Shown here: positions 1 to 64,000 of the stretch, in pieces | How the letters are laid out: each line of letters starts with the position of its first letter | How positions within the stretch are numbered: the first letter of the stretch is position 1 | Source of the DNA: Anaerolineae bacterium | GTDB lineage: Bacteria; Chloroflexota; Anaerolineae; Aggregatilineales; UBA3940 | Assembly: GCA_016926255.1 (NCBI GenBank) | Contig: JAFGOY010000013.1 | Span: 2,139 to 66,138, forward strand | Length of the DNA: 64,000 nt | Reading direction: 5' to 3' | The notes under the pieces: generated by a model | Database searches by the model: none | Told to the model about the DNA's origin: nothing | The model's input: the letters and a program-made list of their open reading frames with translations, nothing else | Made by a program: the position numbers and the translations under genes

Positions 1-479
1 GCAAGAATGACCGCCATCACGATCAGAACCAGCATGGCGATCTGGATCGCACGGATATGCCATTCATCCTGAGCCGTGATCACCCCGCGCAGCCCATTCC
101 ACATCGAACGCGCCCAGGCGATCACCTGCCGATGCAGCCCGCCAAGCGCCGCCGCGATCAGCAGCCAGGCCAACCAGCGCGGCGGGAACAGGCCCAGCAG
201 TCCCAGCACGACAGCCAGAAAACTGATCAACGCCAGCCCCAGCAATGCCTGCACTGATGCGCGTTCCAGGTCGGAGAGGGGGGATAGATCGGGAGTGATC
301 AGCGCACCAATCGCCCCGCCGAGAATCACCAGGGCGATTACCGCGACGATCCCCAGCCCGGTTTGAAGTAAAGCGGCGGCGATCCCCGCCGTAATCGGAA
401 AGTGGACGAGAACGTACCCGCTGACGATCACCCCCAACCACACAACCGCCAGCAGCGGCCCGATGCGACGACGGTTCAT
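1..479 (-). CDS. Polytopic membrane protein, 5' part only (gene runs off the left edge)
   Basis: This gene is absent from the ORF track because it is truncated. My translation of the minus strand from ATG 479..477 gives MNRRRIGPLLAVVWLGVIVSGYVLVHFPITAGIAAALLQTGLGIVAVIALVILGG..., with no stop to position 1 and several hydrophobic helices. Its ATG overlaps the TGA of the upstream gene (ATGA at 476..479). Confidence 0.55.
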   Translation of the reverse strand, partial: MNRRRIGPLLAVVWLGVIVSGYVLVHFPITAGIAAALLQTGLGIVAVIALVILGGAIGALITPDLSPLSDLERASVQALLGLALISFLAVVLGLLGLFPPRWLAWLLIAAALGGLHRQVIAWARSMWNGLRGVITAQDEWHIRAIQIAMLVLIVMAVIL

Positions 480-1708
480 AGTTCATCTCCAACGACTGCC
501 GGTTCGACTGCTCGCGTCTGCCGGTAAAAGGCGATCAACAGCCCGATGACGATCAGGGTGCGCAGGGGAACGGTGATGTACATTCCCCACCACAACCCGC
601 GCGAAATGAGCAGCGGCCACTCGACAAGGTTGATGAGTGAAAACAGGACGGCGGCCAGCACACCTTCCCGGTCGGGGAAGACAAATAAAATCAGCGGGAT
701 GATCATCTGCGTCCAGGGGGTGCTCCAACCCCGCGACCAGAGAAGGAACACACACCAGGTCACCCCCAGGAAAGCAACCAGCGAACGGTCGGTTTTGCGC
801 ATGGGGCGGGTGAACAAAAACACGTACAAGGCCCCAAACACAAGAAGTGCTATCCAGGGCGGAATAACGGGTGGATTGCCCATGATCTGGGTCGCCTGGG
901 CCGGGTCAAGCCTGTCACCCAGCATGCCGAAGTTGCCGGTCATCGAGGTGTTGCCATCGATCAGCGCCCAGATCGTGTTCCAGCTTGATTTCCCCGAAAG
1001 GGCACGCAGCGAGGCAACGGCAAACTCAGGGCTGATGATCAGAAACGGCAGGTAGGCCAGCACGCCGCAGCCCGCGATGATCGCCGTGTAGCGAAGCGCC
1101 GACTTCCACTCCTTGAATCGCCACACGACCGGCACCAGGAATCCGGGAAAGATTTTGGTCAGCGCACCGGCGGCAACCGCAAATGCCGAACCGACCTCTT
1201 TGTGATCGATCAGCAGCCACAGGCCGAGCAGCATATAGAATGTAACCAGCGGTTCGTAGTTCCACACCATCTGGACGAGTGGGAAGCCCAGCAGCGCGTA
1301 GCACCAGGCCAGCCCCATCCCTTGATCTGGCCCGTATATCTTCGTGCCGATCTTCCTGATCATCACCAGGCTGCCGATGTCGGCCAGCAGGAAGATCAGA
1401 GCCATGACTGTGTAATATGAATGTTCGGCCAGCCCCAGCCAGGTAATCAACACCGTATAGATCGCCAGATTGGGCCAGATGAACAGCGGTGGATATTCCA
1501 TCCACAGGCCGATATAGGGCAGCCTGCCGGTGATCGTGGTCAGCTCGCCGTACTCGTAGAAGATGTCCAGCTCGCCGTAGTAGGCAAGCTGGCCGGTGTC
1601 GTAGGCAATCAGGATGACCAGCCGCAGCCCGATGAACAGGAACAGCAGGAGCCGGAAATCGTAAAAGATCGGGATTTGCTTTTCCCCGGATGTCGTTTCA
1701 CTCGGCAA
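476..1708 (-). CDS. GT-C-like integral membrane glycosyltransferase, GT87/DUF2029 (PimE-like) flavour
   Basis: The protein is multi-spanning and carries WMEYPPLF, with a TKIFPG-type loop reminiscent of GT87. I chose the TTG start at 1708 because GGGAGG lies 6 nt upstream and the overlap with the preceding gene is only 11 nt. The track start at ATG 1771 would overlap it by 74 nt. Confidence 0.55.
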   Translation of the reverse strand: MPSETTSGEKQIPIFYDFRLLLFLFIGLRLVILIAYDTGQLAYYGELDIFYEYGELTTITGRLPYIGLWMEYPPLFIWPNLAIYTVLITWLGLAEHSYYTVMALIFLLADIGSLVMIRKIGTKIYGPDQGMGLAWCYALLGFPLVQMVWNYEPLVTFYMLLGLWLLIDHKEVGSAFAVAAGALTKIFPGFLVPVVWRFKEWKSALRYTAIIAGCGVLAYLPFLIISPEFAVASLRALSGKSSWNTIWALIDGNTSMTGNFGMLGDRLDPAQATQIMGNPPVIPPWIALLVFGALYVFLFTRPMRKTDRSLVAFLGVTWCVFLLWSRGWSTPWTQMIIPLILFVFPDREGVLAAVLFSLINLVEWPLLISRGLWWGMYITVPLRTLIVIGLLIAFYRQTRAVEPAVVGDEL

Positions 1709-3212
1709 GCAGCACCTCCCGGACAAAGATACTGGCCTTCTCGTCATTGTAAACGCGATTCCACCTGTCATCCAGCAGCAAAACCTGGGCCAACTGGCCA
1801 GAAGTTTCGATCAGCACCGTGTTTGCGCCGATTTCGTCCAAGCGATCCTGCCAGCCGGGTTGGGCGAATACCGTGTTGAGATAGCCCCTGAGCATCTCGT
1901 CGTCGTAGAGATCGGTGCGGCCATCGACATAGACCGGGTATTCGCGCAGTTCCCAGATCAGATAGCCGCCCCAGTTATAACTGTTGAAGAGCGGCCCCGG
2001 CGGTTGGTGATCGTGCAGATAGTCAACCGCCTCGACCGGCAGCAGATCGCGGCGGGCTGTCTCGATCTGTTCGGCGTTGAGGGCGGCGACCGATTTGACG
2101 ACAACCGCCCCTGCCGCCAGCAGTACGATCAGCCAGTTGATGGCGACGAACATCCCGCGCGGCGGTCGTTTCAGGCGCAGCATCCAGCCTCGCTCCTCTA
2201 ACCAGTCGGCGAGGTGGATCGACAGCACGGGCGCGGCGACAATCGCAAAGGTAGCGATGTTCCGACCGGCAAGCAGGGCGCTGTAAGCCGTCCCGCCGAC
2301 CAGCACCACGTCCCGCCAGTCGATGCGGCGCGGGGACAGCGCCGCCGCGATCAGCGTCCCCAGCAGCATCCAGATAAAGGGCCAGGTCTCAGGCCGGTGG
2401 AAATTCGGCGAGGCCCACTCCTGGATGAAATCCTGAAGCACGCCGATCCCGACCGTCTGGAAGGGATAGAGCAGCATGCGCGGCCCGTAAGGGTTCAGCG
2501 ATACCGCCGCCGCCGACACCAGCCCGATCACCACCAGCCGCCCGACCGGGCGCAGCCCATCGATCAGGGCAGCGCGGCGTTTATCGGCATCGGCTTCGCC
2601 CCGACCGTCGATCACCACGTCGAAGAACCAGCGGAGGAACTCGCCAACGGTCGCCAGCACCATCAGGATAAAGCCGATGGCAAACCCGCCGTGAAAATTC
2701 ACCCACAGGGCGACGATCAGGGGAATGAACCACAACCGGTCGATTCCCTTCTGCTGGTACAGCCTCAGCAGGTAGAGCACGACCGCGCTGAAGAAGAACG
2801 AGAACATCTGCGGGCGCGGTGACCAGAAGATCGCCGCCGCTGCCGCCGCGAGGATGATCACGAAGGCTTTGATCATCGAATCGCCCCGGCACTGGCGGTA
2901 AACAAAGGCCAGCCCGCCGGTCGCCAGCAGCGCGGTGTAGAACGCCAGCCCGACATTGCCCAGCCCGGCATACAGGCCGTAGAGAATCACCTGTGACAGC
3001 CACGAATGGTTGATCCACTCGGTACCCGCCCGCGAATAGGAAAAGAGATCGACGCGCAGCAGCGCCCGGTTCTCCACCTGCCACTGACCGGCCCGCAGGT
3101 GCCAGAGCATATCGGTATCCAGCGGGGTGCGCATCGCCATCGCAAAGACGGCCAGAAACGCCAGGATCACCAGCAGCCGGTCGAGTGTCAGCCAGCGCAG
3201 TGCTTTTCTCAT
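1698..3212 (-). CDS. GT-C-like polytopic membrane protein with C-terminal soluble domain (504 aa)
   Basis: About 10 hydrophobic helices. An acidic motif follows TM1 (PLDTDMLWHLRAG, then FSYSRAGTEWINHSWL). The last ~130 aa are soluble. ATGA overlap with the upstream gene at 3209..3212. Confidence 0.55.
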   Translation of the reverse strand: MRKALRWLTLDRLLVILAFLAVFAMAMRTPLDTDMLWHLRAGQWQVENRALLRVDLFSYSRAGTEWINHSWLSQVILYGLYAGLGNVGLAFYTALLATGGLAFVYRQCRGDSMIKAFVIILAAAAAAIFWSPRPQMFSFFFSAVVLYLLRLYQQKGIDRLWFIPLIVALWVNFHGGFAIGFILMVLATVGEFLRWFFDVVIDGRGEADADKRRAALIDGLRPVGRLVVIGLVSAAAVSLNPYGPRMLLYPFQTVGIGVLQDFIQEWASPNFHRPETWPFIWMLLGTLIAAALSPRRIDWRDVVLVGGTAYSALLAGRNIATFAIVAAPVLSIHLADWLEERGWMLRLKRPPRGMFVAINWLIVLLAAGAVVVKSVAALNAEQIETARRDLLPVEAVDYLHDHQPPGPLFNSYNWGGYLIWELREYPVYVDGRTDLYDDEMLRGYLNTVFAQPGWQDRLDEIGANTVLIETSGQLAQVLLLDDRWNRVYNDEKASIFVREVLLAE

Positions 3213-4915
3213 TGATCGTATGTCTCCTGAACGATGACGTCGCCAAACGGCCCCAGCTCTTCCGGGGTGACGGGATAAGGCAGGTCATAGAATACTGTGT
3301 AGGGGCCAATCGATTTCTCTTTGAACGCGATCCCCATTTCGGCGAAGCGCGCCCGGATCGCTTCGTCGAGGGCGGGATGGTTGGCCGTCACATAGACGAC
3401 CTCATCAGCCTCGCGTACCAGTTCGGTATAGGGCGGGTACTTGTTGTCGAGGGTGGTATAGCTCATGTCCTCGTGATAGGGCAGCAGCGGCGCAAGGATG
3501 ATCCGCTCGTCGGTGAGGAAGGCAAAGCGGAAGGTCACCCAGATATTGCTGTAGCCCCGGTCGACACCAATCGAATCGAGGAAGTCGATCAGGTCATCGT
3601 CGTATTCGTGGGGCATCCGGGCGATCTCGGCGTACTGCGTCGATATGCCCGGCGGGTTCCAGATCATCGAGCGGATGGTGCCGGTCAGGTTGTAGCCGAC
3701 CATCAGCGCCAGGATCGCCGGGGCAAGCCAGATCGCCGCCCGGCCTTTGATCACCTCGCCGCCCTTTCGCAGCCGCCCCAGCCACACGCCAACCAGAATC
3801 ACAAAGGGCGGATAGAGCCACATCACGTAGCGCCCGCTTGGGTCGGCAGCGAAGGGCGTGGCGATCAGCAGAACGAGGGTCATCAGGATGGCAAAGATGA
3901 GGCTCCCTGCCCCGACGCGGAGATAGTCCGATTCGGTCTTGTCACGGAGCCACTGCGAGGCGCGAACGAGCACGAATAAATAGATCGCCGCGACGACCAC
4001 GCCGACCGGCAGCGCGATCCAGTCGATAGACCACGAGGGGCGCAGACCGATCAGCGCCGGGAGGTTGAAGAACAGCACCGAGATCACCCGCCCCAGCCAC
4101 GACGCCTCGACCGATCCTTCGGCGAAAGCGGCCCCGACCCGCGATCCGCCCGCCTCGGAGAGAATCCGCCCGGCGATCCGCGAGAAGCCGATGATCCAGG
4201 GCACCGCCCCGGCGACAAAACCCAGCGATACGAGGCCGAGATTCTTCCAGGGAACGCGATTCAAGAATGGTTGTTTTTCGTCCTCTAATCTGGGAGCGAA
4301 CAGGCATCGCCACGCACCGATCACAACGAGCGGCACCAGCGAAGTGATGATCAACGGCTGCTCCCACCAGCCGATCCCGGCCAGCAGCCCGGCCAGCAGC
4401 CACCAACCGATCGATTGTTTACGTCCGGTAATGAGATCGAAGCCGATCAGCCAGAGCAGATTATCGAGCAGCAGGATTTCGACATAGGCCCCCAGCGGCA
4501 CGGTCGTGTAGACGATCATCATCACCGAAGGGATTGCCGTGAGCAGCGCCGCCGACATCGCCGCGAAGCGATCCTCCGAGAGTCGATAGGCCAGCAGGTA
4601 GGTCGTCCAGACAATCGCGAGGTAGAGAGGGATCAGCACCAGCCGCGAGACGAGAACCGTCTGCGGGAAGACGGCAAAGGCGAGCGCGATCAGGTAGGCT
4701 TCGAGCGTGCCGTTGTACGCCTGCCCGTAGTAGAAGATCGGGCGGGCACCCCGCAGGATGTGGCGGGCCATGATCGGCAGCATCGCCTCGTCGGTGTTGA
4801 AGGTCATCACGTTCGAAAGCAGCACGACAAGCTTCAACGCCAGCGCAGCGATCAGCGCCAGCCAGAGGCCGGTGTGAGGCGGTTGCTTTTTTTCGGATTG
4901 TAGTTCATCTGGCAT
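3209..4915 (-). CDS. GT39/GT83 (PMT/ArnT)-like membrane glycosyltransferase (568 aa)
   Basis: The N-terminus has TM1 followed by FNTDEAMLPIMARHIL (a DE motif in loop 1) and YYGQAYNGTLEAY, as in ArnT/PMT_2-type enzymes. There are many TM helices and a soluble C-terminal domain. Confidence 0.65.
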   Translation of the reverse strand: MPDELQSEKKQPPHTGLWLALIAALALKLVVLLSNVMTFNTDEAMLPIMARHILRGARPIFYYGQAYNGTLEAYLIALAFAVFPQTVLVSRLVLIPLYLAIVWTTYLLAYRLSEDRFAAMSAALLTAIPSVMMIVYTTVPLGAYVEILLLDNLLWLIGFDLITGRKQSIGWWLLAGLLAGIGWWEQPLIITSLVPLVVIGAWRCLFAPRLEDEKQPFLNRVPWKNLGLVSLGFVAGAVPWIIGFSRIAGRILSEAGGSRVGAAFAEGSVEASWLGRVISVLFFNLPALIGLRPSWSIDWIALPVGVVVAAIYLFVLVRASQWLRDKTESDYLRVGAGSLIFAILMTLVLLIATPFAADPSGRYVMWLYPPFVILVGVWLGRLRKGGEVIKGRAAIWLAPAILALMVGYNLTGTIRSMIWNPPGISTQYAEIARMPHEYDDDLIDFLDSIGVDRGYSNIWVTFRFAFLTDERIILAPLLPYHEDMSYTTLDNKYPPYTELVREADEVVYVTANHPALDEAIRARFAEMGIAFKEKSIGPYTVFYDLPYPVTPEELGPFGDVIVQETYDQ

Positions 4916-5069
4916 CAGAGTGTGTGTACCCGTGTTGATAGATCGACGGTTGCGGTGAGCGTGATCGCTCGAAGCTTATGCTACACCATCACAATCAGGA
5001 ACGACAACATTGTCGAAGGCCACCCGGTCACTTTGACCATTTCCCAAAGGCCAGACTATACTTCGACCT

Positions 5070-6623
5070 ATGAACGATAAAAAAGACCCGACCATCAACC
5101 GCACCGATCTGATCATCATGGGATCGCTGGCCCTTGTAGCGATCATCCTGCGGGTGATCCCCGGCCTGCGGATCATCGATGATGCCTATATCACCTACCG
5201 CTATGCGGCCAACGTCGCAGGGGGTGTAGGCTTCGTCTACAACGCGGGCGAACCTGTGCTGGGCACGACCACCCCGCTCTACACGCTGCTGCTGACGATC
5301 CTCAGTCTGCCGTTCAAGCCAGAAGCGATCCCGCAAATTTCGGTGATCGTCAACACGCTGTCCGATGGCATCGGCGTGGCGCTGCTCTACCTGATCGGCA
5401 AAAAGCTGATGAAGAACGATCTGCCCGGATTATTTCTCGGGCTGCTCTGGGCGGTCGCGCCAAAAAGCGTCACCTTTGCCATCGGCGGGATGGAAACCAG
5501 TTTTTACATCATGCTGATTCTGAGTGCGTTCGCCGCGTGGCTTTTCGACCGGACGCCGCTATCCGCCGTGCTGACCGGGCTGGCGACACTTACTCGCCCT
5601 GACGCGCTGATCTGGGCCGGGCCGCTGGGACTGGCGATGATCGTCCAGCACTGGATCGGCTACAAGGATCAGCCGATCCTGAAGCGCCTCCCTTGGCGGG
5701 AAGGGCTGATCTATTTTATGGTGCTTCTGCCCTGGCTGATCTACGGGACGATCACCTTCGGCAGCCCGCTGACGCATTCCGTCGCGGCCAAGTCGGTGGC
5801 CTATCACCTGGAGCCGACCAACGCGCTGATCAACCTGATCCAGCAATACTCGACACCCTTCTTCGAATTCGATACCTTCGGCTCGACCGGGGCAATGGTC
5901 GGTTCGCTGGTTTATACGCTTCTGTCGATTCTGGGTGCGCTGTTTTTGTTTCACACCGACTGGCGCTCGCTGCCGCTGATGGTTTTTCCCTGGCTTTTCT
6001 TCCTGGTTTTTGCCATCGCCAACCCGCTGATCTTCCGCTGGTACACCACGCCTACCATCCCCTTCTATTTCCTGAGCATCGTCGCCGGGGTGTGGGGGCT
6101 GATCGAGCGGCTGATCAAAGCGCCGTGGAAGCAGTGGGTACTGGTGCCCTTCGGCCTGCTGTGGCTGTTTACGAGTCTGAACGCCTGGGACATCCACCCC
6201 GATCACGGCCCCGACCGCCCCGCACCGAACATGGCGTGGTACAAGCTGGAACTGCTCTACGAAGAGGCCGCGCGGAGCATCGCCCCGGAAGTCACCGGTG
6301 AGACGGTCGTCGCTGCGGGGGACATCGGCGCGGTAGGCTGGTATTCGGGCGCGAGAATCCTCGATACACTGGGGCTGATCTCGCCGGAGTCGACCGCTTA
6401 CTACCCAATCCCCGAAGAGATGCTGGGCAGCACCGTCTACGCCATCGCCCCTGACCTGATCGTCGACTTGCAGCCGGACTACATCATCATTCTGGAAACC
6501 TACGGGCGCAACGGCCTATTCGTGGATGATCGATTCTGGGAACTGTACGAGGTCAGGGAGATTCTCGATACGGATATTTACGACAGCGAGGGGATGTACA
6601 TTTTAGAGAAGATCACTGACTGA
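5070..6623 (+). CDS. GT-C-like polytopic membrane protein (517 aa)
   Basis: TM1 is followed by RIIDDAYITYRYAANVAGGVGFVYNAGEPVLGTTTPLY. This DD-containing loop-1 motif is one I recall from arabinofuranosyl/mannosyl GT-C-like membrane proteins. More than 10 TM helices and a soluble C-terminal ~120 aa. Confidence 0.55.
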   Translation: MNDKKDPTINRTDLIIMGSLALVAIILRVIPGLRIIDDAYITYRYAANVAGGVGFVYNAGEPVLGTTTPLYTLLLTILSLPFKPEAIPQISVIVNTLSDGIGVALLYLIGKKLMKNDLPGLFLGLLWAVAPKSVTFAIGGMETSFYIMLILSAFAAWLFDRTPLSAVLTGLATLTRPDALIWAGPLGLAMIVQHWIGYKDQPILKRLPWREGLIYFMVLLPWLIYGTITFGSPLTHSVAAKSVAYHLEPTNALINLIQQYSTPFFEFDTFGSTGAMVGSLVYTLLSILGALFLFHTDWRSLPLMVFPWLFFLVFAIANPLIFRWYTTPTIPFYFLSIVAGVWGLIERLIKAPWKQWVLVPFGLLWLFTSLNAWDIHPDHGPDRPAPNMAWYKLELLYEEAARSIAPEVTGETVVAAGDIGAVGWYSGARILDTLGLISPESTAYYPIPEEMLGSTVYAIAPDLIVDLQPDYIIILETYGRNGLFVDDRFWELYEVREILDTDIYDSEGMYILEKITD

Positions 6624-6627
6624 TCAA

Positions 6628-7344
6628 TCAACCGGACAGACGGCGGAAGAACAGCCGGAAGACGGTATTCAGCGCTTTGACGATCTCTTGCTGGGAGATT
6701 TTCGACTGGCCGAGTTTGCGATCTTCGAAGATGATCGGCACCTCGCCGACCCGGTACCCGGCATTCTGAACAAGAAACAGCATTTCGATCAGGAAAGAGT
6801 AACCGCTGCTTTTGATCGAGTCGATGGGCAGGGTTTCGAGCACTTCACGGCGGTAGCAGCGGAATCCGGCAGTAGCATCGCGGGCGCGCAGGCCAAGCAG
6901 AACGTGCGCAAACTGGTTGGCTCCCCAGCTTAACAGGCGGCGGTACCAGGGAAAATCGGGGGTATCGCCGCCGGGAACGTAGCGCGACCCGATGACGAGG
7001 TCGAATCCGTTACCGGCCTTCTCGACCATCGAGGGGATGAAGCGGGGATGGTGCGAAAAGTCAGCGTCCATCGTGATGATGAAATCGGGTTGGAGCGTGA
7101 ACGCTTCCCGGTACCCGGCGAGGTAGGCTGTCCCTAAGCCCAGCTTGCCTGAGCGATGGATCACCCGCACCCGTCCGGGGTGCTGCTCGGCAAGCTGATC
7201 GGCAAGCTGGCCGGTGCCGTCCGGCGAATTGTCGTCGACGACGATCACACTGACATCGACCGGAAGCTCCAAGAGCATCAGCACCAGTTGGTTGATGTTC
7301 TCGCACTCGTTATAAGTCGGGACGATGATCTGTGTGGTGGTCAA
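6628..7344 (-). CDS. ppm1: Polyprenol/dolichol-phosphate mannose synthase (GT2, Dpm1/Ppm1-like)
   Basis: VPTYNECENI, VVDDNSPDGTG, HRSGKLGLGTAYLAGY, MDADFSHHP, VIGSRYVPGG and ATAGFRCYRREVL match the Dpm1/Ppm1 catalytic-domain pattern along the full length. Confidence 0.85.
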   Translation of the reverse strand: MTTTQIIVPTYNECENINQLVLMLLELPVDVSVIVVDDNSPDGTGQLADQLAEQHPGRVRVIHRSGKLGLGTAYLAGYREAFTLQPDFIITMDADFSHHPRFIPSMVEKAGNGFDLVIGSRYVPGGDTPDFPWYRRLLSWGANQFAHVLLGLRARDATAGFRCYRREVLETLPIDSIKSSGYSFLIEMLFLVQNAGYRVGEVPIIFEDRKLGQSKISQQEIVKALNTVFRLFFRRLSG

Positions 7345-7472
7345 CCTACCAGGCTCTTTTCGTCAAAAAATAAGGCCAGTTGGATGGGCATGACTATAGC
7401 GGTTCAAGTGAGGTGAGTCAACAACCGCCGCCGAATGTAAACCAATTGTGACATACAAAGCCGAGGAATCCA

Positions 7473-8561
7473 TTGAGTAAACCCGATAAACACAATACGA
7501 TCCGCCCCTGGATGGTTGTGCTGTTTGTACTCATCGTCTATTTGTTTGTTGTGTTTGCCGTCCACAATTTCGATCCGCTGACCTTCGTGACACTGGCCGA
7601 AGGCCCAACCGGTGACGAGGGCTACGACGGGCAGTACACCTATCACATTGCTGTCGATCCGGTCACCGCTCCGGCGAAGCTCGACGCGCCCGCCTACCGG
7701 ATGCAGCGCATCCTGCTGCCGATCACCGCCCACCTGTTGAGCTTCGGGCAGGCGGCGCTCGTCCCCTGGATGCTGATACTGATCAACGGCGCGGCGCTGG
7801 TGGGCAGTACGTATCTCTTCGAAGAACTACTCACCGCCGAAAACAAAAACCGCTGGTTCGCGCTGATCTACGGGCTGTTCCCCGGCCTGCTGATCTCTGT
7901 TCGATTGAGCGTCAACGAGCCGCTGGCGTTTGGATTGGTCGTCGCCGCGATCTCCCTGTACCGGCAGGACAAACCGATCGGCGCCGCCGTGATGCTGGCG
8001 CTGGCCGGGCTGAGCAAGGAACCGGCGCTCGTCTTTGCAGGCGGATTCATGCTGTGGTTGGCGGTCGAGAAGCGCTGGTGGGAGGCGATCCGGCTGGGGT
8101 TGATCGCCTGGTTGCCCTATATCGTCTGGCAGGTTGTGCTCTTCTTATGGCTGGGCGAGCCGGGCTTCGGATCGGGGGGCGCGGGGCAGACCTCTTTCGA
8201 GTTGATCCCATTCATGGGCTTCTTCCGCATCCTGACCGAGACCGGCAGTCTGAAAGTCTTCACGGTATTCTCCCTGTTCATGGCCCCGATGGTGCTTTTC
8301 CCCGGCCTGTGGGGATTGATCAGCAGCATCCAGAGCATCGCCCGGCGGAGCCATCACCTTTATGTGTATCTGCTGCTCGCCAACGCCGCCGTGATGCTGA
8401 TCATCCCCTACAGCACCTACCGTGAAACACTGGCGATGCTGCGCTTCATCCCGGGGCTGGCGATCTCGGTGATGTTGTACAGCGCCCACTTCAACCGGGC
8501 GCGGATGCTACGCTTCAGCCTCGTCTGGCTCGGCGGATTGGCTTTCCTCGTCGCCGCCTGA
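7473..8561 (+). CDS. Polytopic membrane protein, probable glycopolymer-assembly component (362 aa)
   Basis: TTG start with GAGGAA 4 nt upstream. TM1 is followed by an acidic loop (GPTGDEGYDGQYTYHIAVDP...LDAPAYRMQRILLP) and about 9 further helices. Function is assigned from context only. Confidence 0.45.
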   Translation: MSKPDKHNTIRPWMVVLFVLIVYLFVVFAVHNFDPLTFVTLAEGPTGDEGYDGQYTYHIAVDPVTAPAKLDAPAYRMQRILLPITAHLLSFGQAALVPWMLILINGAALVGSTYLFEELLTAENKNRWFALIYGLFPGLLISVRLSVNEPLAFGLVVAAISLYRQDKPIGAAVMLALAGLSKEPALVFAGGFMLWLAVEKRWWEAIRLGLIAWLPYIVWQVVLFLWLGEPGFGSGGAGQTSFELIPFMGFFRILTETGSLKVFTVFSLFMAPMVLFPGLWGLISSIQSIARRSHHLYVYLLLANAAVMLIIPYSTYRETLAMLRFIPGLAISVMLYSAHFNRARMLRFSLVWLGGLAFLVAA

Positions 8562-10820
8562 CTGTTCTTCGGCCTGCTTGCGGGTCAGCCCCATTGTCCA
8601 GACGATCCCCCACGCGTAGATTGCCGCCCCGCTGATCATCCAGCCCAGGCGGACGCTGCCCGGCTGGTATTCGAAATCGACGGTGTGCGTTCCTTCGGGA
8701 ACCTCGACGGCGCGGAAGACCCCGTTCGCCAGCTTCGTCTCGACATAGACATCATCTACATAGGCATCCCAGCCGGGATAATAGGTGTCACGCAGCAGCA
8801 GCCACCCGGCCATTGGCGTCACGACTTCGAACGACATGTGTGTTGGTTCTTCGATGTCCGGAAAAACCAGCCCGCTGGTAAGCGGCTGGCAGACGACACC
8901 GCTATCAGCCGGTGCGCAGGTTTCGAAGGTTGCACGCGGCACCGTACAGGGTGTCTGGTAGGCGTAAATATCGCCAGCCTTCGCCAGTAGATCAAGATCG
9001 TCACGTGGGTTGGGTGTCAGCAGAACACTTACATTATATTCAACCAGCCGTTCGATTTGTTTCTCCGGTGGCAGATTGTCCAGATCGTCCATTGTGTCGG
9101 CGTAATGCCCGATCAGCAGCGGATCGAAGTTGTTGATGCTGGAAACACCATCGAGCATGAACAGGTTGGGCAGCAGCGAGGCACGCAGGCTCGCCCAGTG
9201 ATCGATATCGCCGCTGTGGAAATCGTCGAAGGTGAAATACTGCTCAAACTTGACCGTATTCTCGTCGGCGGGCAGAGTGGCAATCCGCGTGCCGGACGGG
9301 ACGAGATCGGCCAGCGGCGAGCGGGTGTTGATCACACTCGCGGGCAGGGTCGGGTTCAGCCCCCAGTGGGTCGATACCAGGTCGGCGGCGAGGCAAACCA
9401 TCACCAGCAGTTCCCAGGCTGTGATGCGCTTCGCGGCGGCCATCTGGCGGTAGAGCAGGATCAGGCCGCCCAGCACCGCCAGCGAAAGCCCAAAGCGCAC
9501 GAAGGCCAGGATAAAACGGGGTTGGACGGATTCACCCACCACCGCCGACGCAGCCAGCACCGCGATCACCATTGCCAGCCCGGCAGCGATCAACCGTTTG
9601 GCCCAGCTTCGGGTGCGGACGGTCCCCCGCCATTGATCGGCCCCGATGCCGCCCAGGACGCTCAGCGCGAAAACCGCCAGCACCATCCAGCGGGTTGGCC
9701 CGTTGAACAGATCGAAGGTCGGGATATGATCAAACAGCCAGGGGAAGATCGGCGTGTTCCAGCCCAGGGCGAAGATCAGCACCGGGAGCAGGCTGTAAGC
9801 AAAGAACGGGACGACTGATAGAGAAGTCGGCGGCGGGTCTTCTTTGCGACCACGCCATAACTGAACCAGCGCGATCACACCAAAATAGAGGGTCGGCAGG
9901 CCGACAAAAACAGCATCTTCCCAGTACGCGCCATAGCCGACGTAATCGCCCGTCGCCGGGCTGCCGAACAGGTTCGGCATCAGGAAGGTCAGGAAGTGCC
10001 AGGGCCAGAACGAATAGCTAAGCGAAACATACCGGTCGACTCCGGCGGCACGCTGCGAGGTCTGCATCAATTCGAGGGTGGGGGTCAACTGGACGGCGGC
10101 CAGCCCGATCCCGAGAGTGACTGCGATCAGCGCCATCACCAGCACCCGCGCCGACTGTTTGCGGTCGCCCTTACGCTTGAAGAACACCCACAGCGCATAG
10201 CACCCGGCCATCAGCAGGCTGTAAAAACTCAGTTGGGCATGCCCGGCGAGCAGCATCAGCGCGGCGATTCCCGAAAGCTGTACAACCCCGTTGAACGCCT
10301 GCCACGATCCGGGTTCGGCATGCATCAGCGCATCGACGGAGGCGATCAGCCAGGGGAGCCAGCTTGCCACGCACAGGATCGGGAGGATGCCAAAGCGGGC
10401 GATCAGGAAGCCGCTCAACGCGTAGGCGATCATTCCGACGCCCTGCCCCAGCCGGTTGATCTCCCAGCGGCGGAGCAGCGTCCGCATCCCGAACCCGGCC
10501 CAGATCACGTGAATCAGCCCGACCAGGCCGTTGGCGTAGGCTGCCGGGATGATCAGGTAGAGCCAGTTGGGTGGGTAGAATATCCCGATCTGGTAGTTGG
10601 CTAAAAGCGGCGCACCGAACCCGGCGTACGGGTTCCATAATGGCGATTGGCCCGCCCTGATCGCGTCGAAGGCAAAGGATCGCCAGGGGATGAACTGCAA
10701 GAGCGGCGTTCCCCAGAAGATCACTTCACCCAGCAGCAGGCGATGAAACAATACAACGACCGCCGAACTCAGCACGGCGATAGGAATCCAGACTTTCCGG
10801 TTCTTTTGCACGTCAATCAC
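8508..10820 (-). CDS. YfhO-family (GT-C-like) membrane protein (770 aa)
   Basis: LLQFIPWRSF...GQSPLWNPYAGFGAPLLANYQIGIFYPPNWLYL is the YfhO N-terminal signature. A large soluble domain is followed by a final TM helix, as in YfhO proteins. Confidence 0.7.
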   Translation of the reverse strand: MIDVQKNRKVWIPIAVLSSAVVVLFHRLLLGEVIFWGTPLLQFIPWRSFAFDAIRAGQSPLWNPYAGFGAPLLANYQIGIFYPPNWLYLIIPAAYANGLVGLIHVIWAGFGMRTLLRRWEINRLGQGVGMIAYALSGFLIARFGILPILCVASWLPWLIASVDALMHAEPGSWQAFNGVVQLSGIAALMLLAGHAQLSFYSLLMAGCYALWVFFKRKGDRKQSARVLVMALIAVTLGIGLAAVQLTPTLELMQTSQRAAGVDRYVSLSYSFWPWHFLTFLMPNLFGSPATGDYVGYGAYWEDAVFVGLPTLYFGVIALVQLWRGRKEDPPPTSLSVVPFFAYSLLPVLIFALGWNTPIFPWLFDHIPTFDLFNGPTRWMVLAVFALSVLGGIGADQWRGTVRTRSWAKRLIAAGLAMVIAVLAASAVVGESVQPRFILAFVRFGLSLAVLGGLILLYRQMAAAKRITAWELLVMVCLAADLVSTHWGLNPTLPASVINTRSPLADLVPSGTRIATLPADENTVKFEQYFTFDDFHSGDIDHWASLRASLLPNLFMLDGVSSINNFDPLLIGHYADTMDDLDNLPPEKQIERLVEYNVSVLLTPNPRDDLDLLAKAGDIYAYQTPCTVPRATFETCAPADSGVVCQPLTSGLVFPDIEEPTHMSFEVVTPMAGWLLLRDTYYPGWDAYVDDVYVETKLANGVFRAVEVPEGTHTVDFEYQPGSVRLGWMISGAAIYAWGIVWTMGLTRKQAEEQSGGDEESQSAEPDEAEA

Positions 10821-12486
10821 CTACCCGATAAATTGTATAATCGCCCTTAGTATAGACGGCCTCCAGATCGAGGGCGGCGGGATCGAAACAATTGGACACA
10901 CAATTTACAGCCTGTTCGAGCGGCCCGATCAAAATATAGTCGACGCCGATCTCGTCGAGAAATTCCCGGCGCTCGTCGTCCGCCATCCCGCCGAAGAGAA
11001 ATGCCTTTGCGATCTCGTTCTTTCGATGATCGTCGTTCGTCTCCGGCCCCTGCCCGATATACGTCCGCACCCCGGCGTAGGCCGGGATGACGTTGCTCTG
11101 CTGCTGGGAAGCCAGCACGATACTCCCCTGCGGCACCTCGTCACGCAGCCAGTTCATCGCCTCGATCTCCTCAACCGAATGAAATACCGGTCTTTCCAGG
11201 CGGGTGGCGGTCAGCGCCCCACCGCCGACGACCAGCAGCGTCGAAGGCAGGATCAGCATGATTACGGTGCCCATCGCAATCTGGCGCAGCCGCCAGCCGA
11301 GTTTCGGATCGTCATCACCGGGCTTCTCGCCGACCAGCCGGAACACGCCGACCGTCGCCAGGATCGAGAGCGGCACGATCACGCCTTCGAGCAGGCGCCG
11401 CTGAACGTTCAGCGGCATATAGACCAGCATCGCCGCCGCGATGATCCAGACGATCAGCAGCCGGTATTTGTCGTCCAGCCGATCCTTACGCAGGTCGAAC
11501 AGGCCGATCACGCTCAGGATCAGCAGCAGGCCGTAGGCCAGCAGGTAATCGATCAGCGGTGGCGACGGCAGATCGTTCTGCGCCGCCCAGCCCGCGAAAA
11601 CCGGGTTGGTGCTGAACAACCAGGCATTGTAGATCAGCAGGCCAACCGGGATTGCCGCCGCCAGCGCACAGCTTTTGAATTCGTCCCAGGGGATTTCCCG
11701 CCGGGTGATCCACAACATAATCAGCCACGCGGCGATCAGCACGCCCAGCAGCCCAATATAGAAGGGGACGATCACGCCCATCACGCCCCAGGCAAGCCCG
11801 ACGGCAATGATCCAGCGCCGGTCTTTCCGTTCCAGCGCAAAGAACACCCCCATCCAGCCAACGAGCATCATCGCACGGGCCAGTGACAGATGCGGCAGGC
11901 TGTACAGCAGCAGAATCGTGAAGGCTTCCGGCACATAAGTCTCGACCGGCAGCGACTCCCAGCCGGGGAGCAGGTTCAGCGTCGAGAGCACCGTCGGCAG
12001 CCAGCCGACTCCCCCGGCAGCCGAGGCGAGGATCCAGGCCAACCGGCGTTTGGGCGGCACGTCAAGAAACAGGGCTATGAATCGATACATCACCGCAAGC
12101 AGCAGCAGTCCGCACAACACCCGCGCGACATGAAAGGTAACGATCAACGTCCCGGCGGAGACCTTCGCCCCCTCCCCGCTGATCCAGGCAGCGAGCTTCC
12201 CCAGCGCGATATAGTGCAAATAAGCGAAGCCGCTCGCGTGCGGCTCATGCGTGTAGACGATCTGGAGCAGCCAACCGTTGTAGGCTCCATAGCGCATCTT
12301 GGCGATGTAGGAATTCATATCGGGGACGCCCAGCAGGAACCCGCCGAAGCGCATCTCCGGCGTCGAGTGATTCAGCCCGACGACATAGGGCATGCTGACA
12401 AAAGCCATCAGCAGCAGGCTGACGATGATCACCCAGCCCCATTCTTTGATCGTAACCGCAGGAGCAGATTTACTCTCGTTCGCCAT
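10813..12486 (-). CDS. Polytopic membrane protein, unnamed family, paralog of 14610..16208 (557 aa)
   Basis: Shares GVPDMNSYIAKMRYGAYNGWLLQIVYTHEPH with VNPIDGASYQAKMYQGYTGNWLFHLPYTPESH in the paralog. The C-terminal soluble domains also match (AMNWLRDEV..SIVLAS versus AMKWLESTA..SLVLAS). 8-nt overlap with the downstream gene. Confidence 0.5.
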   Translation of the reverse strand: MANESKSAPAVTIKEWGWVIIVSLLLMAFVSMPYVVGLNHSTPEMRFGGFLLGVPDMNSYIAKMRYGAYNGWLLQIVYTHEPHASGFAYLHYIALGKLAAWISGEGAKVSAGTLIVTFHVARVLCGLLLLAVMYRFIALFLDVPPKRRLAWILASAAGGVGWLPTVLSTLNLLPGWESLPVETYVPEAFTILLLYSLPHLSLARAMMLVGWMGVFFALERKDRRWIIAVGLAWGVMGVIVPFYIGLLGVLIAAWLIMLWITRREIPWDEFKSCALAAAIPVGLLIYNAWLFSTNPVFAGWAAQNDLPSPPLIDYLLAYGLLLILSVIGLFDLRKDRLDDKYRLLIVWIIAAAMLVYMPLNVQRRLLEGVIVPLSILATVGVFRLVGEKPGDDDPKLGWRLRQIAMGTVIMLILPSTLLVVGGGALTATRLERPVFHSVEEIEAMNWLRDEVPQGSIVLASQQQSNVIPAYAGVRTYIGQGPETNDDHRKNEIAKAFLFGGMADDERREFLDEIGVDYILIGPLEQAVNCVSNCFDPAALDLEAVYTKGDYTIYRVGD

Positions 12487-14629
12487 GATTGGCCTTCCCT
12501 ACCGTTCGCACTATCCAGATGATCAGCAGCGCCAGCGCCGTGATCCCGCTGATCGCCGCACCGAGCAGGTCGGCGGTTGGGCGGTAGACCAGCTCGATAT
12601 CCGATTCACCCGCCGGGAGGCACAGCCCGATCAGCGCGCCGGAGACGCGGCGCACCGGCACCGCCCCGCCGTTGATCGCCGCCCGCCAGCCGGGTGCCCA
12701 GGCCACCGGCACGATCAGTGTTGTGGGTTGATCGGCGCTGACCGTCGTCGACAGACGGTTGGGCGTCTCGATCCATTCCGCGTCATAGAAGGGTGGCAGA
12801 TCGAAGGCCGCCAAGTCGACCGAATAATAGTATTCGCCGCCGGAATGGGCGATCAGCGCCAGCCCATCGGCCTCGATGGGGAAGCGGGCGACGACATCGC
12901 TCACGCCCAGCACGGCCAGCCGCCCGACATCGGGGACGGCATCGGCCAGCGCCAGCGCCGGGTCGACCTCCCCGCCGGAAGCGACCGGCGGTGCGACCAC
13001 GCTGTAGCCCGCCATTTCGACCCCGGCAGCCTCGGCGATGGCTTCGGCGCTCCACTGGAACTGAAAAGGGTCGACCCCGTGCAGCGTCTCGATCCCGGCC
13101 TGCGCCGCCGACGCGCCGACCAGATCAAACGATGGAGAGTAAACCCGCCCGTCGACATCGCCCAGCCGGGCGATAATCGCTCGGTCGACCGCTTCCGCCT
13201 GCTCCACTGTGCGCCCATCGACAAGTGACTCGCCGATCAGCCAGCCCACCACCACGACAGCGCCCACCAGCAGCACTGATCCGGCGGCACGGGGCGTTAG
13301 CCAGTCGACGCCTTCTGCGATTTTCAACTGCTGCGATCCAATCAGCAGCAGGGCCAGCGCGCTGACGCCTACCGAAGCCCCGGCGATGCTCGCAGCGGGC
13401 ACATCCGGGAGGAGGATCAGCGCCGCCGCAAACCAGGTCAGCCCGGTGGCGGTGATGGCAAAGAACGCCATTCGCCACGCTTTGTTGATCCCGCTCCTGA
13501 GCAGATCGTCGAAGCCGTACGCAGAGATAACAGTCAGGGCAAGGATCACGACGAACCACGCGCGCGACGGCACGCGGAACCAACCGACCAGCGGCAGCAT
13601 GTTTGCCACCGGCATGAACAGCGGCCCATTCGATCCCAGCGACCAGACGGCAGCGACAATCGCCACGCCCCACCAGACCATCGATTCGACCCAGCGCGGT
13701 GACCGGCGCAGCGACAGGATCGCCAGCAGGACGACCGGCGCGGCGAGGTAGGTCATCCACTCGTGGAAGCCGCCCAGGTCGGAGATCAACATGCCGATCA
13801 GGTAGGAAGGGGGCAGCGAATAGACGGCGGCATCCTGCGCGGTGATCCAGTCCCGCGTGAGCGACGATCCCAGCCCAATCACCGGCACCACTTCGACGGC
13901 GATAAGCAGCGCAAACAATCCCGCCGCAAGTGCCACCGGCCCGGCGATCCGCCCGATCTTCACGCCGGATCGAATCAGGAGCAGCAGGCCGTAGACCGAT
14001 GCCATTGGCAGCATATAGAACGCGATCCGCAGATCAGCAAGCGCCAGCATCGCGGTGATGGCAGCCAATCGCACCGCCGACCAACCGCGCCTCTCATCGA
14101 CTAGTCGGTTGACGCCCGCCATCAGCCAGGGTGTCCATGCCAGCGCATAGACAATATCGAGGTGACCGGCCCCCAGGTGGGAGAGCAGTTTGGCGTTCAG
14201 TCCCCAGGCCAGCGCAGCAAAGAGGGCAGCGACCGGGCGCAGCTTTTCCGCCCTGCCCCAGGCGATTATCCCCAGGGCAAGCCAGACCATATGCAGATAG
14301 ATCATCAGGTCGAGGTGAAGCGTCACCGGGAGGATCAGCGCCAGCCATTGGGGAGGATACCAGACCTTAGAGAGCGGATTCGCGGCGAATGACTGCCCAA
14401 GCATCCGGGCACTGTTCCACAGGGGCCACTCGCCGAACTGCCTGACCGACTGCTGAAGGCGGTAGGCATTCGGCCAGTGAGCGAGGGCCGCGTCGGAGAC
14501 ATCGCTGCCGGGCGGATAAGGTAGCCGCCCCGGTGGGATCAAAATGGCAGCCGTCGCCACCAGGATAAAAACGCTAACCCAGCGGGCTATCTGCCAGGAA
14601 CGAGAGGGATCACTCCGCTCCGGCAGCAT
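12470..14629 (-). CDS. YfhO-like (GT-C-like) membrane protein, paralog of 8508..10820 (719 aa)
   Basis: GEWPLWNSARMLGQSFAANPLSKVWYPPQWLALILP aligns with the YfhO motif of the 770-aa protein. It has the same architecture: TM bundle, soluble domain, terminal TM. Confidence 0.6.
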   Translation of the reverse strand: MLPERSDPSRSWQIARWVSVFILVATAAILIPPGRLPYPPGSDVSDAALAHWPNAYRLQQSVRQFGEWPLWNSARMLGQSFAANPLSKVWYPPQWLALILPVTLHLDLMIYLHMVWLALGIIAWGRAEKLRPVAALFAALAWGLNAKLLSHLGAGHLDIVYALAWTPWLMAGVNRLVDERRGWSAVRLAAITAMLALADLRIAFYMLPMASVYGLLLLIRSGVKIGRIAGPVALAAGLFALLIAVEVVPVIGLGSSLTRDWITAQDAAVYSLPPSYLIGMLISDLGGFHEWMTYLAAPVVLLAILSLRRSPRWVESMVWWGVAIVAAVWSLGSNGPLFMPVANMLPLVGWFRVPSRAWFVVILALTVISAYGFDDLLRSGINKAWRMAFFAITATGLTWFAAALILLPDVPAASIAGASVGVSALALLLIGSQQLKIAEGVDWLTPRAAGSVLLVGAVVVVGWLIGESLVDGRTVEQAEAVDRAIIARLGDVDGRVYSPSFDLVGASAAQAGIETLHGVDPFQFQWSAEAIAEAAGVEMAGYSVVAPPVASGGEVDPALALADAVPDVGRLAVLGVSDVVARFPIEADGLALIAHSGGEYYYSVDLAAFDLPPFYDAEWIETPNRLSTTVSADQPTTLIVPVAWAPGWRAAINGGAVPVRRVSGALIGLCLPAGESDIELVYRPTADLLGAAISGITALALLIIWIVRTVGKANHGERE

Positions 14630-16208
14630 AAATCTCCACCTCGCCGTCCGCCGACCGGAAAAGCGGATCGCCCTGAACCGGGCACATCTCGCCGTCGCTT
14701 AACGCCCGTTCACGCGGCCCGACGAATATGTGCTCGACGCCCTCGTCTTCGACGACCGAGCAGTCAGCGCCGCTGTAAAAATCGATCACCGCCTGCTCAC
14801 GCTGCCCGGCGTTGAGCGTCTCGTATTGATGCCCATAGACTACTCTCAAGCCGCGCGTTGGGAGAATCAGCCCGATTTCCGGGGAGGCCAGCACCAGCGA
14901 ATGCGGCGCAGTTGACTCCAGCCATTTCATCGCGCCATCCTCTTCCCGGCTGATGAAATACGACTGGCCGCTTTCCTCGATTAGCTGGCGGCTGCCCAGC
15001 ATCGGGGCAATTAACGCCGTCAGCGTCGTCGGAAGGAATACCAGGATACCCAGCACCACGCCAAGAAACTGCCTGCGATTGAACAGGTTGGGAACGACTA
15101 CCCGCCACAGGCCGCATCCGGCATAGACCACCATCGGCATGATCAGCGCCATCGAAAAGCGGCGCTGTAAACCCAGCGGGGCATAGAGAGTCAGCAGCCC
15201 ACTGACCAGCCACGCGATCAGAAACAGATCGGGAAGATCGAACTTTTTAAGCAGGCTGCTCATCCCGACCAGGGCAAAGAGCAGGATCGGGCCAAAGGCA
15301 ATCAGGTAGTCCCAGACTGGCGGAGATGGCGTGATATTCTGGCTCATCCAGGCGTGAAACACCGGGTTCAGCGAAGATATCGCCCAGATGTTATAGGCGA
15401 TGAACGGCAGACCAAAGATAATAACTACAAATCCCCAGTTTAGCTCTCGACGCGGGAGGCGCTTTTCTTTCCACCAGATACCGGCGAGCAGCGCGCCATA
15501 GGCGATCCCGACCGGCAGCAGGACAAACGGGGCAGTGTTGACCAGGAAAACGGTGGTCAGGGCCAGCGCAATCGAGTCGACATTCAGTTCCGGCCAGTAT
15601 TCTTCCTCGCCAAGCGCGTGCTTGGTCAGGATGTGGACGACAACCAGGATACTGGCTATCGCCAGAGGAAAATGGGCGTTGGCATAGGCCGCCTGGAGCG
15701 GGAAAGCCTCTGGAAGGACCAGCATGTCGGGGGACAGATGACCAAACATCAACGCAATCCATCCAAACCCGGAACCGAGAACGGCCAGAGCCCAGGTGAT
15801 CCGCCGCTGGGTGACGTTATCCGTCCAATCGGAGACGAACCGGTAGATGGCAAGGAACATCACCATCCCGCCGATCATCCGCATGGCATGGAAGACCAGA
15901 ATGGTCGACGTGCCAAGTATGCGGGCCAGGTGGCCCAACCCGAGATAATAGGTGAAGAGCAGCACCGGCTGGTGAGATTCGGGTGTATAGGGCAGATGGA
16001 AAAGCCAGTTCCCGGTATATCCCTGGTACATCTTGGCCTGGTACGATGCGCCGTCAATCGGGTTGACCAGCGCCCCCATGAAAACAGAACCGGGGGTGGC
16101 AACACCATATGCCCAGACAAAGGGGATCAGCAGCAAGATCAACAGGATCGTGCTGAAGGTGAACACCCATCGCCATTCCGCATTTTCAATTAATCCTATA
16201 CTAATCAT
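14610..16208 (-). CDS. Polytopic membrane protein, unnamed family, paralog of 10813..12486 (532 aa)
   Basis: See the paralog entry. It is the first gene of a four-gene overlapping operon (overlaps of 20, 17 and 8 nt). Confidence 0.5.
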   Translation of the reverse strand: MISIGLIENAEWRWVFTFSTILLILLLIPFVWAYGVATPGSVFMGALVNPIDGASYQAKMYQGYTGNWLFHLPYTPESHQPVLLFTYYLGLGHLARILGTSTILVFHAMRMIGGMVMFLAIYRFVSDWTDNVTQRRITWALAVLGSGFGWIALMFGHLSPDMLVLPEAFPLQAAYANAHFPLAIASILVVVHILTKHALGEEEYWPELNVDSIALALTTVFLVNTAPFVLLPVGIAYGALLAGIWWKEKRLPRRELNWGFVVIIFGLPFIAYNIWAISSLNPVFHAWMSQNITPSPPVWDYLIAFGPILLFALVGMSSLLKKFDLPDLFLIAWLVSGLLTLYAPLGLQRRFSMALIMPMVVYAGCGLWRVVVPNLFNRRQFLGVVLGILVFLPTTLTALIAPMLGSRQLIEESGQSYFISREEDGAMKWLESTAPHSLVLASPEIGLILPTRGLRVVYGHQYETLNAGQREQAVIDFYSGADCSVVEDEGVEHIFVGPRERALSDGEMCPVQGDPLFRSADGEVEIYAAGAE

Positions 16209-16318
16209 GGTGAATGTCCTTGTCCAGAAGACCTTCCCAGGCGAGATTTCGAATCAGGGGCAGCGTCTGTTCAAACCGTATTGTGACCCTTCACCCGGTT
16301 TATCGCAATTCAATCTGG

Positions 16319-16348
16319 TTGCTACGATTTTTCTGCCAGTAGTATAAT
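16319..16348 (+). promoter_or_regulatory. Sigma70-type promoter for the zinc-ribbon/NACHT gene pair
   Basis: TTGCTA (16319..16324), an 18-nt spacer, then a perfect TATAAT (16343..16348), about 80 nt upstream of the GTG start at 16430. Confidence 0.45.
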
Positions 16349-16429
16349 GTGCCTTGCACCGTTAGAAAAAGAGGCAGTTATCCAGCCGCCTTCATTGTTA
16401 CGCAGTTCTAATCTAAAGAAGGGCCGCCC

Positions 16430-17131
16430 GTGTACCAGACAACTGCGTTGTACCAACTACAAACCACCGACAGCAAACTCGATTCCATTCGCAAACGGCT
16501 GAAAGAGATCGACGGGCTGCTCAGTGAAAACGAAGTGCTTCAGGCGGCTGTTCAGGCCAGAGATAATGCCGAAGAAACGCTCCGGAACTGGAAAACCCGC
16601 CAGAAAGACCTGGACTTCGAACGCCAGCAGCTAAAAGAAGAAGCAAAAACATCCGAAGAGCGCCTCTACTCCGGGCGGATTCACAACCCGCGAGAACTGG
16701 GCGATCTGCAAAACAAGCTGGCCGAGTTGAACCGCCGCATCGAAGACCTGGAAGACCCGGTCATCGAAGCGATGCTCGAAATCGAGGAAGCGACCGAGTC
16801 GGTCAGCACAACGCAGGCCGACCTCGACCGGATCACCGAAGAATTCGCCGACCAGTTCGCCGAACTGACGACTGAACGAGAGCAGCTTCTAAGCCAGCAT
16901 GACAAAAAGATGAGCGAAGCCGAACAGCAGCGGGTGCTAATCGAGGCCCCGAATCTTCGCCTGTACGACAGTTTGCGGAAACGCCCCGGAGGGATTGCCG
17001 TCGCGACGCTGAATGCCAATGCCGAATGCAGCGTATGCGGGGTTCAGGTCACGTCGAGTCTGAACCAGCAGGTACGGCGAGGAGAGGTCACGCCCTGCCC
17101 CACCTGCGGGCGCATTCTATACCGCGCATAA
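16430..17131 (+). CDS. Coiled-coil protein with C-terminal C4 zinc ribbon (COG1579 / HP0958-like)
   Basis: A long heptad-rich helical region is followed by ECSVCGVQV...TPCPTCGRILY (CxxC...CxxC). This matches the DUF164/zf-RING_7 architecture. Confidence 0.7.
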   Translation: MYQTTALYQLQTTDSKLDSIRKRLKEIDGLLSENEVLQAAVQARDNAEETLRNWKTRQKDLDFERQQLKEEAKTSEERLYSGRIHNPRELGDLQNKLAELNRRIEDLEDPVIEAMLEIEEATESVSTTQADLDRITEEFADQFAELTTEREQLLSQHDKKMSEAEQQRVLIEAPNLRLYDSLRKRPGGIAVATLNANAECSVCGVQVTSSLNQQVRRGEVTPCPTCGRILYRA

Positions 17132-17138
17132 GTCGAGG

Positions 17139-19610
17139 ATGGTAACTATGTCTATTGATGTCCTATCGCTGGTAATCGGCGCACTTGTCGCGGCGGGCCT
17201 GACGGTATTGATCATCACCCAGCGCGAGCGCCTGATGAGCCTGGGGCAGGCCACCCGGAAAGGCGTCAGCGCCACGCGGGAACAGCTTTCACGTGGGGCC
17301 GCCGAACGCTACCGGGACGCGCTGATCAAGATGATCAACAGCTTCCACGTCGCCGGACACCTCGTCCCACTTGAGCAGATCGCCCGCATCCCGTCGTTTT
17401 TTGCCCCGCTCACTCCCTTCGACCCGGTAAGCGAAAACAATCCCGAATATGACCGGCCTCACTATCTGGTGCCCATCGTATTGGATTGGCCCCAGGTGAT
17501 GGCCCCCTACGCAATGCCCGCCATCCCGATGACCGAACTGCTGCGCGGGGATGATCACCTGCTGCTGCTTGGCGCTCCTGGCAGCGGACGAACTGCTGCG
17601 CTGGCGCTGATCGCGATCCTTGCTTCCCGGCAGAGAGAAGCAAGCCAGCCGGGAAGCCTGACCGACGAACCACGTCTTCCTGTCTATTTGCACTTACGCT
17701 ATCTCGACCTCGACCCGGAAAACTACGGCAATAACGTCGATCCGCTCCAACCGTTGCTCGATGCCGCCGAATCCTCGTTCGAGGGATCGGGAGGGCGGCT
17801 GGTCTACTCCGCACAGAGCATACTGGCAAACGGAGACGGGATCATCCTGCTCGACGGGTGGGATGAGATTCCCGCCGAACACCAGCCGCGTGTCACGGAG
17901 TGGCTGTCTGTATTGAAGGGTTCCTATCCGGGGAACAAAATCGTCGTCAGCGGGGATGTCCGGGGATACGCACCGCTGCTCCAGATCGGATTTTCGCCGG
18001 TCTATGTCATGCCCTGGAGCAAACAGGACTGCGCTGAACTGGCCCAACTATGGGCCGATGCGTGGCCGGAGATCGGGGGGACGGAGAGACGGCCCGCCGA
18101 TCCGCCATCTGCCGAGCAGATTCAGCGGGCAGTGCGGGGTAACCGGGCACGCAGCCCGCTCGATGTCACCCTCCACATCTGGGCGATCTATGCCGATGAT
18201 ATCGCCTCTGATACAAAACTCGACTGGTACCAGTCATACGTCGACCGGGTCAGCCCGGCCCCGATTCTTCGTCCTGTGCTCGACCGGATGGCCGAAGTTC
18301 TGCTGGTGAGCGATCAGGTGGCCCTGCCCTTCGACGACGTTGTCAACATCATCGATTCGATGCGGGCGGCGCTCCCGGAAAGAGCATCGATCAGCACACC
18401 CGATTACATCTACGCAGTGACCAACAAAACACATCTCCTGGCCGAAACCACTAATGGTGATCTGCTGGTCAACCACCCGGTAATCGCCGCTTTTCTCGCC
18501 GCCGAATCATTCCAGGGACTCGAATTCCGCGAGAGCCTGCTCGACAATACGCCAACAAACAACCTGATCCTGACCTTCCTGGCTCAGATGAGGGATATTG
18601 GCCCCTACGTCGAAAGGCGGTTGTCGGAAAGCAGCAGCATTCTGTTTGACAACATCCTGGGAACGATGGGCTGGGCTGCCGATGCGGACATTTCCGACAG
18701 CTGGCGAAACCCGGTCTTTTCGCAACTGTCCGATATGCTGCTCAACCAGGAAACCTTCCCGGCGGTGCGCGAGCGGGTGATGGCCGCGCTGGTCAGTTCG
18801 CGCGAGCCGAATGTACTCCACATCTTCAAACGCGGGATCGGAAGCACCGACCCCTTGATCCGCCGCCTGTGCGCAATCGGGATGGGAGCGATGGATGACC
18901 CGGATGCGATCCCGATCCTCGGCGAACTGATCGAAGAGGAAGACCCGGCCATCGAAGCGTCGGCGGCACTGGCCCTGGGCGCAATTGGCACCCAGACCGC
19001 CATGAACTACATGATCCAGGTGCTGCTGACCGGCAGCGAACTTGCCCGCCGGGCAGTGGCCGAAATGCTGGGCGCGACAAATACCGCAGGAGAAGGCCAT
19101 GCCGTTCTGCGCGAAGCGCTCGAAGAAGTCGACCCTTTGGTTCGCAAGGCGACGGTCTACGGCCTCGAACGAATCGGCGCAGACTGGGTGATCGAAATCC
19201 TCACCGACCTCGAAAAACGCGACGAGCAATGGCTGGTGCGGTCGGCGGCGGGAGCCGCCCTGATCAGACTCCAGGGCAGCGAAGAAGAGGATATCGAAGC
19301 AGTCATTGGGCCACACGGCGCGCCCCCTCCCCAGAAAATGGATTGGCTGGTCAACTTCTATGCAATGCGCGACCAGAATGTCCAGGAGGGCACAGACGCA
19401 CTTGGGCAGATTCTCCAGGCGATGCACGAGGGCGACGACGCCACCCGGCTGGCGGCGATTGAATCGCTGCCCACGCTGGGGATGAGCAGGGCAGCAAAAT
19501 CGATCTACGACCGGTTAAACGATCAGCATCCCGAAATCCGTGATGCTTCGTACCGGGCGTTGCAGGCGATCAGTCTGGCGGTGGGTGTATCGCTGCCCGG
19601 CGTTCTGTAG
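17139..19610 (+). CDS. N-terminally membrane-anchored NACHT-like P-loop NTPase with C-terminal HEAT repeats (823 aa)
   Basis: TM helix LSLVIGALVAAGLTVLII. Walker A-like LLLLGAPGSGRTAALAL and NACHT-type Walker B IILLDGWDEI. The C-terminus has repeated DPxxR...A..ALG HEAT/PBS-lyase-like units. ATG 17148 (GAGGA 8 nt upstream) is an equally good start. Confidence 0.6.
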   Translation: MVTMSIDVLSLVIGALVAAGLTVLIITQRERLMSLGQATRKGVSATREQLSRGAAERYRDALIKMINSFHVAGHLVPLEQIARIPSFFAPLTPFDPVSENNPEYDRPHYLVPIVLDWPQVMAPYAMPAIPMTELLRGDDHLLLLGAPGSGRTAALALIAILASRQREASQPGSLTDEPRLPVYLHLRYLDLDPENYGNNVDPLQPLLDAAESSFEGSGGRLVYSAQSILANGDGIILLDGWDEIPAEHQPRVTEWLSVLKGSYPGNKIVVSGDVRGYAPLLQIGFSPVYVMPWSKQDCAELAQLWADAWPEIGGTERRPADPPSAEQIQRAVRGNRARSPLDVTLHIWAIYADDIASDTKLDWYQSYVDRVSPAPILRPVLDRMAEVLLVSDQVALPFDDVVNIIDSMRAALPERASISTPDYIYAVTNKTHLLAETTNGDLLVNHPVIAAFLAAESFQGLEFRESLLDNTPTNNLILTFLAQMRDIGPYVERRLSESSSILFDNILGTMGWAADADISDSWRNPVFSQLSDMLLNQETFPAVRERVMAALVSSREPNVLHIFKRGIGSTDPLIRRLCAIGMGAMDDPDAIPILGELIEEEDPAIEASAALALGAIGTQTAMNYMIQVLLTGSELARRAVAEMLGATNTAGEGHAVLREALEEVDPLVRKATVYGLERIGADWVIEILTDLEKRDEQWLVRSAAGAALIRLQGSEEEDIEAVIGPHGAPPPQKMDWLVNFYAMRDQNVQEGTDALGQILQAMHEGDDATRLAAIESLPTLGMSRAAKSIYDRLNDQHPEIRDASYRALQAISLAVGVSLPGVL

Positions 19611-19650
19611 ACTGTCACTGCTCAGATTCGAATATCTATCCAACATCTCC

Positions 19651-19678
19651 AAGCCTGTCGATGTGCGACAGGCTTTTT
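19651..19678 (+). terminator. Intrinsic terminator after the NACHT-HEAT gene
   Basis: AAGCCTGTCG-atgtg-CGACAGGCTT followed by a T run (TTTTT). Confidence 0.7.
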
Positions 19679-19761
19679 CGATGCACCGTTCTGATCAAAC
19701 CGGCATCAAATAAAGTGAAAGTGTTTACTGGAAATGATTTTCTCACTCAGGAGGTGGTACG

Positions 19762-19989
19762 ATGGGTTTCGCAGGGTTTATGGCAAGCACAGCAGGTCGT
19801 CTGATCAGGATTGTGGCAGGAATCGTATTGGTAGTCGTTGGACTGGTTGTGATCGGCTTCACTACTACCGGGATCGTTGTGGCAGTGGTGGGGCTTGTCC
19901 CGCTGCTCGCCGGTCTGCTCGACATCTGTTTCTTCGCGCCGCTGTTTGGTGGCGCATTCAAGGGCAGCGAAGCACGCAAGGCGGGCTGA
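19762..19989 (+). CDS. DUF2892 (YgaP-like) small membrane protein
   Basis: 75 aa. GRLIRIVAGIVLVVVGL...LVPLLAGLLDICFFAPLFG is typical of DUF2892. AGGAGGTG lies 5 nt upstream of the ATG. Confidence 0.7.
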   Translation: MGFAGFMASTAGRLIRIVAGIVLVVVGLVVIGFTTTGIVVAVVGLVPLLAGLLDICFFAPLFGGAFKGSEARKAG

Positions 19990-20014
19990 TCCAAACAGCG
20001 CCAACCAACAAAAA

Positions 20015-20054
20015 ACAGGACCGGTGTACCCTTCACCACCGGTCCTGTTTTGTT
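20015..20054. terminator. Bidirectional intrinsic terminator between convergent genes
   Basis: ACAGGACCGGTG-10 nt loop-CACCGGTCCTGT, flanked by an A run upstream and TTTGTT downstream, so both strands read a stem followed by a U tract. Confidence 0.7.
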
Positions 20055-20067
20055 ATCGTATTATGAT

Positions 20068-20826
20068 TCACTCGACCGGGTTCTCACAGAACAGCAGCCG
20101 ATGCTGATCGGTATGATACTCGTACAGGTCATCGCCGACCGCCAGTAAAATTCGATAACCAACGGTAATTACCTGGGCAGCGACTTCACCCTCCTGCAAG
20201 CCACAGCCGATACTTGAATCCATCCACTCAGCCGGTTCACTGCCCAAAACGTCGACATTGTCCGGCGAAATCTCCAGCCGACCGGCGAGATCGGCTCTGG
20301 CCTGCTGGACAAACTCGGCAGCGACCGGATCGGAGACGGTGCCCGCGCCAATCGGGTCGCCTTCAGCCTCACAGATTATCGCTGTCCCGGCCAGATCGGT
20401 ATGGACGGAGTAGACATTCTCGCCAACGACCAGCGTGACAAGATATCCCGGTGTAACAACCTGTAGATAGACTTTGTCGGGATCAGGACAGCCTAAACTT
20501 GAATCTGTCCATTGAACGGGGAGCGTTTCGCCTACGGTAATCGAAGTGGGATCGATGCCAAGCGTCTGCGACAGCACCTCGACCGCCGCTTCAACCGGGT
20601 CGGGCGTTTCGACCGGCATCAGGTCAGACGGCTCTCCAGACGAGCCGCCCTCACCCGGTACCTCCGTCCGGACAATTGGGGTTGGCTGCGTGGTGGGCAT
20701 TTCCTGAACGACCGGGGGAACAATAGTGTTGACCTGTGTGGATGTCGCCGGTTGGGTTGACAGGCAGGCGCAGCATCCAATTGATACGATAATACACGCC
20801 AAAAAGAGTACTGCCTTCCCCCGCAT
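20068..20826 (-). CDS. Probable lipoprotein with two tandem copies of a Cys-pair domain
   Basis: I chose the start at MRGKAVLFLACIIVSIGCCAC (GTGGAGGG lies upstream; the track start is 20859). It has a signal peptide with a lipobox-like Cys and a Pro/Thr linker. Two homologous ~75-aa modules follow (..WTDSSLGCPDP..VTPGYLVTLVVGENVYSVHTD..IICE and ..WMDSSIGCGLQ..ITVGYRILLAVGDDLYEYHTD..LFCE). Confidence 0.55.
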   Translation of the reverse strand: MRGKAVLFLACIIVSIGCCACLSTQPATSTQVNTIVPPVVQEMPTTQPTPIVRTEVPGEGGSSGEPSDLMPVETPDPVEAAVEVLSQTLGIDPTSITVGETLPVQWTDSSLGCPDPDKVYLQVVTPGYLVTLVVGENVYSVHTDLAGTAIICEAEGDPIGAGTVSDPVAAEFVQQARADLAGRLEISPDNVDVLGSEPAEWMDSSIGCGLQEGEVAAQVITVGYRILLAVGDDLYEYHTDQHRLLFCENPVE

Positions 20827-20885
20827 ACTGCCCTCCACTGATCTGCATACTTCTTCCAACCTTGATCAGATGTGAGTTTACTCGT

Positions 20886-21203
20886 TCAGCCGCCGGTCAC
20901 CGTTTGATTGATAATCCGTTCAACATCACCGGCCCCAATATTCAGCAGGCTGATCAGTTTGTTCCGGCTTTCAATCCCGGCGACGATCTCAATGTCCTGC
21001 TGGCTGATGTTGAATAGACTCGCCAGGAACTGAACCAGTTCCTGGTTATCCTGATCATCCACCGGCGGTGCAGTCAACCTGATCCTGACCGTTCCATCAG
21101 GTTCGATACCGGCAATTTCGGTCGTATTCGCTTTAGGAATGATTTTGACAGCTAATGCTGCCCCTCTTGAAGCCTGCGTGATTTTGAATTCGCGTTTTGT
21201 CAT
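20886..21203 (-). CDS. yggU: DUF167 (YggU-like) protein
   Basis: ALAVKIIPKANTTEIAGIEPDGTVRIRLTAPPVDDQDNQELVQFLASLF...IVAGIESRNK fits DUF167. The start is probably MTKREF at 21203 (the track ORF extends to 21236). Confidence 0.7.
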   Translation of the reverse strand: MTKREFKITQASRGAALAVKIIPKANTTEIAGIEPDGTVRIRLTAPPVDDQDNQELVQFLASLFNISQQDIEIVAGIESRNKLISLLNIGAGDVERIINQTVTGG

Positions 21204-21271
21204 GGTGCGACTCCATACTGTGCTGCCATTCCACACCGGACCACTGGTCGCTAGAATGAGGTTGAAGTTGT

Positions 21272-21544
21272 TTATAGCCCTGTAGCCAGTATACCCAGTG
21301 CACGTTCTAGCGCAAGCAACAGTAACATAACAACCAGCGGACTGAGATCGAGCATGGCAATCGGCGGAATGATGGCACGGATCGGTTCCAGCACTGGCTC
21401 AGTCAAATCGTAGAGTATCTTGGCGAATCGGTTGGAATAAGGGCTGATCCGCAGCCAGGTCAACATGACCCGCAGCAGCAGCACAACATTGTACAGGCGG
21501 ATCAGGAGAATCAGCACCTGGAACAAAATCCTCAGAGGAGACAT
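21272..21544 (-). CDS. yggT: YggT-family membrane protein
   Basis: 90 aa. LLRVMLTWL...LTEPVLEPIRAIIPPIAMLDLSPLV is the YGGT repeat signature. Confidence 0.75.
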   Translation of the reverse strand: MSPLRILFQVLILLIRLYNVVLLLRVMLTWLRISPYSNRFAKILYDLTEPVLEPIRAIIPPIAMLDLSPLVVMLLLLALERALGILATGL

Positions 21545-21721
21545 ATCACCATCCTAATTGGCAAACGGTGCCACTCGCACCAACAACAGGCAAAACATCA
21601 CGCCGGTAACCCTGTTATGGCAAACACATGCGCTCACAATCCATTACGCAGGGCTGGCCGGTTGGTCTCAAATCTATCCTTCGACTTATGCCAGTTTGAT
21701 GAACCCAAAGAGGGGGCAGGA

Positions 21722-22513
21722 TCAATCGCCATTGAGCATGACCACCGCACCGAAACGGCCCGTCCGCCCGGCTTCTGCCCGGTGGGAGAAAAACTCATGG
21801 CGATGGCAGACCGTACACAGCCCCGCGACTTCGATCTTTCGAACCCCGACGGCCTGAATATCGTACTGGTTTGCTTTCCACAGGTCGAGATGCGCACCGC
21901 TGCCGTTTACCGAGAAAATATAATTATCTCCATCGATAAACGTTTCGCGAACCTGGGCAGTTACCTCCGGGCCGACTTCGTAGCAGCAGGGGCCGATGCT
22001 GGGGCCGATACCGACGATGATGTCTTGAGGGTTACACCGGAACTCGGCCACCATCGCGTTGACCGTCGCCGGGCCGATTCCGGCAATCGTTCCCCGCCAC
22101 CCGGCATGAGCCAGGCCAACCACGCGTTTCCTTGGATCGAAAAAGATCATCGGGACACAGTCGGCAAAGCGCATCATCAGCATCACGCCCGGATCGGCGG
22201 TGATGATGCCGTCGGCCTGCTCCGGCGGGTATTCTTGAGGGACATCACGGCGGGCAACGATCACTCTGGCGCTGTGTACCTGCCAGGTAGTCCGTGTATT
22301 CTCAACCGGGACACCGACGATGGCGGCAATCCGCTGCCGGTTCGCTTCGACATGCTCAGGATTGTCACCTACCGTCGACCCCACATTGAGGGAATCGAAA
22401 GGAGCCTGGCTGACTCCACCCCGGCGGGTGAATATCCCGTGCGTTACGCCATCTAGGTATCTCAGGTTGTCGAATTGATAGTATGCAAGGTCATTATGAC
22501 GAACGCGAAACAT
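21722..22513 (-). CDS. pgeF: YfiH/PgeF-family purine nucleoside phosphorylase / peptidoglycan editing factor
   Basis: HGIFTRRGGVS, ADGIITADPGVMLMMRFADCVP, AHAGWRGT and IGPSIGPCCYEVG are the DUF152/Cu-oxidase_4 motifs. Confidence 0.8.
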   Translation of the reverse strand: MFRVRHNDLAYYQFDNLRYLDGVTHGIFTRRGGVSQAPFDSLNVGSTVGDNPEHVEANRQRIAAIVGVPVENTRTTWQVHSARVIVARRDVPQEYPPEQADGIITADPGVMLMMRFADCVPMIFFDPRKRVVGLAHAGWRGTIAGIGPATVNAMVAEFRCNPQDIIVGIGPSIGPCCYEVGPEVTAQVRETFIDGDNYIFSVNGSGAHLDLWKANQYDIQAVGVRKIEVAGLCTVCHRHEFFSHRAEAGRTGRFGAVVMLNGD

Positions 22514-22641
22514 AGTGGCGGTAGTCTAACACATTGGTCAGGCAATAACCACCCACATTTTGCCGTTTTTTACCTCTTTGTAACTATCTCTCACTCACCA
22601 ATTGGCGCGATGATTTTTTGCGGTTGGCGTGAGCACCAAGA

Positions 22642-24888
22642 ATGCATTATCATGAAAATGTCATGGGCGAAGCAAAAGACGCCACTGTTAACTGGCAGTC
22701 CAGGGTCAAACGTGTATTTGAACTTGGACAGTCCCTCAACGCCGGACTCGAACTGCCTGATCTATGCCAGCGTGTAGTTGGTGCTGCCATCAGCTTAAGT
22801 GACGCCCAGATCGGCCTACTTATTCTCAATACCCCGGTAACCAGCCAGTACAGTATCAAAGCGGCTGTCAGGAAATCGGGTCCTCTCGACTACACCCCGA
22901 TCACCATCGACGACGAACCTGTCGCTGCTCAGGTGCTCAGGCAAAACGGGCCGATCATTCTCCTCGGCAGCGGAGATATCTACGAAGATGCTGAATTCAG
23001 GCACAAGGCAGAGCGCCCTGAGATATACATACCGATCATCAATCAGGGCGACCTGACGGGTGTCCTGGGTATAAAACGAGGGCCCGACTCCCCGCCTTTT
23101 CCCGAACACACAGTCGACCTGCTGAACGGTCTCGCAGGATACGCGGCAGTATCCCTGGAGAATGCCTTCCTGTACCAGCGCGCAATTGAACTATCACGCG
23201 AACTCAGCCTGCTGGTCGAATCGTCTAACGCGATTTCATCGTCGCTGGATTTGACCAGCGTGCTGAACGCAATCGCCCGCTACATGACCCGCGCGCTGGA
23301 TACCCACTGGTGCATCATCCACTCGACCATAGGCCCTGAAATCGACCGGTTCATCAGGCTGGCCGAATATCGAAATGCCGTTTGGAAACCGGGGCAGGGT
23401 CCGGTTGTCGATACCACCTCTATCGTTTGTGAACCGGACAATCTCTTTCAGGAACCGCTGGCCTCCATTCAATACAACCTTCACGGATCGGAAGAGGAAA
23501 TCACTCTTCTCAAGCAGCGGGGGATCAGCCGGAATCTGATCGTTCCGCTCCAGGTTGAAGGCAAGATTATCGGAGCCGCGGAGCTGGTCAACCAGAACGA
23601 CAGTACTCCCTTTACCACCGCCCAGATCGGCCAGAGTCTGCGATTCGCGCTTGAACTGGCACTGCTTCACAGTGAAGATAATTTTTATGAGCAGCGCCAG
23701 CGGTTGATCGAAACGTCCCGTGTGATGCTCTACAATCTCAACGCCGACTGGTGCAACCTGTATTTATTTGACATCGAAAAGAAGATCGCCACCAGGTGGC
23801 TGTCATATGGCACCGGCATCTGGCTCGAAGACAGCGGGCCGGCACTGGCTGTCAACGCCTATCCGACGCTGACCATCGTGACCAGAGAACAGCGTATCGC
23901 GGTGCTCCGCAGTTCAGACTCCAGCCTGCCAAAATCGGAAGCCGATCTGTTCAAATCGGTGGGAGCAGGCTCCATGCTGGCGCTGCCCCTCGTTCTAAAA
24001 GGAAGATCGGTCGGGTTCGTTCAGCTTTTAGACCTCGACCCGAACCGCGAATTCCCATCAAGGGAACTGGCACTTGCTTACACGCTTGCGAGCCAGGCAG
24101 CAGCGGCACTGGAAAACGCGCGCCTGGTATTAGATTTACAGCAGAGCCTTACCGAATTGAAGGCCATGCAGGGGCGGTTGATCCACACAGCCCGCTTATC
24201 GGCCCTGGGCGAACTGGCCGCGGTCGTTGCACACCAGGTCAACAACCCGCTGACCACCGTCATGGGAGACGCCGAAATCCTGGTGCAGGACATCGACAAA
24301 GACGATCCGAATCACGCTTCAGCAGAGGCCATTCTCCACGCGGGTCGGAGGGCAAAAGAAGTCGTCGAGCGGATTCTGGTCATGTCACGTGATGAACGCG
24401 AATTCAAAGACCTCGATCTCAACGCGACCATCGAGGATACGCTGCAACTGGTTCGCCCGCAGACATCCCGGCACCGGGTCAAGCTGATCGTCAGAACCGC
24501 CAACGGTATACCCCCCGTCTACGCCATCCCCGGTCAGCTCGAAGATGTGTGGATGAACCTCCTGACAAATGCCCGCGACGCCGTTTTGCAGCGCAATCCA
24601 ACACAGGGCGTCATTACGATCACATCCGCCCTGAGCGAAGATGGTAAAATGGCAGTAGTGACCGTCAGTGATAACGGCAGCGGCATTCCAGCCGCACACC
24701 TTGAATCGGTATTCGATCCACTGTTCACCACCAAACCGCGCGGAAAGGGCACCGGGCTGGGATTGTATGTCTGCCGCCAGATCGTTGACGATCATAAAGG
24801 AAAAATCACAATCAACAGTGTCCCGAACGAAGGAACCATGATCACCGTACAGATCCCCATAGCGACTTCACTTTCCAAGGAGGCATGA
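22642..24888 (+). CDS. Multi-GAF sensor histidine kinase
   Basis: Repeated GAF-like regions are followed by the H-box AHQVNNPLTTVMGDAEIL and HATPase_c motifs (NLLTNARDA, DNGSGIP, GKGTGLGL). Confidence 0.8.
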   Translation: MHYHENVMGEAKDATVNWQSRVKRVFELGQSLNAGLELPDLCQRVVGAAISLSDAQIGLLILNTPVTSQYSIKAAVRKSGPLDYTPITIDDEPVAAQVLRQNGPIILLGSGDIYEDAEFRHKAERPEIYIPIINQGDLTGVLGIKRGPDSPPFPEHTVDLLNGLAGYAAVSLENAFLYQRAIELSRELSLLVESSNAISSSLDLTSVLNAIARYMTRALDTHWCIIHSTIGPEIDRFIRLAEYRNAVWKPGQGPVVDTTSIVCEPDNLFQEPLASIQYNLHGSEEEITLLKQRGISRNLIVPLQVEGKIIGAAELVNQNDSTPFTTAQIGQSLRFALELALLHSEDNFYEQRQRLIETSRVMLYNLNADWCNLYLFDIEKKIATRWLSYGTGIWLEDSGPALAVNAYPTLTIVTREQRIAVLRSSDSSLPKSEADLFKSVGAGSMLALPLVLKGRSVGFVQLLDLDPNREFPSRELALAYTLASQAAAALENARLVLDLQQSLTELKAMQGRLIHTARLSALGELAAVVAHQVNNPLTTVMGDAEILVQDIDKDDPNHASAEAILHAGRRAKEVVERILVMSRDEREFKDLDLNATIEDTLQLVRPQTSRHRVKLIVRTANGIPPVYAIPGQLEDVWMNLLTNARDAVLQRNPTQGVITITSALSEDGKMAVVTVSDNGSGIPAAHLESVFDPLFTTKPRGKGTGLGLYVCRQIVDDHKGKITINSVPNEGTMITVQIPIATSLSKEA

Positions 24889-25580
24889 TGGCTTACATAC
24901 TGATCGTCGACGACGACGCCGAGGTGCTGGGAACCGTGTGGCGCGCCCTGAGCAGGGAAGGGTTCGAGGTTCTCCTCGCCGACTCGGCTGCCCAGGCCCG
25001 CGAACGGATCGAACAGCGCCGCCCTGACCTGTTGATCCTGGACATCATGATGCCCGAAAAGGATGGCCTGCAATTTTGCCAGGAGCTTCGGCACGATGAA
25101 CGCTACCGCACGCTGCCGATCCTGTTCCTGAGCGCGAAATGGCACACCGACGACGTTGTAGCCGGGTTGGATGCCGGGGGTGATGATTACCTTACCAAAC
25201 CCTTCGAACTCAAAGAGTTGAATGCCCGTGTCAAAGCGATGCTCCGGCGATCACCGCCTTCTGATGAGAGTCCAAGCTCGATCACGGTCGGCGATCTCAA
25301 GCTGGATACGAACACGTTCCAGATTTCGACGCCGGCCCTGGAGAGGATACAGCTTACATCGACCGAATTCAGACTGATCGAGCACCTGATGACCGAACCA
25401 GATCAGGCGCATTCCGTACACGAACTGCTCGATGTGGTATGGGAATATCCACCCGGAACCGGTGACCCGGACCTGGTCCGCGCCCATATCCGCAATCTGC
25501 GCGCCAAACTGGAGCCTGACACGCGCAACCCGATCTATATTCTCACAATTCATGGCGTCGGCTACATGGTCAAAAGCTGA
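24885..25580 (+). CDS. OmpR-family response regulator
   Basis: Receiver domain (ILIVDDD, LLILDIMMPEKDG, LSAK) plus a winged-helix trans_reg_C domain (LTSTEFRLIEHL...IHGVGYMV). ATGA overlap with the kinase gene. Confidence 0.85.
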   Translation: MMAYILIVDDDAEVLGTVWRALSREGFEVLLADSAAQARERIEQRRPDLLILDIMMPEKDGLQFCQELRHDERYRTLPILFLSAKWHTDDVVAGLDAGGDDYLTKPFELKELNARVKAMLRRSPPSDESPSSITVGDLKLDTNTFQISTPALERIQLTSTEFRLIEHLMTEPDQAHSVHELLDVVWEYPPGTGDPDLVRAHIRNLRAKLEPDTRNPIYILTIHGVGYMVKS

Positions 25581-25608
25581 CGTTCATTGTCCTTGAGCGA
25601 GTGACACA

Positions 25609-26151
25609 ATGTCCGATCAACTGGCTGCGCTCACAACCTTTACGCTGACTGCCGACATTGTTATCAGGCCAGCAAGATATGAAGACCTGCCTCTCCTGGA
25701 GTGGCACGGCCTTTTCTGGCATTTCAGGAACGTGTTTCGGGATACGTTCCTGGAATATCAGCAGGGCCACCGGCTGATGATCGTCGCGGCGCTCAACGAC
25801 TTCCCGGTTGGCCGCGTGTTCGTCCAGATTTCGACGGGCAACCCCGTTTACGCCGATGGCTTCGACCGTGCCTACCTGTATTCGCTCCACGTTCTTCCCG
25901 CATTGCAGGGAAATGGGATCGGGACGGCACTGATCAACTACGCGGAGCGTGAACTGATCAACCGGGGATACACCTGGGTGACCATCGCTGTAGCGAAAGA
26001 CAACCCCGCTGCCCGGCGTTTGTACGAGCGGCTCGGCTACGTTCAGTATCACGAAGACAGCGGCATCTGGAGTTATATCGATCCCGACGGGCAGGGCCAT
26101 ACGATCAATGAACCCTGCTGGGTATTGAAGAAACGTCTCGGAAGCGGCTAA
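25609..26151 (+). CDS. GNAT-family N-acetyltransferase
   Basis: LHVLPALQGNGIGTALINYAE and NPAARRLYERLGY are the GNAT motif A/B. Confidence 0.75.
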   Translation: MSDQLAALTTFTLTADIVIRPARYEDLPLLEWHGLFWHFRNVFRDTFLEYQQGHRLMIVAALNDFPVGRVFVQISTGNPVYADGFDRAYLYSLHVLPALQGNGIGTALINYAERELINRGYTWVTIAVAKDNPAARRLYERLGYVQYHEDSGIWSYIDPDGQGHTINEPCWVLKKRLGSG

Positions 26152-26157
26152 AGACAA

Positions 26158-26191
26158 ACCCGGCGGTAGAGCAGATCGCCGGGTCTTTTTT
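26158..26191. terminator. Intrinsic terminator between convergent GNAT and rfbB genes
   Basis: ACCCGGCG-11 nt loop-CGCCGGGT followed by CTTTTTTCT. The reverse strand reads the stem followed by TTGTCTTT. Confidence 0.65.
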
Positions 26192-26216
26192 CTCCGTTTG
26201 CTTATCGATTCGTCTG

Positions 26217-27233
26217 TTACTTCAGGCGGGAACCATACTGGCGCTCGTAATATTCGCGGAACTCGCCGCTTTTTATCTTGCGCCACCACCATTCATTTTC
26301 GACGTACCAACTGACCGTCTGTTCGAGCGCCTTGTCGAAAGTTCGGCTGTGTTCCCAACCCAGCGCATGGAGCTTCGCATTGTCGAGCGCATAGCGCCGA
26401 TCATGTCCGGGCCGATCTACTACCAGCGTGATCAGCGATTCGGGTTTACCGAGAACCGCCAGCATCTGCTTGATCACGTCGATGTTGTGGCGCTCGTTTT
26501 CGCCGCCGAGGTTGTAGGCTTCGCCCGCTTTGCCTTTGTGCAGCACCAGGTCGATACCCGAACAGTGATCCTCGACGTACAGCCAGTCGCGAACCTGCAT
26601 TCCATCGCCGTAGAGCGGCAGCGGCTGATCGTCAATCGCGTTGGTGATGAACAGCGGGAGCAGTTTCTCCGGGTACTGGTAAGGGCCAAAGGTGTTGCTT
26701 CCGCGCGTGATGACGGCATCCATTCCATAGGTAACGTGATACGACCGCACCAGCAGTTCCCCGCCCGCCTTGCTCGCCGAGTAGGGGCTGTTCGGTTCGA
26801 GGGGGTCGCCTTCCTTGAAGAATCCCTCTTCAATCGTCCCGTAGACTTCGTCGGTGCTGACCTGCAAAAAGCGGTCGACGCGGTGCTTGCGGCACTCGTC
26901 CAGCAGCACGTAGACGCCCATCACGTCGGTCTTGATGAACGCATCGGGATCGAGGATGCTCCGGTCGACATGTGACTCGGCGGCGAAATTCACCACCGCA
27001 TCGACCCGGTTGGCGGCCAGCACCCCGGCCACCGCATTCCGGTCGGCGATATCGCCGCGAACAAACTTATAGCGCATGTCCTGCGATACGTCTTCGAGAT
27101 TGTCGAGATTGCCCGCATAGGTCAGCTTATCGTAGACGACAATGTTAATGTCGTCATACTTGCTCAGCATATAGCGAACAAAATTACTGCCGATAAACCC
27201 GGCACCGCCGGTCACCATGATGTTTTTCATCAA
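26217..27233 (-). CDS. rfbB: dTDP-glucose 4,6-dehydratase
   Basis: VTGGAGFIGSNFVRY, YDKLTYAGNLDNL, STDEVYG and YSASKAG match along the full length (338 aa). Confidence 0.9.
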   Translation of the reverse strand: MMKNIMVTGGAGFIGSNFVRYMLSKYDDINIVVYDKLTYAGNLDNLEDVSQDMRYKFVRGDIADRNAVAGVLAANRVDAVVNFAAESHVDRSILDPDAFIKTDVMGVYVLLDECRKHRVDRFLQVSTDEVYGTIEEGFFKEGDPLEPNSPYSASKAGGELLVRSYHVTYGMDAVITRGSNTFGPYQYPEKLLPLFITNAIDDQPLPLYGDGMQVRDWLYVEDHCSGIDLVLHKGKAGEAYNLGGENERHNIDVIKQMLAVLGKPESLITLVVDRPGHDRRYALDNAKLHALGWEHSRTFDKALEQTVSWYVENEWWWRKIKSGEFREYYERQYGSRLK

Positions 27234-27497
27234 TTCTATACTCCGCTTTACTCGTTGGACTGCTGGGGCGACTTTTCTGCCGCCTCTGCCGGTATTCTAC
27301 CCACGATGCGCAGGCTAACCCGGACGGTCATTATCCAGCCGCCCTACTCTCTGGCAACGCGCAGGGGGCGATTGTATCAGGCGTTACCCCCGAAAACAAC
27401 CGGAGCGTGTCTTATAACGGTGGCAAACCGGCAGCAAGTGCGCTACGATTCGCCCACACTAAGGGACACTTTCCATCAGAGATAATCGAGGCAAAGC

Positions 27498-27797
27498 ATG
27501 GGTCTATTCAAGAAGCTAGGGCGCGCGCTGCGTGGAAACGCTGAAGCCGATTCCGGTCTTTACTATTACATCAAGCTCAAACGCGGCGGTGAGATCGTCC
27601 GGATCAGGCTGGAACCCCGCTACGAGCTGGTGCCAAACTACGATACGGAAGGCTACACCACGCGCAAGACCGTTGTCGGCCCTAAAACGTTCCAGCGGGC
27701 CGAAGCGGTGTTTACCTTCAATGCCAGCCGAATGCTGGACAAAGTCGATGTCGACGGCGGCGAGCTGGTCGACGAGTCAGAATGGCTGGCCCAGTAG
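27498..27797 (+). CDS. Hypothetical protein (99 aa)
   Basis: GAGG lies 6 nt upstream of the ATG and codon usage looks coding. I recognise no family. Confidence 0.4.
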   Translation: MGLFKKLGRALRGNAEADSGLYYYIKLKRGGEIVRIRLEPRYELVPNYDTEGYTTRKTVVGPKTFQRAEAVFTFNASRMLDKVDVDGGELVDESEWLAQ

Positions 27798-27838
27798 GAA
27801 AGCCAGGAAGCCAGAGACGGCGCGTAGCGATTCCCCCG

Positions 27839-28816
27839 CTAACCGTCCAGTCTGACCGTCGCAAAGGCCGCGCCCGGTGTCGAAGGGTGCTTGAGCGGGA
27901 ACCATCCCTGGTCGCTTTTGAACCATACCTCGTCGTCGGATACATCGTAGCGGCGGGTGACGCGAATCGACTCATTTGCGTCGAGCGTTGCCGATTTCTC
28001 TGCCGTAATGTCCGGCTCCTTGCGTCCCTGCACCCACGTCCTGGCAATAAACACACCCGATATCGCTTCGCCGGGGTCGATTGTTGTAGTCCGGATGCGC
28101 AGCGGATCGGGGTTCCTGACCTGCACGGCCCGCGAAAACACAGAGACATTCCCATCGTCGTCGCCGTGAAGCTGCCAATCTCCCGCCGTTGTCAGATTAA
28201 CCCAGAAGTCACCCCGCGCTTTCACGCCGGGGAAGTTGTTGCGTTCAGCGAAATCGTGGAGAAAATCACGGCGCTCGATGGCCGTCTGGCTGATCAACTG
28301 CACCTCGGTGATTCCATTTTCGACCAGGCGGCTTTTCGGCGACACCCCGAAATGGGCTTCAGCACGCTGGATGTACATATGCATCGGCCCATGCTGGATC
28401 GCCATGTCGAATAAAAGCGCCTGGCTCAGTGGTGTTTCGATCCCGCGAACCGATGCGCTGTCCTGCGAGGGGGCCCAATAATTACGGATGGTGATCGCGT
28501 CCTGCGCGTCGCGCATCTCGTCTTCTTCTGCTGCCTCGATCAACAGTGCCTTGAAAGTATCGTCGTGGCGCAGCGCTTCATCTTTGACGTTGATCCGGTC
28601 CCGAAACGCCCGCAGTTGATCCGAAACCGCGCTGGTAGACGTATCGAAGTAAATACCGAGAACACGTCCCAGGCTGCCCGACGACAGCGTGAACTGGAAC
28701 CGCCCGTAGCTGACAATCCCCCGGTCATAGTTCTGATAATTGGCGTAGCCCCTGCCACCTTCGAATGCCGAAGAAATCGCAAAGGCCGCCAGTCGAATCC
28801 GCTCCTGCTCGCTCAT
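27839..28816 (-). CDS. Lysozyme-superfamily (GH46 chitosanase-like) domain protein with C-terminal SH3-like beta domain
   Basis: AAGGAG lies 8 nt upstream. The N-terminal SSAFEGGRGYANYQNYDRGIVSYGRFQFTLSSGSL resembles the Glu...Asp-x-G catalytic segment of GH46. No signal peptide. The C-terminal ~110 aa is beta-rich. The family call is from memory of the motif only. Confidence 0.4.
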   Translation of the reverse strand: MSEQERIRLAAFAISSAFEGGRGYANYQNYDRGIVSYGRFQFTLSSGSLGRVLGIYFDTSTSAVSDQLRAFRDRINVKDEALRHDDTFKALLIEAAEEDEMRDAQDAITIRNYWAPSQDSASVRGIETPLSQALLFDMAIQHGPMHMYIQRAEAHFGVSPKSRLVENGITEVQLISQTAIERRDFLHDFAERNNFPGVKARGDFWVNLTTAGDWQLHGDDDGNVSVFSRAVQVRNPDPLRIRTTTIDPGEAISGVFIARTWVQGRKEPDITAEKSATLDANESIRVTRRYDVSDDEVWFKSDQGWFPLKHPSTPGAAFATVRLDG

Positions 28817-28901
28817 TGTGAAGTCTCCTTTTTGCCTGCTTCAACCTACCTACAACTTTATTCATTGCCACAAAAACGACAACTTCACCGATCTGCGCCT
28901 C

Positions 28902-31049
28902 TCAGCGGCACATACTCAGCCCGATTCGTCCCCGGTCGATATCGACGTTGAGCACCGTCACCTCGACGACATCCCCTACCCCGACCACCTCATACGGTGA
29001 TTCGACACGGAAATCGGCCATCTCGGAAATATGCACCAGCCCGTCCTGCTTGACTCCGATATCGACGAACGCGCCGAAATCGACCACGTTGCGCACCGTC
29101 CCATTCAGGCGCATGCCGGGCTGGAGGTCTTCCATCTTCAACACGTCTTCCCGGAGCAGCGGCGGCGGAACATCCTCACGCGGGTCACGGCCCGGTCGTT
29201 GCAGTTCGACGATGATATCGGACAGCGTCGGCACACCAATCCCGATCTCACCCGCCAGCCGTTCGAGATCGCCGTTGCCCTGCACCGCGCTCAATCGTTC
29301 GCCCAGATCGGGATCGTCGAGTGATACTCCGATCAAAGAAAGCAGTTTCTGGACGGCCTTGTAACTCTCCGGGTGGACGCCGGTATTGTCGAGCAGATTG
29401 GCGCTCCCGGCGATCCGCAGGAAGCCCGCCGCCTGCTCGAAAGTCTTCGCCCCCATCCCCTTGACTTTCTGGATCGCCTTGCGCGATGCAAACGCGCCGT
29501 TCTCGTCACGATGCAGGACGATCCGTTCGGCGAGCTTCGGCCCCAGCCCGGCGACATATTGCAGCAGCGCGGGCGAAGCGGTGTTCACGTCGACGCCAAC
29601 ATTGTTGACCACCGACTCGGTCACGGCAGCCAGCGATTCCGCCAGCGCCGTCTGGTTGACATCGTGCTGGTACATCCCCACGCCGATGCTCTTGGGATCG
29701 ATCTTCACCAGTTCGGCCAATGGGTCTTGAACGCGGCGGGCGATGCTCACCGCGCCTCGAATGCTCACGTCGAGGTCGGGGAGTTCGGCACGGGCGAGCG
29801 GGCTGGCCGAATAGACCGACGCCCCTGCCTCGCTGACGATCAGGTATTTGGCGTCGAGGCCGGAGGCGATCAGTTCTGCTGCCAGTTCCTCGGTTTCACG
29901 GCTGGCCGTGCCATTGCCGACGGCGATCAGCGTGGCCGAATAGCGCTTCGCCATATTGAACAGGGTATTCAACGCTTCCTGCCAGCGCGATTGGGGTGGG
30001 TGCGGATAAATTGTCCCGATGTCGATCACACGACCGGTGGGGTCGACTACCGCGACCTTGCAGCCGGTGCGGAAGCCGGGATCGATGCCGAGGACGGTTT
30101 CCCCTTTGATCGGCGGGACGAGCAGCAGGTTGCGCAGGTTGGTGGCAAAGACATTGATCGCGTGGGCATCGGCCTTCTCGGTCAGGTCGCGCCGGATTTC
30201 GCGTTCGATGGCGGGAAAGATCAACCGGCGGTAGCCATCGTCGACCGCCCGGATCAGGTCGTCGGCCAGCGGCGAGCGGCGGTCGGGGGGATAGATTTCG
30301 CGGATCGCCGCCGTGATCTCCTCGTCGTACACGCCGACCGAAACCCGCAGCACACCGTCGGACTCGCCGCGATTCAGGGCCAGTATCTGGTGCGGCTTGA
30401 GATTCCGCAGCCCATTGGCGAATTCATAGTATGTTTCGTAGGTTTTTCTGGGGTCTTTGCTCGTATCAGTCACCGCTGACGAAAGCTCACCATACCGCCA
30501 CGCTATCCGGCGGGCCATCTCACGGGTGCGGATGTCGTCGGCGATATGCTCGGCCATGATGTCCCGCGCCCCCTGCCAGGCGTCGTCGGGTGCAGGAACC
30601 TCGTCGCTGAGATAATCGGCGACGGCTTCGTCACGCCGGGCCGGGTCGAACACTTCCTGATCGAGTATCCACCGAGCGACCGGCTCCAGCCCGCGCTCCC
30701 GTGCAACCTGGGCGCGAGTCCGGCGCTTCGGCTTGTAAGGCAGGTAGAGGTCTTCGACCTCCTGAAGCGTCTCTGCCTCCTCAATCTGTTCCGCCAGTTC
30801 CTCGGTTAGCTTGCCCTGTTCGGAAATCGTTTTGATAATCGTCTGCTGGCGGTCGTCGAGCTTACGCAGTGAATTCAACGTGGTGCGAAAATCGGCAAGC
30901 TGGATTTCGTCCAGCCCGCCGGTGATCTCTTTTCGGTAGCGGGCGATAAAGGGGACAGTGTTGTCCTGGTCGAAGAGTTCGACGGTGCGCTCTACCTGCG
31001 CGCGGTGGAGTCCAAGCTGGTGGGTCAGGCGTCCGATCAGGTCTTTCAC
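28902..31049 (-). CDS. tex: Tex-like transcription accessory protein (S1 domain RNA-binding)
   Basis: FIARYRKEITGGLDE, a YqgF-like core, an HhH region and a C-terminal S1 domain (GTVRNVVDFGAFVDIGVKQDGLVHIS). 715 aa. Confidence 0.9.
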   Translation of the reverse strand: MKDLIGRLTHQLGLHRAQVERTVELFDQDNTVPFIARYRKEITGGLDEIQLADFRTTLNSLRKLDDRQQTIIKTISEQGKLTEELAEQIEEAETLQEVEDLYLPYKPKRRTRAQVARERGLEPVARWILDQEVFDPARRDEAVADYLSDEVPAPDDAWQGARDIMAEHIADDIRTREMARRIAWRYGELSSAVTDTSKDPRKTYETYYEFANGLRNLKPHQILALNRGESDGVLRVSVGVYDEEITAAIREIYPPDRRSPLADDLIRAVDDGYRRLIFPAIEREIRRDLTEKADAHAINVFATNLRNLLLVPPIKGETVLGIDPGFRTGCKVAVVDPTGRVIDIGTIYPHPPQSRWQEALNTLFNMAKRYSATLIAVGNGTASRETEELAAELIASGLDAKYLIVSEAGASVYSASPLARAELPDLDVSIRGAVSIARRVQDPLAELVKIDPKSIGVGMYQHDVNQTALAESLAAVTESVVNNVGVDVNTASPALLQYVAGLGPKLAERIVLHRDENGAFASRKAIQKVKGMGAKTFEQAAGFLRIAGSANLLDNTGVHPESYKAVQKLLSLIGVSLDDPDLGERLSAVQGNGDLERLAGEIGIGVPTLSDIIVELQRPGRDPREDVPPPLLREDVLKMEDLQPGMRLNGTVRNVVDFGAFVDIGVKQDGLVHISEMADFRVESPYEVVGVGDVVEVTVLNVDIDRGRIGLSMCR

Positions 31050-31169
31050 GGGGGAGCAGTTCCTTTCATTTCACTCAAAATGCTCTACAGGAGGAACCAT
31101 TATAACCCGCCCGGACGCCCGGCAGGCTACGTTATCCCGATGCTTTTTGGAAATTCGGGCAGGCGGGGA

Positions 31170-31643
31170 TCACCGGCCCGGCGGATAGCGGTAGATCAAC
31201 TGCTTAAGGGTATCGACCAGCGCCTTGCGGTGCGCTTCACAGAGAACCGAGGAAGGATGGCCGCCGCCAATCGGGATGCCGCCCGGAAGCTCGCGCCAGC
31301 ATTCCAACTGGCTGACATAGGTGGGTTCTTTATCGTCATTCAGAACAATCTGCACGCCGATATCATAGACGGTGATGATCCCCCGGCGATTCTTCTTGTA
31401 TTTGGGATTCTCCAGCGTCGCGCCAGTCTTCTCCTCGATCTGGCGGCAGATGCACCAGCCGTTCTTATCGTCCAACTCGCGGATATCACTCTCGTGGAAG
31501 ACCTGTTTTTGCAGGTCTTTCAGGACGCCCTTCACCATCTTCAAGACCTGCCGCTCGTGCTGGTGCAGGGCCTTGAGCCGCGCCCGCCGCTCCTCTTTTC
31601 CTTCGATGCCCAGTTCTTTACGAAGCCCTTCAAAGTCTGTCAT
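31170..31643 (-). CDS. Hypothetical protein (~157 aa)
   Basis: Open frame with coding-like composition. I chose ATG 31643 (MTDFEGL); the track begins at TTG 31652. I recognise no family. Confidence 0.4.
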   Translation of the reverse strand: MTDFEGLRKELGIEGKEERRARLKALHQHERQVLKMVKGVLKDLQKQVFHESDIRELDDKNGWCICRQIEEKTGATLENPKYKKNRRGIITVYDIGVQIVLNDDKEPTYVSQLECWRELPGGIPIGGGHPSSVLCEAHRKALVDTLKQLIYRYPPGR

Positions 31644-31764
31644 GGGATTCAACCTTTTGTGATGCCGGTAGTGTGGAATGTATGAATATGATTCTAGTTA
31701 ACAACAAAGCTGGTGACAAAGGGTCAACAATCAATACGCAGTTCGAGGCGATTCAGTTACCACC

Positions 31765-31791
31765 AAACAAAACGACCTGGAAATCCAGGCC
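31765..31791 (-). terminator. Intrinsic terminator after the rmlA-like gene
   Basis: The minus strand reads GGCCTGG-attt-CCAGGTC followed by GTTTTGTTT. The one non-Watson-Crick pair is a G-U wobble on the minus strand but an A-C mismatch on the plus strand, which supports minus-strand function. Confidence 0.55.
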
Positions 31792-31815
31792 GTTGGGTGG
31801 TGACATCAGAATGCT

Positions 31816-32886
31816 CTACGGCAGCCAGAGCTTGCTGTAATCGCCGAGGTTCATGCGCAGGGCTTTGGGCTTTCGCCCATTCTGCTCTATTGATGCGTAG
31901 CGCCCGATGATGCAGTCCTGCAAACGGCTGCTGACGTTGACGATCTGCGAATGCTCAAGCACGATGCAGCGTTCCAGCTCGCTGTCATGGACGGTCACGT
32001 CATGATAGATGCTGGTAAATGGCCCGACGAAGCTGTTGACGATCCGGGTGTGCTTCCCGATGATCGACGGGCCACGCACGATACTGTTGACGATCTCCGC
32101 GCCTGCCTCGACCGTCACCCGGTGATCCACCAGCGACTCCGCATCGACTGTGCCCTCGATACGGGGAGTGAGTTCCTCCAATACAAAAGCGTTGGCATCG
32201 AGCATATCGGTCGGTTTGCCGGTATCGATCCACCAGCCTTTGTGAACGTAGGGGTAGACCCGGTACTCGTCGTGGGCGACCAGCCATTGGATGGCATCGG
32301 TGATTTCCAGTTCACCGCGCCAGGAGGGTTTGATCGCGTCAACGGCTTCGAATACATTCGAATCGAACATATAGATACCGACCAGCGCGAGGTTCGAGGG
32401 CGGGTCTTCCGGTTTTTCGATCAGCTGCTTGATCCGCCCGTCGCCGTCCAGTTCGGCGACACCAAAATGCTGCGGATCGGGGACTTCTTTCAGCACGATC
32501 TGGCCGTTCCACTCGCTGGTAGCGAACTGCTCGATCAGCGGGCTGATCCCCCCCTCGATCACATTGTCGCCCAGGAACATCACGAACCGGTCATCGCCCA
32601 GGAAATCGCGGGAGATTTTCACCGCATGGGCCAGCCCCAGCGGCGCATCCTGCGGAATATAGCTGATCTTCACGCCCCAGCGATCCCCATTCCCAACCGC
32701 TTCCCGAATCTCCGGACCGGTGTCGCCAATGACGATCCCGATCTCATCGATCCCGGCATCGCGGATCATCTCAATCACCCGGAACAATACCGGTTTGTTC
32801 GCCACCGGGATCAACTGCTTGGCGCGGGTATAAGTCAATGGATAAAGGCGAGTTCCCTTGCCACCGGATAATATCAATCCCTTCAA
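31816..32886 (-). CDS. rfbA: Glucose-1-phosphate thymidylyltransferase, long form with C-terminal left-handed beta-helix
   Basis: (M)KGLILSGGKGTRLYPLTYTRAKQLIPVANKP, a sugar-nucleotidyltransferase fold, and a hexapeptide-repeat tail. 356 aa, TTG start. Confidence 0.8.
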   Translation of the reverse strand: MKGLILSGGKGTRLYPLTYTRAKQLIPVANKPVLFRVIEMIRDAGIDEIGIVIGDTGPEIREAVGNGDRWGVKISYIPQDAPLGLAHAVKISRDFLGDDRFVMFLGDNVIEGGISPLIEQFATSEWNGQIVLKEVPDPQHFGVAELDGDGRIKQLIEKPEDPPSNLALVGIYMFDSNVFEAVDAIKPSWRGELEITDAIQWLVAHDEYRVYPYVHKGWWIDTGKPTDMLDANAFVLEELTPRIEGTVDAESLVDHRVTVEAGAEIVNSIVRGPSIIGKHTRIVNSFVGPFTSIYHDVTVHDSELERCIVLEHSQIVNVSSRLQDCIIGRYASIEQNGRKPKALRMNLGDYSKLWLP

Positions 32887-32887
32887 A

Positions 32888-33961
32888 CTATTCTTCTCCC
32901 TTTTCGTCGTTGCCCGGTATGTCTGGTTTCTTCAACGGTCGCGTATCCATGTCGGAAGACGCCGGAGTCGACGGCTCGTCGAAGGGCTTCTCCGTATCGC
33001 CGCTTTCCTCTTCAACTGCAGGGACAGTTTCTTCAACAACTTCCTCTATCGATTCGCCCGCCTGCCTGACATCGACACCGGCTTCCGTCGGTGTCTCTTC
33101 TTCCTCCCAGGTTGGGTGGCGCGGGAGCGTCGAAAGGTCTTCACCGGCCATCGCCCGGCGGATCAGCGCGGCGGCGCGGACCCCGCGCCAGCGGACAAAC
33201 GCCGCACCGATGTCGGCGTTGGCATGGGCAGGAGCCGCACCGACATAGCCCGGCCAGTCAGGCATGGAGTATAACTGCTTCCATTCAATCGAGCGCAGCT
33301 TTTTGTACATTGGGTCGACCAGATCGGGCCTGAGATGCAGCATCATCGACGTTTCGAACATTGAGGCGTGGATGCTGCCTTTGAGCACCACTTCTTCCTG
33401 CGGGGTCAGCGGGCGGCCCAGCAGGGTAGCGATCCCCGGCTTGACATCCATCTCGGCCCCGGCCAGCACATAGCCAATCGGCTCGTACATGACCAGTCCC
33501 GGATGCTTTTCGCGCATCTCGGCGCAGACCTCGGAAAAAACGCGGCTCTGATCAGCCCCGCCGTGAAACCCAACCGGGAAAATATAGCGGAACCCGTAGC
33601 GAATCAGGTGGCCGGTAATATCGACCAGAATGGCTCTGAGCGTCTCACGGCTGATCCAGATGCTGCCTGACGATTCGAACAATTCCGGGCGGCGCAGGTC
33701 GACCGGGTCGGTGCCAAAGGGGATAGCAGGCAGCAGCAGCGCGTGAAGCGCCGGGTCGTTTTCAAGCAGCCAGGCAACGGCGGCAAGATTGACCGCCTCG
33801 ACCGCGTAGCCGTCGGTGCCCATCGGGAGATGCTCGCCGTGCTGTTCGATCATCCCAAAGGGAACCAGGACGACGGTGTGATCGCGGTCAAGCGAGCGCA
33901 GCGTTTTCAGCGAAATCTGCTCAAGACGATGCAGACGGGCATGGTTATACAAAGCGCTCAT
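32888..33961 (-). CDS. Creatininase-family amidohydrolase with ~90-aa acidic C-terminal tail
   Basis: VVLVPFGMIEQHGEHLPMGTD and GFHGG are the creatininase-fold metal-site motifs. The tail is WEEEETPTEAGVDV...EEESGDTEKPFDE. GGGGGAG is the SD. Confidence 0.65.
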   Translation of the reverse strand: MSALYNHARLHRLEQISLKTLRSLDRDHTVVLVPFGMIEQHGEHLPMGTDGYAVEAVNLAAVAWLLENDPALHALLLPAIPFGTDPVDLRRPELFESSGSIWISRETLRAILVDITGHLIRYGFRYIFPVGFHGGADQSRVFSEVCAEMREKHPGLVMYEPIGYVLAGAEMDVKPGIATLLGRPLTPQEEVVLKGSIHASMFETSMMLHLRPDLVDPMYKKLRSIEWKQLYSMPDWPGYVGAAPAHANADIGAAFVRWRGVRAAALIRRAMAGEDLSTLPRHPTWEEEETPTEAGVDVRQAGESIEEVVEETVPAVEEESGDTEKPFDEPSTPASSDMDTRPLKKPDIPGNDEKGEE

Positions 33962-34006
33962 CGAACTCCCCCTTGATCAACTCAACCAGCGAAAGGGCCA
34001 ATGAAG

Positions 34007-34666
34007 CTATTTGCCGTAATAGCCATCCATACGCGCGTCGACCGGGGCGTTGGTCAGCACCGCGCCGACGACGCGGACGTTCAATTGTTCGAGCAGTTCT
34101 TTGGCCCGCTCAGCATCTTCGCGGCGGGTGGTTCCGGCGCGGATCACCAGCAGCGTGCCATCGACCCGCGACGACAGCAGAGCCGCATCGGTGACGGCCA
34201 GCACGGGCGGCGCATCGAACAGTACAAAGTCGGCCTGCGCTTTCAGGCTCTCGATCAGCGATTCCATGTGGGCCGATCCCAGGAAATCGGCAGGGTTGGG
34301 AGCAAGCGGCCCGGCTGGCACCAGTCGCAGGTTCTCGACACCCACGTCGAGCAGCGGCGGTTCGGCCAGATTGTCAAGGACGGTGCTGGTCAGGCCGGGT
34401 TCCTGATCGACGTTCCAGATAGTATGCTGGCAGGGACGCCGCAGGTCGCAGTCGACGATGATCGTCTGCTTACCGTTCTGGGCCAGTGTGACGGACAGGT
34501 TCGCCAGCGCGGTGCTTTTCCCTTCCTGCGGGGCCGGGCTGGTGATCACCAGCGTTTTCAGCGGCTCGTTGAGGCTGGTGAAGATCAGGTTGGTTCGCAA
34601 GGTGCGATAGGCTTCACTGGCCGACGAACGCGGGTCTTTCAATGTTATCAGATCAGGTTGTGTCAT
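34007..34666 (-). CDS. BY-kinase (CpsD/Wze-like protein tyrosine kinase, cytoplasmic subunit)
   Basis: Walker A ITSPAPQEGKST, A' IIVDCDLRRP, Walker B VLFDAPPVLAVTDA, and a C-terminal GYYGK. Confidence 0.8.
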   Translation of the reverse strand: MTQPDLITLKDPRSSASEAYRTLRTNLIFTSLNEPLKTLVITSPAPQEGKSTALANLSVTLAQNGKQTIIVDCDLRRPCQHTIWNVDQEPGLTSTVLDNLAEPPLLDVGVENLRLVPAGPLAPNPADFLGSAHMESLIESLKAQADFVLFDAPPVLAVTDAALLSSRVDGTLLVIRAGTTRREDAERAKELLEQLNVRVVGAVLTNAPVDARMDGYYGK

Positions 34667-34728
34667 AATTCCCTCTACTGCTCGCAGTTATCATCTTCTA
34701 CGTATCAGGCGAAAAGTCCTCTCAGGTG

Positions 34729-35397
34729 TCACGATTCGCCCGATGGCGGCACCGCCCCCAGAACGGGCATCCCCAGGAAACGGTCGACATCTTCCGGCGA
34801 ACGGATGATCCCCGCCTCGATATATTCCAGCACAAAGACAACCGCCAGCCCAACCAGGAAGCCCATGATCCCACCGGCGGCAGTGTTGATCGCCGTCTTG
34901 GGCCGTTCCAGACTGTAGCGCGGATCGTCGAGTATCTCGGCGTCGATGCGGTCTTCCTTACGCACCGTCTGGTTCTGGTCGAAACGCCACTGGAGGAAGA
35001 GATTCGCCAGTTCGCGGGCGATATCGTTGGCGCGTTCGCCATCCGGGTTTTCGACTTCGATCACAAGGTTCATCGAGTTGATATCGCTGGCGACACGCAC
35101 ATCGCCGAGCAGTTCCAGGGGGGTCATGTCGAGATCGAGTGTCTCGATCACCTCCTGCGCCCGGTAGGTGCTGGTGATCCACCCTTCATAGGGCGCGAGA
35201 AGCTGCTTGGCCGCCGTTGTCTGGCCGTAGTCCGTTTGAGCGGGCTGGACGAGTATCTTGATCGTCGATTTGTAGAGCGGGGCACGCTGCTTGACGATCA
35301 GGCTGAACCCAAAGGCCGCCGCAGCGGTCAGGACAGCGAGCAGCACCATGATCCATCCGCGCCGCCATAAAATTTTCAAGTAATCTCGTAGTTGCAT
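34729..35397 (-). CDS. Wzz/CpsC-like polysaccharide co-polymerase (chain-length determinant), short form
   Basis: DYLKILWRRGWIMVLLAVL (Wzz N-terminal TM), a periplasmic domain, and a C-terminal TM before the RSPEDV kinase-activating tail. Confidence 0.7.
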   Translation of the reverse strand: MQLRDYLKILWRRGWIMVLLAVLTAAAAFGFSLIVKQRAPLYKSTIKILVQPAQTDYGQTTAAKQLLAPYEGWITSTYRAQEVIETLDLDMTPLELLGDVRVASDINSMNLVIEVENPDGERANDIARELANLFLQWRFDQNQTVRKEDRIDAEILDDPRYSLERPKTAINTAAGGIMGFLVGLAVVFVLEYIEAGIIRSPEDVDRFLGMPVLGAVPPSGES

Positions 35398-35486
35398 ATT
35401 GCCTCACCTGCTTGTGTAAAACATCAACTATTTTAGTCGATCAGAGCCATTATTACCGGTCAACACACCGGCCAGCATTCATCATA

Positions 35487-36179
35487 TCAGCGGCGGTAGC
35501 GCGGAATTTCAACCAGCACCTCAAAACCCAGTGATACGATATCTCCCCGGTCACGTATGGTCGGATCGAGATATTCGACGAGAAAGGCCAGCGCGATCCC
35601 GGCAGCAAGGCCCAGCCCGGCCCGGACCAGCGGCTGCAAGCGCACACTCAGCGGCGGCGGCACCGGAGCGATCACCGGTTCGTCGAACTGGACGACCTCG
35701 ACTTCATCCGCGCCAAACTGGGGGAAATAATCAGCGCTGCGCTCGTTGAGCACCACGCTGACCGCTTCGGCGATTGAGGCCAGTTGATCGGCATCACCCC
35801 AGTTCAGGTAGACGACCATCACACTGCGTTCGTTGTCGGCGTTGATCGCGCCCTGTAATGCGGCGGCGGGAATCTCCAGTTCGGCAGTAGCAGCGAGTTC
35901 GGCGCTCACTTCTTTGGCAAACGATCCGGTCTTGACCCAGTCGGTCAGGCCGTTGACGACAAATTCACTGGTCAACCAGGGATAGTATTCGCTGTCCTCA
36001 TAGCTGACCGTCTCCCCCTCGATTGGCGGGGCGGCGGTAAAATGCAGGCTGGTCGAAAAGCCGCCGCCACCCGGGGCACGCAGCACAGTGAACGCAGCAT
36101 AGGCTGCTGCTGCCAGCGTCGGCAGTGCAATCAGCCACCAGCGGCGTCGGATGATCTTCCAGATTGCGCGTAATTCCAT
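35487..36179 (-). CDS. Second Wzz/CpsC-like polysaccharide co-polymerase paralog
   Basis: AIWKIIRRRWWLIALPTLAAA, a central soluble domain, and a C-terminal TM plus EYLDPTIRDRGD tail. It has the same architecture as 34729..35397. Confidence 0.65.
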   Translation of the reverse strand: MELRAIWKIIRRRWWLIALPTLAAAAYAAFTVLRAPGGGGFSTSLHFTAAPPIEGETVSYEDSEYYPWLTSEFVVNGLTDWVKTGSFAKEVSAELAATAELEIPAAALQGAINADNERSVMVVYLNWGDADQLASIAEAVSVVLNERSADYFPQFGADEVEVVQFDEPVIAPVPPPLSVRLQPLVRAGLGLAAGIALAFLVEYLDPTIRDRGDIVSLGFEVLVEIPRYRR

Positions 36180-36224
36180 AATCCAACCTCAGCTACCCGG
36201 CAAGAAAGCAGTCGAAACAGCCGA

Positions 36225-37331
36225 TTATCCCCACCTGTGATTCCTGACCGCTTCATCGTACCTTGCATCGACAAATGCTGCCAACTCACGCCGGAAAATC
36301 GCGGCGTCGAAGCGTTCGGCGTTTGCCCGGATGACCTTTTGATCGAAGGCCCCGGCATCGAATTCCCGCAAGGCCGCAATCAGGCTTTCTGCTGTCAGTT
36401 CATCGAAGAACAACCCCGTTTTTCCTTCGACGACGGTATCGAGCGCCCCGCCACCCCGGAAGGCGATCACCGGACGACCCGCCGCCTGCGCCTCGACCGG
36501 AGCGATCCCGAAATCCTCCAGGCCGGGGAAGATGAATGCCTTGCAGCGCGCCACCAGATCGACCAGTTCCGCATCGGCCACACGGCCCACAAACTGGATG
36601 GTCGGCCCGGCGATTGATTCCAGCTTCTCCCGGTCGCGCCCGTCACCGGCGACGATCAGCGGCAGATCGAGCGCAGTGCAGGCTTCGACAGCGAGATCGA
36701 CCCGCTTGTAGGGGATCAGCCGCGAAACGACCAGGAAGTAATCCCCGTATCTGGAAACAGGCGCAAACCGATCCACATCGACCGGCGGGTAAATGATAAC
36801 CGACTCGCGGTTGTAGAATTTTTCGATCCGGCGCTGAATAGCCGACGATATGGCAATGAAATAATCGACTCGCTGCGCGGCCCGGTAATCCCAGCGGCGG
36901 AGCATGCGCATCGCCGGGCGGCTGATCATCGAGGTGAGGGATGAAAACCTCTCACGCTTGACATAATGATCGAACTGCCAGACGAAGCGTGTAGGCGTCA
37001 GGCAGTAGCAGATGTGGAGCGCGTCGCCAGCATCGACTCCGTGACAGAAGCCGCTTTTATTCGAAAGGACGATCTCGTAGTCACCGAGATCGAGGCCCTG
37101 CCACGCCAGCGGGTAGACGGCAACATAGGGTTGGTGATGGGCATGGATTCCCGGCAGGCGATCCATCCAGGTGGTGCGAATATCGAAATCCCGGTAGCGC
37201 TCCGGCATGCGGTCGGGAGCATAGATCGAGGTATAGATTGGAGACTGCGGGTACATCGCGGCCAGTTCTTCCAGTACGTTCTCCGCGCCGCCATGCTGAT
37301 TTAACCAGTCATGAACCAGCGCTAATTTCAT
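36225..37331 (-). CDS. GT4-family (GT-B) glycosyltransferase
   Basis: MKLALVHDWLNQHGGAENVLEEL at the N-terminus and the EDFGIAPVEAQAAGRPVIA E-x7-E region. Confidence 0.8.
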   Translation of the reverse strand: MKLALVHDWLNQHGGAENVLEELAAMYPQSPIYTSIYAPDRMPERYRDFDIRTTWMDRLPGIHAHHQPYVAVYPLAWQGLDLGDYEIVLSNKSGFCHGVDAGDALHICYCLTPTRFVWQFDHYVKRERFSSLTSMISRPAMRMLRRWDYRAAQRVDYFIAISSAIQRRIEKFYNRESVIIYPPVDVDRFAPVSRYGDYFLVVSRLIPYKRVDLAVEACTALDLPLIVAGDGRDREKLESIAGPTIQFVGRVADAELVDLVARCKAFIFPGLEDFGIAPVEAQAAGRPVIAFRGGGALDTVVEGKTGLFFDELTAESLIAALREFDAGAFDQKVIRANAERFDAAIFRRELAAFVDARYDEAVRNHRWG

Positions 37332-38010
37332 AGAACAACTCCCCTTTTATTCTGCGGCGCACCGGTGCAAACGTCCGACGGTGCAGCGGGCACGGCCCCA
37401 GGTCAACCAGCGCCCGACGGTGATGGATCGTCCCGTAGCCTTTGTGCCGGGCGAAGTCATAACCCGGATACAGGTCGTCGATCTCGACCATCAGGCGATC
37501 ACGGGTGACTTTGGCGACGATGCTCGCCGCCGCGATGCTCAACGAGTGCTGCTCGCCCCGACTCATGCTCTTCTGTGGGAGGTTGACGGTGGGCAGCCTC
37601 AAATAGCGCCCGTCGATCAGCAGGGCAGCGGGTGAAACGCCCAGCGATTCAACCGCCCGGCGCATGGCAAGCTGCGTTGCACCGATTATACCGAACTCGT
37701 CGATCTCTTCCGCGCTTGCCAGCCCTGGCGCGGCAGCGATGGCAGCCTCGAAGATTACCGGGAAGAGACGCTCACGCTGCAAAGGAGTACATTTTTTGCT
37801 GTCGCGCACGCCTTCGAGAACCTCGAATATATCCGGCTGATCATAGGGCAGAATCACCGCCCCGGCGCTGACCGGCCCGGCCCAGGCCCCGCGCCCGGCC
37901 TCGTCGAGGCCGCAGACGGTCAGCAGGCCCTGCTCGACAAAGGCATGCTCGTGCGTCAACCGGGGAGGGGGTTCTTTCGTCACTGCGATTACCCGTACTG
38001 CCCGCGCCAA
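37309..38010 (-). CDS. rnhB: Ribonuclease HII
   Basis: GLDEAGRGAWAGPVSAGAVIL, DSKK and SIAAASIVAKVTRD. An alternative GTG start at 37983 would remove the 22-nt overlap with the upstream GT2 gene. Confidence 0.85.
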   Translation of the reverse strand: MARAVRVIAVTKEPPPRLTHEHAFVEQGLLTVCGLDEAGRGAWAGPVSAGAVILPYDQPDIFEVLEGVRDSKKCTPLQRERLFPVIFEAAIAAAPGLASAEEIDEFGIIGATQLAMRRAVESLGVSPAALLIDGRYLRLPTVNLPQKSMSRGEQHSLSIAAASIVAKVTRDRLMVEIDDLYPGYDFARHKGYGTIHHRRALVDLGPCPLHRRTFAPVRRRIKGELFYEISAGS

Positions 38011-38720
38011 CCGTTCAGGCGCACCCGGATGACTTCCAGCAGCATATTGATCGAGTCACGCAGGGGGCTGATCCGGCTCTGGGGCATGTAGTGCCAGGTG
38101 ATCGGCACTTCGACTATCGAGTAGCCGAGCCGCTGGGCGATGAACAGGATTTCGACATCGAAGGCCCACCCGTCGATGGTCTGCATCGGGAAGACTTTTT
38201 TGGCCACTTCGCGGCTGAACACCTTGAATCCACACTGGGTATCCTGGATTTCGGGAATCGCCAGAACACGAACGATAAAGTTGAAGACCCGCCCCATCAG
38301 GTGCCGGTAGGCCGGTTCGTCAATCCGGCGCGAGTCGGGAAGTTCGCGGCTGGCGATGGCAATGTCGTAGCCGTTCAAAGCAGGCGGCATGAACTTCGAG
38401 ATTTCCTCGACCGGCATCGAGAAGTCAGCGTCACACACGAACAGATAGTCGCCTTTTCCGGCCATTATCCCGGTATTGACCGCCGCCCCCTTGCCCTGGC
38501 GCGGTTCGTCCAGTGCCTGGATGCAATCATAACGGCTGGCATAGTCGGCGGCGATTTCCGAGGTTTTGTCGCTGCTGTTATTGTTGACGACGATCACTTC
38601 GATGCCGTAGTCCTGGCGCGCGGTGAATTCGACGAGCTGATCGAGACTGGTGGGAAGGCGTTCCTGCTCATTGTAAGCAGGGATAATGATTGAAAGCAGT
38701 GGACGATCCTGCGTTGTCAT
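37989..38720 (-). CDS. GT2 polyprenyl/dolichyl-phosphate beta-glucosyltransferase-like (Alg5/DPG synthase-like)
   Basis: LSIIIPAYNEQERLPTSLDQL, VIVVNNNSSDKT, RQGKGAAVNTG, VCDADFSMP and QCGFKVF. 243 aa and soluble, like Alg5/Ppm1-type lipid-phosphate sugar synthases. Confidence 0.65.
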   Translation of the reverse strand: MTTQDRPLLSIIIPAYNEQERLPTSLDQLVEFTARQDYGIEVIVVNNNSSDKTSEIAADYASRYDCIQALDEPRQGKGAAVNTGIMAGKGDYLFVCDADFSMPVEEISKFMPPALNGYDIAIASRELPDSRRIDEPAYRHLMGRVFNFIVRVLAIPEIQDTQCGFKVFSREVAKKVFPMQTIDGWAFDVEILFIAQRLGYSIVEVPITWHYMPQSRISPLRDSINMLLEVIRVRLNGWRGQYG

Positions 38721-38817
38721 ACATTCCTCAAGGTTGTTTCGGGTTCAAGTCAAGGCAGCTAGTATCGCCCGGCGTATAAAAAAGATCAAATAAAGGCAAC
38801 ATACGATATGGTGTTGT

Positions 38818-39198
38818 TTAACCGACGATATCGCGGATGATCCGAACCGGTGCGCCAGAGCGCGTGCCGCGCAGTTGGGTGGTATCGCCAAGCATCTGGC
38901 CGACGATATTCACCGGACTGTAGGCACGGGGTTGATCGCCGGTGCTGACGGGCGTGGGGCCGTAGAAAATACAGAAGGCTTTACCAACCGGCCAGTAACC
39001 CAACTCGCCGATCTCGACCTCCTCACGCGCACCGGGTTCCTGATCGGCGTTTACCGGGATTTCGAAGTAAACCTCGTCACCCCAGACATTGGCCGCCCCG
39101 TCGATGGGGAGCACGTTCCAGATCAGGTTTGCGGTCGGGCTGTCGTTGAGCCTTGCCTTGAACGTGCGATCCCCGACGGTGATGACAATCTGCCTCAT
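38818..39198 (-). CDS. Cyclophilin-like fold protein (TM1367-like, unknown function)
   Basis: ARLNDSPTANLIWNVLP...NVWGDEVYFEIPV...IGELGYWPVGKAFCIFYGPTPVS...PVNIVG matches my memory of the Cyclophil_like family. ATGA overlap with the upstream GT2 gene. Confidence 0.55.
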   Translation of the reverse strand: MRQIVITVGDRTFKARLNDSPTANLIWNVLPIDGAANVWGDEVYFEIPVNADQEPGAREEVEIGELGYWPVGKAFCIFYGPTPVSTGDQPRAYSPVNIVGQMLGDTTQLRGTRSGAPVRIIRDIVG

Positions 39199-40163
39199 GA
39201 AACCTGCTCCTCAACCGGGGTCAGGATCGACTCGATATATTCGATAGAGGCTTTACGCCCGGACTGTATCCGCCGCCGCTGTTTTAGCAGGCCGGGGAGC
39301 GCGATCAGCCCGGCGAGCATGCCGCGCAGCCGGGCACGGGCTGCTTCGCCGCGCCACGCCCTGATCGCATCGACCGCCTGCCTGATCTGCAATCGCATGA
39401 TCTGCGGCAGGTATTTTCGAAGCAGCGGGCCGGGGTAGTTCTTTGCGATCACCCGGAGCGTGTTGCGCCCGGCGTAGTAGCTGGCGGTCTTCCCGCCGCC
39501 GGTCGCCGAGAGGTGATGATATACCACTGCCTTTGGCGCGTAGAAACACTGCCATCCGGCCAACTGCGCCCGCCAGCCGAGATCGACATCTTCCATCAGG
39601 AAGAAGAAGCCATCGTCGAGCAGGTCAATCTCGTCAAGCATGGCGCGCCGATAAGCCGCCGATCCGCCGCAGGCGCTGAACACAGGCTGCTCCTGCCGGA
39701 ATTCAGGGCCGTCTTTCTGCCAGACTCCCCGGTTCCCGGCTTCCCCGTTGACCCGGTAAAAATCTCCGGCGTTGTGGAGCGTGTCACGTTGATCGTAGAG
39801 CAGCATCTTGCTGGCTATCGATCCGGCTTCGGGATGGCGATCAAATGCAGCCAGCACCTGCTCGATCCAGTCCGGCTCGACTTCGGTATCGTTGTTCAAC
39901 AGGATCACAATTGGAGCGTGAGCGGCTTCCATCCCGACGTTGCAGGCACCGGTGAATCCCCGGTTCTCCGGCAGTTCGATCAGGCTGACTTCAGGATACT
40001 GATCGCGGATCAACGCCTGCGATCCATCGGTCGAGGCGTTGTCGACTATGATCACCTCGACCGGTTCGACCGTTTGCTTTCCGAGCGAATCAAGGCAGGG
40101 GACGAGGAACTTCAACCCGTTCCAGTTGGGGATAATCACCGAGGCGAGCGGATCGACAGGCAT
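39195..40163 (-). CDS. GT2-family glycosyltransferase (rhamnosyltransferase-like)
   Basis: SVIIPNWNGLKFLVPCLDSLGKQT, IIVDNASTDGS, LLNNDTEV and GGSAAYRR. Confidence 0.8.
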   Translation of the reverse strand: MPVDPLASVIIPNWNGLKFLVPCLDSLGKQTVEPVEVIIVDNASTDGSQALIRDQYPEVSLIELPENRGFTGACNVGMEAAHAPIVILLNNDTEVEPDWIEQVLAAFDRHPEAGSIASKMLLYDQRDTLHNAGDFYRVNGEAGNRGVWQKDGPEFRQEQPVFSACGGSAAYRRAMLDEIDLLDDGFFFLMEDVDLGWRAQLAGWQCFYAPKAVVYHHLSATGGGKTASYYAGRNTLRVIAKNYPGPLLRKYLPQIMRLQIRQAVDAIRAWRGEAARARLRGMLAGLIALPGLLKQRRRIQSGRKASIEYIESILTPVEEQVS

Positions 40164-40171
40164 GAGGTCGC

Positions 40172-41011
40172 CTACTCCGATTCGTGATCGGCAAGGTAAG
40201 CCGACAGCGCATCCTGCCAGGAGCGCATGGTGACTCCCAGCGCCGCACCAAAGACGTTCTTCATCGGTGCATAAGCGGGAGGCGTCGAGGGGCGATCAAA
40301 GGCGTCAGAGGTGATCGGCGCGATCTCCACGTCGATCCCCGACTGGCGGAGAATCTCCGCCGCAAAGTCATAACGCGAACAGGCCCCATCATTGGCCATG
40401 TGGTAAATCCCCGGTTTGCCCACTTCGATCAATTTAGCGACAGCTTGCGCCAGATCGACAGCGTAGGTTGGTGAGCCAACTTCGTCGGTGACAACCTGGA
40501 GCGGCTGGCCGGATCGCGCCCGCGTGAGAATCTTGTGGATGAAATTCACGCCGCCGGGCGCATAGAGCCAGGCGGTGCGGACGATCATATAGGCAGGGAC
40601 ATAGCGCTCGACGACCTGCTCGGCGACGAACTTCGAATAGCCGTAGGGGTTGATCGGGCTGCGATGGTCGTATTCCTGATAAGGGCGTTGGGATTTGCCG
40701 TCGAACACTTCGTTGGTGCTGATCGCAACCAGCATCGCCCCGATCTCGCGGCAAAGGTTGGCAATGTTATACGTCCCTACCCCGTTGACCCTGACCGCCT
40801 CATCAGGGTGCTGGGCACAGTAATCGACATCGGTCAACGCCGCACAATGGACAACGACATCCGGCATGGATTCGGCAAAGGCCCGTTTGACCTGCTCCGG
40901 GTCGGTCATATCCCAGTCGGGGAGATCGCCGCCGAACAATTTGTGCCCCTTCAGGGCTGATTTCAAAGCCAGCCCAAGCTGACCGCGATGACCGGTAATG
41001 AATATTTTCAC
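40172..41011 (-). CDS. rfbD: dTDP-4-dehydrorhamnose reductase
   Basis: KIFITGHRGQLG, VVHCAALTDVDYCAQHPDEA, VAISTNEVFDG and YGYSKFVAE. GTGA overlap with the upstream gene. Confidence 0.85.
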   Translation of the reverse strand: MKIFITGHRGQLGLALKSALKGHKLFGGDLPDWDMTDPEQVKRAFAESMPDVVVHCAALTDVDYCAQHPDEAVRVNGVGTYNIANLCREIGAMLVAISTNEVFDGKSQRPYQEYDHRSPINPYGYSKFVAEQVVERYVPAYMIVRTAWLYAPGGVNFIHKILTRARSGQPLQVVTDEVGSPTYAVDLAQAVAKLIEVGKPGIYHMANDGACSRYDFAAEILRQSGIDVEIAPITSDAFDRPSTPPAYAPMKNVFGAALGVTMRSWQDALSAYLADHESE

Positions 41012-41997
41012 TGTACCGTTCCTTTGGGTAAGCCCCGGCGAAGACGCTTCTTCGCCAGCGCGGTATAGATAAACGGTAAAACGACCTGCCCCAACAGGTT
41101 CAGGGTCAACAGCAGCGCCGTCAGTGCAACATAGATGAATACATCGTCGACAATGGACGGGATGGCCCGGTTGACCAGGGAAGAATAATCGGGCGAATCG
41201 TAGAAGGGATCGACGGCAGACAAATACACCAGCCCACCCAACGATCCGATCCAGACCAGGCCAAGCGTGGTGAACATTCCAAGCGCCAGCCGGAAACTGA
41301 CCGCCGTCCAGGGACGCTGATAGCTGCGTCGAGGGTAAGTCGAAACGAGCGAGCCGAGCGAGAGATTATACCGCGCCCGGAGAAATGGCCCGGTTAGAAG
41401 CATCAAGACCGTGACAACCGCTGTATAAATCGTCAAAACATAGTACAGGCGAAAACCTGGATAATACGCCGAATTGGCCAGACTCCTTTCAATCGTATCG
41501 AGGATATCGACATAGACAGTGGGGCCAAAGATGCGGGTCGTGTAGATCAGGACGAGGAAGACCATTCCGCCCAGCATTAACAACCGCAGCAGAAAGACGG
41601 CCAGCGGCGAAACGATCCAGCGGCGAAACATCACGCGCTGACGCAGGCCAAACGTCTGATCGCCGCCGGAGACGGTTCTCGCGCCGACTGCGGCGACCTG
41701 CCAGGTCATGAACCAGGTTGCCAGTAACTGCAAAATCGCCGGGATGATGATCGCAACCCCGGCGAAGGTGCGCAGACGCTCATCATAAGAATAGCCATAA
41801 TTGTAATTGTCGATTTCGGCGAAAAACACGACTGTCAGCCAGAGACACAGACTGGAAACCAGGGCAAGGGGAATACAGCCGATCTGCACGATACGCCGCT
41901 TCCGCCGCCGGGAGAGCCTCCTCCAGCGCCTGCCTATTGGTTTCTTTGCTTGCTTTGAATTTGCCTCAGATTCATGATCCATCAGCACAGTTCTCAC
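41008..41997 (-). CDS. Polytopic membrane protein, unknown family (329 aa)
   Basis: A basic N-terminus (RRWRRLSRRRKRR) is followed by about 7 hydrophobic helices. GTGA overlap with the upstream gene. Confidence 0.45.
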   Translation of the reverse strand: MRTVLMDHESEANSKQAKKPIGRRWRRLSRRRKRRIVQIGCIPLALVSSLCLWLTVVFFAEIDNYNYGYSYDERLRTFAGVAIIIPAILQLLATWFMTWQVAAVGARTVSGGDQTFGLRQRVMFRRWIVSPLAVFLLRLLMLGGMVFLVLIYTTRIFGPTVYVDILDTIERSLANSAYYPGFRLYYVLTIYTAVVTVLMLLTGPFLRARYNLSLGSLVSTYPRRSYQRPWTAVSFRLALGMFTTLGLVWIGSLGGLVYLSAVDPFYDSPDYSSLVNRAIPSIVDDVFIYVALTALLLTLNLLGQVVLPFIYTALAKKRLRRGLPKGTVQ

Positions 41998-43010
41998 AGT
42001 TTCCGGGCGCGGCGCTGCGTCAGATTGAGCAGCAGGGCAATCGATCCAACCTGAAGGGCCAGCACAGCAAGGATATAAAGCAGAATGGTCATGGTGAGCA
42101 CAAATATCACGACTTCCGGCTCAGGCTGGGGTAAATCATGGAAAAACTCAATCGGCGCGTAGGAGGGATCGGCCCAGTTGATGATAAGGATATAAATCAG
42201 ACCATAGATCAGGCCGACATTAAGCAGGATCGACAACACCCACAACATCAACCTGCCCACCAATCCGAAGGCCACCGAGCGCGACCGGGTGCACGACGCC
42301 GCCGAAGCCAGAAAAGCGATGGAACTGTTCAGTACCATCTGGATAATCGGTTGGGCAAAATACCAGAACACGAAAATGCTGTAAGTTATCAGCGGCAGAA
42401 CCCAGAGCCACTCGTCGATCATCTTCTCCCAGCCTGACGACTCCCAGTAAAAGATCGACCGGACAATGTAGGCCGTGCCAATGATCCCGGTAATGGTGCT
42501 GGCAAAGCGCAGCAGCATCAGGCCGATCAACGTCGAACGGCTCTGCTGGATCACCGCTGCAAACTTGGCAAAGATGATCTCTTTCAGGGACAGAGTCGTC
42601 GTGCGGAGCAGGTGCCAGCTCTGGAGTTCGACTTCACCACTGATGGCCGGGGAAGCCTGGGTAACGGTCAATACACCGGCAACTGCCCCCACAATGAGTT
42701 GGATCAGCAGCATCGCAAAAAACAATGCAGCGAGGGTTCCACCAAAGCCACTTTCGATGTCCCAATACAATTGAGTGGGAAGGATCAGGGCGGTCAAAAC
42801 CAGGGAGATCAACCCGGTGCAGGCAAGGATCACCGGGAGACAGCCCTGCTGCATTGCCAGCAGCACGCGGCTCTGCTTCCTGCGTTCGACCTCAAGGTGA
42901 AAAACCGGGTGACCGGAGTCAGCCCAATCGGGAACCAGTTTACGCGGTTTCGAAGCCGAAGGTTTTTCCATGCGCCAGATTTTACTCCAAAGAGTGAACG
43001 GGCAAACCAC
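41994..43010 (-). CDS. Polytopic membrane protein with ABC-2-permease-like motif (338 aa)
   Basis: ISGEVELQSWHLLRTTTLSLKEIIFAKF resembles the GE-x-E..T...L..T.LS..EI..GK segment of ABC-2 type permeases, and there are about 7 TM helices. No ATPase gene is adjacent. An alternative start is MEKPSA at 42971. Confidence 0.4.
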   Translation of the reverse strand: MVCPFTLWSKIWRMEKPSASKPRKLVPDWADSGHPVFHLEVERRKQSRVLLAMQQGCLPVILACTGLISLVLTALILPTQLYWDIESGFGGTLAALFFAMLLIQLIVGAVAGVLTVTQASPAISGEVELQSWHLLRTTTLSLKEIIFAKFAAVIQQSRSTLIGLMLLRFASTITGIIGTAYIVRSIFYWESSGWEKMIDEWLWVLPLITYSIFVFWYFAQPIIQMVLNSSIAFLASAASCTRSRSVAFGLVGRLMLWVLSILLNVGLIYGLIYILIINWADPSYAPIEFFHDLPQPEPEVVIFVLTMTILLYILAVLALQVGSIALLLNLTQRRARKL

Positions 43011-43146
43011 TACAATCAGGCCCTTGCACGACGCCTACCATACCACGCATCGGGGCAAAAGGAAAAAGGGCGGTAGGGAGGAATGATACATCGCTCCCCG
43101 GTCGACCCCGGAGGGCGCAGCGCACGGAAAACCGGTACATTCCCCC

Positions 43147-43175
43147 TTGACAGGAATGAGGAAGCATGATATATT
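43147..43175 (+). promoter_or_regulatory. Strong sigma70-type promoter of the ArsR-family gene
   Basis: Perfect TTGACA (43147..43152), a 17-nt spacer ending in TGa, then TATATT (43170..43175), i.e. an extended -10. Confidence 0.55.
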
Positions 43176-43181
43176 ATTCAT

Positions 43182-43215
43182 GTAACCCGATAATTCGGGT
43201 AACCCAGGTAATTGG
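43182..43215 (+). promoter_or_regulatory. Putative operator: palindrome plus tandem direct repeat at the predicted transcription start
   Basis: ACCCGA-TAAT-TCGGGT is a perfect inverted repeat (43185..43200). It is embedded in two direct repeats, GTAACCCGATAATTCGG and GTAACCCAGGTAATTGG. Confidence 0.45.
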
Positions 43216-43270
43216 ATAACATCAAATTATGTGTTACCATCGTAAAAACCTGGAAAGAAGGAGAACTACA

Positions 43271-44359
43271 ATGCCAAATCCCGACTTCATCTCACCGGTG
43301 CGACAATCGTTGATTACGACCGCAGTTGAACCTGTACATAACACATTTACCAGCCTGTTCGCGATTGCAAAAGCAGACGAAGCCTCCGGCTTCTCGGACT
43401 GGATCAACCAGACAGCGGCGGCAATGTCAAAGGAAGAGATGTTCCATCACCAGGTGGTGATGATCGGCCTTCACTACGCCGTCGAACCCAGACGCAGCTA
43501 TCACGACTTTGAGAGCTACCTAGCCGACCTGCACGCGAGGGAACCGGAAGAACTCCGTGACCGGGTGCTAGAAAAATACGTCAGTGAACAGTTCAGCGAA
43601 CCCGAAGTGGACATCAGCAGCACGCCAGAACCGATGGCTCTGCTGGATAACATGGATGACTTTCTGAGCTATTTACAGATGCGGCTGCCATCACACCCAA
43701 TTGATATGGAAGTCGAAGCCGAAGGCTACCGCTTGCTGATCGACCCACCCCGCCTCAAGGAGGTAGTGGTATCACACCTCGAACGCTGGTGGGAGACGAC
43801 CATGCGGGACGAATGGGAACGCGTCAAACCTATTGTTCAAGAATCGGCGGACGCATTCAAACAGGTCGATTTCGGCGTGATGTCAAAGATGGATGCATAC
43901 CGGTTCGTATTCGACGATGAACCATGCAGCAAATCACTGTACTGCATGGACACAGTAAAGAAGCTGGTTTTCTCACCGGCGGCGCACATCGGGCCGTATA
44001 AGTACTGGTTCATGGGCGAAGACACGGTCTGGTGCGTTTTCGGGGCAAGGGTGCCGGAAGGCGTACACACCAGTTCGCCCGACCTGAGTATCAACGAGAT
44101 TCTGGTGAGACTCAATGCCCTGTCTGATGAAACCAGACTGCGGATACTAACGCTGATCGCGGAAAGAGGTGAGTTATGTACATCGGCAATTATGGATGAA
44201 CTGGATTTGACACAGTCGACAGCGCAGCGGCATCTGACACAGTTGGCGGCTGCAGGATATCTCAATTCACAACGAAAAGAAGGAGCAAAGTGCTTCCGCC
44301 TGAACTCTCGACGGTTCAACAGCACATTCGATGCGGTGAAGCGGTTAGTACAGTTATAG
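43271..44359 (+). CDS. ArsR/SmtB-family transcriptional regulator with ~270-aa N-terminal domain of unknown function
   Basis: The C-terminal LSDETRLRILTLIAERGELCTSAIMDELDLTQSTAQRHLTQLAAAGYL is an ArsR-type HTH. I chose the start at ATG 43271 because AAGGAG lies 7 nt upstream; the track ORF begins at 43229. Confidence 0.7.
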   Translation: MPNPDFISPVRQSLITTAVEPVHNTFTSLFAIAKADEASGFSDWINQTAAAMSKEEMFHHQVVMIGLHYAVEPRRSYHDFESYLADLHAREPEELRDRVLEKYVSEQFSEPEVDISSTPEPMALLDNMDDFLSYLQMRLPSHPIDMEVEAEGYRLLIDPPRLKEVVVSHLERWWETTMRDEWERVKPIVQESADAFKQVDFGVMSKMDAYRFVFDDEPCSKSLYCMDTVKKLVFSPAAHIGPYKYWFMGEDTVWCVFGARVPEGVHTSSPDLSINEILVRLNALSDETRLRILTLIAERGELCTSAIMDELDLTQSTAQRHLTQLAAAGYLNSQRKEGAKCFRLNSRRFNSTFDAVKRLVQL

Positions 44360-44471
44360 AACATTACCGGTATACAAAAACGCCTGGTATTGGAACTTAG
44401 CCGAATTTACGACGTACTGGTATCTTGCTCATCTTTTCTTAGACAACGTTGGTAATGGAGAGAAACTAAAG

Positions 44472-44705
44472 ATGGAGCAGAGAAGCAGTTTTTACCTGGA
44501 AAAGTTCGTTGAGCACCGCCAGGCCGAAGTCCAGCGCAAGCTGGCAGCACCGCGCCTCGATCAGCGGGGCGAAAGGCGCAGCAGGCCGCACCTGGCACAG
44601 ATCGGAGTATGGATGATCGAGACGGGGACAGCGCTCAATGAACGATATGGAAGCCTGACCGAACCCGGTGTTTCACTGGAACCCAAACGCGGAACCGGCG
44701 TTTAA
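44472..44705 (+). CDS. Small hypothetical protein (77 aa), paralog of 44770..44982
   Basis: GGAGAG is the SD. SSFYLEKFVEHRQAEVQRKL...LAQIGVWMIETGTAL aligns with NEYYLEKMLQHQQIKLQQ...AARLGEWMVMVGTEL in the neighbouring ORF. Confidence 0.5.
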   Translation: MEQRSSFYLEKFVEHRQAEVQRKLAAPRLDQRGERRSRPHLAQIGVWMIETGTALNERYGSLTEPGVSLEPKRGTGV

Positions 44706-44769
44706 TCGAGGGGATAGACAGGCAGCATCGAGACGGGTTTTTATTTGTAGAACAACAGGGGAAAAGATC

Positions 44770-44982
44770 ATGTACAGGAATGAATACTATCTGGAGAAGA
44801 TGCTCCAGCACCAACAAATAAAGCTGCAACAGGTGGATACCCATCACCTGAAGAAGACAGCACGCGACCATCAGCATGTCCTGGCCGCACGGCTGGGCGA
44901 ATGGATGGTCATGGTCGGCACCGAACTGCAGGGCGGCGAGGCCCCCTGCCCCGATGTCACCCGATCAAGGGTTGGCGCATAG
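44770..44982 (+). CDS. Small hypothetical protein (70 aa), paralog of 44472..44705
   Basis: AGGGGAA is the SD before ATG 44770. The similarity to the preceding small ORF supports both being real. The track ORF starts upstream at 44668. Confidence 0.5.
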   Translation: MYRNEYYLEKMLQHQQIKLQQVDTHHLKKTARDHQHVLAARLGEWMVMVGTELQGGEAPCPDVTRSRVGA

Positions 44983-45017
44983 GAGAAATTACACGCGGCG
45001 AGGCTCGCCGATGGACG

Positions 45018-45059
45018 ACAAGAATGCTGACATGCAGATAGTCAGCATTCTTGTTTTTT
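45018..45059 (+). terminator. Intrinsic terminator after the small-ORF pair
   Basis: ACAAGAATGCTGAC-atgcagata-GTCAGCATTCTTGT (a 14-bp perfect stem) followed by TTTTT. Confidence 0.75.
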
Positions 45060-45831
45060 ACCCGCTGCGTGCTTCGCGGACGGCATCAACCAGGCGGGGT
45101 AGGACTTCACCAGACGGCCCCTGCAGGAAAATATGGGCAAGGGGCGTGATCTGGCTGGGATTGGGGTTCACTTCGATCACCACCGCACCAGAGCGGCGAG
45201 CAAGCATGGGCAGCGACGCCGCCGGTTGGACGATCCCCGACGTACCGACAACCAGCATCAGGTCGCATTGAGCAGAGACGGCAAAAGCGCGGTCGATAGC
45301 CGCTGCCGGGAGATTCTCGCCGAACCAGACGACATCGGGACGCACCAGCGCATCGCAGTATGGGCAGTGAGGAGCATGATCCTCGTCATGGTCGATGGTA
45401 TTCAGATCGATCACCGTCGGATCACCCTGACAGTTGACCGAACACTTGAACCGGCTGATATTCCCGTGAAGCTCGACGACATCAGTGCTGCCAGCGCGGG
45501 CGTGAAGGTTGTCGATATTCTGGGTCAGCAGGACGAGGCGGGAAACGAGGCTTTCCAGTTCGGCGACGGCGTAATGGCCGGGATTCGGCTCGGCATCAGA
45601 TACCAGGCCAAAACGATACTGGTACCACTTCCAGACGAAATCAGGATTGCGATAATACGCCTGGGGTGTGGCAAGCTCCTCCGGATCATATTTTTCCCAG
45701 AGGCCGGTCTGGGCTTCGCGGAAAGTGTGGATGCCGCTTTCCCTGGAAATGCCAGAGCCGGTGCTGACGACGATAAATTCAGCCCGGTTGAATGCTTCGG
45801 CGGCTTTTTGAATATTCTGGGCGAGTGTCAT
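45058..45831 (-). CDS. cobB: NAD-dependent protein deacylase (Sir2/CobB-type sirtuin)
   Basis: GSGISRESGIHTFR, TQNIDNLH, a Zn ribbon (CSVNC...CPYC) and VVGTSGIVQPA. Confidence 0.85.
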   Translation of the reverse strand: MTLAQNIQKAAEAFNRAEFIVVSTGSGISRESGIHTFREAQTGLWEKYDPEELATPQAYYRNPDFVWKWYQYRFGLVSDAEPNPGHYAVAELESLVSRLVLLTQNIDNLHARAGSTDVVELHGNISRFKCSVNCQGDPTVIDLNTIDHDEDHAPHCPYCDALVRPDVVWFGENLPAAAIDRAFAVSAQCDLMLVVGTSGIVQPAASLPMLARRSGAVVIEVNPNPSQITPLAHIFLQGPSGEVLPRLVDAVREARSG

Positions 45832-45861
45832 GAATGACTCGCTTTCGGGGACAGGGATCGA

Positions 45862-46524
45862 CTACTCTTCGCCGTCACGAACCAGCGGGCTGACCGTCCG
45901 GACGACCAGCTTGATCAGGCCAAACTCGATCTGATCGCCTTCCGAGAGCGGGTAGCGAACGCCGGGGGGAAGGTACTTGCCGTTGACCCAGGTACCGTTC
46001 TTGCTTTCGAGATCGGAAAGGAACAGGGCATTGTTGCCCGGCGTCAGGACGGCATGCTGGCGAGAGACTCCCAGTTCATGAGCCTGATGAGGAGTCATAT
46101 CAAGATCGGGGGAGACATGGGCGGTGAGATCGGCGCGCCCGATGATCAGCGATCTCCAGACATTCAGGCCGATCCGGGTCTGGCCCGGCTGGATCATCTG
46201 GAGGATCACCCGCCAGGGAACCGGATCGGGTAGACGTGGAAGCAGTCGAACCCGATCGGTTTCGTCAATGGCAGAAGGAGGCAGCCGATCCAGCCATTTG
46301 GAAGGCTTCGCCTCCTGAAGAATCGTCGCCCTGGGCAGATCAACCGGCTCGACAGGTTCCTGCTCAGGAGACAAATCGACCGGCCTCAAGGGGTTCAAGG
46401 GTTTCAACGGGCGGGTATCCTGATCACTCAGTGGGGGTTCGACAATCCCGTGATCATTATCTTGCTGTGCCGAATCGACGCTCTGTCCGCCGGGAAGATC
46501 GCCGTTGCCGGTTGAGTCACTCAT
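45862..46524 (-). CDS. FHA-domain protein with disordered N-terminal half
   Basis: C-terminal LIIGRA...VSRQHAVLT...LFLSDLESKNGTWVNG...L..GDQIEFG is a canonical FHA domain. Confidence 0.8.
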   Translation of the reverse strand: MSDSTGNGDLPGGQSVDSAQQDNDHGIVEPPLSDQDTRPLKPLNPLRPVDLSPEQEPVEPVDLPRATILQEAKPSKWLDRLPPSAIDETDRVRLLPRLPDPVPWRVILQMIQPGQTRIGLNVWRSLIIGRADLTAHVSPDLDMTPHQAHELGVSRQHAVLTPGNNALFLSDLESKNGTWVNGKYLPPGVRYPLSEGDQIEFGLIKLVVRTVSPLVRDGEE

Positions 46525-46677
46525 TCGATACTCTCGATTTCAATAGATGCAGCGCAATATCGTCAATAACAGCCGTCCATCTGTTGAACTGGCCGCCAAT
46601 TCAATTTTACCACCTGAATGCCGGAATGGTAGAAAACGACCGGAAATACAAGCCAAAATCAACGGCAGCAGGCTGGG

Positions 46678-47490
46678 TCAGGACATCAGAAGGGCACCAA
46701 TAGCAGCAGTGCCGTTCCACACGATATGGGCCACCAGACTGGGCCACAGGGAACCAGTCAATGCACGCAGGCCGGTCAGAAAGGCAGAGAGCAAAATGAT
46801 GCTCACAATCGATCCGGGATTGACAAACCCGGTCAGCAGGTGCGCCCCGGCAAACAAAGCAACGCTAACGACGAACGGGAGAACGTGGCGCAGCCAGGCC
46901 GGGCGCTCCTTCGAGGCGATGTTGAGCAGCGCATTGTACAACGCGCCACGAAAGAGCAGTTCTTCGGCAAGCGGTACGACCGTCGTAACGGTGATAGTGG
47001 AGGCAAACGCGAGACTCAGGGTCGAGAACAAACCCTGCTGTGCCTCGACTTCGGTCGGGCCAACCAACGCGCTGACGCCGTAGCCGACGATCATCATCAC
47101 GATAATGGTGCCGCCCGGCACAACCCACAGAGATATGTTCCGGGGTTTTTGCCAGGAAAACCATTCGGCAAACGAGAAATCCGACGACGTGATTTTTCCC
47201 CAGGCCACCGGCCAGATCAATGCAGCGAAAACGGTCATCACCGCCGCGAAACCCGCCGCCAGGAGAGCTGCCCAGTTGAAGGACGGATCGGCGAGCAGTT
47301 CATCGACCGACATGGGCATAACGGCCAGATTAGTCATCCAGTAGAAATAAGCCACGCCCCCGACCAACTGCAAGAGGATGTGCGTACTCAACAATGTCCC
47401 GACCAGAAGCCAACGCCCTAACATGGAAGGGGCCGGGGATTCGTGAGCGGGATCGAGTGGTGGTTGTTGGCTGATAGACGATTCGATCAC
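46678..47490 (-). CDS. CPBP-family intramembrane glutamic endopeptidase (CAAX protease-like)
   Basis: PLAEELLFRGALYN, FAGAHL and LVAHIVWNG are the three CPBP motifs. GTGA overlap with the upstream gene. Confidence 0.8.
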   Translation of the reverse strand: MIESSISQQPPLDPAHESPAPSMLGRWLLVGTLLSTHILLQLVGGVAYFYWMTNLAVMPMSVDELLADPSFNWAALLAAGFAAVMTVFAALIWPVAWGKITSSDFSFAEWFSWQKPRNISLWVVPGGTIIVMMIVGYGVSALVGPTEVEAQQGLFSTLSLAFASTITVTTVVPLAEELLFRGALYNALLNIASKERPAWLRHVLPFVVSVALFAGAHLLTGFVNPGSIVSIILLSAFLTGLRALTGSLWPSLVAHIVWNGTAAIGALLMS

Positions 47491-48113
47491 AGGTTCAACT
47501 CCGCTTTAATGCGCTTCAGCGCATAGATGGCACGTTCGAGACGGCCCACGTTCGCCGGTTCGTGGAACCAGCGGGATGCGCCGGATGGGTGCGGCAGGGG
47601 GATCAACACCTGCCCGTTTTCGTTGACGGTCGTATCGCCGATCACGTCGGAGAGTTTTGTTTTAGTCGGATAGTACAACTGGATCGCAAGTCGACCAACG
47701 AGGACGATGACTTCGGGCTGGACGAAGGTCAGTTCGCCATCGAGCCAGGGTCGGCACAGTTTGCGCTCGGCAGCCGAGGGAACACGATCACCACTGCCAT
47801 TCGAATTATTGCCGGGAAAACATTTAGTGACGGCGGTGATATAGCACGTTTCGCGGAAGGTCTTTTCATCCCAACCGGCACGGGACAGCCATCGAAAGAG
47901 GCGCTGACCGGCGTTACCGCCGAAGGGGTAGCCAAGATCGCCTTCCGATGCGCCGGGAGCCTGGCCGATCAACATCAGGCGGGCAGAAGCCGAACCTGAA
48001 AAAATAGGCTGCGATTCGATCCGGTAGCCTGCTTCGAGGCACAGACGGCACTGTGAAAGCTGGTGTTGAAGATCATCGAGTGTGTCAAAGGTGGTCATGG
48101 AACGAGTGTACAA
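47487..48113 (-). CDS. Uracil-DNA glycosylase superfamily protein (family 4/5-like)
   Basis: CRLC, LMLIGQAPGASE, PFGGNAGQRL and LPHPSGASRW. Confidence 0.7.
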   Translation of the reverse strand: MYTRSMTTFDTLDDLQHQLSQCRLCLEAGYRIESQPIFSGSASARLMLIGQAPGASEGDLGYPFGGNAGQRLFRWLSRAGWDEKTFRETCYITAVTKCFPGNNSNGSGDRVPSAAERKLCRPWLDGELTFVQPEVIVLVGRLAIQLYYPTKTKLSDVIGDTTVNENGQVLIPLPHPSGASRWFHEPANVGRLERAIYALKRIKAELNL

Positions 48114-48505
48114 ATTGGGACGGTAAAGGTCAAACGAAAATACCCGACCGGTCAGTCCAGTTCAGGGGTTTTGTAACGTGGAATCTGGGGCTGGATGTCG
48201 CGGGCCTTTTGGGTGGACGATCAGCCACCTGCGTTTACGACGATTCATCTGTTGATCACCCGGTATCCAGCCCAAAAAGCAATCATCATCTCCGATGTCT
48301 TCAGAACATCGAATGTACTGCCCGCAACCATAGAACAAGTGTGCTGGATATACTGACAGGAGTCAAGATAACTCTGGTGCTACTTTCGCTACCCTGTTAA
48401 AGTCTGTTTAAGTGCATAGATCACTGGCAGTACGCAGGTTATAATACGTATGTGATTTGACAATCCGGCACCAAACGTGTGCCTTATAAGCGTCAGGAGA
48501 AACGA

Positions 48506-49618
48506 GTGGCAGAGATTTTTTACAAACTTCATGAACACGGGCAGAGTCTCTGGTATGACAACATATCACGGGACCTGCTTCAATCGGGCGAGATCAAAGC
48601 ATTGATCGACGCAGGCATCCGGGGGATGACCTCAAATCCGGCGATCTTCCAGAAGGCAATCGTCGAGGGGAAGACTTACGACGAGCAGTTACAGGCGCTC
48701 GTCGCGGAAGGAAAATCAGTACAGGAAATCTACGAAAATCTCGCGGTGAGCGATATTCAAGCCGCCGCCGACCTGCTGCGCCCGCTGTATGACAGCAGCA
48801 AGGCGGGTGACGGGTTCGTCAGCCTGGAAGTCTCGCCGCTGCTGGCCGATCAAACGCAGGCGACCATCGACGAGGCGCTGCGGCTGGCGGAATGGGTCGA
48901 CCGGCCCAACCTGATGATCAAAATCCCGGCCACCCTGGAAGGAATCCCGGCGGTGGAAGAAACACTGGCGAAGGGGCTGAACATCAACGTGACGCTGATC
49001 TTCAGCCTGGAGATGTACAAACAGGTGATCGAGGCGTTCATCAAGGGAACGAAACGGTTTGCCGACTCCGGTGGAGATGTCAGCAAACAGGCGTCGGTGG
49101 CGTCGTTCTTCGTCAGCCGGGTCGACTCGCTGGTCGATGACCTGCTGGACGAGAAGATCGCGGCGGGCAGCGACATGGAAACGTTGAAGGGCAAGGCGGC
49201 GGTGGCAAATGCGAAGCTTGCCTACAAACTTTACAAAGAGACATTCGCGGCAAGTTCGGTGTGGACGGAACTCGAAGCGAAAGGCGCAAGGAAGCAGCGC
49301 CCGCTGTGGGCCAGCACCAGCACGAAGAATCCCGATTATGACGATCTGCTGTACGTCAATACACTGATCGGGCCGAACACGGTCAACACCGCCCCACCCC
49401 AGACAATTGAGGCGTTCGCAGATCATGGTGTGGTCGAGGATACGGTGGAAAAGGGCGTCGAAGACGCGCAAACGGTGATGGATCAACTGGCCGAAGCGGG
49501 GATCGACATGGTGGATGTCACCGATCAACTGCTGGACGAGGGCGTGGTCAAGTTTGCCGATGCCTTCAAGGTGCTGATGAACGCAATCGAAAAGAAGATG
49601 GCCGCCGTCGCGAAGTAG
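48506..49618 (+). CDS. tal: Transaldolase (long form)
   Basis: GQSLWYDNISRDLL, GMTSNPAIFQKAI, MIKIPAT and FFVSRVDS. I chose GTG 48506 because AGGAG lies 6 nt upstream; the track starts at GTG 48479. Confidence 0.85.
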   Translation: MAEIFYKLHEHGQSLWYDNISRDLLQSGEIKALIDAGIRGMTSNPAIFQKAIVEGKTYDEQLQALVAEGKSVQEIYENLAVSDIQAAADLLRPLYDSSKAGDGFVSLEVSPLLADQTQATIDEALRLAEWVDRPNLMIKIPATLEGIPAVEETLAKGLNINVTLIFSLEMYKQVIEAFIKGTKRFADSGGDVSKQASVASFFVSRVDSLVDDLLDEKIAAGSDMETLKGKAAVANAKLAYKLYKETFAASSVWTELEAKGARKQRPLWASTSTKNPDYDDLLYVNTLIGPNTVNTAPPQTIEAFADHGVVEDTVEKGVEDAQTVMDQLAEAGIDMVDVTDQLLDEGVVKFADAFKVLMNAIEKKMAAVAK

Positions 49619-49643
49619 CCAGCGAAGGATTTTACGATAATCC

Positions 49644-49677
49644 AACAGCCGCAGAGTACTCCCTGCGGCTGTTTTGA
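49644..49677 (+). terminator. Intrinsic terminator after tal
   Basis: AACAGCCGCAG-agtactcc-CTGCGGCTGTT followed by TTG. The U tract is short. Confidence 0.55.
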
Positions 49678-49694
49678 TCCAGGGAGAGGCAGGT

Positions 49695-50018
49695 TTACCG
49701 CAGGCCGGGAATTGCCGAGACGATGAGCATGAAAATCACAAGGAGAATCATAAAGATCGACGTCGCCAGATTGACCCGGAAACCAACCCTGGCGCGCTGC
49801 TCGTCTTCCGGCGAGGCACCCTTGCGCTTGAAGTCGCTGCGGGCAGCCATCGCAAAAAACGTACCAACTGCCCCGGTGATCAGCGCTAACCAGACGATGT
49901 TGAAGAATGGGGATTTCAGCATCGAGGCGACAAAGGCAATCAGCATGATGCCGGACGAGGCGAAGGCGAGATAGTAACTGTAGGCCGCGAATTGACCTGG
50001 GCGAGACGAATCGGACAT
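49695..50018 (-). CDS. Small membrane protein (107 aa, 3 predicted TM helices)
   Basis: Hydrophobic segments YYLAFASSGIMLIAFVA, FNIVWLALITGAVGTFFAMA and IFMILLVIFMLIVSAI. I recognise no family. Confidence 0.45.
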   Translation of the reverse strand: MSDSSRPGQFAAYSYYLAFASSGIMLIAFVASMLKSPFFNIVWLALITGAVGTFFAMAARSDFKRKGASPEDEQRARVGFRVNLATSIFMILLVIFMLIVSAIPGLR

Positions 50019-50240
50019 GGATTCTTCCTTTATTCCAATATATAGCCTAATAACAAACCGGATGCTGCGCGAAGATACCGGGCAGCGTATACATCAGGCA
50101 TTATATCACGGAGATAGGCCGGTGCGAACAGTCCTCTATTCTCATATGCGGATGACTCGCTGCCCCGATTCGTGCTCCGGGAAGATTGACATACAATCGT
50201 AACGGAAAGCCAGCAAACCTTTTTCAGCGGAGGAGCGACA

Positions 50241-52055
50241 ATGAGCGAAACAAAAAGTCGAAACAGAACCACTTTTATAATCATTGGTGTCGTTTGTGTG
50301 CTGCCGGGATCACTGGCCTGTCTGGCCACGCTGCTGATCCCATCGGTGCATACGATGATTCTCAGCGTGTTCGATGTCGATATCTTTCGCGGAAGCAGTG
50401 AATTCATTGGGTTAGAAGCCTACGCACAACTGCTAGAGTTCCCCGGCACAGGGAAGGCACTGAGTTTCACTATGCTGCTGATGGTCGAGCGGCTGGTGAT
50501 TGTCTGTCTACTGCCGCTGGTACTGGCGCTGCTGGTCAACGATTTCGGCAGAGCCGTCCGCATACCAGCACGATTGTTGTTCACCATACCGCTGGCGATG
50601 TTTTCGCCGATAGTGACGTACCTGACCTGGCACAGTATATTCTATCGACAATCCGATCTAACGAACGATATCCCGTTGTTCAGAATCGGGAGTCCGACAG
50701 GCGCACGCCTACAGCTGCTAACCATCGATGCGCTGACGACCTTCGGATTAGCCTGCGGACTGGGCTTGATCATCTACCTGTTGGCTTTCCGAGGCCGGGA
50801 AGGTGATGTTCCATCGATCAAATCGCTGTGGCTGCCCGTCGGAACAACGTGGTTCGTTTCTATCGCGGCGGTCGTCGCACTCTCGCTGCAAGAAATCAGG
50901 CTCCCCTTGCTGACCACCTCAGGCGGCCCGATCTATGCAACAGCCACACTGCCGCTGCTGCAATTGCGAATGTCGGTCGTCCAATTTCAATTCCCGGTGG
51001 GCGGGGCCATCGGCACACCATTGTTGATCGTTCTCGGCCTGCTGGGGATTGTGGTCAGCGCGTTGATCGTGTTCGGGAACCTGCAAATCGAAAGAGTGCC
51101 GATATCAAAGATGTCGGGAACCACTGAAACCGGGAACGAAAACAAATCAGTACGCATACTGGCCGGAATCGCGCTGGCACTGGCCGGATTGTCCGCGCTG
51201 GTGCTGTTCATCATGTGGGCATTCCCGATTGTCTCTGCCGGGGTCAATGCCCGGTTGAACGGTGGATTTGCAGACCTGCGCGACGAAAATTTGCAGCTGG
51301 GGCGGGCCTTCTTCCTGTATACACTCATCCCGGCACTGATCAGTGTATTCATGCTGCAACTGCCGATCACCACGCTGACCGCGCTGGGAATCGGGGCGAT
51401 GCGTCCTCTCGGCAAGCGGAGCGAACTGCTGCTGCTGTTGTTCTGCCCGTGGCTGTTCGTCACGATCACCCCGTTGATGTACAGCTTCTTTCTGCAAGCC
51501 TCAAAAATCGGCATACTGAATACATGGCCTGTGCTGATTCTCCCCACACTGATCAACGTCCCGGCATTGTTCGTGCTGACGCTGTTTTTCAAAGGGGCTG
51601 CCGAACAGTGGAATAGCAAACGCGAGACGGGCGAAGCGCCATTCTTCAAGCACGTGGTTTTGCCTGCCCTGCCTCTGATCGGGTTGATCGGCGCGGGGCT
51701 GCTGCTCATCAACCTGCAAAATATCGAGTGGCCGATGGTAGTAATGACAGGCCGAGAATCCATGCCGATGCCGCTACTGATATTCAGAACGTCACTGGCG
51801 AATTATGAACGGCCTGAAATGGTCAATGCACTGATAACGCGATTCGGTCGACCGTTGGCGGTGGCATTCTTCCTGATCTTCGCCGCCTTCCAGGTGTTCT
51901 ACCTCGACCGGCTGGCGCTGGTGACCGGGAAACGGGATGAGGCAGAATCGGAGATCGGCGAGTCTGTCGACGAGGTTGCAGAACCGGAACCGGAGAAGGC
52001 CCCGGCAAAAACGCCCCGGAAGAAAAAGAAACCGGCAGAAGACAGCAGCGTCTAA
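50241..52055 (+). CDS. Fused MalF/MalG-like ABC-type permease protein with Lys/Glu-rich C-terminal tail (604 aa)
   Basis: GGAGGAG is the SD. The N-terminal half (FIGLEAYAQLLEFPGTGKALSFTML...LALLVN...R.LFTIPLAM) looks like a MalF-type TMD. The second half (from about residue 300) looks like a MalG-type TMD. The assignment is by eye and the conserved loop motifs are weak. Confidence 0.45.
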   Translation: MSETKSRNRTTFIIIGVVCVLPGSLACLATLLIPSVHTMILSVFDVDIFRGSSEFIGLEAYAQLLEFPGTGKALSFTMLLMVERLVIVCLLPLVLALLVNDFGRAVRIPARLLFTIPLAMFSPIVTYLTWHSIFYRQSDLTNDIPLFRIGSPTGARLQLLTIDALTTFGLACGLGLIIYLLAFRGREGDVPSIKSLWLPVGTTWFVSIAAVVALSLQEIRLPLLTTSGGPIYATATLPLLQLRMSVVQFQFPVGGAIGTPLLIVLGLLGIVVSALIVFGNLQIERVPISKMSGTTETGNENKSVRILAGIALALAGLSALVLFIMWAFPIVSAGVNARLNGGFADLRDENLQLGRAFFLYTLIPALISVFMLQLPITTLTALGIGAMRPLGKRSELLLLLFCPWLFVTITPLMYSFFLQASKIGILNTWPVLILPTLINVPALFVLTLFFKGAAEQWNSKRETGEAPFFKHVVLPALPLIGLIGAGLLLINLQNIEWPMVVMTGRESMPMPLLIFRTSLANYERPEMVNALITRFGRPLAVAFFLIFAAFQVFYLDRLALVTGKRDEAESEIGESVDEVAEPEPEKAPAKTPRKKKKPAEDSSV

Positions 52056-52172
52056 AATCAAAACGTGCGGCAGGTAACGAAAAAGACAACAAGAAGAGCC
52101 ATCCCGAAGCATGGGGTGGCTCTGTTGTTACTGGCAAACAAGATTCAAGCACTTCTTAGCCCTCACCCTAAA

Positions 52173-52195
52173 TCCCTCTCCCTCAGGGAGAGGGA
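52173..52195. repeat. GC-rich palindromic hairpin element (REP-like)
   Basis: TCCCTCTCCC-tca-GGGAGAGGGA, preceded by CCCTCACCC. This hairpin type recurs as a dispersed intergenic element in many bacterial genomes. I saw only one copy in this window. Confidence 0.35.
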
Positions 52196-52263
52196 CTTCC
52201 AGCCGCCAGTTCTCCCTTATGCCTTATACCGGGATACTCTGTACACAGAGTCCGTCACAGGCC

Positions 52264-53130
52264 CTAATCGACAGCATAGCCACACAAAGCCAGCGCACCG
52301 GGGCCGGTGTGAACACCCATCACCGGCGAGGTCAGCTCGGAGAACATCTCGACCGGGGCGTATTCCTGCATGATGCGCTCGGAGATTTGGACAACCCGAT
52401 CAGGAACGTTGCCATGCAGGATCGCTACGCGAAGCGGCTTTGATGTATCGACCAGGCTAAAGAACCGCTGGTACATCTTTTCGAGGGCGACTTTCTGCGT
52501 GCGGTGCCGTTCGCCGGGTTCGATTTTGCCGGTGGTATGGTCGACGTACAACTGGGGCTTGAGATCGAGCATCGCCCCCAGCCAGCGAGCCGCCCGCCCG
52601 ATCCGCCCACCGCGATAAAGGTATTCGAGCGTATCGACATACAGGAGGGTCACCACGTTCTTGCGGACTTTCTCAGCGGCGTCGACCATCGCCTGGAGAT
52701 CGCCGCCGTTCTCCCTGGCACGTGCAGCAGCCAATACCTGCCAGCCCTGGCTCATCGAATTTGCCAGCGTATCGACGATGGTGACCGGGAAGTCGGTGGC
52801 TTCCAGTGCCAATTGAGCCGAATCATACGTGCTGCTCATCGCACCGCTGATGGTGAGCAGCAGGGCATCCTTCGCCCCATTCGCCCGCGCCTTCTCAAAG
52901 GCCCTGACAAAATCATCGGGGTTGGGCTGAGACGTGGACGGGTGGACGGGATCGGTTTGCAGGCGGTTGTAAAAGTCAACCGGCTGGATGTCGACTCGGT
53001 CACGGAGCTGTTCGCTGCCCCAGATCACATACAGCGGCACGACATCGATCTTGTAGCGAATCAAAAGCTCCTGTGGAATATCACAGGCGCTGTCGGTAAT
53101 CAAAGCTGTTTTATATTTACGCATTGTCAA
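52264..53130 (-). CDS. DegV-family fatty-acid-binding protein
   Basis: ALITDSACDIPQEL, VPLYVIW, LTISGAMSSTY and VGVHTGPGA. Confidence 0.8.
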   Translation of the reverse strand: MTMRKYKTALITDSACDIPQELLIRYKIDVVPLYVIWGSEQLRDRVDIQPVDFYNRLQTDPVHPSTSQPNPDDFVRAFEKARANGAKDALLLTISGAMSSTYDSAQLALEATDFPVTIVDTLANSMSQGWQVLAAARARENGGDLQAMVDAAEKVRKNVVTLLYVDTLEYLYRGGRIGRAARWLGAMLDLKPQLYVDHTTGKIEPGERHRTQKVALEKMYQRFFSLVDTSKPLRVAILHGNVPDRVVQISERIMQEYAPVEMFSELTSPVMGVHTGPGALALCGYAVD

Positions 53131-53338
53131 TCCCTATGTGAGCATACACGAACCCGATTAAGTTGTCTATACAAAGCATAAAACTACCAAACAAAGCGTG
53201 ACAAAAACACTATCCTGACTATAGCGACAGAAAAGACCGGGTTCAATTGTTTTCACAGGCTGCCTGTTGCCAGCCCGAAATCGCCCATGCTACAATCGCT
53301 GCACCGTCAAATCAACAGGGTGGGAATGCCCAGGAATT

Positions 53339-54229
53339 ATGACCAGAAAACGAACCGATCCGATCAGCTTGAGACGCGAGCCCGAACGTCCCCGGCGCAA
53401 ACGCCGCCGGTGGATCATCCCGGTGATCCTGGTGGTGATCATCGGAGGGGCGGCTGTATACGTGTACCGGTTCAAGATCAAGCGGGCATTCGAACCAGCG
53501 GCGACGCTTCCCCCTCCTCCACCAACACGGCAGGCAGACGACTCGGCCAGCCCTGACAACCTCGCACCGGCAGGGCCGCTCTACGAATCGACTTTCGACG
53601 GGGATCAACCGGCTGACGAATGGGAACAGTTCGACGACGGGATCGTCTCGGCGGCGATTGCGGATGGACAGCTCATGGTCGAAGTCAAGGCGCTGGTCGA
53701 TACCGGGACGTGGGCAGGGCTGAACTACACGTTCGAGGATTTCGATCTCGAAGTCGACGCGAAGAAGGTCAACGGGGGAGACGAGAGCGCGGTACTGATC
53801 CTGTTCAGGATGACCGACGAGGACAACTACAACCGGCTGGACATCTACACCGACGGGTACTATTCATTGAGCGCGATACGAGATGGAGAGTTCCGGGTGA
53901 TCAGCGACTTCAACAAGTCGGAGGCAATTATCACCGGGAACGAGATCAACCGGATCAGTGTTTCGGCGCGGGGCGATCAATTCAGCTTTGCGGTCAACGG
54001 GGAAACGCTGCCACTGTGCGTCGCGGTCGACGAAGAAACGCGGCCCCTGTGGGACATCCAAACGGGGCTGTGCCTGGGCGGGGAGATCACCGAAACGTGG
54101 GAAAACGGCGATCTGCCGCGCGGGAAGATCGGGCTGGGGGTACACGCATACGTCGGGTTCGACGGGGAATCTTCAACTGCGGCAGCGGCAGCAGCAGCCT
54201 TCGACAACCTGGTGATCCAGGAGCCATAG
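53339..54229 (+). CDS. Single-pass membrane-anchored protein with extracytoplasmic concanavalin/LamG (DUF1080)-like domain
   Basis: MTRKRTD..RRKRRRWIIPVILVVIIGGAAVYVY (a signal anchor), a Pro-rich linker, and a beta-rich domain ending in FDNLVIQ. The track start is TTG 53267. Confidence 0.5.
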   Translation: MTRKRTDPISLRREPERPRRKRRRWIIPVILVVIIGGAAVYVYRFKIKRAFEPAATLPPPPPTRQADDSASPDNLAPAGPLYESTFDGDQPADEWEQFDDGIVSAAIADGQLMVEVKALVDTGTWAGLNYTFEDFDLEVDAKKVNGGDESAVLILFRMTDEDNYNRLDIYTDGYYSLSAIRDGEFRVISDFNKSEAIITGNEINRISVSARGDQFSFAVNGETLPLCVAVDEETRPLWDIQTGLCLGGEITETWENGDLPRGKIGLGVHAYVGFDGESSTAAAAAAAFDNLVIQEP

Positions 54230-54230
54230 A

Positions 54231-55541
54231 TTGACCAAGAAGAAAATCACAGAGCCGAGGCGCGTCCACCTGGCGTTCATCGGCTGCCGGTTGAACCAGG
54301 CCGAGATCGACCGGATGGCGCGGCAGTTCATGGCACGCGGCTATACGCTGGCAGACGGCGAGCACAATGCCGACCTGGTGGTGATCAACACCTGCGCGGT
54401 AACCCACGAAGCGGAACGGAAAAGCAGGCAGGCGATCCGGCGGGCAGGCCGGGAAAACCCGGGGGCGGAGATCATCGTGACGGGGTGCTACGCGCACCTG
54501 TCGCCTGACGAGATGGCCCGGCTCCCGAACGTCAGCCATGTTTTCGACAACGATGAAAAGGCCCGGCTGGTCGACGAGCTCACCGGTAAAGCGTTGGACG
54601 ACATCGCGCCGCTACCGCCCGGCACGCTGGGGCACACGCGGGCATTCGTCAAGGTGCAGGACGGCTGTGACAATCACTGCACGTACTGCGTGACGCGGAT
54701 CGCGCGGGGATCGGGGCAGAGTCGACCGGCCAGCGAGATCACACAAGAAATCCGGCGGCTGACCGACTCAGGCTACAACGAAGTGGTGCTGACAGGGGTC
54801 AATCTGGGATCGTACGGGCGGGATTGGGGGCAGGATCGCGGGCTGGAATCGCTGGTGCAGGCGATACTGGCCGAGACTCCGATCAAACGGCTGCGGCTGT
54901 CGTCGCTCGAACCGTGGGAGATCGACGCGGCATTCTTTGAACTGTGGAAAAATCCAAGACTGTGCCCGCATCTGCACCTGCCGCTGCAATCGGGGAGCGA
55001 CGGGACGCTGCAGCGAATGGGGCGGCAGTACACCGTCGAGGCGTACAAGGGGCTGATCGAAGCGGCGCGGCAGAGCATCCCGGATGTGTCGATCACGAGT
55101 GATGTGATCGTGGGGTTTCCGGGCGAAACGGACGAGACGTTCGAGGAAACAGCGCGGACGGTCGAGGCGATAGGATTTTCGCGGCTGCACGTGTTCCCAT
55201 ACTCAGAGAGAGAAGGAACGGCAGCCGCGCGGCTGCCGGGTCAGGTCGATCATGCGACAAAGACAGCACGGAAAGCGCGGCTGCTGGAACTCTCCGAACG
55301 GCAGTGGCGGGCCTATCAGGAGCAGCACATCGGGCGGACGTTCGACGTATTATGGGAATCTTCGAAGGGGGAAACGGCGGACGGGTCGATCTGGTCGGGG
55401 CTGACGGGGAATATGCTGCGGGTGATCGCGGTGTCGGCGGAAGAGCTGCGGAACACGATCAGGGCGGCGCGGCTTGAGGGAATCGGGAAGCGGGGGATTC
55501 GGGCGGTGGTGGAGTCATCCCGGCTGAAGTCACCGGGCTAA
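54231..55541 (+). CDS. mtaB: MiaB-like radical-SAM methylthiotransferase (MtaB type)
   Basis: An N-terminal MTTase domain (FIGCRLNQAEID, VINTCAVT), the radical-SAM CDNHCTYC motif, and a C-terminal TRAM-like region. TTG start. Confidence 0.8.
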   Translation: MTKKKITEPRRVHLAFIGCRLNQAEIDRMARQFMARGYTLADGEHNADLVVINTCAVTHEAERKSRQAIRRAGRENPGAEIIVTGCYAHLSPDEMARLPNVSHVFDNDEKARLVDELTGKALDDIAPLPPGTLGHTRAFVKVQDGCDNHCTYCVTRIARGSGQSRPASEITQEIRRLTDSGYNEVVLTGVNLGSYGRDWGQDRGLESLVQAILAETPIKRLRLSSLEPWEIDAAFFELWKNPRLCPHLHLPLQSGSDGTLQRMGRQYTVEAYKGLIEAARQSIPDVSITSDVIVGFPGETDETFEETARTVEAIGFSRLHVFPYSEREGTAAARLPGQVDHATKTARKARLLELSERQWRAYQEQHIGRTFDVLWESSKGETADGSIWSGLTGNMLRVIAVSAEELRNTIRAARLEGIGKRGIRAVVESSRLKSPG

Positions 55542-55571
55542 AATCGAACTGTCGCCTGCGGCGACCCCAGA

Positions 55572-55592
55572 GGGTAGGCACAAGACCTACCC
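55572..55592 (+). terminator. Short GC hairpin 30 nt after mtaB (terminator-like, no U tract)
   Basis: GGGTAGG-cacaaga-CCTACCC. Confidence 0.3.
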
Positions 55593-55682
55593 CTACGAGA
55601 CGGAATCAGGGAAGGTGATATATCGAGTAAAGTGGCATCCCCTCAAAATCCATGTTTACAGCACACAAAATGGAGTGACGCA

Positions 55683-56423
55683 ATGACAAAAGCCGATCAA
55701 TACCGCGAGGTTTTATCTACGCTAGACGACTGGACACCCTATCTGCTAGCCGAGTCGGGGCTGCCGGGGCCGAGGGCAAACCTCGAACTGATACAGGTGG
55801 TGGCCGATAAGGGGGATCAGGCGTTGTTCGAGGCGTACCTCGCCTATGGGCCGGAGGAAGCGCCGGTCAACAGCCCGGAGATGTTCCTGGCGACGTGCGG
55901 CATCGTGGGGATGGGACGGCTGCTGGCCGAAGGGCAGATCGAAGGGCTGGATGTGATCCGCAGGTATGCAAATGATCCCCGGTGGCGGATGCGGGAGGGG
56001 GTCGCAATGGCGCTGCAACGGCTGGGCGACAGGGATATGGATCGGCTGATCAGCGAGATGGAAGGCTGGGCACAGGGGAGCCTGCTGGAGAAACGGGCGG
56101 CAGCCGCTGCGATATGTGAACCACGTTTGCTGAAAAACGATCAGTATGCCAGGAGGACACTGGCAATACTCGACGGAATCACGGAATCCATAATCGAAGA
56201 AGAAGATCGGCGGAGTGATGACTTCAAGGCATTAAGAAAAGGGCTGGGGTACTGCTGGAGCGTCGCAGTGGTTGCGCTGCCGGGCGAAGGCAAACCACTG
56301 ATCGAGAAATGGCTGGCGTGTGACGACAAAGACATCCGGTGGATCGTGAAGGAGAACCTGGGGAAAGCACGGTTAGCCCGGATGGACGGCGAATGGGTCG
56401 AGGCGTGCCTGGCGAGGCTGTAA
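55683..56423 (+). CDS. HEAT/armadillo-like repeat protein (function unknown)
   Basis: GGAGTG lies 6 nt upstream of ATG 55683. It is helical-repeat-like throughout (DPRWRMREGVAMALQRLG, DKDIRWIVKENLGK), reminiscent of the DNA alkylation repair / HEAT-like families. Confidence 0.45.
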   Translation: MTKADQYREVLSTLDDWTPYLLAESGLPGPRANLELIQVVADKGDQALFEAYLAYGPEEAPVNSPEMFLATCGIVGMGRLLAEGQIEGLDVIRRYANDPRWRMREGVAMALQRLGDRDMDRLISEMEGWAQGSLLEKRAAAAAICEPRLLKNDQYARRTLAILDGITESIIEEEDRRSDDFKALRKGLGYCWSVAVVALPGEGKPLIEKWLACDDKDIRWIVKENLGKARLARMDGEWVEACLARL

Positions 56424-56473
56424 AGAACCCCGGGGGGTTATCCGCGAATTGACAATATAGAACATTGGGCGAA

Positions 56474-57139
56474 TTACTTCGACAGGACTACACGAGCATC
56501 CTCGTCCCACTCGATGAGGCGTTCGGGATAGACATTCATCACGGTGGTCTGCATGTAGGGGGTGGTCACGACCGTGCCGGTGCGGTAGATATGCACATGA
56601 CCGTGCAGCATGAGGCGCGGCTTGAAAAGGCGCATCAGGGTTAGAAAGCTGTTAAAACCCCTATGAGGCAGGTCGCTGCCATCGTGGATTCCGTGAGCCG
56701 GGGAATGGGCGACGAGAATATCGAGGTAGCGGCCATACCTGATCTTATTCAGCATCAGCGAGGGAAGCAGTCGAAAAATCCGCTGACGCATCTCAACCTC
56801 GGAGTATTGATGGGCAGCACCGGGCGTATAGCGCATCGAACCGCCCAGCCCGGCCAGGATCGTATTACCCACGCGAATCGATCTCCCTTCAAGGGAAACG
56901 CAGCCGCGAGGCTCAGTGACCGTGATGCCGCTCGACATCACCTGGGGCTTATCGTGATTGCCATGCACGTAGTAGAGATCGGCGGGAAGCATGGTAACGA
57001 CATATTCGAGGTAGTAGTAGGGCAGATCGCCGCAGCCGATCACCAGATCGACACCAGCGTATTTCTGGCAGATGTTCGGTGAATAGACGCCTGCGACAAC
57101 ACTGTCACTGAGAGCCAGGATTTTCATTCGCGGGGACAC
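56474..57139 (-). CDS. Metallophosphoesterase (calcineurin-like)
   Basis: MKILALSDS, GCGDL, VHGNHD, AHSP and HGHVH. The start may be ATG 57127 rather than GTG 57139. Confidence 0.8.
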   Translation of the reverse strand: MSPRMKILALSDSVVAGVYSPNICQKYAGVDLVIGCGDLPYYYLEYVVTMLPADLYYVHGNHDKPQVMSSGITVTEPRGCVSLEGRSIRVGNTILAGLGGSMRYTPGAAHQYSEVEMRQRIFRLLPSLMLNKIRYGRYLDILVAHSPAHGIHDGSDLPHRGFNSFLTLMRLFKPRLMLHGHVHIYRTGTVVTTPYMQTTVMNVYPERLIEWDEDARVVLSK

Positions 57140-57271
57140 TTGTCTCGAAAAGAACTACATTATGCTGCGCTAAATCCACTACCGCTGAGTATAGCACAGT
57201 CAGCGCGGCGGACGTACACACGACGGGCACAGCGCGCTGTGCCCGTACGTCTCATCATGGATAGCACCCGA

Positions 57272-57303
57272 CAAAAAAGGCTGGAGGAAATTCCCCCAGC
57301 CTT
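57272..57303 (-). terminator. Intrinsic terminator after the SAM synthetase gene
   Basis: The minus strand reads AAGGCTGGGGG-aattt-CCTCCAGCCTT followed by TTTTTGT, 19 nt after the stop codon. Confidence 0.75.
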
Positions 57304-57321
57304 ATCGATCAAAGATGCTGG

Positions 57322-58512
57322 CTAGTACATGGTGACTTCCTGGTTCAGCAGCACTTCGCGCAGGCCGACCATGTCGCTCAGCCGGTAATCGAGCACGGCG
57401 GTGACTTCGGCTCTCACCGCGTCGGTCAAATCGCCGCTGATCGTCGTGACATTGGCCGTCGCCACCAGGGGCTGGTCGAGCGGCTTACCGATCTGGCTGA
57501 GGATATAGACCTCGGCCTGCTTGACGTCGGCGACCTGATCGACGATGTCCCTGGCGACCAGGAAAGACAGGACGTTGTAGAGCTTTCCGACATGGCTGAT
57601 CGGGTTCTTGCCCGCTGCCGCTTCAAGCGAGGCGCAGCGGAAAGGCGCAATGACACCCGTCACACGGTTGCCACGCCCGACGGAACCGTCGTCACCCATC
57701 TCGGCGCTGGTGCCGGTGAGGGTCAGGTAGACGGCACCCGCGTCCACATCGTCAGCCGTGTTGACATCGACACGGGCTTTCATAGAGTTGAGGTTGTCGA
57801 CAAAGGACTGCACGGCATGCCGCACCGCGTCTTTGGCCTCGACGTACTCCTGAGCGTCCCTGATCTCGCGGGCCATGAAGGGGATCGCGCAGGTAAGGAC
57901 GGTCTGACCGGCAACGCGGGCACCCATCACCTTGACGTCTTCGCCGACGGGGAACTGGTTGACCAGATCGAGATTGATGTAGTTGCAGGTTTCGTACACG
58001 GACTCTTCGAGGTGCGAATACGGCCAGTGCGCGCAGCCAAAGCTGGTATCGTTGGCGGTGACCTCATTCACGGCGTGCATCAGCTCACTTGAGCCGTGCC
58101 CGGCGTAGCTGTCGATCACACAATGCTGGTCGGGATCGAGGTGCTTCATCGTTTCACGGATGTGGGCCTTCGCCGCGTTGATAGCAATGGCGTCCATCGG
58201 GATTTTAGTGCCATTGGGAGCAACCGGGGTGCCGCGCCCGGCGATCTGGATGCGGATCGGCTTGAGCAGTTCGGCATAGCCGTACCTGACATCGACATCA
58301 CCTGCAACTAACTGGACTTTATCGAAATTGTGATGGAGCGGCGCACCCAGGTTCTTATGACACCATTTGGTGTATTCGACTGAAATGCGCTCGGCGATTC
58401 CATCGCACAGACTGTCCGGATGGCCGATGCCCTTGCGCTCGACGATCTCAACCGGGCGATCCTCGATCCAGGTTCCAATTGCCTTGGTTACTACGATATT
58501 ACGGTCGGTCAT
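57322..58512 (-). CDS. mat: Archaeal-type S-adenosylmethionine synthetase (methionine adenosyltransferase)
   Basis: VEIVERKGIGHPDSLCDGIAERIS...LHHNFDKVQLVAG matches the N-terminus of archaeal MAT (e.g. the M. jannaschii enzyme: EIVERKGLGHPDSICDG...HHNTD). It is not the bacterial MetK fold family. 396 aa, AGGAGG as SD. Confidence 0.85.
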   Translation of the reverse strand: MTDRNIVVTKAIGTWIEDRPVEIVERKGIGHPDSLCDGIAERISVEYTKWCHKNLGAPLHHNFDKVQLVAGDVDVRYGYAELLKPIRIQIAGRGTPVAPNGTKIPMDAIAINAAKAHIRETMKHLDPDQHCVIDSYAGHGSSELMHAVNEVTANDTSFGCAHWPYSHLEESVYETCNYINLDLVNQFPVGEDVKVMGARVAGQTVLTCAIPFMAREIRDAQEYVEAKDAVRHAVQSFVDNLNSMKARVDVNTADDVDAGAVYLTLTGTSAEMGDDGSVGRGNRVTGVIAPFRCASLEAAAGKNPISHVGKLYNVLSFLVARDIVDQVADVKQAEVYILSQIGKPLDQPLVATANVTTISGDLTDAVRAEVTAVLDYRLSDMVGLREVLLNQEVTMY

Positions 58513-58540
58513 GATGATTACTTATTCCTCCTGCTGCGGT

Positions 58541-58580
58541 AAAAAGGAAAACGCCTCTCTCAATGCGAGAAGAGGCGCGC
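58541..58580 (-). terminator. Riboswitch expression-platform terminator
   Basis: The minus strand reads GCGCCTC(T)TCTC-gcatt-GAGAGAGGCG followed by TTTTCCTTTTT. Its 5' arm CTCTTCTC is complementary to GAGAAGAG of the aptamer P1 3' strand, giving an antiterminator alternative. Confidence 0.75.
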
Positions 58581-58609
58581 AACAGGACTGATTCCAGTAT
58601 TTGGCGTCT

Positions 58610-58742
58610 CTTCTCATCTTCCAAAGTCCTACAGAGAGTCACTCTGACGGAATTGGCACCATTCCCCAGGCCAGCGTAGCTGACCATCAGGCGGTTGCCG
58701 AGGCTTCAAAGGGCCGGTCCCTCCACCTCTCAGGATGAGAAG
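58610..58742 (-). promoter_or_regulatory. SAM-I (S-box) riboswitch aptamer
   Basis: The minus strand reads CUUCUCAUCCUGAGAGGUGGAGGGACCGGCCCUUUGAAGCCUCGGCAACC...GGUGCCAAUUCC...GGAAGAUGAGAAG. The P1 helix is CUUCUCAUC/GAUGAGAAG, and the conserved core blocks GAGGGA, GCCC..UGAAGCC..GGCAACC and GGUGCCAAUUCC are all present. Confidence 0.9.
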
Positions 58743-58787
58743 CTGTCTTTCCAATTAACCTGATCTGATATTTTTAACGTGTGCCGT

Positions 58788-58816
58788 AGTCTACCGTGCC
58801 GGGTAAGGACTGTCAA
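58788..58816 (-). promoter_or_regulatory. Sigma70-type promoter of the riboswitch-mat transcript
   Basis: The minus strand has TTGACA (58816..58811), a 17-nt spacer, then TAGACT (58793..58788), about 40 nt upstream of the aptamer. Confidence 0.5.
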
Positions 58817-59009
58817 CAGGCGCTAATCCGACGAAATAGCAACCATTTCAGTCGTCTGCCCGGCAAATTCGCTATCACTATTGATCACTGTTATAGTCGT
58901 ATATGCCAAACGAACACCCCACAAGACGTGGGGTTCTGGTGAAAAATCGACCGGACTTCAACCTGATTTCTCCCTACCCCGGCGCACCAGATAGAAAGAA
59001 CAGCCACTT

Positions 59010-59921
59010 ATGACAACCTGGAATGAAGTATCACTCCAGGTGGACGGAGAAGGCGCGGAAGCAGTTGCCGACGTGCTGCGCCGGTATGTCCACCAGGGAA
59101 TAGCCATCGAGCAGTTATTTCCAGGCGAAGCCTGGGAAGACGAACCACGCCCGGCGGGGCCGCTGGTAGTGCGCGGCTATTTCCCCGCCGACGCAAACAC
59201 GGAGACGGTCAAGGAGCAGATCGAGCAGGCATTGTATTACATGCGACTGCTCTACCCAATCCCAAAGCCGACATTCAAGACAATCGAAGAAGAGGACTGG
59301 GCCGACGCCTGGAAGCAGCATTATCACCCGGTGCGGATCGGGCTGCGCATATTGATCAAACCGGCATGGCTTGAAGCAGATGTGCGAGAGAACGATATCG
59401 TCATCGAGATGGACCCCGGGATGGCATTCGGGACGGGGACTCACCCGACCACGCAGCTCTGCCTGGAAGCGTGCGAACGATTTATCAAACCCGGCATGAC
59501 AGTCGCCGACCTGGGCACAGGATCGGGCATACTGGCAATCGCCGCCGCCCGGCTGGGAGCCAGGGTGGTGGTGGCGGTCGACGTCGACGAGAAGGCGGTA
59601 CAGGTCGCGCAGGAAAACGCCGCCCGGAACGGGGTCAGCGAACAGATCAGGGTGAGCAAAGGCTCCGTCAAGGAACTGCTGGCAGCAGGCAAACAGTTCG
59701 AGATCGGGCTGGCGAACCTGACGGCAAAAATCATCCAGACGGTGATACCCGATGGCCTGGAAAAGATTGTCATGCCCGGTGGACGGTTCATCTTCTCAGG
59801 CGTCATCGACGAACAACAGGACGAGGTTTGCAGCGCGCTCGAACAGATCGGGCTGATGGTCAGCGACATCCAACAGCGCGGCGACTGGCTGCTGATCACT
59901 ACCGAAAGGCAGACAACTTGA
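59010..59921 (+). CDS. prmA: Ribosomal protein L11 methyltransferase
   Basis: MTTWNEVSLQV...EAVADVL, IEMDPGMAFGTGTHPTTQLCLEA and DLGTGSGILAIAAA. Confidence 0.85.
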   Translation: MTTWNEVSLQVDGEGAEAVADVLRRYVHQGIAIEQLFPGEAWEDEPRPAGPLVVRGYFPADANTETVKEQIEQALYYMRLLYPIPKPTFKTIEEEDWADAWKQHYHPVRIGLRILIKPAWLEADVRENDIVIEMDPGMAFGTGTHPTTQLCLEACERFIKPGMTVADLGTGSGILAIAAARLGARVVVAVDVDEKAVQVAQENAARNGVSEQIRVSKGSVKELLAAGKQFEIGLANLTAKIIQTVIPDGLEKIVMPGGRFIFSGVIDEQQDEVCSALEQIGLMVSDIQQRGDWLLITTERQTT

Positions 59922-61024
59922 TCGACGATCCTGACCGCCTGACCGGTTCGGGGCGCACACGACACCTGGCGGCCACCCCGGACGGATTATCTGCGCTGCT
60001 GCGCGAACTGGACGTCAACCCGCCGGGAAGACCTACCTTCAAACTGGTCAGCCGGTGGGCGGCCAAACACGTCTGGCAGGTATCGGTCAACGGCGAAGCC
60101 TGGGCCTATATCCGCTACCTGATCGGGTCTGCCGACGACTACCCCGACCGCTGGCGGCATATGCAGCTCAGCACGATCCTCCACGACGCCCATGTCGGGC
60201 CGCGCGTGCTGGGCCTGACGCCAAAGAGCAACGTGCTCGGACGCCGGGCAGCGATTGTCGAGGCCGCACTCAAACCGATTACCAGGGAAGAAATCGAGGC
60301 GCGGGCGGTCGAGGCGATCACCCTGTTCTCACGCCTGCATACCTATGTTCCACTCCGGGCGGCTCTATACGGCAACCTGACCGAAGTGGACATCGAGCGA
60401 ATGCAGCCGATTCAACGGTTGTTCAGCGAAACCCGCGAGCGGTGGTTCGAGGCGGTGGCCGGTCGATGGCTGGAAGCGGGGCTGGTCGAGATCAGCGACG
60501 CGACGGAGATCGTCAGCGAGTTGATCAACCGGATCGAAGCAGAAATCCCCGCGCCAGAACCGATTACACTGATCGTCCCCACACACAACGACCCGAACCA
60601 GGGAAATTTCATGGTCAACCGGCAGGGCAGGCTGCGAATGATCGATTTCGAGGAACTGACGCTCAGCCACCCGGTCGCCGACCTGGGCATATTCCTGACA
60701 TGGTTCGCCGACCGGGATCAGCACCGGGAACTGCTGAAACATTATCCACTCAGCAATCCTGACGACCTGCTGGAACGAATGGCAACCTGGGTGCCGCTGC
60801 GCTATATCGGGATCGCCGCGCACTGGGCGGCCCGGCTCACAAAAGTGAAGAACAAAGAGGGCTGGGTTTATGCCGCCAACTCAATCGACGAGTGGCTTCG
60901 GGGAGCAGCGGAGATCGTCTTCGATGGCGAACTGCCGTTTTCAATCGCCGACCGGCTGGACACACTCCACGCCGTCCTGCTCAACCGGTGGCCGCTGGAA
61001 TCGACCCAAAACAAAACGGACTGA
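59918..61024 (+). CDS. Aminoglycoside/choline-kinase-like phosphotransferase (APH family)
   Basis: VPTHNDPNQGNFMVNRQGRLRMIDFEELTLSHPVADLG is the Brenner HxDxxxxN motif plus the DFE motif. I placed the start at the in-frame TTG 59918, which overlaps the prmA stop. The upstream part of the track ORF (59471..59917) lies inside prmA and is Arg/Gly-rich junk. Confidence 0.6.
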   Translation: MIDDPDRLTGSGRTRHLAATPDGLSALLRELDVNPPGRPTFKLVSRWAAKHVWQVSVNGEAWAYIRYLIGSADDYPDRWRHMQLSTILHDAHVGPRVLGLTPKSNVLGRRAAIVEAALKPITREEIEARAVEAITLFSRLHTYVPLRAALYGNLTEVDIERMQPIQRLFSETRERWFEAVAGRWLEAGLVEISDATEIVSELINRIEAEIPAPEPITLIVPTHNDPNQGNFMVNRQGRLRMIDFEELTLSHPVADLGIFLTWFADRDQHRELLKHYPLSNPDDLLERMATWVPLRYIGIAAHWAARLTKVKNKEGWVYAANSIDEWLRGAAEIVFDGELPFSIADRLDTLHAVLLNRWPLESTQNKTD

Positions 61025-61091
61025 CACCACCCCATTTTCGGGGCGGCAGCCAGTCCGCTCAACTCGATTATCACACGGGTCGCACAACCTG

Positions 61092-61343
61092 TTACATATC
61101 GTCCTCAACAGGGCCAGAGGCACCTTTTTTATAACGATAGACGATACGCCCCTTTTCGAGATCGTAAGGCGAGAGTTCAACCCGCACCCGGTCACCGAGC
61201 AGAATGCGGATGTAATACTTGCGCATCTTGCCGGAGAGATAGGCGAGCACCTCATGTCCATCTTCTAACTCCACCCGGAACATCATCCCGGGAAGAGCTT
61301 CGGTGACGGTGCCTTCGACTTCTATTTTATCTTTAGAGCCCAT
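61092..61343 (-). CDS. infA: Translation initiation factor IF-1
   Basis: [69 protein letters not shown], plus an 11-aa C-terminal extension. Confidence 0.9.
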
Positions 61344-61387
61344 GCGACCCTTTCTTTACCTCGTGGTTATGAAACCGTCCAATTCGA

Positions 61388-61594
61388 TCAGCCGCCTCGC
61401 CGCTGAAGTTTGGCGACTCGCCGACGGATACGGCGCATCGCCTTTTTCTTCTGGATACGACGAAGCTCGCTCTTGCTAACATGCCAACGCTTCCGTCGAA
61501 CCGTGCTTAGAACGCCGCTTTTTGCTACTTCCTTGCGGAAGCGCTTCAACAGTTGATCCTGGCTTTCACCAGGACGAAGAACTACTTTAGCCAA
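61388..61594 (-). CDS. rpsU: 30S ribosomal protein S21
   Basis: (L)AKVVLRPGESQDQLLKRFRKEVAKSGVLSTVRRKRWHVSKSELRRIQKKKA. I chose the TTG start at 61594 because GGGGGTGA lies upstream, which gives a normal 68-aa S21. The track ORF extends to ATG 61666. Confidence 0.8.
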   Translation of the reverse strand: MAKVVLRPGESQDQLLKRFRKEVAKSGVLSTVRRKRWHVSKSELRRIQKKKAMRRIRRRVAKLQRRGG

Positions 61595-61702
61595 TCTGGG
61601 TCTCACCCCCTCGCTGTTTCTGATTTTTGCAACGCCTGATCCAGACACTGCATCGTTCGTCATCACAAATGGGCGGTGACCCCCTACCCGATTAGCAACG
61701 GG

Positions 61703-62824
61703 TCAGCCACTCGCACCAGCAGCCATATCTTTTATGCTGAGTCCCATACGATGCCGCCGGGGATCGAGCGTAATGATCCGAGCGCGGATGCGGTCGCCGA
61801 TGGAGACGTTTCCGTCATCTTCACCAAGCGATAGTTCACCCATCTCAGAGACATGAAGCAATGCCTCGATGCCCCTATCAAGTTCGACGAACGCCCCAAA
61901 TGATACCACACGAGTAATGGTTCCTTCAACCAGTTGCCCGATCTCCAGGTTTTCTTCGATTTCCTCCCAGGGATTGGGCTGCAACCGTTTCAGGCTCAGA
62001 CCAATGCGCTTCTTGTTTCGATCCACCTGGATGACACTGGCTTCGACCTGCTCGCCGACCCGGACAATCTCGCCGGGACTGTCAATGCGAGACCAGGCCA
62101 GTTCGGAGACGTGGATCAGCCCGTCAGCCCCGCCAATATCGACAAATGCGCCGAAATCGCGCAGACTGCTGACCCTCCCCTGGACAACGTCGCCAACATT
62201 CAGAGTCTCAAGAAGCCGGTCTTTGGCCGCTTCCTGTACATCGGAGAAGGCCAACCGCTGAGAAAGAACGAGCCGACGTCGCCGGGGATTGACCTCGATC
62301 ACCTTGAGCATAAGCTCCTGCCCGACGAACTGCCGCAGGGCGTCGAGCCGTTCGTCGTCGGTGTCACCACGCGGCAGATCGGAGATATGTGAGGATGGGA
62401 CAAAGCCGCGCAGTTCGCCGAAGGGGACGATCAAGCCGCCCCGGTTGACGGCGACCACCGTCCCGGAGAACATCTGATCGCTGTCCATCAATTCACGCGC
62501 CGCGTCCCAATCTTTGCAGGCCGCAGCCTGATGAAGCGAGACAACCAGATTCCCGTCACGATCCTCAGCCCTGATCACCATCACCGAGACACACTGCCCG
62601 ACTTTGTACTGAAACGCCTCGCCCATCGCCTCGACATCGCTCCGGGGAACAACACCGTCGCGCTTCAAGCCAACATCGACGATGACACCATAGTCATCGA
62701 CAGCCAGAATCGTCCCGGTGAGAATATCGCCCCGCGACACGCTTTCGAGGTCTTCAAATGACCGTTCGAGCAGGGTGGCGAAATCAAGTTGAGACTCATC
62801 AGTTGATACAGTTGACGACACCAT
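61703..62824 (-). CDS. rpsA: S1 RNA-binding protein with four S1 domains (ribosomal protein S1, short form)
   Basis: Four repeats of the G.V......G..V.+G....G.+H.S+ pattern (e.g. GRVSSLRDFGAFVDIGGADGLIHVSEL and GTITRVVSFGAFVELDRGIEALLHVSEM). Confidence 0.75.
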   Translation of the reverse strand: MVSSTVSTDESQLDFATLLERSFEDLESVSRGDILTGTILAVDDYGVIVDVGLKRDGVVPRSDVEAMGEAFQYKVGQCVSVMVIRAEDRDGNLVVSLHQAAACKDWDAARELMDSDQMFSGTVVAVNRGGLIVPFGELRGFVPSSHISDLPRGDTDDERLDALRQFVGQELMLKVIEVNPRRRRLVLSQRLAFSDVQEAAKDRLLETLNVGDVVQGRVSSLRDFGAFVDIGGADGLIHVSELAWSRIDSPGEIVRVGEQVEASVIQVDRNKKRIGLSLKRLQPNPWEEIEENLEIGQLVEGTITRVVSFGAFVELDRGIEALLHVSEMGELSLGEDDGNVSIGDRIRARIITLDPRRHRMGLSIKDMAAGASG

Positions 62825-63044
62825 ATCTAAGCATCCCCCAGCCGTATTTACAGCCCAGCGATTCTCTGAATGCCCATTACTAAACCGTTATATGATTAAA
62901 CGTTTTACAAAATGGGAATCAATGAACCTAGCATGGAACTGTCAACGTATTCTAACCCCCAATTGAGGCGAATGTCAATCACTTTTTGATCGGCCTCATG
63001 TTCATTTTGCAGGCCAGATCGACACCTATCGCAAGTTGGGTTCC

Positions 63045-63069
63045 GGGGGCGGATGTAGAGTCCGCCCCC
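63045..63069. terminator. GC-rich hairpin 30 nt downstream of trpB2 (terminator-like, no clear U tract)
   Basis: GGGGGCGGA-tgtagag-TCCGCCCCC, a perfect 9-bp stem. Confidence 0.35.
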
Positions 63070-63098
63070 AAATTCGATTTGTACAGGTTTACACAGTT

Positions 63099-64000
63099 TC
63101 AGTCGCCGACGGCTTCGACAGAAACGACCGGCAAACCGGCCAGCGCCATTGCGATCTCTTCCTCAGGATAGTCATAGTCGACAAGCTGGCCTCCCATATA
63201 GGCGATGTACGCACCCATATCGAAATGACCATGCCCGCTGAGATTGAACAGGATCGTTTCCTCGGAGCCTTCTTCCTTGCAGCGCAGGGCTTCGCTGATC
63301 GCCGCCGAAATGGCATGGTTCGACTCCGGCGCAGGGATGATCCCCTCGGCGCGGGCGAACTGGACACCGGCAGCGAAAACGTCGAGCTGGTGCAGGGCAA
63401 CCGGTTCGATGTAGCCGAGATCGAGCAGGTGGCTGACGAGCGGGGCCATACCGTGATAGCGCAGGCCGCCAGCATGGATTCCGGGCGGGACGAAGGTGCT
63501 GCCCAGGGTGTGCATCTTGACAACCGGGGCAAGGTGGGCAGTATCGCCAAAGTCAAAGGCATAGGGGCCTTTGGTGAGGGTCGGGCAGGCGGCGGGTTCG
63601 ACGGCAATCACGCGGGCATTCGCTTCACCACGAAGCTGCTGGCCGATGAAGGGAAAGACCAGCCCCGCGAAATTCGAGCCGCCGCCGGTGCAGCCGATGA
63701 TCACATCGGGATAGTCGTCGGCCATTTCCATCTGCTTGATCGCTTCCTGGCCGATGATGGTCTGGTGCATCAGGACGTGGTTCAGGACACTGCCAAGACT
63801 GTACTTGGTGTCGTCGTTGAGGGCGGCAACCTCTACCGCCTCGGAGATAGCCATGCCCAGAGAGCCGAGACAGTCGGGGTCTTCAGCGAGGATGGCACGA
63901 CCGGCGTTGGTCTGATCGCTGGGGCTGGGGTAGATCGTCGCACCGTAGGTTTCGATCATGGCGCGACGGTAGGGCTTCTGATCGTAGCTGACGCGAACCA
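63099..64000 (-). CDS. trpB: TrpB2-type tryptophan synthase beta-like PLP enzyme, 3' part (gene continues past the right edge)
   Basis: [53 protein letters not shown] and NLSGHGHFD are typical of long-form TrpB2. The frame is open to position 64000. Confidence 0.75.

Follow-up and report, generated by a model that had tools for sequence, protein, structure and literature searches.

A conserved operon of four probable GT-C-fold glycosyltransferases, drawn from two distantly related families, in Anaerolineae bacteria

Introduction

The Pgf cluster of Streptococcus mutans (PgfS, PgfM1, PgfE and PgfM2) combines a GT2 enzyme with two YfhO-like GT-C paralogues. CsbB, GtcA and YfhO serve in teichoic acid glycosylation in Firmicutes, and the logic of such systems, in which a GT-A enzyme, a flippase and a GT-C enzyme work together, has been reviewed (PMC8035078). 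YfhO itself, as described for Bacillus subtilis, has a transmembrane (TM) core, an extensive outer loop and one final TM helix (PMC5836110). Some bacterial proteins carry the YfhO name by automatic annotation: the TM proteins of 'component 27' (Durairaj et al., Nature 2023, PMC10584680) are of this kind, and their models, a poor fit to true YfhO, look like STT3/PglB.

Little is known of envelope chemistry in Chloroflexota. The phylum lacks the lipopolysaccharide pathway (PMC13319060) and is not known to make lipid A; the layers outside its membrane are suggested to be polysaccharide or protein, a suggestion relayed by the same paper. Here we describe an operon from an Anaerolineae bacterium in which two families of GT-C proteins alternate. 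The operon is old and widely conserved, a class-wide candidate for making outer-layer material, and its probable role is to build or modify a sugar polymer of the cell surface.

Results

Gene layout of the operon

The operon lies on the minus strand of the window, by which we mean the whole 64-kb stretch of DNA that was analysed. It begins with B1 (14610..16208; 532 aa, ATG start), a membrane protein with the fold of GT-C glycosyltransferases from an unnamed family, followed by A1 (12470..14629; 719 aa, ATG), a YfhO-like GT-C protein. Next come B2 (10813..12486; 557 aa, ATG), a B1 paralogue of the same GT-C family that keeps the putative catalytic set, and A2 (8508..10820; 770 aa, GTG), a YfhO-like GT-C protein with a C-terminal β-sandwich and a terminal TM helix. 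The longest open reading frames overlap by 20, 17 and 8 nt at B1/A1, A1/B2 and B2/A2, respectively, which confirms the four overlapping genes at 8508–16208 described in an earlier note on this DNA. Purine-rich, Shine-Dalgarno-like stretches lie a few bases 5' of the A1 and B2 start codons. A2 is 100% identical to the NCBI entry 'YfhO family protein [Anaerolineae bacterium]', which is 767 aa long. This length implies a GTG start three codons further in, with which the two genes would no longer overlap by 8 nt but be separated by 1 nt; the B2/A2 junction is tight under either start. Across related loci the junctions are mostly overlaps of 4–20 nt. A scan for promoters and terminators inside and around the operon gave nothing convincing.

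Paralogy and age of the duplication

The alternating genes form two paralogous pairs. B1 and B2 are 30% identical over their full length (BLASTP, E 8e-58), and their alignment contains the common N- and C-terminal blocks that the earlier note had picked out. A1 and A2 are 23% identical (E 2e-24; hhalign probability 100%), with the PLWN/AN/YPPxWL block of the note present in the alignment. Neighbour-joining trees resolve B1, A1, B2 and A2 as four reciprocally monophyletic orthologous groups. Remote homology between A and B at the sequence level was considered and dropped, BLASTP being non-significant and profile–profile comparison by hhalign giving a probability of 1–9%; the kinship of the two families is at the level of fold only.

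We surveyed 80 Chloroflexota loci. The order of the four orthologous groups is fixed across Anaerolineae-type Chloroflexota, the identical four-gene arrangement recurring in independent assemblies that number in the dozens and represent several orders. The alternation is most simply, and most likely, derived from a B–A unit that was duplicated in tandem once. The duplicated two-gene module of the earlier note therefore survives as an origin for the two alternating paralogous pairs, but not as a local or recent event, since the four orthologous groups keep their order across Anaerolineae-type Chloroflexota. The duplication is ancient: it most likely predates the radiation of these bacteria, after which the four copies would have diverged into separate enzymes. 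We give almost no credence to the idea that this one genome underwent a recent tandem duplication of its own or was misassembled. Alternating paralogues in metagenome-derived sequence could in principle arise in that way, but paralogues this dissimilar (merely 23–30% identical), each monophyletic and arranged in an order that recurs from assembly to assembly, refute it.

Locus variants and the linkage of B to A

B1-A1-B2-A2 is the arrangement of 22 of the 38 complete loci. Other complete loci read B1-A1-A2 (5), B1-B2-A2 (4), B1-A1 (3), B1-A1-B2 (2) and B1-A2 (1). In addition, B1 is truncated at one locus, and A2 stands alone at another. Loci without A1, without B2 or without both, like the solitary A2, argue against obligatory 1:1 pairs of B and A. 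The linkage of the two families is strong: a YfhO-like gene directly follows B1 or B1-B2 in 60 of the 65 loci with enough downstream DNA, in line with the co-occurrence for which the earlier note had proposed a test. Among the roughly 390 homologues listed, none has the length of a B–A fusion protein. In a mirror-tree analysis all four proteins correlate at 0.89–0.94, the level predicted by shared phylogeny, and the partial correlations (B1-A2, 0.49; B1-A1, 0.44; B2-A2, 0.35) do not single out adjacent pairs.

Family B has a GT-C fold and a conserved set of polar residues

Neither B1 nor B2 matches a Pfam or NCBIfam family above threshold, so that the HMM searches suggested as a way of naming family B found no curated family for it. 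Searches of the PDB with phmmer and with profiles likewise returned nothing usable for B, and only fold comparison was informative. The AF2 model of B1 (pLDDT 93) has 23 Foldseek matches in the PDB with E ≤ 0.001, all of them GT-C enzymes: STT3 (E 3e-8), ArnT (TM-score 0.55–0.56), DPY19, PglB, AftD and AftA are among them, the best being catalytic subunits of oligosaccharyltransferases and the C-mannosyltransferase DPY19. For B1 and A2 alike the TM-scores of the fold matches are modest (0.4–0.58) and the identities low (9–16%). By their paralogy to B1 and A2, B2 and A1 should share the GT-C fold. The C-terminal domain of B, as seen in the B1 model, is only ~110 aa.

Asp52, Glu167, His179 and Gln348-Arg349-Arg350 of B1 are invariant or nearly so, Asp52 being present in 27/27 sequences. 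Their counterparts in B2, Asp56, Glu187, His199 and Gln362-Arg363-Arg364, are conserved in 27 B2 orthologues (Asp56 in 100%). A first-loop Asp, a Glu, a His and a QRR motif are hence common to both orthologous groups; where the first-loop acids lie relative to the membrane, here and in family A, is deduced from the secondary-structure elements of the models rather than from atomic coordinates. Such strict conservation of Asp, Glu, His and Arg in both paralogues, over deep divergence, is as expected for an active site. The earlier note had seen in B an undescribed partner protein for YfhO-type enzymes. The B1 model, which matches GT-C enzymes only, and the invariant first-loop Asp and conserved Glu and Arg tell against this, and B is probably itself a GT-C-fold glycosyltransferase rather than an accessory. 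It is very improbable that B is a chaperone or other non-catalytic accessory of YfhO-type enzymes devoid of transferase activity. The missing Pfam and NCBIfam assignment and the constant position of B just upstream of A-type genes would suit such a role; the full GT-C fold and the invariant polar residues would not.

Family B is a large GT-C family of ~530–560-aa proteins without a curated model, comprising 3,146 clusters at 50% identity (E ≤ 1e-30). Weak matches link it to two uncharacterised families, for both of which B1 and B2 fall below threshold. The C-terminal domain of B2 matches TIGR03662 (Chlor_Arch_YYY) at E 1.2e-8, its 34 bits falling far short of the cutoff (300), whereas B1 gives no match, and Pfam DUF6541 is matched weakly by 6 of 41 family-B members (best E 3e-9) and by neither B1 nor B2 of the window. 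A literature search on DUF6541, AZOBR_p60025 and GT-C clusters in Anaerolineae found nothing.

Family A resembles YfhO in layout and at its C terminus

Both A proteins exceed the gathering cutoff of the Pfam YfhO model (PF09586; A1, 36.6 bits; A2, 60.6 bits; cutoff, 28.5), which B1 and B2 do not match. The best-aligned stretch covers only profile positions 763–835 of 835, and the YfhO assignment of A rests mainly on these last ~70 positions. The nearest NCBIfam models are PgfM1 and PgfM2, at 12–21 bits against cutoffs of 1400–1500, and searches of the PDB turned up no sequence relative. The AF2 model of A2 (pLDDT 93.9) has 14 PDB matches with E ≤ 0.001, again all GT-C enzymes, with ArnT the best (6.5e-8) and AftD, AftA, AglB, EmbA/B and STT3 among the others. 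In this model helices extend to residue ~484 and are followed by a mixed and β-sandwich region (491–718, the sandwich at about 597–718) and a terminal helix (721–762). This is the YfhO-type architecture of TM core, large outer region and final TM helix, with an outer region of ~235 aa as against 389 aa in YfhO (PMC5836110).

The two A proteins differ in their first loop. A1 has a conserved Ser45-Asp46, Asp46 and His51 each being present in 26/27 members of its orthologous group and Asp199 and Arg201 in 93%. In A2, Asp46 and Asp199 are replaced; its first loop reads Trp36-Gly37-[Thr/Leu]-Pro and has no invariant acid, position Glu32 being acidic in 76% of 41 sequences. A2 may for this reason not be a conventional catalyst.

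Neighbouring genes

A 362-aa membrane protein of the AZOBR_p60025 family, 'cell surface glycopolymer formation protein' (7473..8561, plus strand; NF046093, 164 bits against a cutoff of 150), is convergent with A2, their 3' ends overlapping by 54 nt. The gene for a 238-aa GT2 enzyme that resembles polyprenyl-phosphate sugar synthases of the Dpm1/PpgS/ArnC/AglJ type (6628..7344, minus strand; Pfam Glycos_transf_2, E 1e-33) is found roughly 1.2 kb past the stop codon of A2. Its NCBIfam matches, all below equivalog cutoffs, are PpgS (the best), dolichyl-phosphate hexose transferase, ArnC, AglJ and PgfS, and it is the probable supplier of a lipid-linked sugar donor. Of the 30 loci whose downstream DNA extends to 2.5 kb or more, 12 carry a homologue of the GT2 gene in the first 4 kb after A2, and 9 an AZOBR_p60025-type homologue. 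A 517-aa polytopic membrane protein (5070..6623, plus strand) is a candidate extra GT-C enzyme; it has weak matches only, to NF046093 and to a terminal β-(1->2)-arabinofuranosyltransferase model, and homologues lie near the operon in six loci. The GT-C-rich neighbourhood is extended by three minus-strand genes for membrane proteins: a GT87 protein (476–1771; Pfam, 28 bits against a cutoff of 25), a 504-aa protein that matches no family (1698–3212) and a PMT_2 protein (3209–4915; Pfam, 27.3 bits against 26.1).

GT2 genes resembling polyprenyl-phosphate-sugar synthases, and other GT-C-like genes, are present after A2 at roughly half of the loci. A phosphoglycosyl transferase gene follows A2 in two loci, accompanied in one of them by a Wzy_C protein. 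We found no GtrA-type flippase gene in the 64-kb window; two small open reading frames with multiple hydrophobic segments lie outside the larger genes, and neither matches GtrA. On the other side of the operon the divergent plus-strand neighbours encode, by Pfam, a CT398-like coiled-coil/zinc-ribbon protein (16430–17131) and a protein with a TM segment, a P-loop and HEAT repeats (17139–19610). The two lie upstream of B1 in 33–35 of the 51 loci for which 4 kb or more of DNA is available on that side, and in one locus the homologue of the second is annotated NACHT.

Discussion

Proposed function

We put at about 60% the probability that the operon encodes four glycosyltransferases of the GT-C fold, belonging to two families with only a distant relationship, and that these act on an envelope glycan by way of polyprenyl-phosphate sugars. 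A cytoplasmic GT2 of the Dpm1/PpgS type would load a sugar onto polyprenyl phosphate, and the lipid-linked sugar would then be flipped across the membrane. At the outer membrane face B1, A1, B2 and A2 would each transfer sugar onto the glycan, in successive or parallel steps, with the β-sandwich domain of the A proteins holding the acceptor. Other GT-C-like proteins of the neighbourhood probably participate. For all four proteins we infer the catalytic activity, the type of donor, the acceptor and the side of the membrane on which they act. Several observations run contrary to this reading: a GT2 gene within 4 kb after the operon in just 12 of 30 loci, a window in which no GtrA-type flippase gene was found, an A2 without an invariant first-loop acid, the modest scores and low identities of the fold matches, and a YfhO assignment of A that depends largely on the end of the profile.

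Alternative readings

Instead of a polysaccharide, the acceptor could be a protein. That the operon is a protein-glycosylation machine, in which B, A or both attach sugars or oligosaccharides to proteins that are secreted or displayed on the surface, is unlikely in our view. The leading fold matches of B, which are the oligosaccharyltransferase subunits STT3, PglB and AglB together with DPY19, point in this direction, as does the proximity of A to PgfM1 and PgfM2 of streptococcal protein glycosylation, at very low scores. However, no WW[DE] or W[WF]D[YWF]G motif occurs in any of the four proteins, the C-terminal domain of B is short, ArnT, AftA and AftD match B1 about equally well, and the Pgf scores are a small fraction of their cutoffs. 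The phosphoglycosyl transferase and Wzy_C-type genes that follow the operon in some genomes are, moreover, a pointer to a lipid-linked polysaccharide.

The fixed alternation of B and A raises a different alternative, put forward as a possibility in the earlier note: that they form obligate heteromeric complexes, B1:A1 and B2:A2, of a stoichiometry fixed by translational coupling. A small B could, for example, be the catalyst of transfer, with the YfhO-like A using its β-sandwich domain to bind the acceptor glycan. The tight adjacency of B and A and the conserved overlaps favour this arrangement, and B2 keeps an invariant first-loop acid, which A2 lacks. Heterodimers are known among GT-C enzymes, and EmbA-EmbB (7bvc) and Pmt1-Pmt2 (6p25) are both among the fold matches of A2; it has also been speculated that GT-C enzymes of small size may depend on another protein to bind the acceptor (PMC8035078). 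Yet complete loci dispense with A1, B2 or both, B1 is truncated at one locus and A2 is alone at another, fusions were not seen among the listed homologues, and the mirror-tree partial correlations give adjacent pairs no preference. A1 retains a first-loop Asp of its own, and gene overlaps are common in GC-rich operons. We therefore regard obligate complexes as doubtful. A bolder version, which we hold to be improbable, would make of B and A dedicated heteromeric GT-C pairs (a small catalytic B docked onto an A whose β-sandwich holds the acceptor, with A2 largely a non-catalytic scaffold) that, with the flanking GT-C genes, assemble a class-specific envelope polysaccharide entirely outside the membrane, within the layered envelope of Anaerolineae-type Chloroflexota. 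The alternation is a testable case of whether small GT-C enzymes work with larger, acceptor-binding ones; should such cooperation fail, what is left is a glycan operon with several enzymes, of an ordinary kind.

Comparison with known systems

Four glycosyltransferases acting on an envelope glycan, the reading we prefer, can be set against several described systems. As in CsbB/GtcA/YfhO, a gene resembling GT2 polyprenyl-phosphate sugar synthases lies beside YfhO-family GT-C genes (PMC5836110, PMC8035078), and A has the YfhO layout. The Anaerolineae locus differs in having four GT-C genes of two families rather than one, no GtrA-type flippase gene in the window, and a match to the YfhO model that lies mainly at the C terminus. 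To our knowledge, teichoic acids are not known in Chloroflexota. The GT2 gene near A2, which scores below every equivalog cutoff and has counterparts in only 12 of 30 related loci, is a candidate for the GT-A member of the general scheme of GT-A enzyme, GtrA flippase and GT-C enzyme; we found no flippase gene of this kind in the window.

The Pgf cluster shares with the locus a GT2 enzyme and YfhO-like GT-C paralogues, and the named NCBIfam models that come closest are those of PgfM1, PgfM2 and PgfS; the scores lie far below equivalog cutoffs, however, and Pgf has neither a family-B-type enzyme nor the alternating order, its acceptors being adhesin proteins. STT3, PglB and AglB resemble B in fold but possess the WWDYG-type motif that B1, B2, A1 and A2 lack, and carry it in a large C-terminal periplasmic domain, which contrasts with the ~110 residues of that of B. 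ArnT, the best fold match of A2 and among the best of B1 (TM-score up to 0.56), and ArnC, among the matches of the GT2 gene, serve in aminoarabinose transfer to lipid A; there is no match at the sequence level. The description of 'component 27', to which A0A7X7MB17 belongs, fits family A; that work describes neither family B nor a B–A operon (PMC10584680). The mycobacterial enzymes EmbC/EmbA/EmbB, AftA, AftD and Ppm1/PpgS differ in domain size and resemble the Anaerolineae proteins at the fold level only (9–16% identity), and our analysis of the Anaerolineae bacterium found no evidence of an arabinose or mannose pathway. They too, however, include tandem paralogous GT-C genes and bring several GT-C enzymes to bear on one envelope polysaccharide; AftA, AftD and EmbA/B are fold matches of the operon's proteins, PpgS is the best NCBIfam match of the GT2 gene, and EmbA and EmbB form a heterodimer.

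Two paralogous gene pairs in an overlapping operon

Four minus-strand genes form the operon, in transcription order B1 (14610–16208; 532 aa), A1 (12470–14629; 719 aa), B2 (10813–12486; 557 aa) and A2 (8508–10820; 770 aa), where B is an unnamed family and A is YfhO-like. The ORF list, which gives ATG starts for the first three and GTG for A2, agrees exactly with the coordinates of the earlier note, and with the longest ORFs the overlaps it described are recovered (20, 17 and 8 nt at the B1/A1, A1/B2 and B2/A2 junctions). A purine-rich, Shine–Dalgarno-like stretch lies upstream of the ATG of both A1 and B2. The NCBI protein identical to A2 (P0121, 'YfhO family protein [Anaerolineae bacterium]') is 3 residues shorter, at 767 aa, and its start leaves a 1-nt gap to B2 instead of the 8-nt overlap; the junction is tight with either start. 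B1 is separated from its divergent neighbour by 221 nt of non-coding DNA. At the other end, the 3′ ends of A2 and a plus-strand AZOBR_p60025-family gene converge with a 54-nt overlap (8508–8561), and the closest related locus, L002, has the same 54-nt convergent overlap (A2 ends at 17786; convergent gene, 17733–18821).

The two B proteins share 30% identity along their entire lengths (E 8e-58), and the two A proteins share 23% over ~650 residues (E 2e-24). The short sequence blocks quoted in the earlier note are seen in these alignments, and profile–profile comparison gives 100% probability for each pair. This confirms the duplicated-pair observation, far beyond chance. No sequence relatedness was found between A and B, with profile–profile probabilities of 1–9% for every A/B pair and BLASTP in agreement.

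Family B has the fold of a GT-C glycosyltransferase

Searches of Pfam and NCBIfam returned no significant match for B1 and, for B2, nothing but a below-threshold hit to TIGR03662 that covers the C-terminal ~120 residues. No PDB sequence relatives of the family were found, profile search included. None of its homologues, which come from Anaerolineae/Chloroflexota metagenome bins, carries a name beyond 'hypothetical protein', and a few show weak matches to DUF6541, DUF6798, Alg9-like or Dpy19. The family is nonetheless large: an exhaustive profile search (E ≤ 1e-30) yielded 3,146 clusters at 50% identity, the best 150 of which span 499–652 aa.

From 41 sequences, AlphaFold2 predicts a structure for B1 with very high confidence (pLDDT 93, pTM 0.93). 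Each of its 23 significant matches in the PDB is a GT-C enzyme, the fold class of polytopic membrane glycosyltransferases, including STT3 (E 3e-8), DPY19, AglB, ArnT (TM 0.55–0.56), PglB, AftD and AftA. TM1 is followed by a short strand and two helices in the first outer loop, then a multi-helix core and a C-terminal alpha/beta domain of ~110 residues. An acid in the first loop is a hallmark catalytic or metal-binding residue of GT-C enzymes. Its role has been shown for GtlB (PMC5836110). In B1, D52 is invariant and lies where the first loop helix begins. In the B1 and B2 orthologues alike, conservation reaches ≥90% at D52/D56, E167/E187, H179/H199 and Q-R-R 348–350/362–364. Given this fold and these conserved residues, we interpret the family B proteins as enzymes themselves, both copies being probably active. 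This speaks against the earlier suggestion that B is a partner protein of YfhO-type enzymes.

The two A proteins differ at likely active-site positions

A1 and A2 both exceed the Pfam YfhO threshold, the best-aligned stretch in each being only the last ~70 model positions. The A2 model (pLDDT 93.9) has a GT-C fold matching ArnT (6.5e-8), then AftD, AftA, AglB, EmbA/B and STT3. Beyond the core lie an outer region (about 491–718), with a beta-sandwich at its end, and then the last TM helix (721–762); Bacillus subtilis YfhO has been described with the same layout (PMC5836110). A large 'dark' family that is auto-annotated YfhO, distinct from YfhO and resembling STT3/PglB has been reported (Durairaj et al. 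2023, PMC10584680), and family A may belong to it.

E290/E301, D520/D566 and three arginines are common to A1 and A2. A1 orthologues conserve S45-D46 (D46 in 26/27) and H51 in the first outer loop and D199/R201 at a second site; A2 orthologues have W36-G37-[T/L]-P and Q42-F43 in the loop and H194/Q196 at the second site. No first-loop acid is invariant among the 41 A2 sequences, E32 being acidic in 76%. The two differ at likely active-site positions. A2 is under strong constraint yet may not be a conventional catalyst; the replacement of the A1 residues suggests that A1 and A2 differ in chemistry, or that A2 is non-catalytic.

An old arrangement with a fixed gene order

A scan that took a single genome for each species turned up 464 relatives of B. 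Among the best 80, 79 are titled as Chloroflexota lineages (among them Anaerolineae, Anaerolineales, Aggregatilineales, Ardenticatenia, Thermoflexales and Caldilineaceae) and one only as 'uncultured bacterium'. ORFs were called in these loci and assigned with HMMs made from the proteins of the window. Without exception, the leading B gene resembles B1 and the following one B2, and likewise for A1 and A2; in neighbour-joining trees all four groups are monophyletic. Among the 38 loci with enough flanking DNA, 22 have B1-A1-B2-A2, with B1-A1-A2 in five, B1-B2-A2 in four, B1-A1 in three, B1-A1-B2 in two, and B1-A2 and B1 alone in one each; a permuted order was never seen. Junctions overlap by 4–20 nt in most loci, the 20-nt B1/A1 overlap recurring in seven. 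B1 is followed by a YfhO-like gene, directly or after B2, in 60 of the 65 loci whose downstream DNA spans 2.5 kb or more, bearing out the co-occurrence expected from the earlier note. Four further loci, found with A2 relatives instead of B, carry B1-A1-B2-A2 with a truncated B1, B1-A1-(histidine kinase)-A2, B1-A1-A2 and, in the last, A2 without B nearby. In L082 (CP070708, Anaerolineaceae, 3.4 Mb), the B1 ORF (5491–6171) is at most ~226 aa, with a called gene of 176 aa, next to intact A1, B2 and A2 genes; B1 seems to have been shortened naturally here. In L083, the gene between A1 and A2, where B2 would be expected, encodes a GAF/PAS histidine kinase (7659–9998).

We infer a single duplication of a B-A unit as the simplest origin of the alternation; it predates the split of these Chloroflexota orders. 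The tandem duplication proposed earlier remains likely, but not as a local event: the four groups are separately monophyletic and keep the same order across orders.

Genomic context

Past A2, the flank (476–7344) has an unusually high density of genes for GT-C-type membrane proteins. It encodes a GT87 protein (476–1771), a 504-aa membrane protein with no family assignment (1698–3212), a PMT_2 membrane protein (3209–4915), a 517-aa membrane protein with faint GT-C and arabinofuranosyltransferase/AZOBR matches (5070–6623) and a 238-aa Dpm1/PpgS-like GT2 enzyme (6628–7344), whose best matches are polyprenyl-phosphate sugar synthases (PpgS, dolichyl-phosphate hexose transferase, ArnC, AglJ and PgfS). 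With the AZOBR_p60025-family 'cell surface glycopolymer formation' gene (7473–8561), operon and flank hold as many as nine putative transferases dependent on lipid-linked sugars within 16 kb. The next ORF downstream of GT87 is truncated by the end of the window (3–479, minus; 159 aa seen, about five hydrophobic segments); it had no Pfam match and may encode a further membrane protein belonging to the cluster. Within 4 kb after A2, at least one of the GT2, AZOBR-type and 517-aa-type genes is found in 15 of 30 related loci, and the GT2 gene in 12. No GtrA-type flippase was found within the 64-kb window.

Upstream, plus-strand genes for a CT398-like coiled-coil/zinc-ribbon protein and a TM/P-loop/HEAT-repeat protein (16430–19610) diverge from B1. 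Their position is kept in 33–35 of 51 loci, about two thirds; a homologue of the latter has its P-loop annotated NACHT, and neither has an evident functional tie to glycosylation. About 6 kb from the operon lie a GAF-domain histidine kinase and an OmpR-type response regulator (22642–25580, plus). A second, separate sugar-related cluster (36225–43010, minus) encodes a GT4 glycosyltransferase, RNase HII, two GT2 enzymes, an RmlD-type reductase and two unassigned ~330-aa proteins.

Separate enzymes or obligatory pairs

The earlier note envisaged heteromeric complexes, and B and A might act as obligatory 1:1 pairs, as their linkage and overlapping junctions, and the position of A2, lacking the first-loop acid, beside an intact B2, would favour. 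EmbA–EmbB and Pmt1–Pmt2, both among the A2 fold matches, are precedents, and small GT-C enzymes have been speculated to need an acceptor-binding partner (PMC8035078). We nevertheless consider such pairing unlikely: there are natural variants without A1 or B2 and a solitary A2, no B-A fusions occur among the homologues listed, and the highest partial correlation in a mirror-tree test falls on the non-adjacent B1 and A2.

The fold, the conserved residues and the conserved operon are direct observations. By analogy with GT-A + flippase + GT-C systems (reviewed in PMC8035078), the most likely mechanism is that the GT2 enzyme loads a sugar onto polyprenyl phosphate and the four GT-C proteins move this sugar onto an envelope glycan outside the membrane, where the beta-sandwich of the A proteins would bind the acceptor; the donor, acceptor, sidedness and activity assigned here are predictions. 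A phosphoglycosyl transferase (Bac_transf) directly after A2 in two relatives, L001 (15684–17105) and L085, followed in L085 by a Wzy_C/TPR protein of ligase or polymerase type (the two together at 12268–16049), hints at a lipid-linked polysaccharide as acceptor.

None of the literature searched deals with DUF6541, family B or this operon. Enzymes of the GT-C class, systems of the YfhO type and tandem GT-C paralogues such as embCAB are already known; what is new is that an unmodelled GT-C family, B, alternates in a fixed pattern with YfhO-like genes throughout a bacterial class.

Follow-up and report, generated by a model that had tools for sequence, protein, structure and literature searches.

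A SAM-I riboswitch upstream of an archaeal-type SAM synthetase gene in Anaerolineae and related Chloroflexota

Organization of the locus

The locus lies in a 64 kb stretch (64,000 nucleotides, hereafter the window) of a metagenome-assembled genome (MAG) from Anaerolineae (Chloroflexota), and the features described here are encoded on its minus strand. A gene for an archaeal-type methionine adenosyltransferase (MAT, or SAM synthetase) occupies positions 57322..58512 (-), with its ATG at 58512, its stop at 57322 and a product of 396 aa. Between the promoter and this gene runs a leader that carries, in order, a SAM-I (S-box) aptamer (58611..58741), an intrinsic terminator (58541..58578) and a ribosome-binding region (58527..58538).

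A consensus scan placed a sigma-70-type promoter, TTGACA-17-TAGACT, at 58788..58816 (-), where it matches 10 of 12 consensus positions; this is the element that an earlier interpretation made from the DNA alone (the sequence-only reading) had placed upstream of the leader. The -35 box TTGACA (58816-58811) and the -10 box TAGACT (58793-58788) are separated by a 17 nt spacer, and transcription would start near 58781, about 7 nt past the -10 box. Among the relatives described below, a promoter that fits TTGACA-16/17-TAnnnT at 9/12 positions or better stands upstream of the aptamer in 40/44 loci, at a steady spacing of 24-62 nt.

At the other end of the gene, the consensus scan found a terminator after the stop codon (57265..57303, minus strand), with a 12-bp stem (57303-57277), the bases UUUUGU behind it and a folding energy of -19.2 kcal/mol. 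Because the MAT gene has its own terminator behind its stop codon, the transcription unit is monocistronic. The genes around the locus are ordinary bacterial ones, encoding PrmA, IF-1, S21, S1 and a MiaB-like radical SAM enzyme. Two neighbours were considered as partners of the MAT gene and rejected: PrmA, whose adjacency to the MAT gene occurs in a single relative (L001), and a downstream metallophosphoesterase, which recurs in 15/46 loci, though its distance from the MAT gene varies and a terminator often lies in between.

A SAM-I aptamer followed by predicted alternative folds

The Rfam covariance model for SAM-I (RF00162) aligns over its entire length (model positions 1-108 of 108) to 58741..58611 (-) and scores 83.9 bits (gathering score 44.4; E=2.3e-18). 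No other Rfam match in the 64 kb window reaches its gathering score. The proposal of an S-box aptamer with its conserved blocks is thus borne out by the full model, with one qualification at junction J1/2 that is taken up below. The coordinates of the leader elements were checked base by base. In helix P1, the 5' strand UUCUCAUC (58741-58734) pairs with the 3' strand GAUGAGAA (58618-58611), and apical extensions are present on P3 and P4.

The sequence-only reading had further proposed a terminator and an antiterminator, the latter formed by pairing of the P1 3' strand with the terminator 5' arm, and these pairings could be located. In the antiterminator of the window leader, GAGAAGAG pairs with CUCUUCUC. 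Its 5' strand GAGAAGAGACGC (58604..58615, minus strand) shares five bases with the end of the P1 3' strand and can pair with GCGCCUCUUCUC (58578-58567), which doubles as the 5' arm of the terminator. The terminator itself consists of a hairpin at 58578-58551 with a folding energy of -16.6 kcal/mol, in which the 5' arm is followed by the loop GCAUU and the 3' arm GAGAGAGGCGU (58561-58551), and of the U-tract UUUUCCUUUUU (58551-58541), where 9 of 11 bases are U; there are 7 U among the 9 bases after the hairpin. A consensus scan also returned a terminator-like site at 58572..58554 (-).

Structure prediction indicates that these elements compete. The minimum free energy (MFE) fold of the isolated platform is the antiterminator (58615-58604 with 58578-58567), and when the transcript is ended at the terminator loop in its ligand-free state, the MFE fold opens P1 and forms 11 antiterminator pairs. 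The same preference of the nascent, ligand-free transcript for the antiterminator with P1 open is predicted for the window and for 29/36 loci. The complete leader (from about 58781 to 58510) has as its MFE an OFF fold of -95.7 kcal/mol, with 8/8 pairs of P1, 7/8 of the terminator and 8/8 of a helix at the Shine-Dalgarno (SD) sequence. Enforcing the antiterminator (the ON fold) on the complete leader gives -90.7 kcal/mol, at a cost of 5 kcal/mol. When the P1 5' strand was blocked in the complete leader, the antiterminator was not obtained at equilibrium, and the terminator fold was predicted to be the more stable. Since the antiterminator emerges in the co-transcriptional truncation and not at equilibrium with P1 blocked, the switch is predicted to be kinetic. 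Characterised S-box leaders behave kinetically.

The platform is shared by the relatives. With loose criteria, a hairpin and a U-run are found behind the aptamer in 45/45 loci, and in 43/45 the terminator 5' arm is able to pair with the P1 3' strand. In an alignment with 9 relatives, 98% of the antiterminator cells are pairable; none of its pairs is changed on both sides in these 9 relatives, the strands being too conserved to show covariation.

Taken as a mechanism, these pairings would form an OFF-switch. When SAM is plentiful, its binding by the aptamer would lock helix P1 (58741-58734 with 58618-58611); with the P1 3' strand sequestered, the terminator hairpin and its U-tract would form and RNA polymerase would stop short of the gene. 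At low SAM, GAGAAGAGACGC would pair with GCGCCUCUUCUC as soon as the latter is transcribed, and the antiterminator would use up the terminator 5' arm, so that the enzyme is made.

A helix at the Shine-Dalgarno sequence in the window's subclade

An SD sequence, AGGAGG (58532-58527), stands 14 nt before the ATG, which is a long spacing. It is overlapped by CGCAGCAGG (58538-58530), the partner of an anti-SD segment, CCUGUUGC (58579..58586, minus strand), that lies directly 5' of the terminator. These two segments form the SD helix of the full-leader MFE noted above. The OFF fold covers 3/6 bases of the SD, which is paired at 0/6 positions under the enforced antiterminator. This helix is additional to the elements that the sequence-only reading had described.

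The helix is a feature of the window's subclade (the window and L001-L009). In 8/10 subclade members, the anti-SD:SD duplex outranks 96% or more of the shuffled sequences, and in the same shuffle test it stands out in 0/16 more distant loci. In an alignment of 9 sequences, pairing in the helix amounts to 81%, with three pairs that change on both sides (for example from U-A to C-G); the covariation is no greater than in the shuffle control, for which 9 sequences are too few. The predicted folds suggest an added translational OFF layer in this subclade: by covering half of the SD, the helix formed by CCUGUUGC and CGCAGCAGG would likely leave mRNAs that are read through or refolded poorly translated.

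These observations bear on whether termination is the main output of the leader at all. If control were mainly translational, the 'terminator' hairpin would serve mainly as the centre of a structure that hides the SD, and the effect of SAM would be to repress ribosome binding rather than elongation. Such an arrangement would account for an outer helix that occupies half of the SD bases in the MFE fold, with the SD free once the antiterminator forms, for the restriction of this helix to the subclade and for its three pairs with changes on both sides. It would also fit the weak U-tracts of four close relatives (L002, L005, L007 and L009), which suggest that some leaders may have a main output other than termination. 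However, the U-tract of the window is a good one and lies directly behind a stable hairpin; most of the clade has textbook terminators with no SD helix; and the helix itself reaches only half of the SD bases, with covariation that is not significant. A mainly translational switch is therefore considered unlikely, and transcription attenuation, probably with SD sequestration as a second layer in the subclade, is the preferred reading of the leader.

Conservation of the aptamer core

RNAalifold on 30 clade members recovered P1, P2a/b, P3 and P4, that is, the four-way junction, with 7 aptamer pairs that change on both sides. The compensatory changes fall in P1, P2 and P3, which indicates that the aptamer structure is under selection within the clade. 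The conserved SAM-I core is found in the window and across the clade: the tandem A-U/U-A in P1, the GAG of J1/2, the P2 kink-turn GGAGGGA...UGAAG, GGCAACC and GGUGCCAAUUCC. Selective binding of SAM over SAH and ligand-dependent repression would be expected of a riboswitch of this class.

The sole exception in the core is in J1/2, which reads CCUGAG in the window, with a U in place of the consensus A just before the GAG. This A is kept in 41/45 clade members, and a U occurs in the window and L001 only. The substitution might have weakened or inactivated the aptamer in the window genome, leaving the enzyme constitutively expressed. The other conserved positions are nevertheless all intact, the aptamer still scores 83.9 bits, and the U is common to the window and a relative at 95% identity (L001) in which the whole platform is preserved; this sharing argues for continued selection on the leader. 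Loss of aptamer function is accordingly given little probability.

Family assignment of the enzyme

The protein is a full-length member of the archaeal-type family. A GenBank entry from an Anaerolineae MAG matches it with 100% identity. It matches PF01941 (AdoMet_Synthase) with 442.2 bits against a gathering score of 27, with residues 4-391 aligned to profile positions 1-394 of 395. Of the bacterial MetK domains, PF00438 reaches 17.3 bits, under its cutoff of 33.1, over residues 29-43 and through the shared GHPD motif only, and the M and C domains (PF02772 and PF02773) are absent from the 396-aa protein in the Pfam search. The sequence-only reading was therefore right to name the gene an archaeal MAT and not a bacterial metK. 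Its companion observation, that the window holds no bacterial-type metK, also stands: with an approximate E. coli MetK probe, the best tblastn hit has an E value of 0.06 across these 64 kb, which are a small part of the genome.

The best solved relatives are the archaeal MATs 4l4q, 6s81, 7p83 and 4hpv, which match end to end with E values of 2e-98 to 2e-91 and an identity of about 42-47% over the full length. In the best match (4l4q, E=2.2e-98), query residues 4-395 align to chain residues 6-404, the N-terminal strand included. Euryarchaeal and crenarchaeal structures score about alike (333 to 310 bits), so no donor lineage stands out.

Across 44 bacterial and 32 archaeal sequences (n=76), 47 alignment columns do not vary, and conservation reaches at least 95% in a further 57. 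The conserved motifs are GHPD, NDTSFG, GEDVKVMG, GTSAEMGDDGSVGRGNR and AAGKNPxSHVGKxYN. The invariant residues include G30-H31-P32-D33, N154-D155-T156-S157-G159, G190/D192/K194 and R280/R283, and conservation is 95% or higher in the segments T266-N282 and K302-N313. This conservation of catalytic and substrate-binding motifs argues, at the level of sequence, for retained MAT activity.

The bacterial proteins nonetheless form a group of their own. All five NCBIfam PRK04439 equivalog models fall below their cutoffs, the best being NF003364 with 431.9 bits against 553. A protein that belongs to PF01941 yet lies under every PRK04439 equivalog cutoff points to a separate bacterial subfamily, and 13 alignment columns set the bacterial clade apart from the archaea. 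Both facts would be expected if the protein were a paralogue that had diverged and lost SAM synthesis (acting, for example, on another nucleotide or amino-acid substrate) and the riboswitch governed a side reaction. Set against this are the full-length matches to PF01941 and to the solved MATs, the invariance of the catalytic and substrate motifs and the name of the NCBI cluster to which the protein belongs (methionine adenosyltransferase). Control by a SAM sensor is, moreover, what is expected for an enzyme that produces SAM. A change of function is thus judged improbable, and the protein is probably an active SAM synthetase.

Distribution and evolution of the riboswitch-gene pair

Relatives were sought in a search of one genome per GTDB species. 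The search returned 46 bacterial loci (Anaerolineae, Thermoflexales and 'Chloroflexota') at 59-95% identity, followed by archaeal loci at 41-45%. RF00162 lies directly upstream and on the same strand in 45/45 of the bacterial loci that include upstream sequence. In 44 of these the standard scan shows it. The remaining one (L022) was considered as a case without the riboswitch and then discarded as such: its contig ends inside the aptamer, at model position 41, and a permissive scan recovered the 3' two-thirds that are left. Upstream of archaeal MAT genes, RF00162 was found in 0/15 loci scanned.

In a neighbour-joining (NJ) tree of the same sequences (44 bacterial, 32 archaeal), which has no root relative to the deep diversity of the archaea and samples only high-scoring euryarchaeal loci on the archaeal side, the bacterial MATs are monophyletic on a long stem. 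In the alignment (n=76), mean identity is 69% among the bacterial MATs and 44% between bacterial and archaeal sequences (at most 50%). The MAT gene has a GC content of 0.597 and a GC3 of 0.766, which match those of the neighbouring genes.

The pairing in every informative locus, the monophyly and the neighbour-like composition together indicate that the leader-gene pair is ancestral to the clade, and exclude a recent transfer; leader and gene would have come down together from the ancestor of the Anaerolineae/Thermoflexales clade. A recent acquisition from an archaeon, landing behind a pre-existing riboswitch in this genome, would suit an enzyme family that is overwhelmingly archaeal, but it has next to no probability given archaeal relatives that are at best 41-45% identical, a monophyletic bacterial group on a long stem, a riboswitch-gene pair that persists in 45/45 loci at 59-95% identity, a base composition like that of the neighbours and the lack of any standout donor lineage. 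The pairing of riboswitch and MAT is lineage-wide and vertically inherited, and not peculiar to the window. Where the sequence-only reading had left the choice between a horizontally acquired and an ancient archaeal-type enzyme, the ancient origin holds and the recent acquisition falls away. An ancient transfer between the domains, in either direction, may lie further back.

Comparison with known systems

The closest functional counterpart is the B. subtilis-type metK S-box leader. The two share the RF00162 aptamer, the OFF logic, the competition between the P1 3' strand, the antiterminator and the terminator, and the function that is controlled (EC 2.5.1.6). They differ in that the enzyme of the window belongs to PF01941 and not to MetK (PF00438/PF02772/PF02773), that the host is a member of the Chloroflexota class Anaerolineae, and that the window's subclade adds the SD-sequestering helix. 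The locus is thus canonical metK S-box logic on a different enzyme family, and not a new mechanism.

Within the phylum, the supplement to Sun et al. 2013 (PMC3766115) lists for Chloroflexus and Herpetosiphon, of the sister class Chloroflexia, a SAM riboswitch before an mtnA-...-adk-ahcY-metK operon. According to this listing, the phylum, the riboswitch class and the presence of a SAM synthetase among the controlled genes are the same as in the window. The listed operon, however, is a SAM-recycling operon that ends in metK (by its listed name), whereas the window has a monocistronic gene for an archaeal-type enzyme. A SAM riboswitch before a Chloroflexia operon listed with metK suggests that the logic already exists in the phylum.

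Archaeal-type enzymes have also been described in other bacteria. According to Rodionov et al. 2004 (PMC545781), Geobacter and Desulfuromonas have an archaeal-type SAM synthase as a second isozyme beside the classical MetK, and the S-boxes reported in these genomes precede metIC and metX only. Here too an archaeal-type MAT is found in bacterial genomes that use S-box riboswitches, but in the window the archaeal-type gene itself carries the S-box. The MATs of the archaea M. jannaschii, P. furiosus, T. kodakarensis and S. solfataricus (7p83, 6s81, 4l4q and 4hpv) belong to the same family as the window protein, with full-length alignment and the same catalytic motifs; the window protein is only about 42-47% identical to them, and the archaeal loci scanned are without a SAM riboswitch. 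The SAM/SAH RNAs of Rhodobacterales and the SAM-Chlorobi RNAs precede genes named metK (Weinberg et al. 2010, PMC2864571), and so likewise place SAM-binding RNA feedback on a SAM synthetase, but they are other aptamer classes.

In a 2022 study of how MATs diverged (PMC8727953), the PF01941 type is regarded as a trait of archaea, and there is no mention of Chloroflexi or of riboswitches. No description of a SAM-I riboswitch before an archaeal-type MAT was found in the full-text literature searched, a body that leaves out most subscription journals, and a prior mention is possible. In deposited records, both elements would presumably receive labels from annotation pipelines that apply Rfam models and name protein families.

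Discussion

Taken together, the locus is best read as a SAM-I OFF-switch that controls a vertically inherited archaeal-type SAM synthetase by transcription attenuation, probably with SD sequestration as well in the window's subclade; we put the probability of this reading at roughly 85%. The aptamer, the terminator and antiterminator strands, the membership of the enzyme in PF01941 and its conserved motifs are present in the DNA, and the competing folds are predicted from it. Binding of SAM, termination in response to it, occlusion of the SD and the activity of the enzyme would follow from these elements.

A wider scenario can be put forward tentatively, at somewhat less than even odds. MetK, which is nearly universal in bacteria, may have been lost class-wide, with Anaerolineae and Thermoflexales relying solely on the archaeal-type MAT under a SAM-I leader that is ancestral to the phylum, was either kept or captured, and in Chloroflexia still precedes an operon with metK. 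If this is true, a core enzyme would have been replaced throughout a class while its regulation was kept, and the clade would offer a natural system for studying how a riboswitch moves onto a replacement gene.

The analysis documents a large monophyletic bacterial subfamily of the 'archaeal' MAT that is absent from the 2022 study and covered by no NCBIfam equivalog. It can be used in the annotation of Chloroflexota MAGs and as a bacterial ingroup in studies of MAT evolution. The leader is compact and may act by both termination and SD sequestration. Riboswitch logic here follows function and not gene ancestry: the SAM sensor stays with SAM synthesis, even though the enzyme belongs to a family that is typical of archaea.

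Sequence variation in the aptamer and the upstream region

The SAM-I aptamer ahead of the archaeal-type methionine adenosyltransferase (MAT) gene reads CCUGAG in J1/2 (58732, minus strand), carrying a U at the position occupied by A in the Rfam consensus and in 41 of 45 members of the clade, the bacterial Anaerolineae/Thermoflexales loci that combine this riboswitch with this MAT. The A-to-U change is common only to the window and L001, its 95% identical relative. Across the related loci, the length of the aptamer match ranges from 99 to 218 nt because of large apical insertions in P3 (up to ∼83 nt between landmarks) and P4 (up to ∼97 nt), with the core conserved throughout. Loci with a large insertion in either stem are L004, L009, L026, L029, L034 and L035.

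In four Roseilinea-like/Thermoflexales loci (L040-L043) the aptamer and the terminator are retained, but the conserved TTGACA -35 box is missing. The top promoter-like match in these loci is 6-8/12, and in three of the four a TATAGT box lies just 8 nt from the aptamer. In the window, a GC-rich palindrome, ACCCCACGTCTTGTGGGGT (58916-58934), followed on the minus strand by a T-rich tail, is placed between the prmA promoter and the divergently oriented MAT promoter, with no minus-strand gene upstream that would need termination there. In seven related loci (L023, L028, L029, L031, L032, L034 and L038), an opposite-strand tRNA gene precedes the aptamer by ∼100-270 nt, a feature of local synteny that is absent from the window. 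Elsewhere in the window, a 92-nt tRNA-Gly(TCC) called by ARAGORN at 40049-40140 (plus strand) is probably a false positive, as Rfam shows no tRNA at this site at the gathering score or at E ≤ 0.1.

Genomic neighborhood of the MAT gene

A calcineurin-like metallophosphoesterase gene (56474-57139, minus strand; PF00149, with no specific NCBIfam family) follows MAT in the window. Of the 46 bacterial loci, 15 have such a gene downstream of MAT in the same orientation, distant loci among them (L002-L009, L023, L025, L028, L029, L031, L037 and L079). The intervening gap spans ∼150 to 1,270 nt and contains a terminator in about half of the loci (57303-57277 in the window). One of these loci, L079 (3001-4190), belongs to a MAG labelled 'Actinomycetes'; its riboswitch-led MAT is 69% identical to that of the window, and its 1190-nt ORF is frameshifted, so that a naive translation runs into six stops. 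Possible explanations are an error of long-read sequencing, misbinning and a pseudogene.

Two SAM-using enzymes flank MAT in the window, a MiaB-like radical SAM methylthiotransferase (54231-55541, plus strand) and PrmA (59010-59921, plus strand). This arrangement is probably coincidental, since among the related loci PrmA adjacency occurs only in L001 and MiaB-like adjacency in none.

A Shine-Dalgarno helix in the window's subclade

An anti-Shine-Dalgarno segment, CCUGUUGC (58579-58586, minus strand), pairs with the 5' half of the MAT Shine-Dalgarno sequence (region 58527-58538, minus strand), and the resulting helix encloses the terminator. Among the loci compared, this helix is restricted to the window and L001-L009, the subclade in which several members also have weak U-tracts. 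Together, these two sequence features point to control in this subclade that may be dual, or shifted to the translational level.
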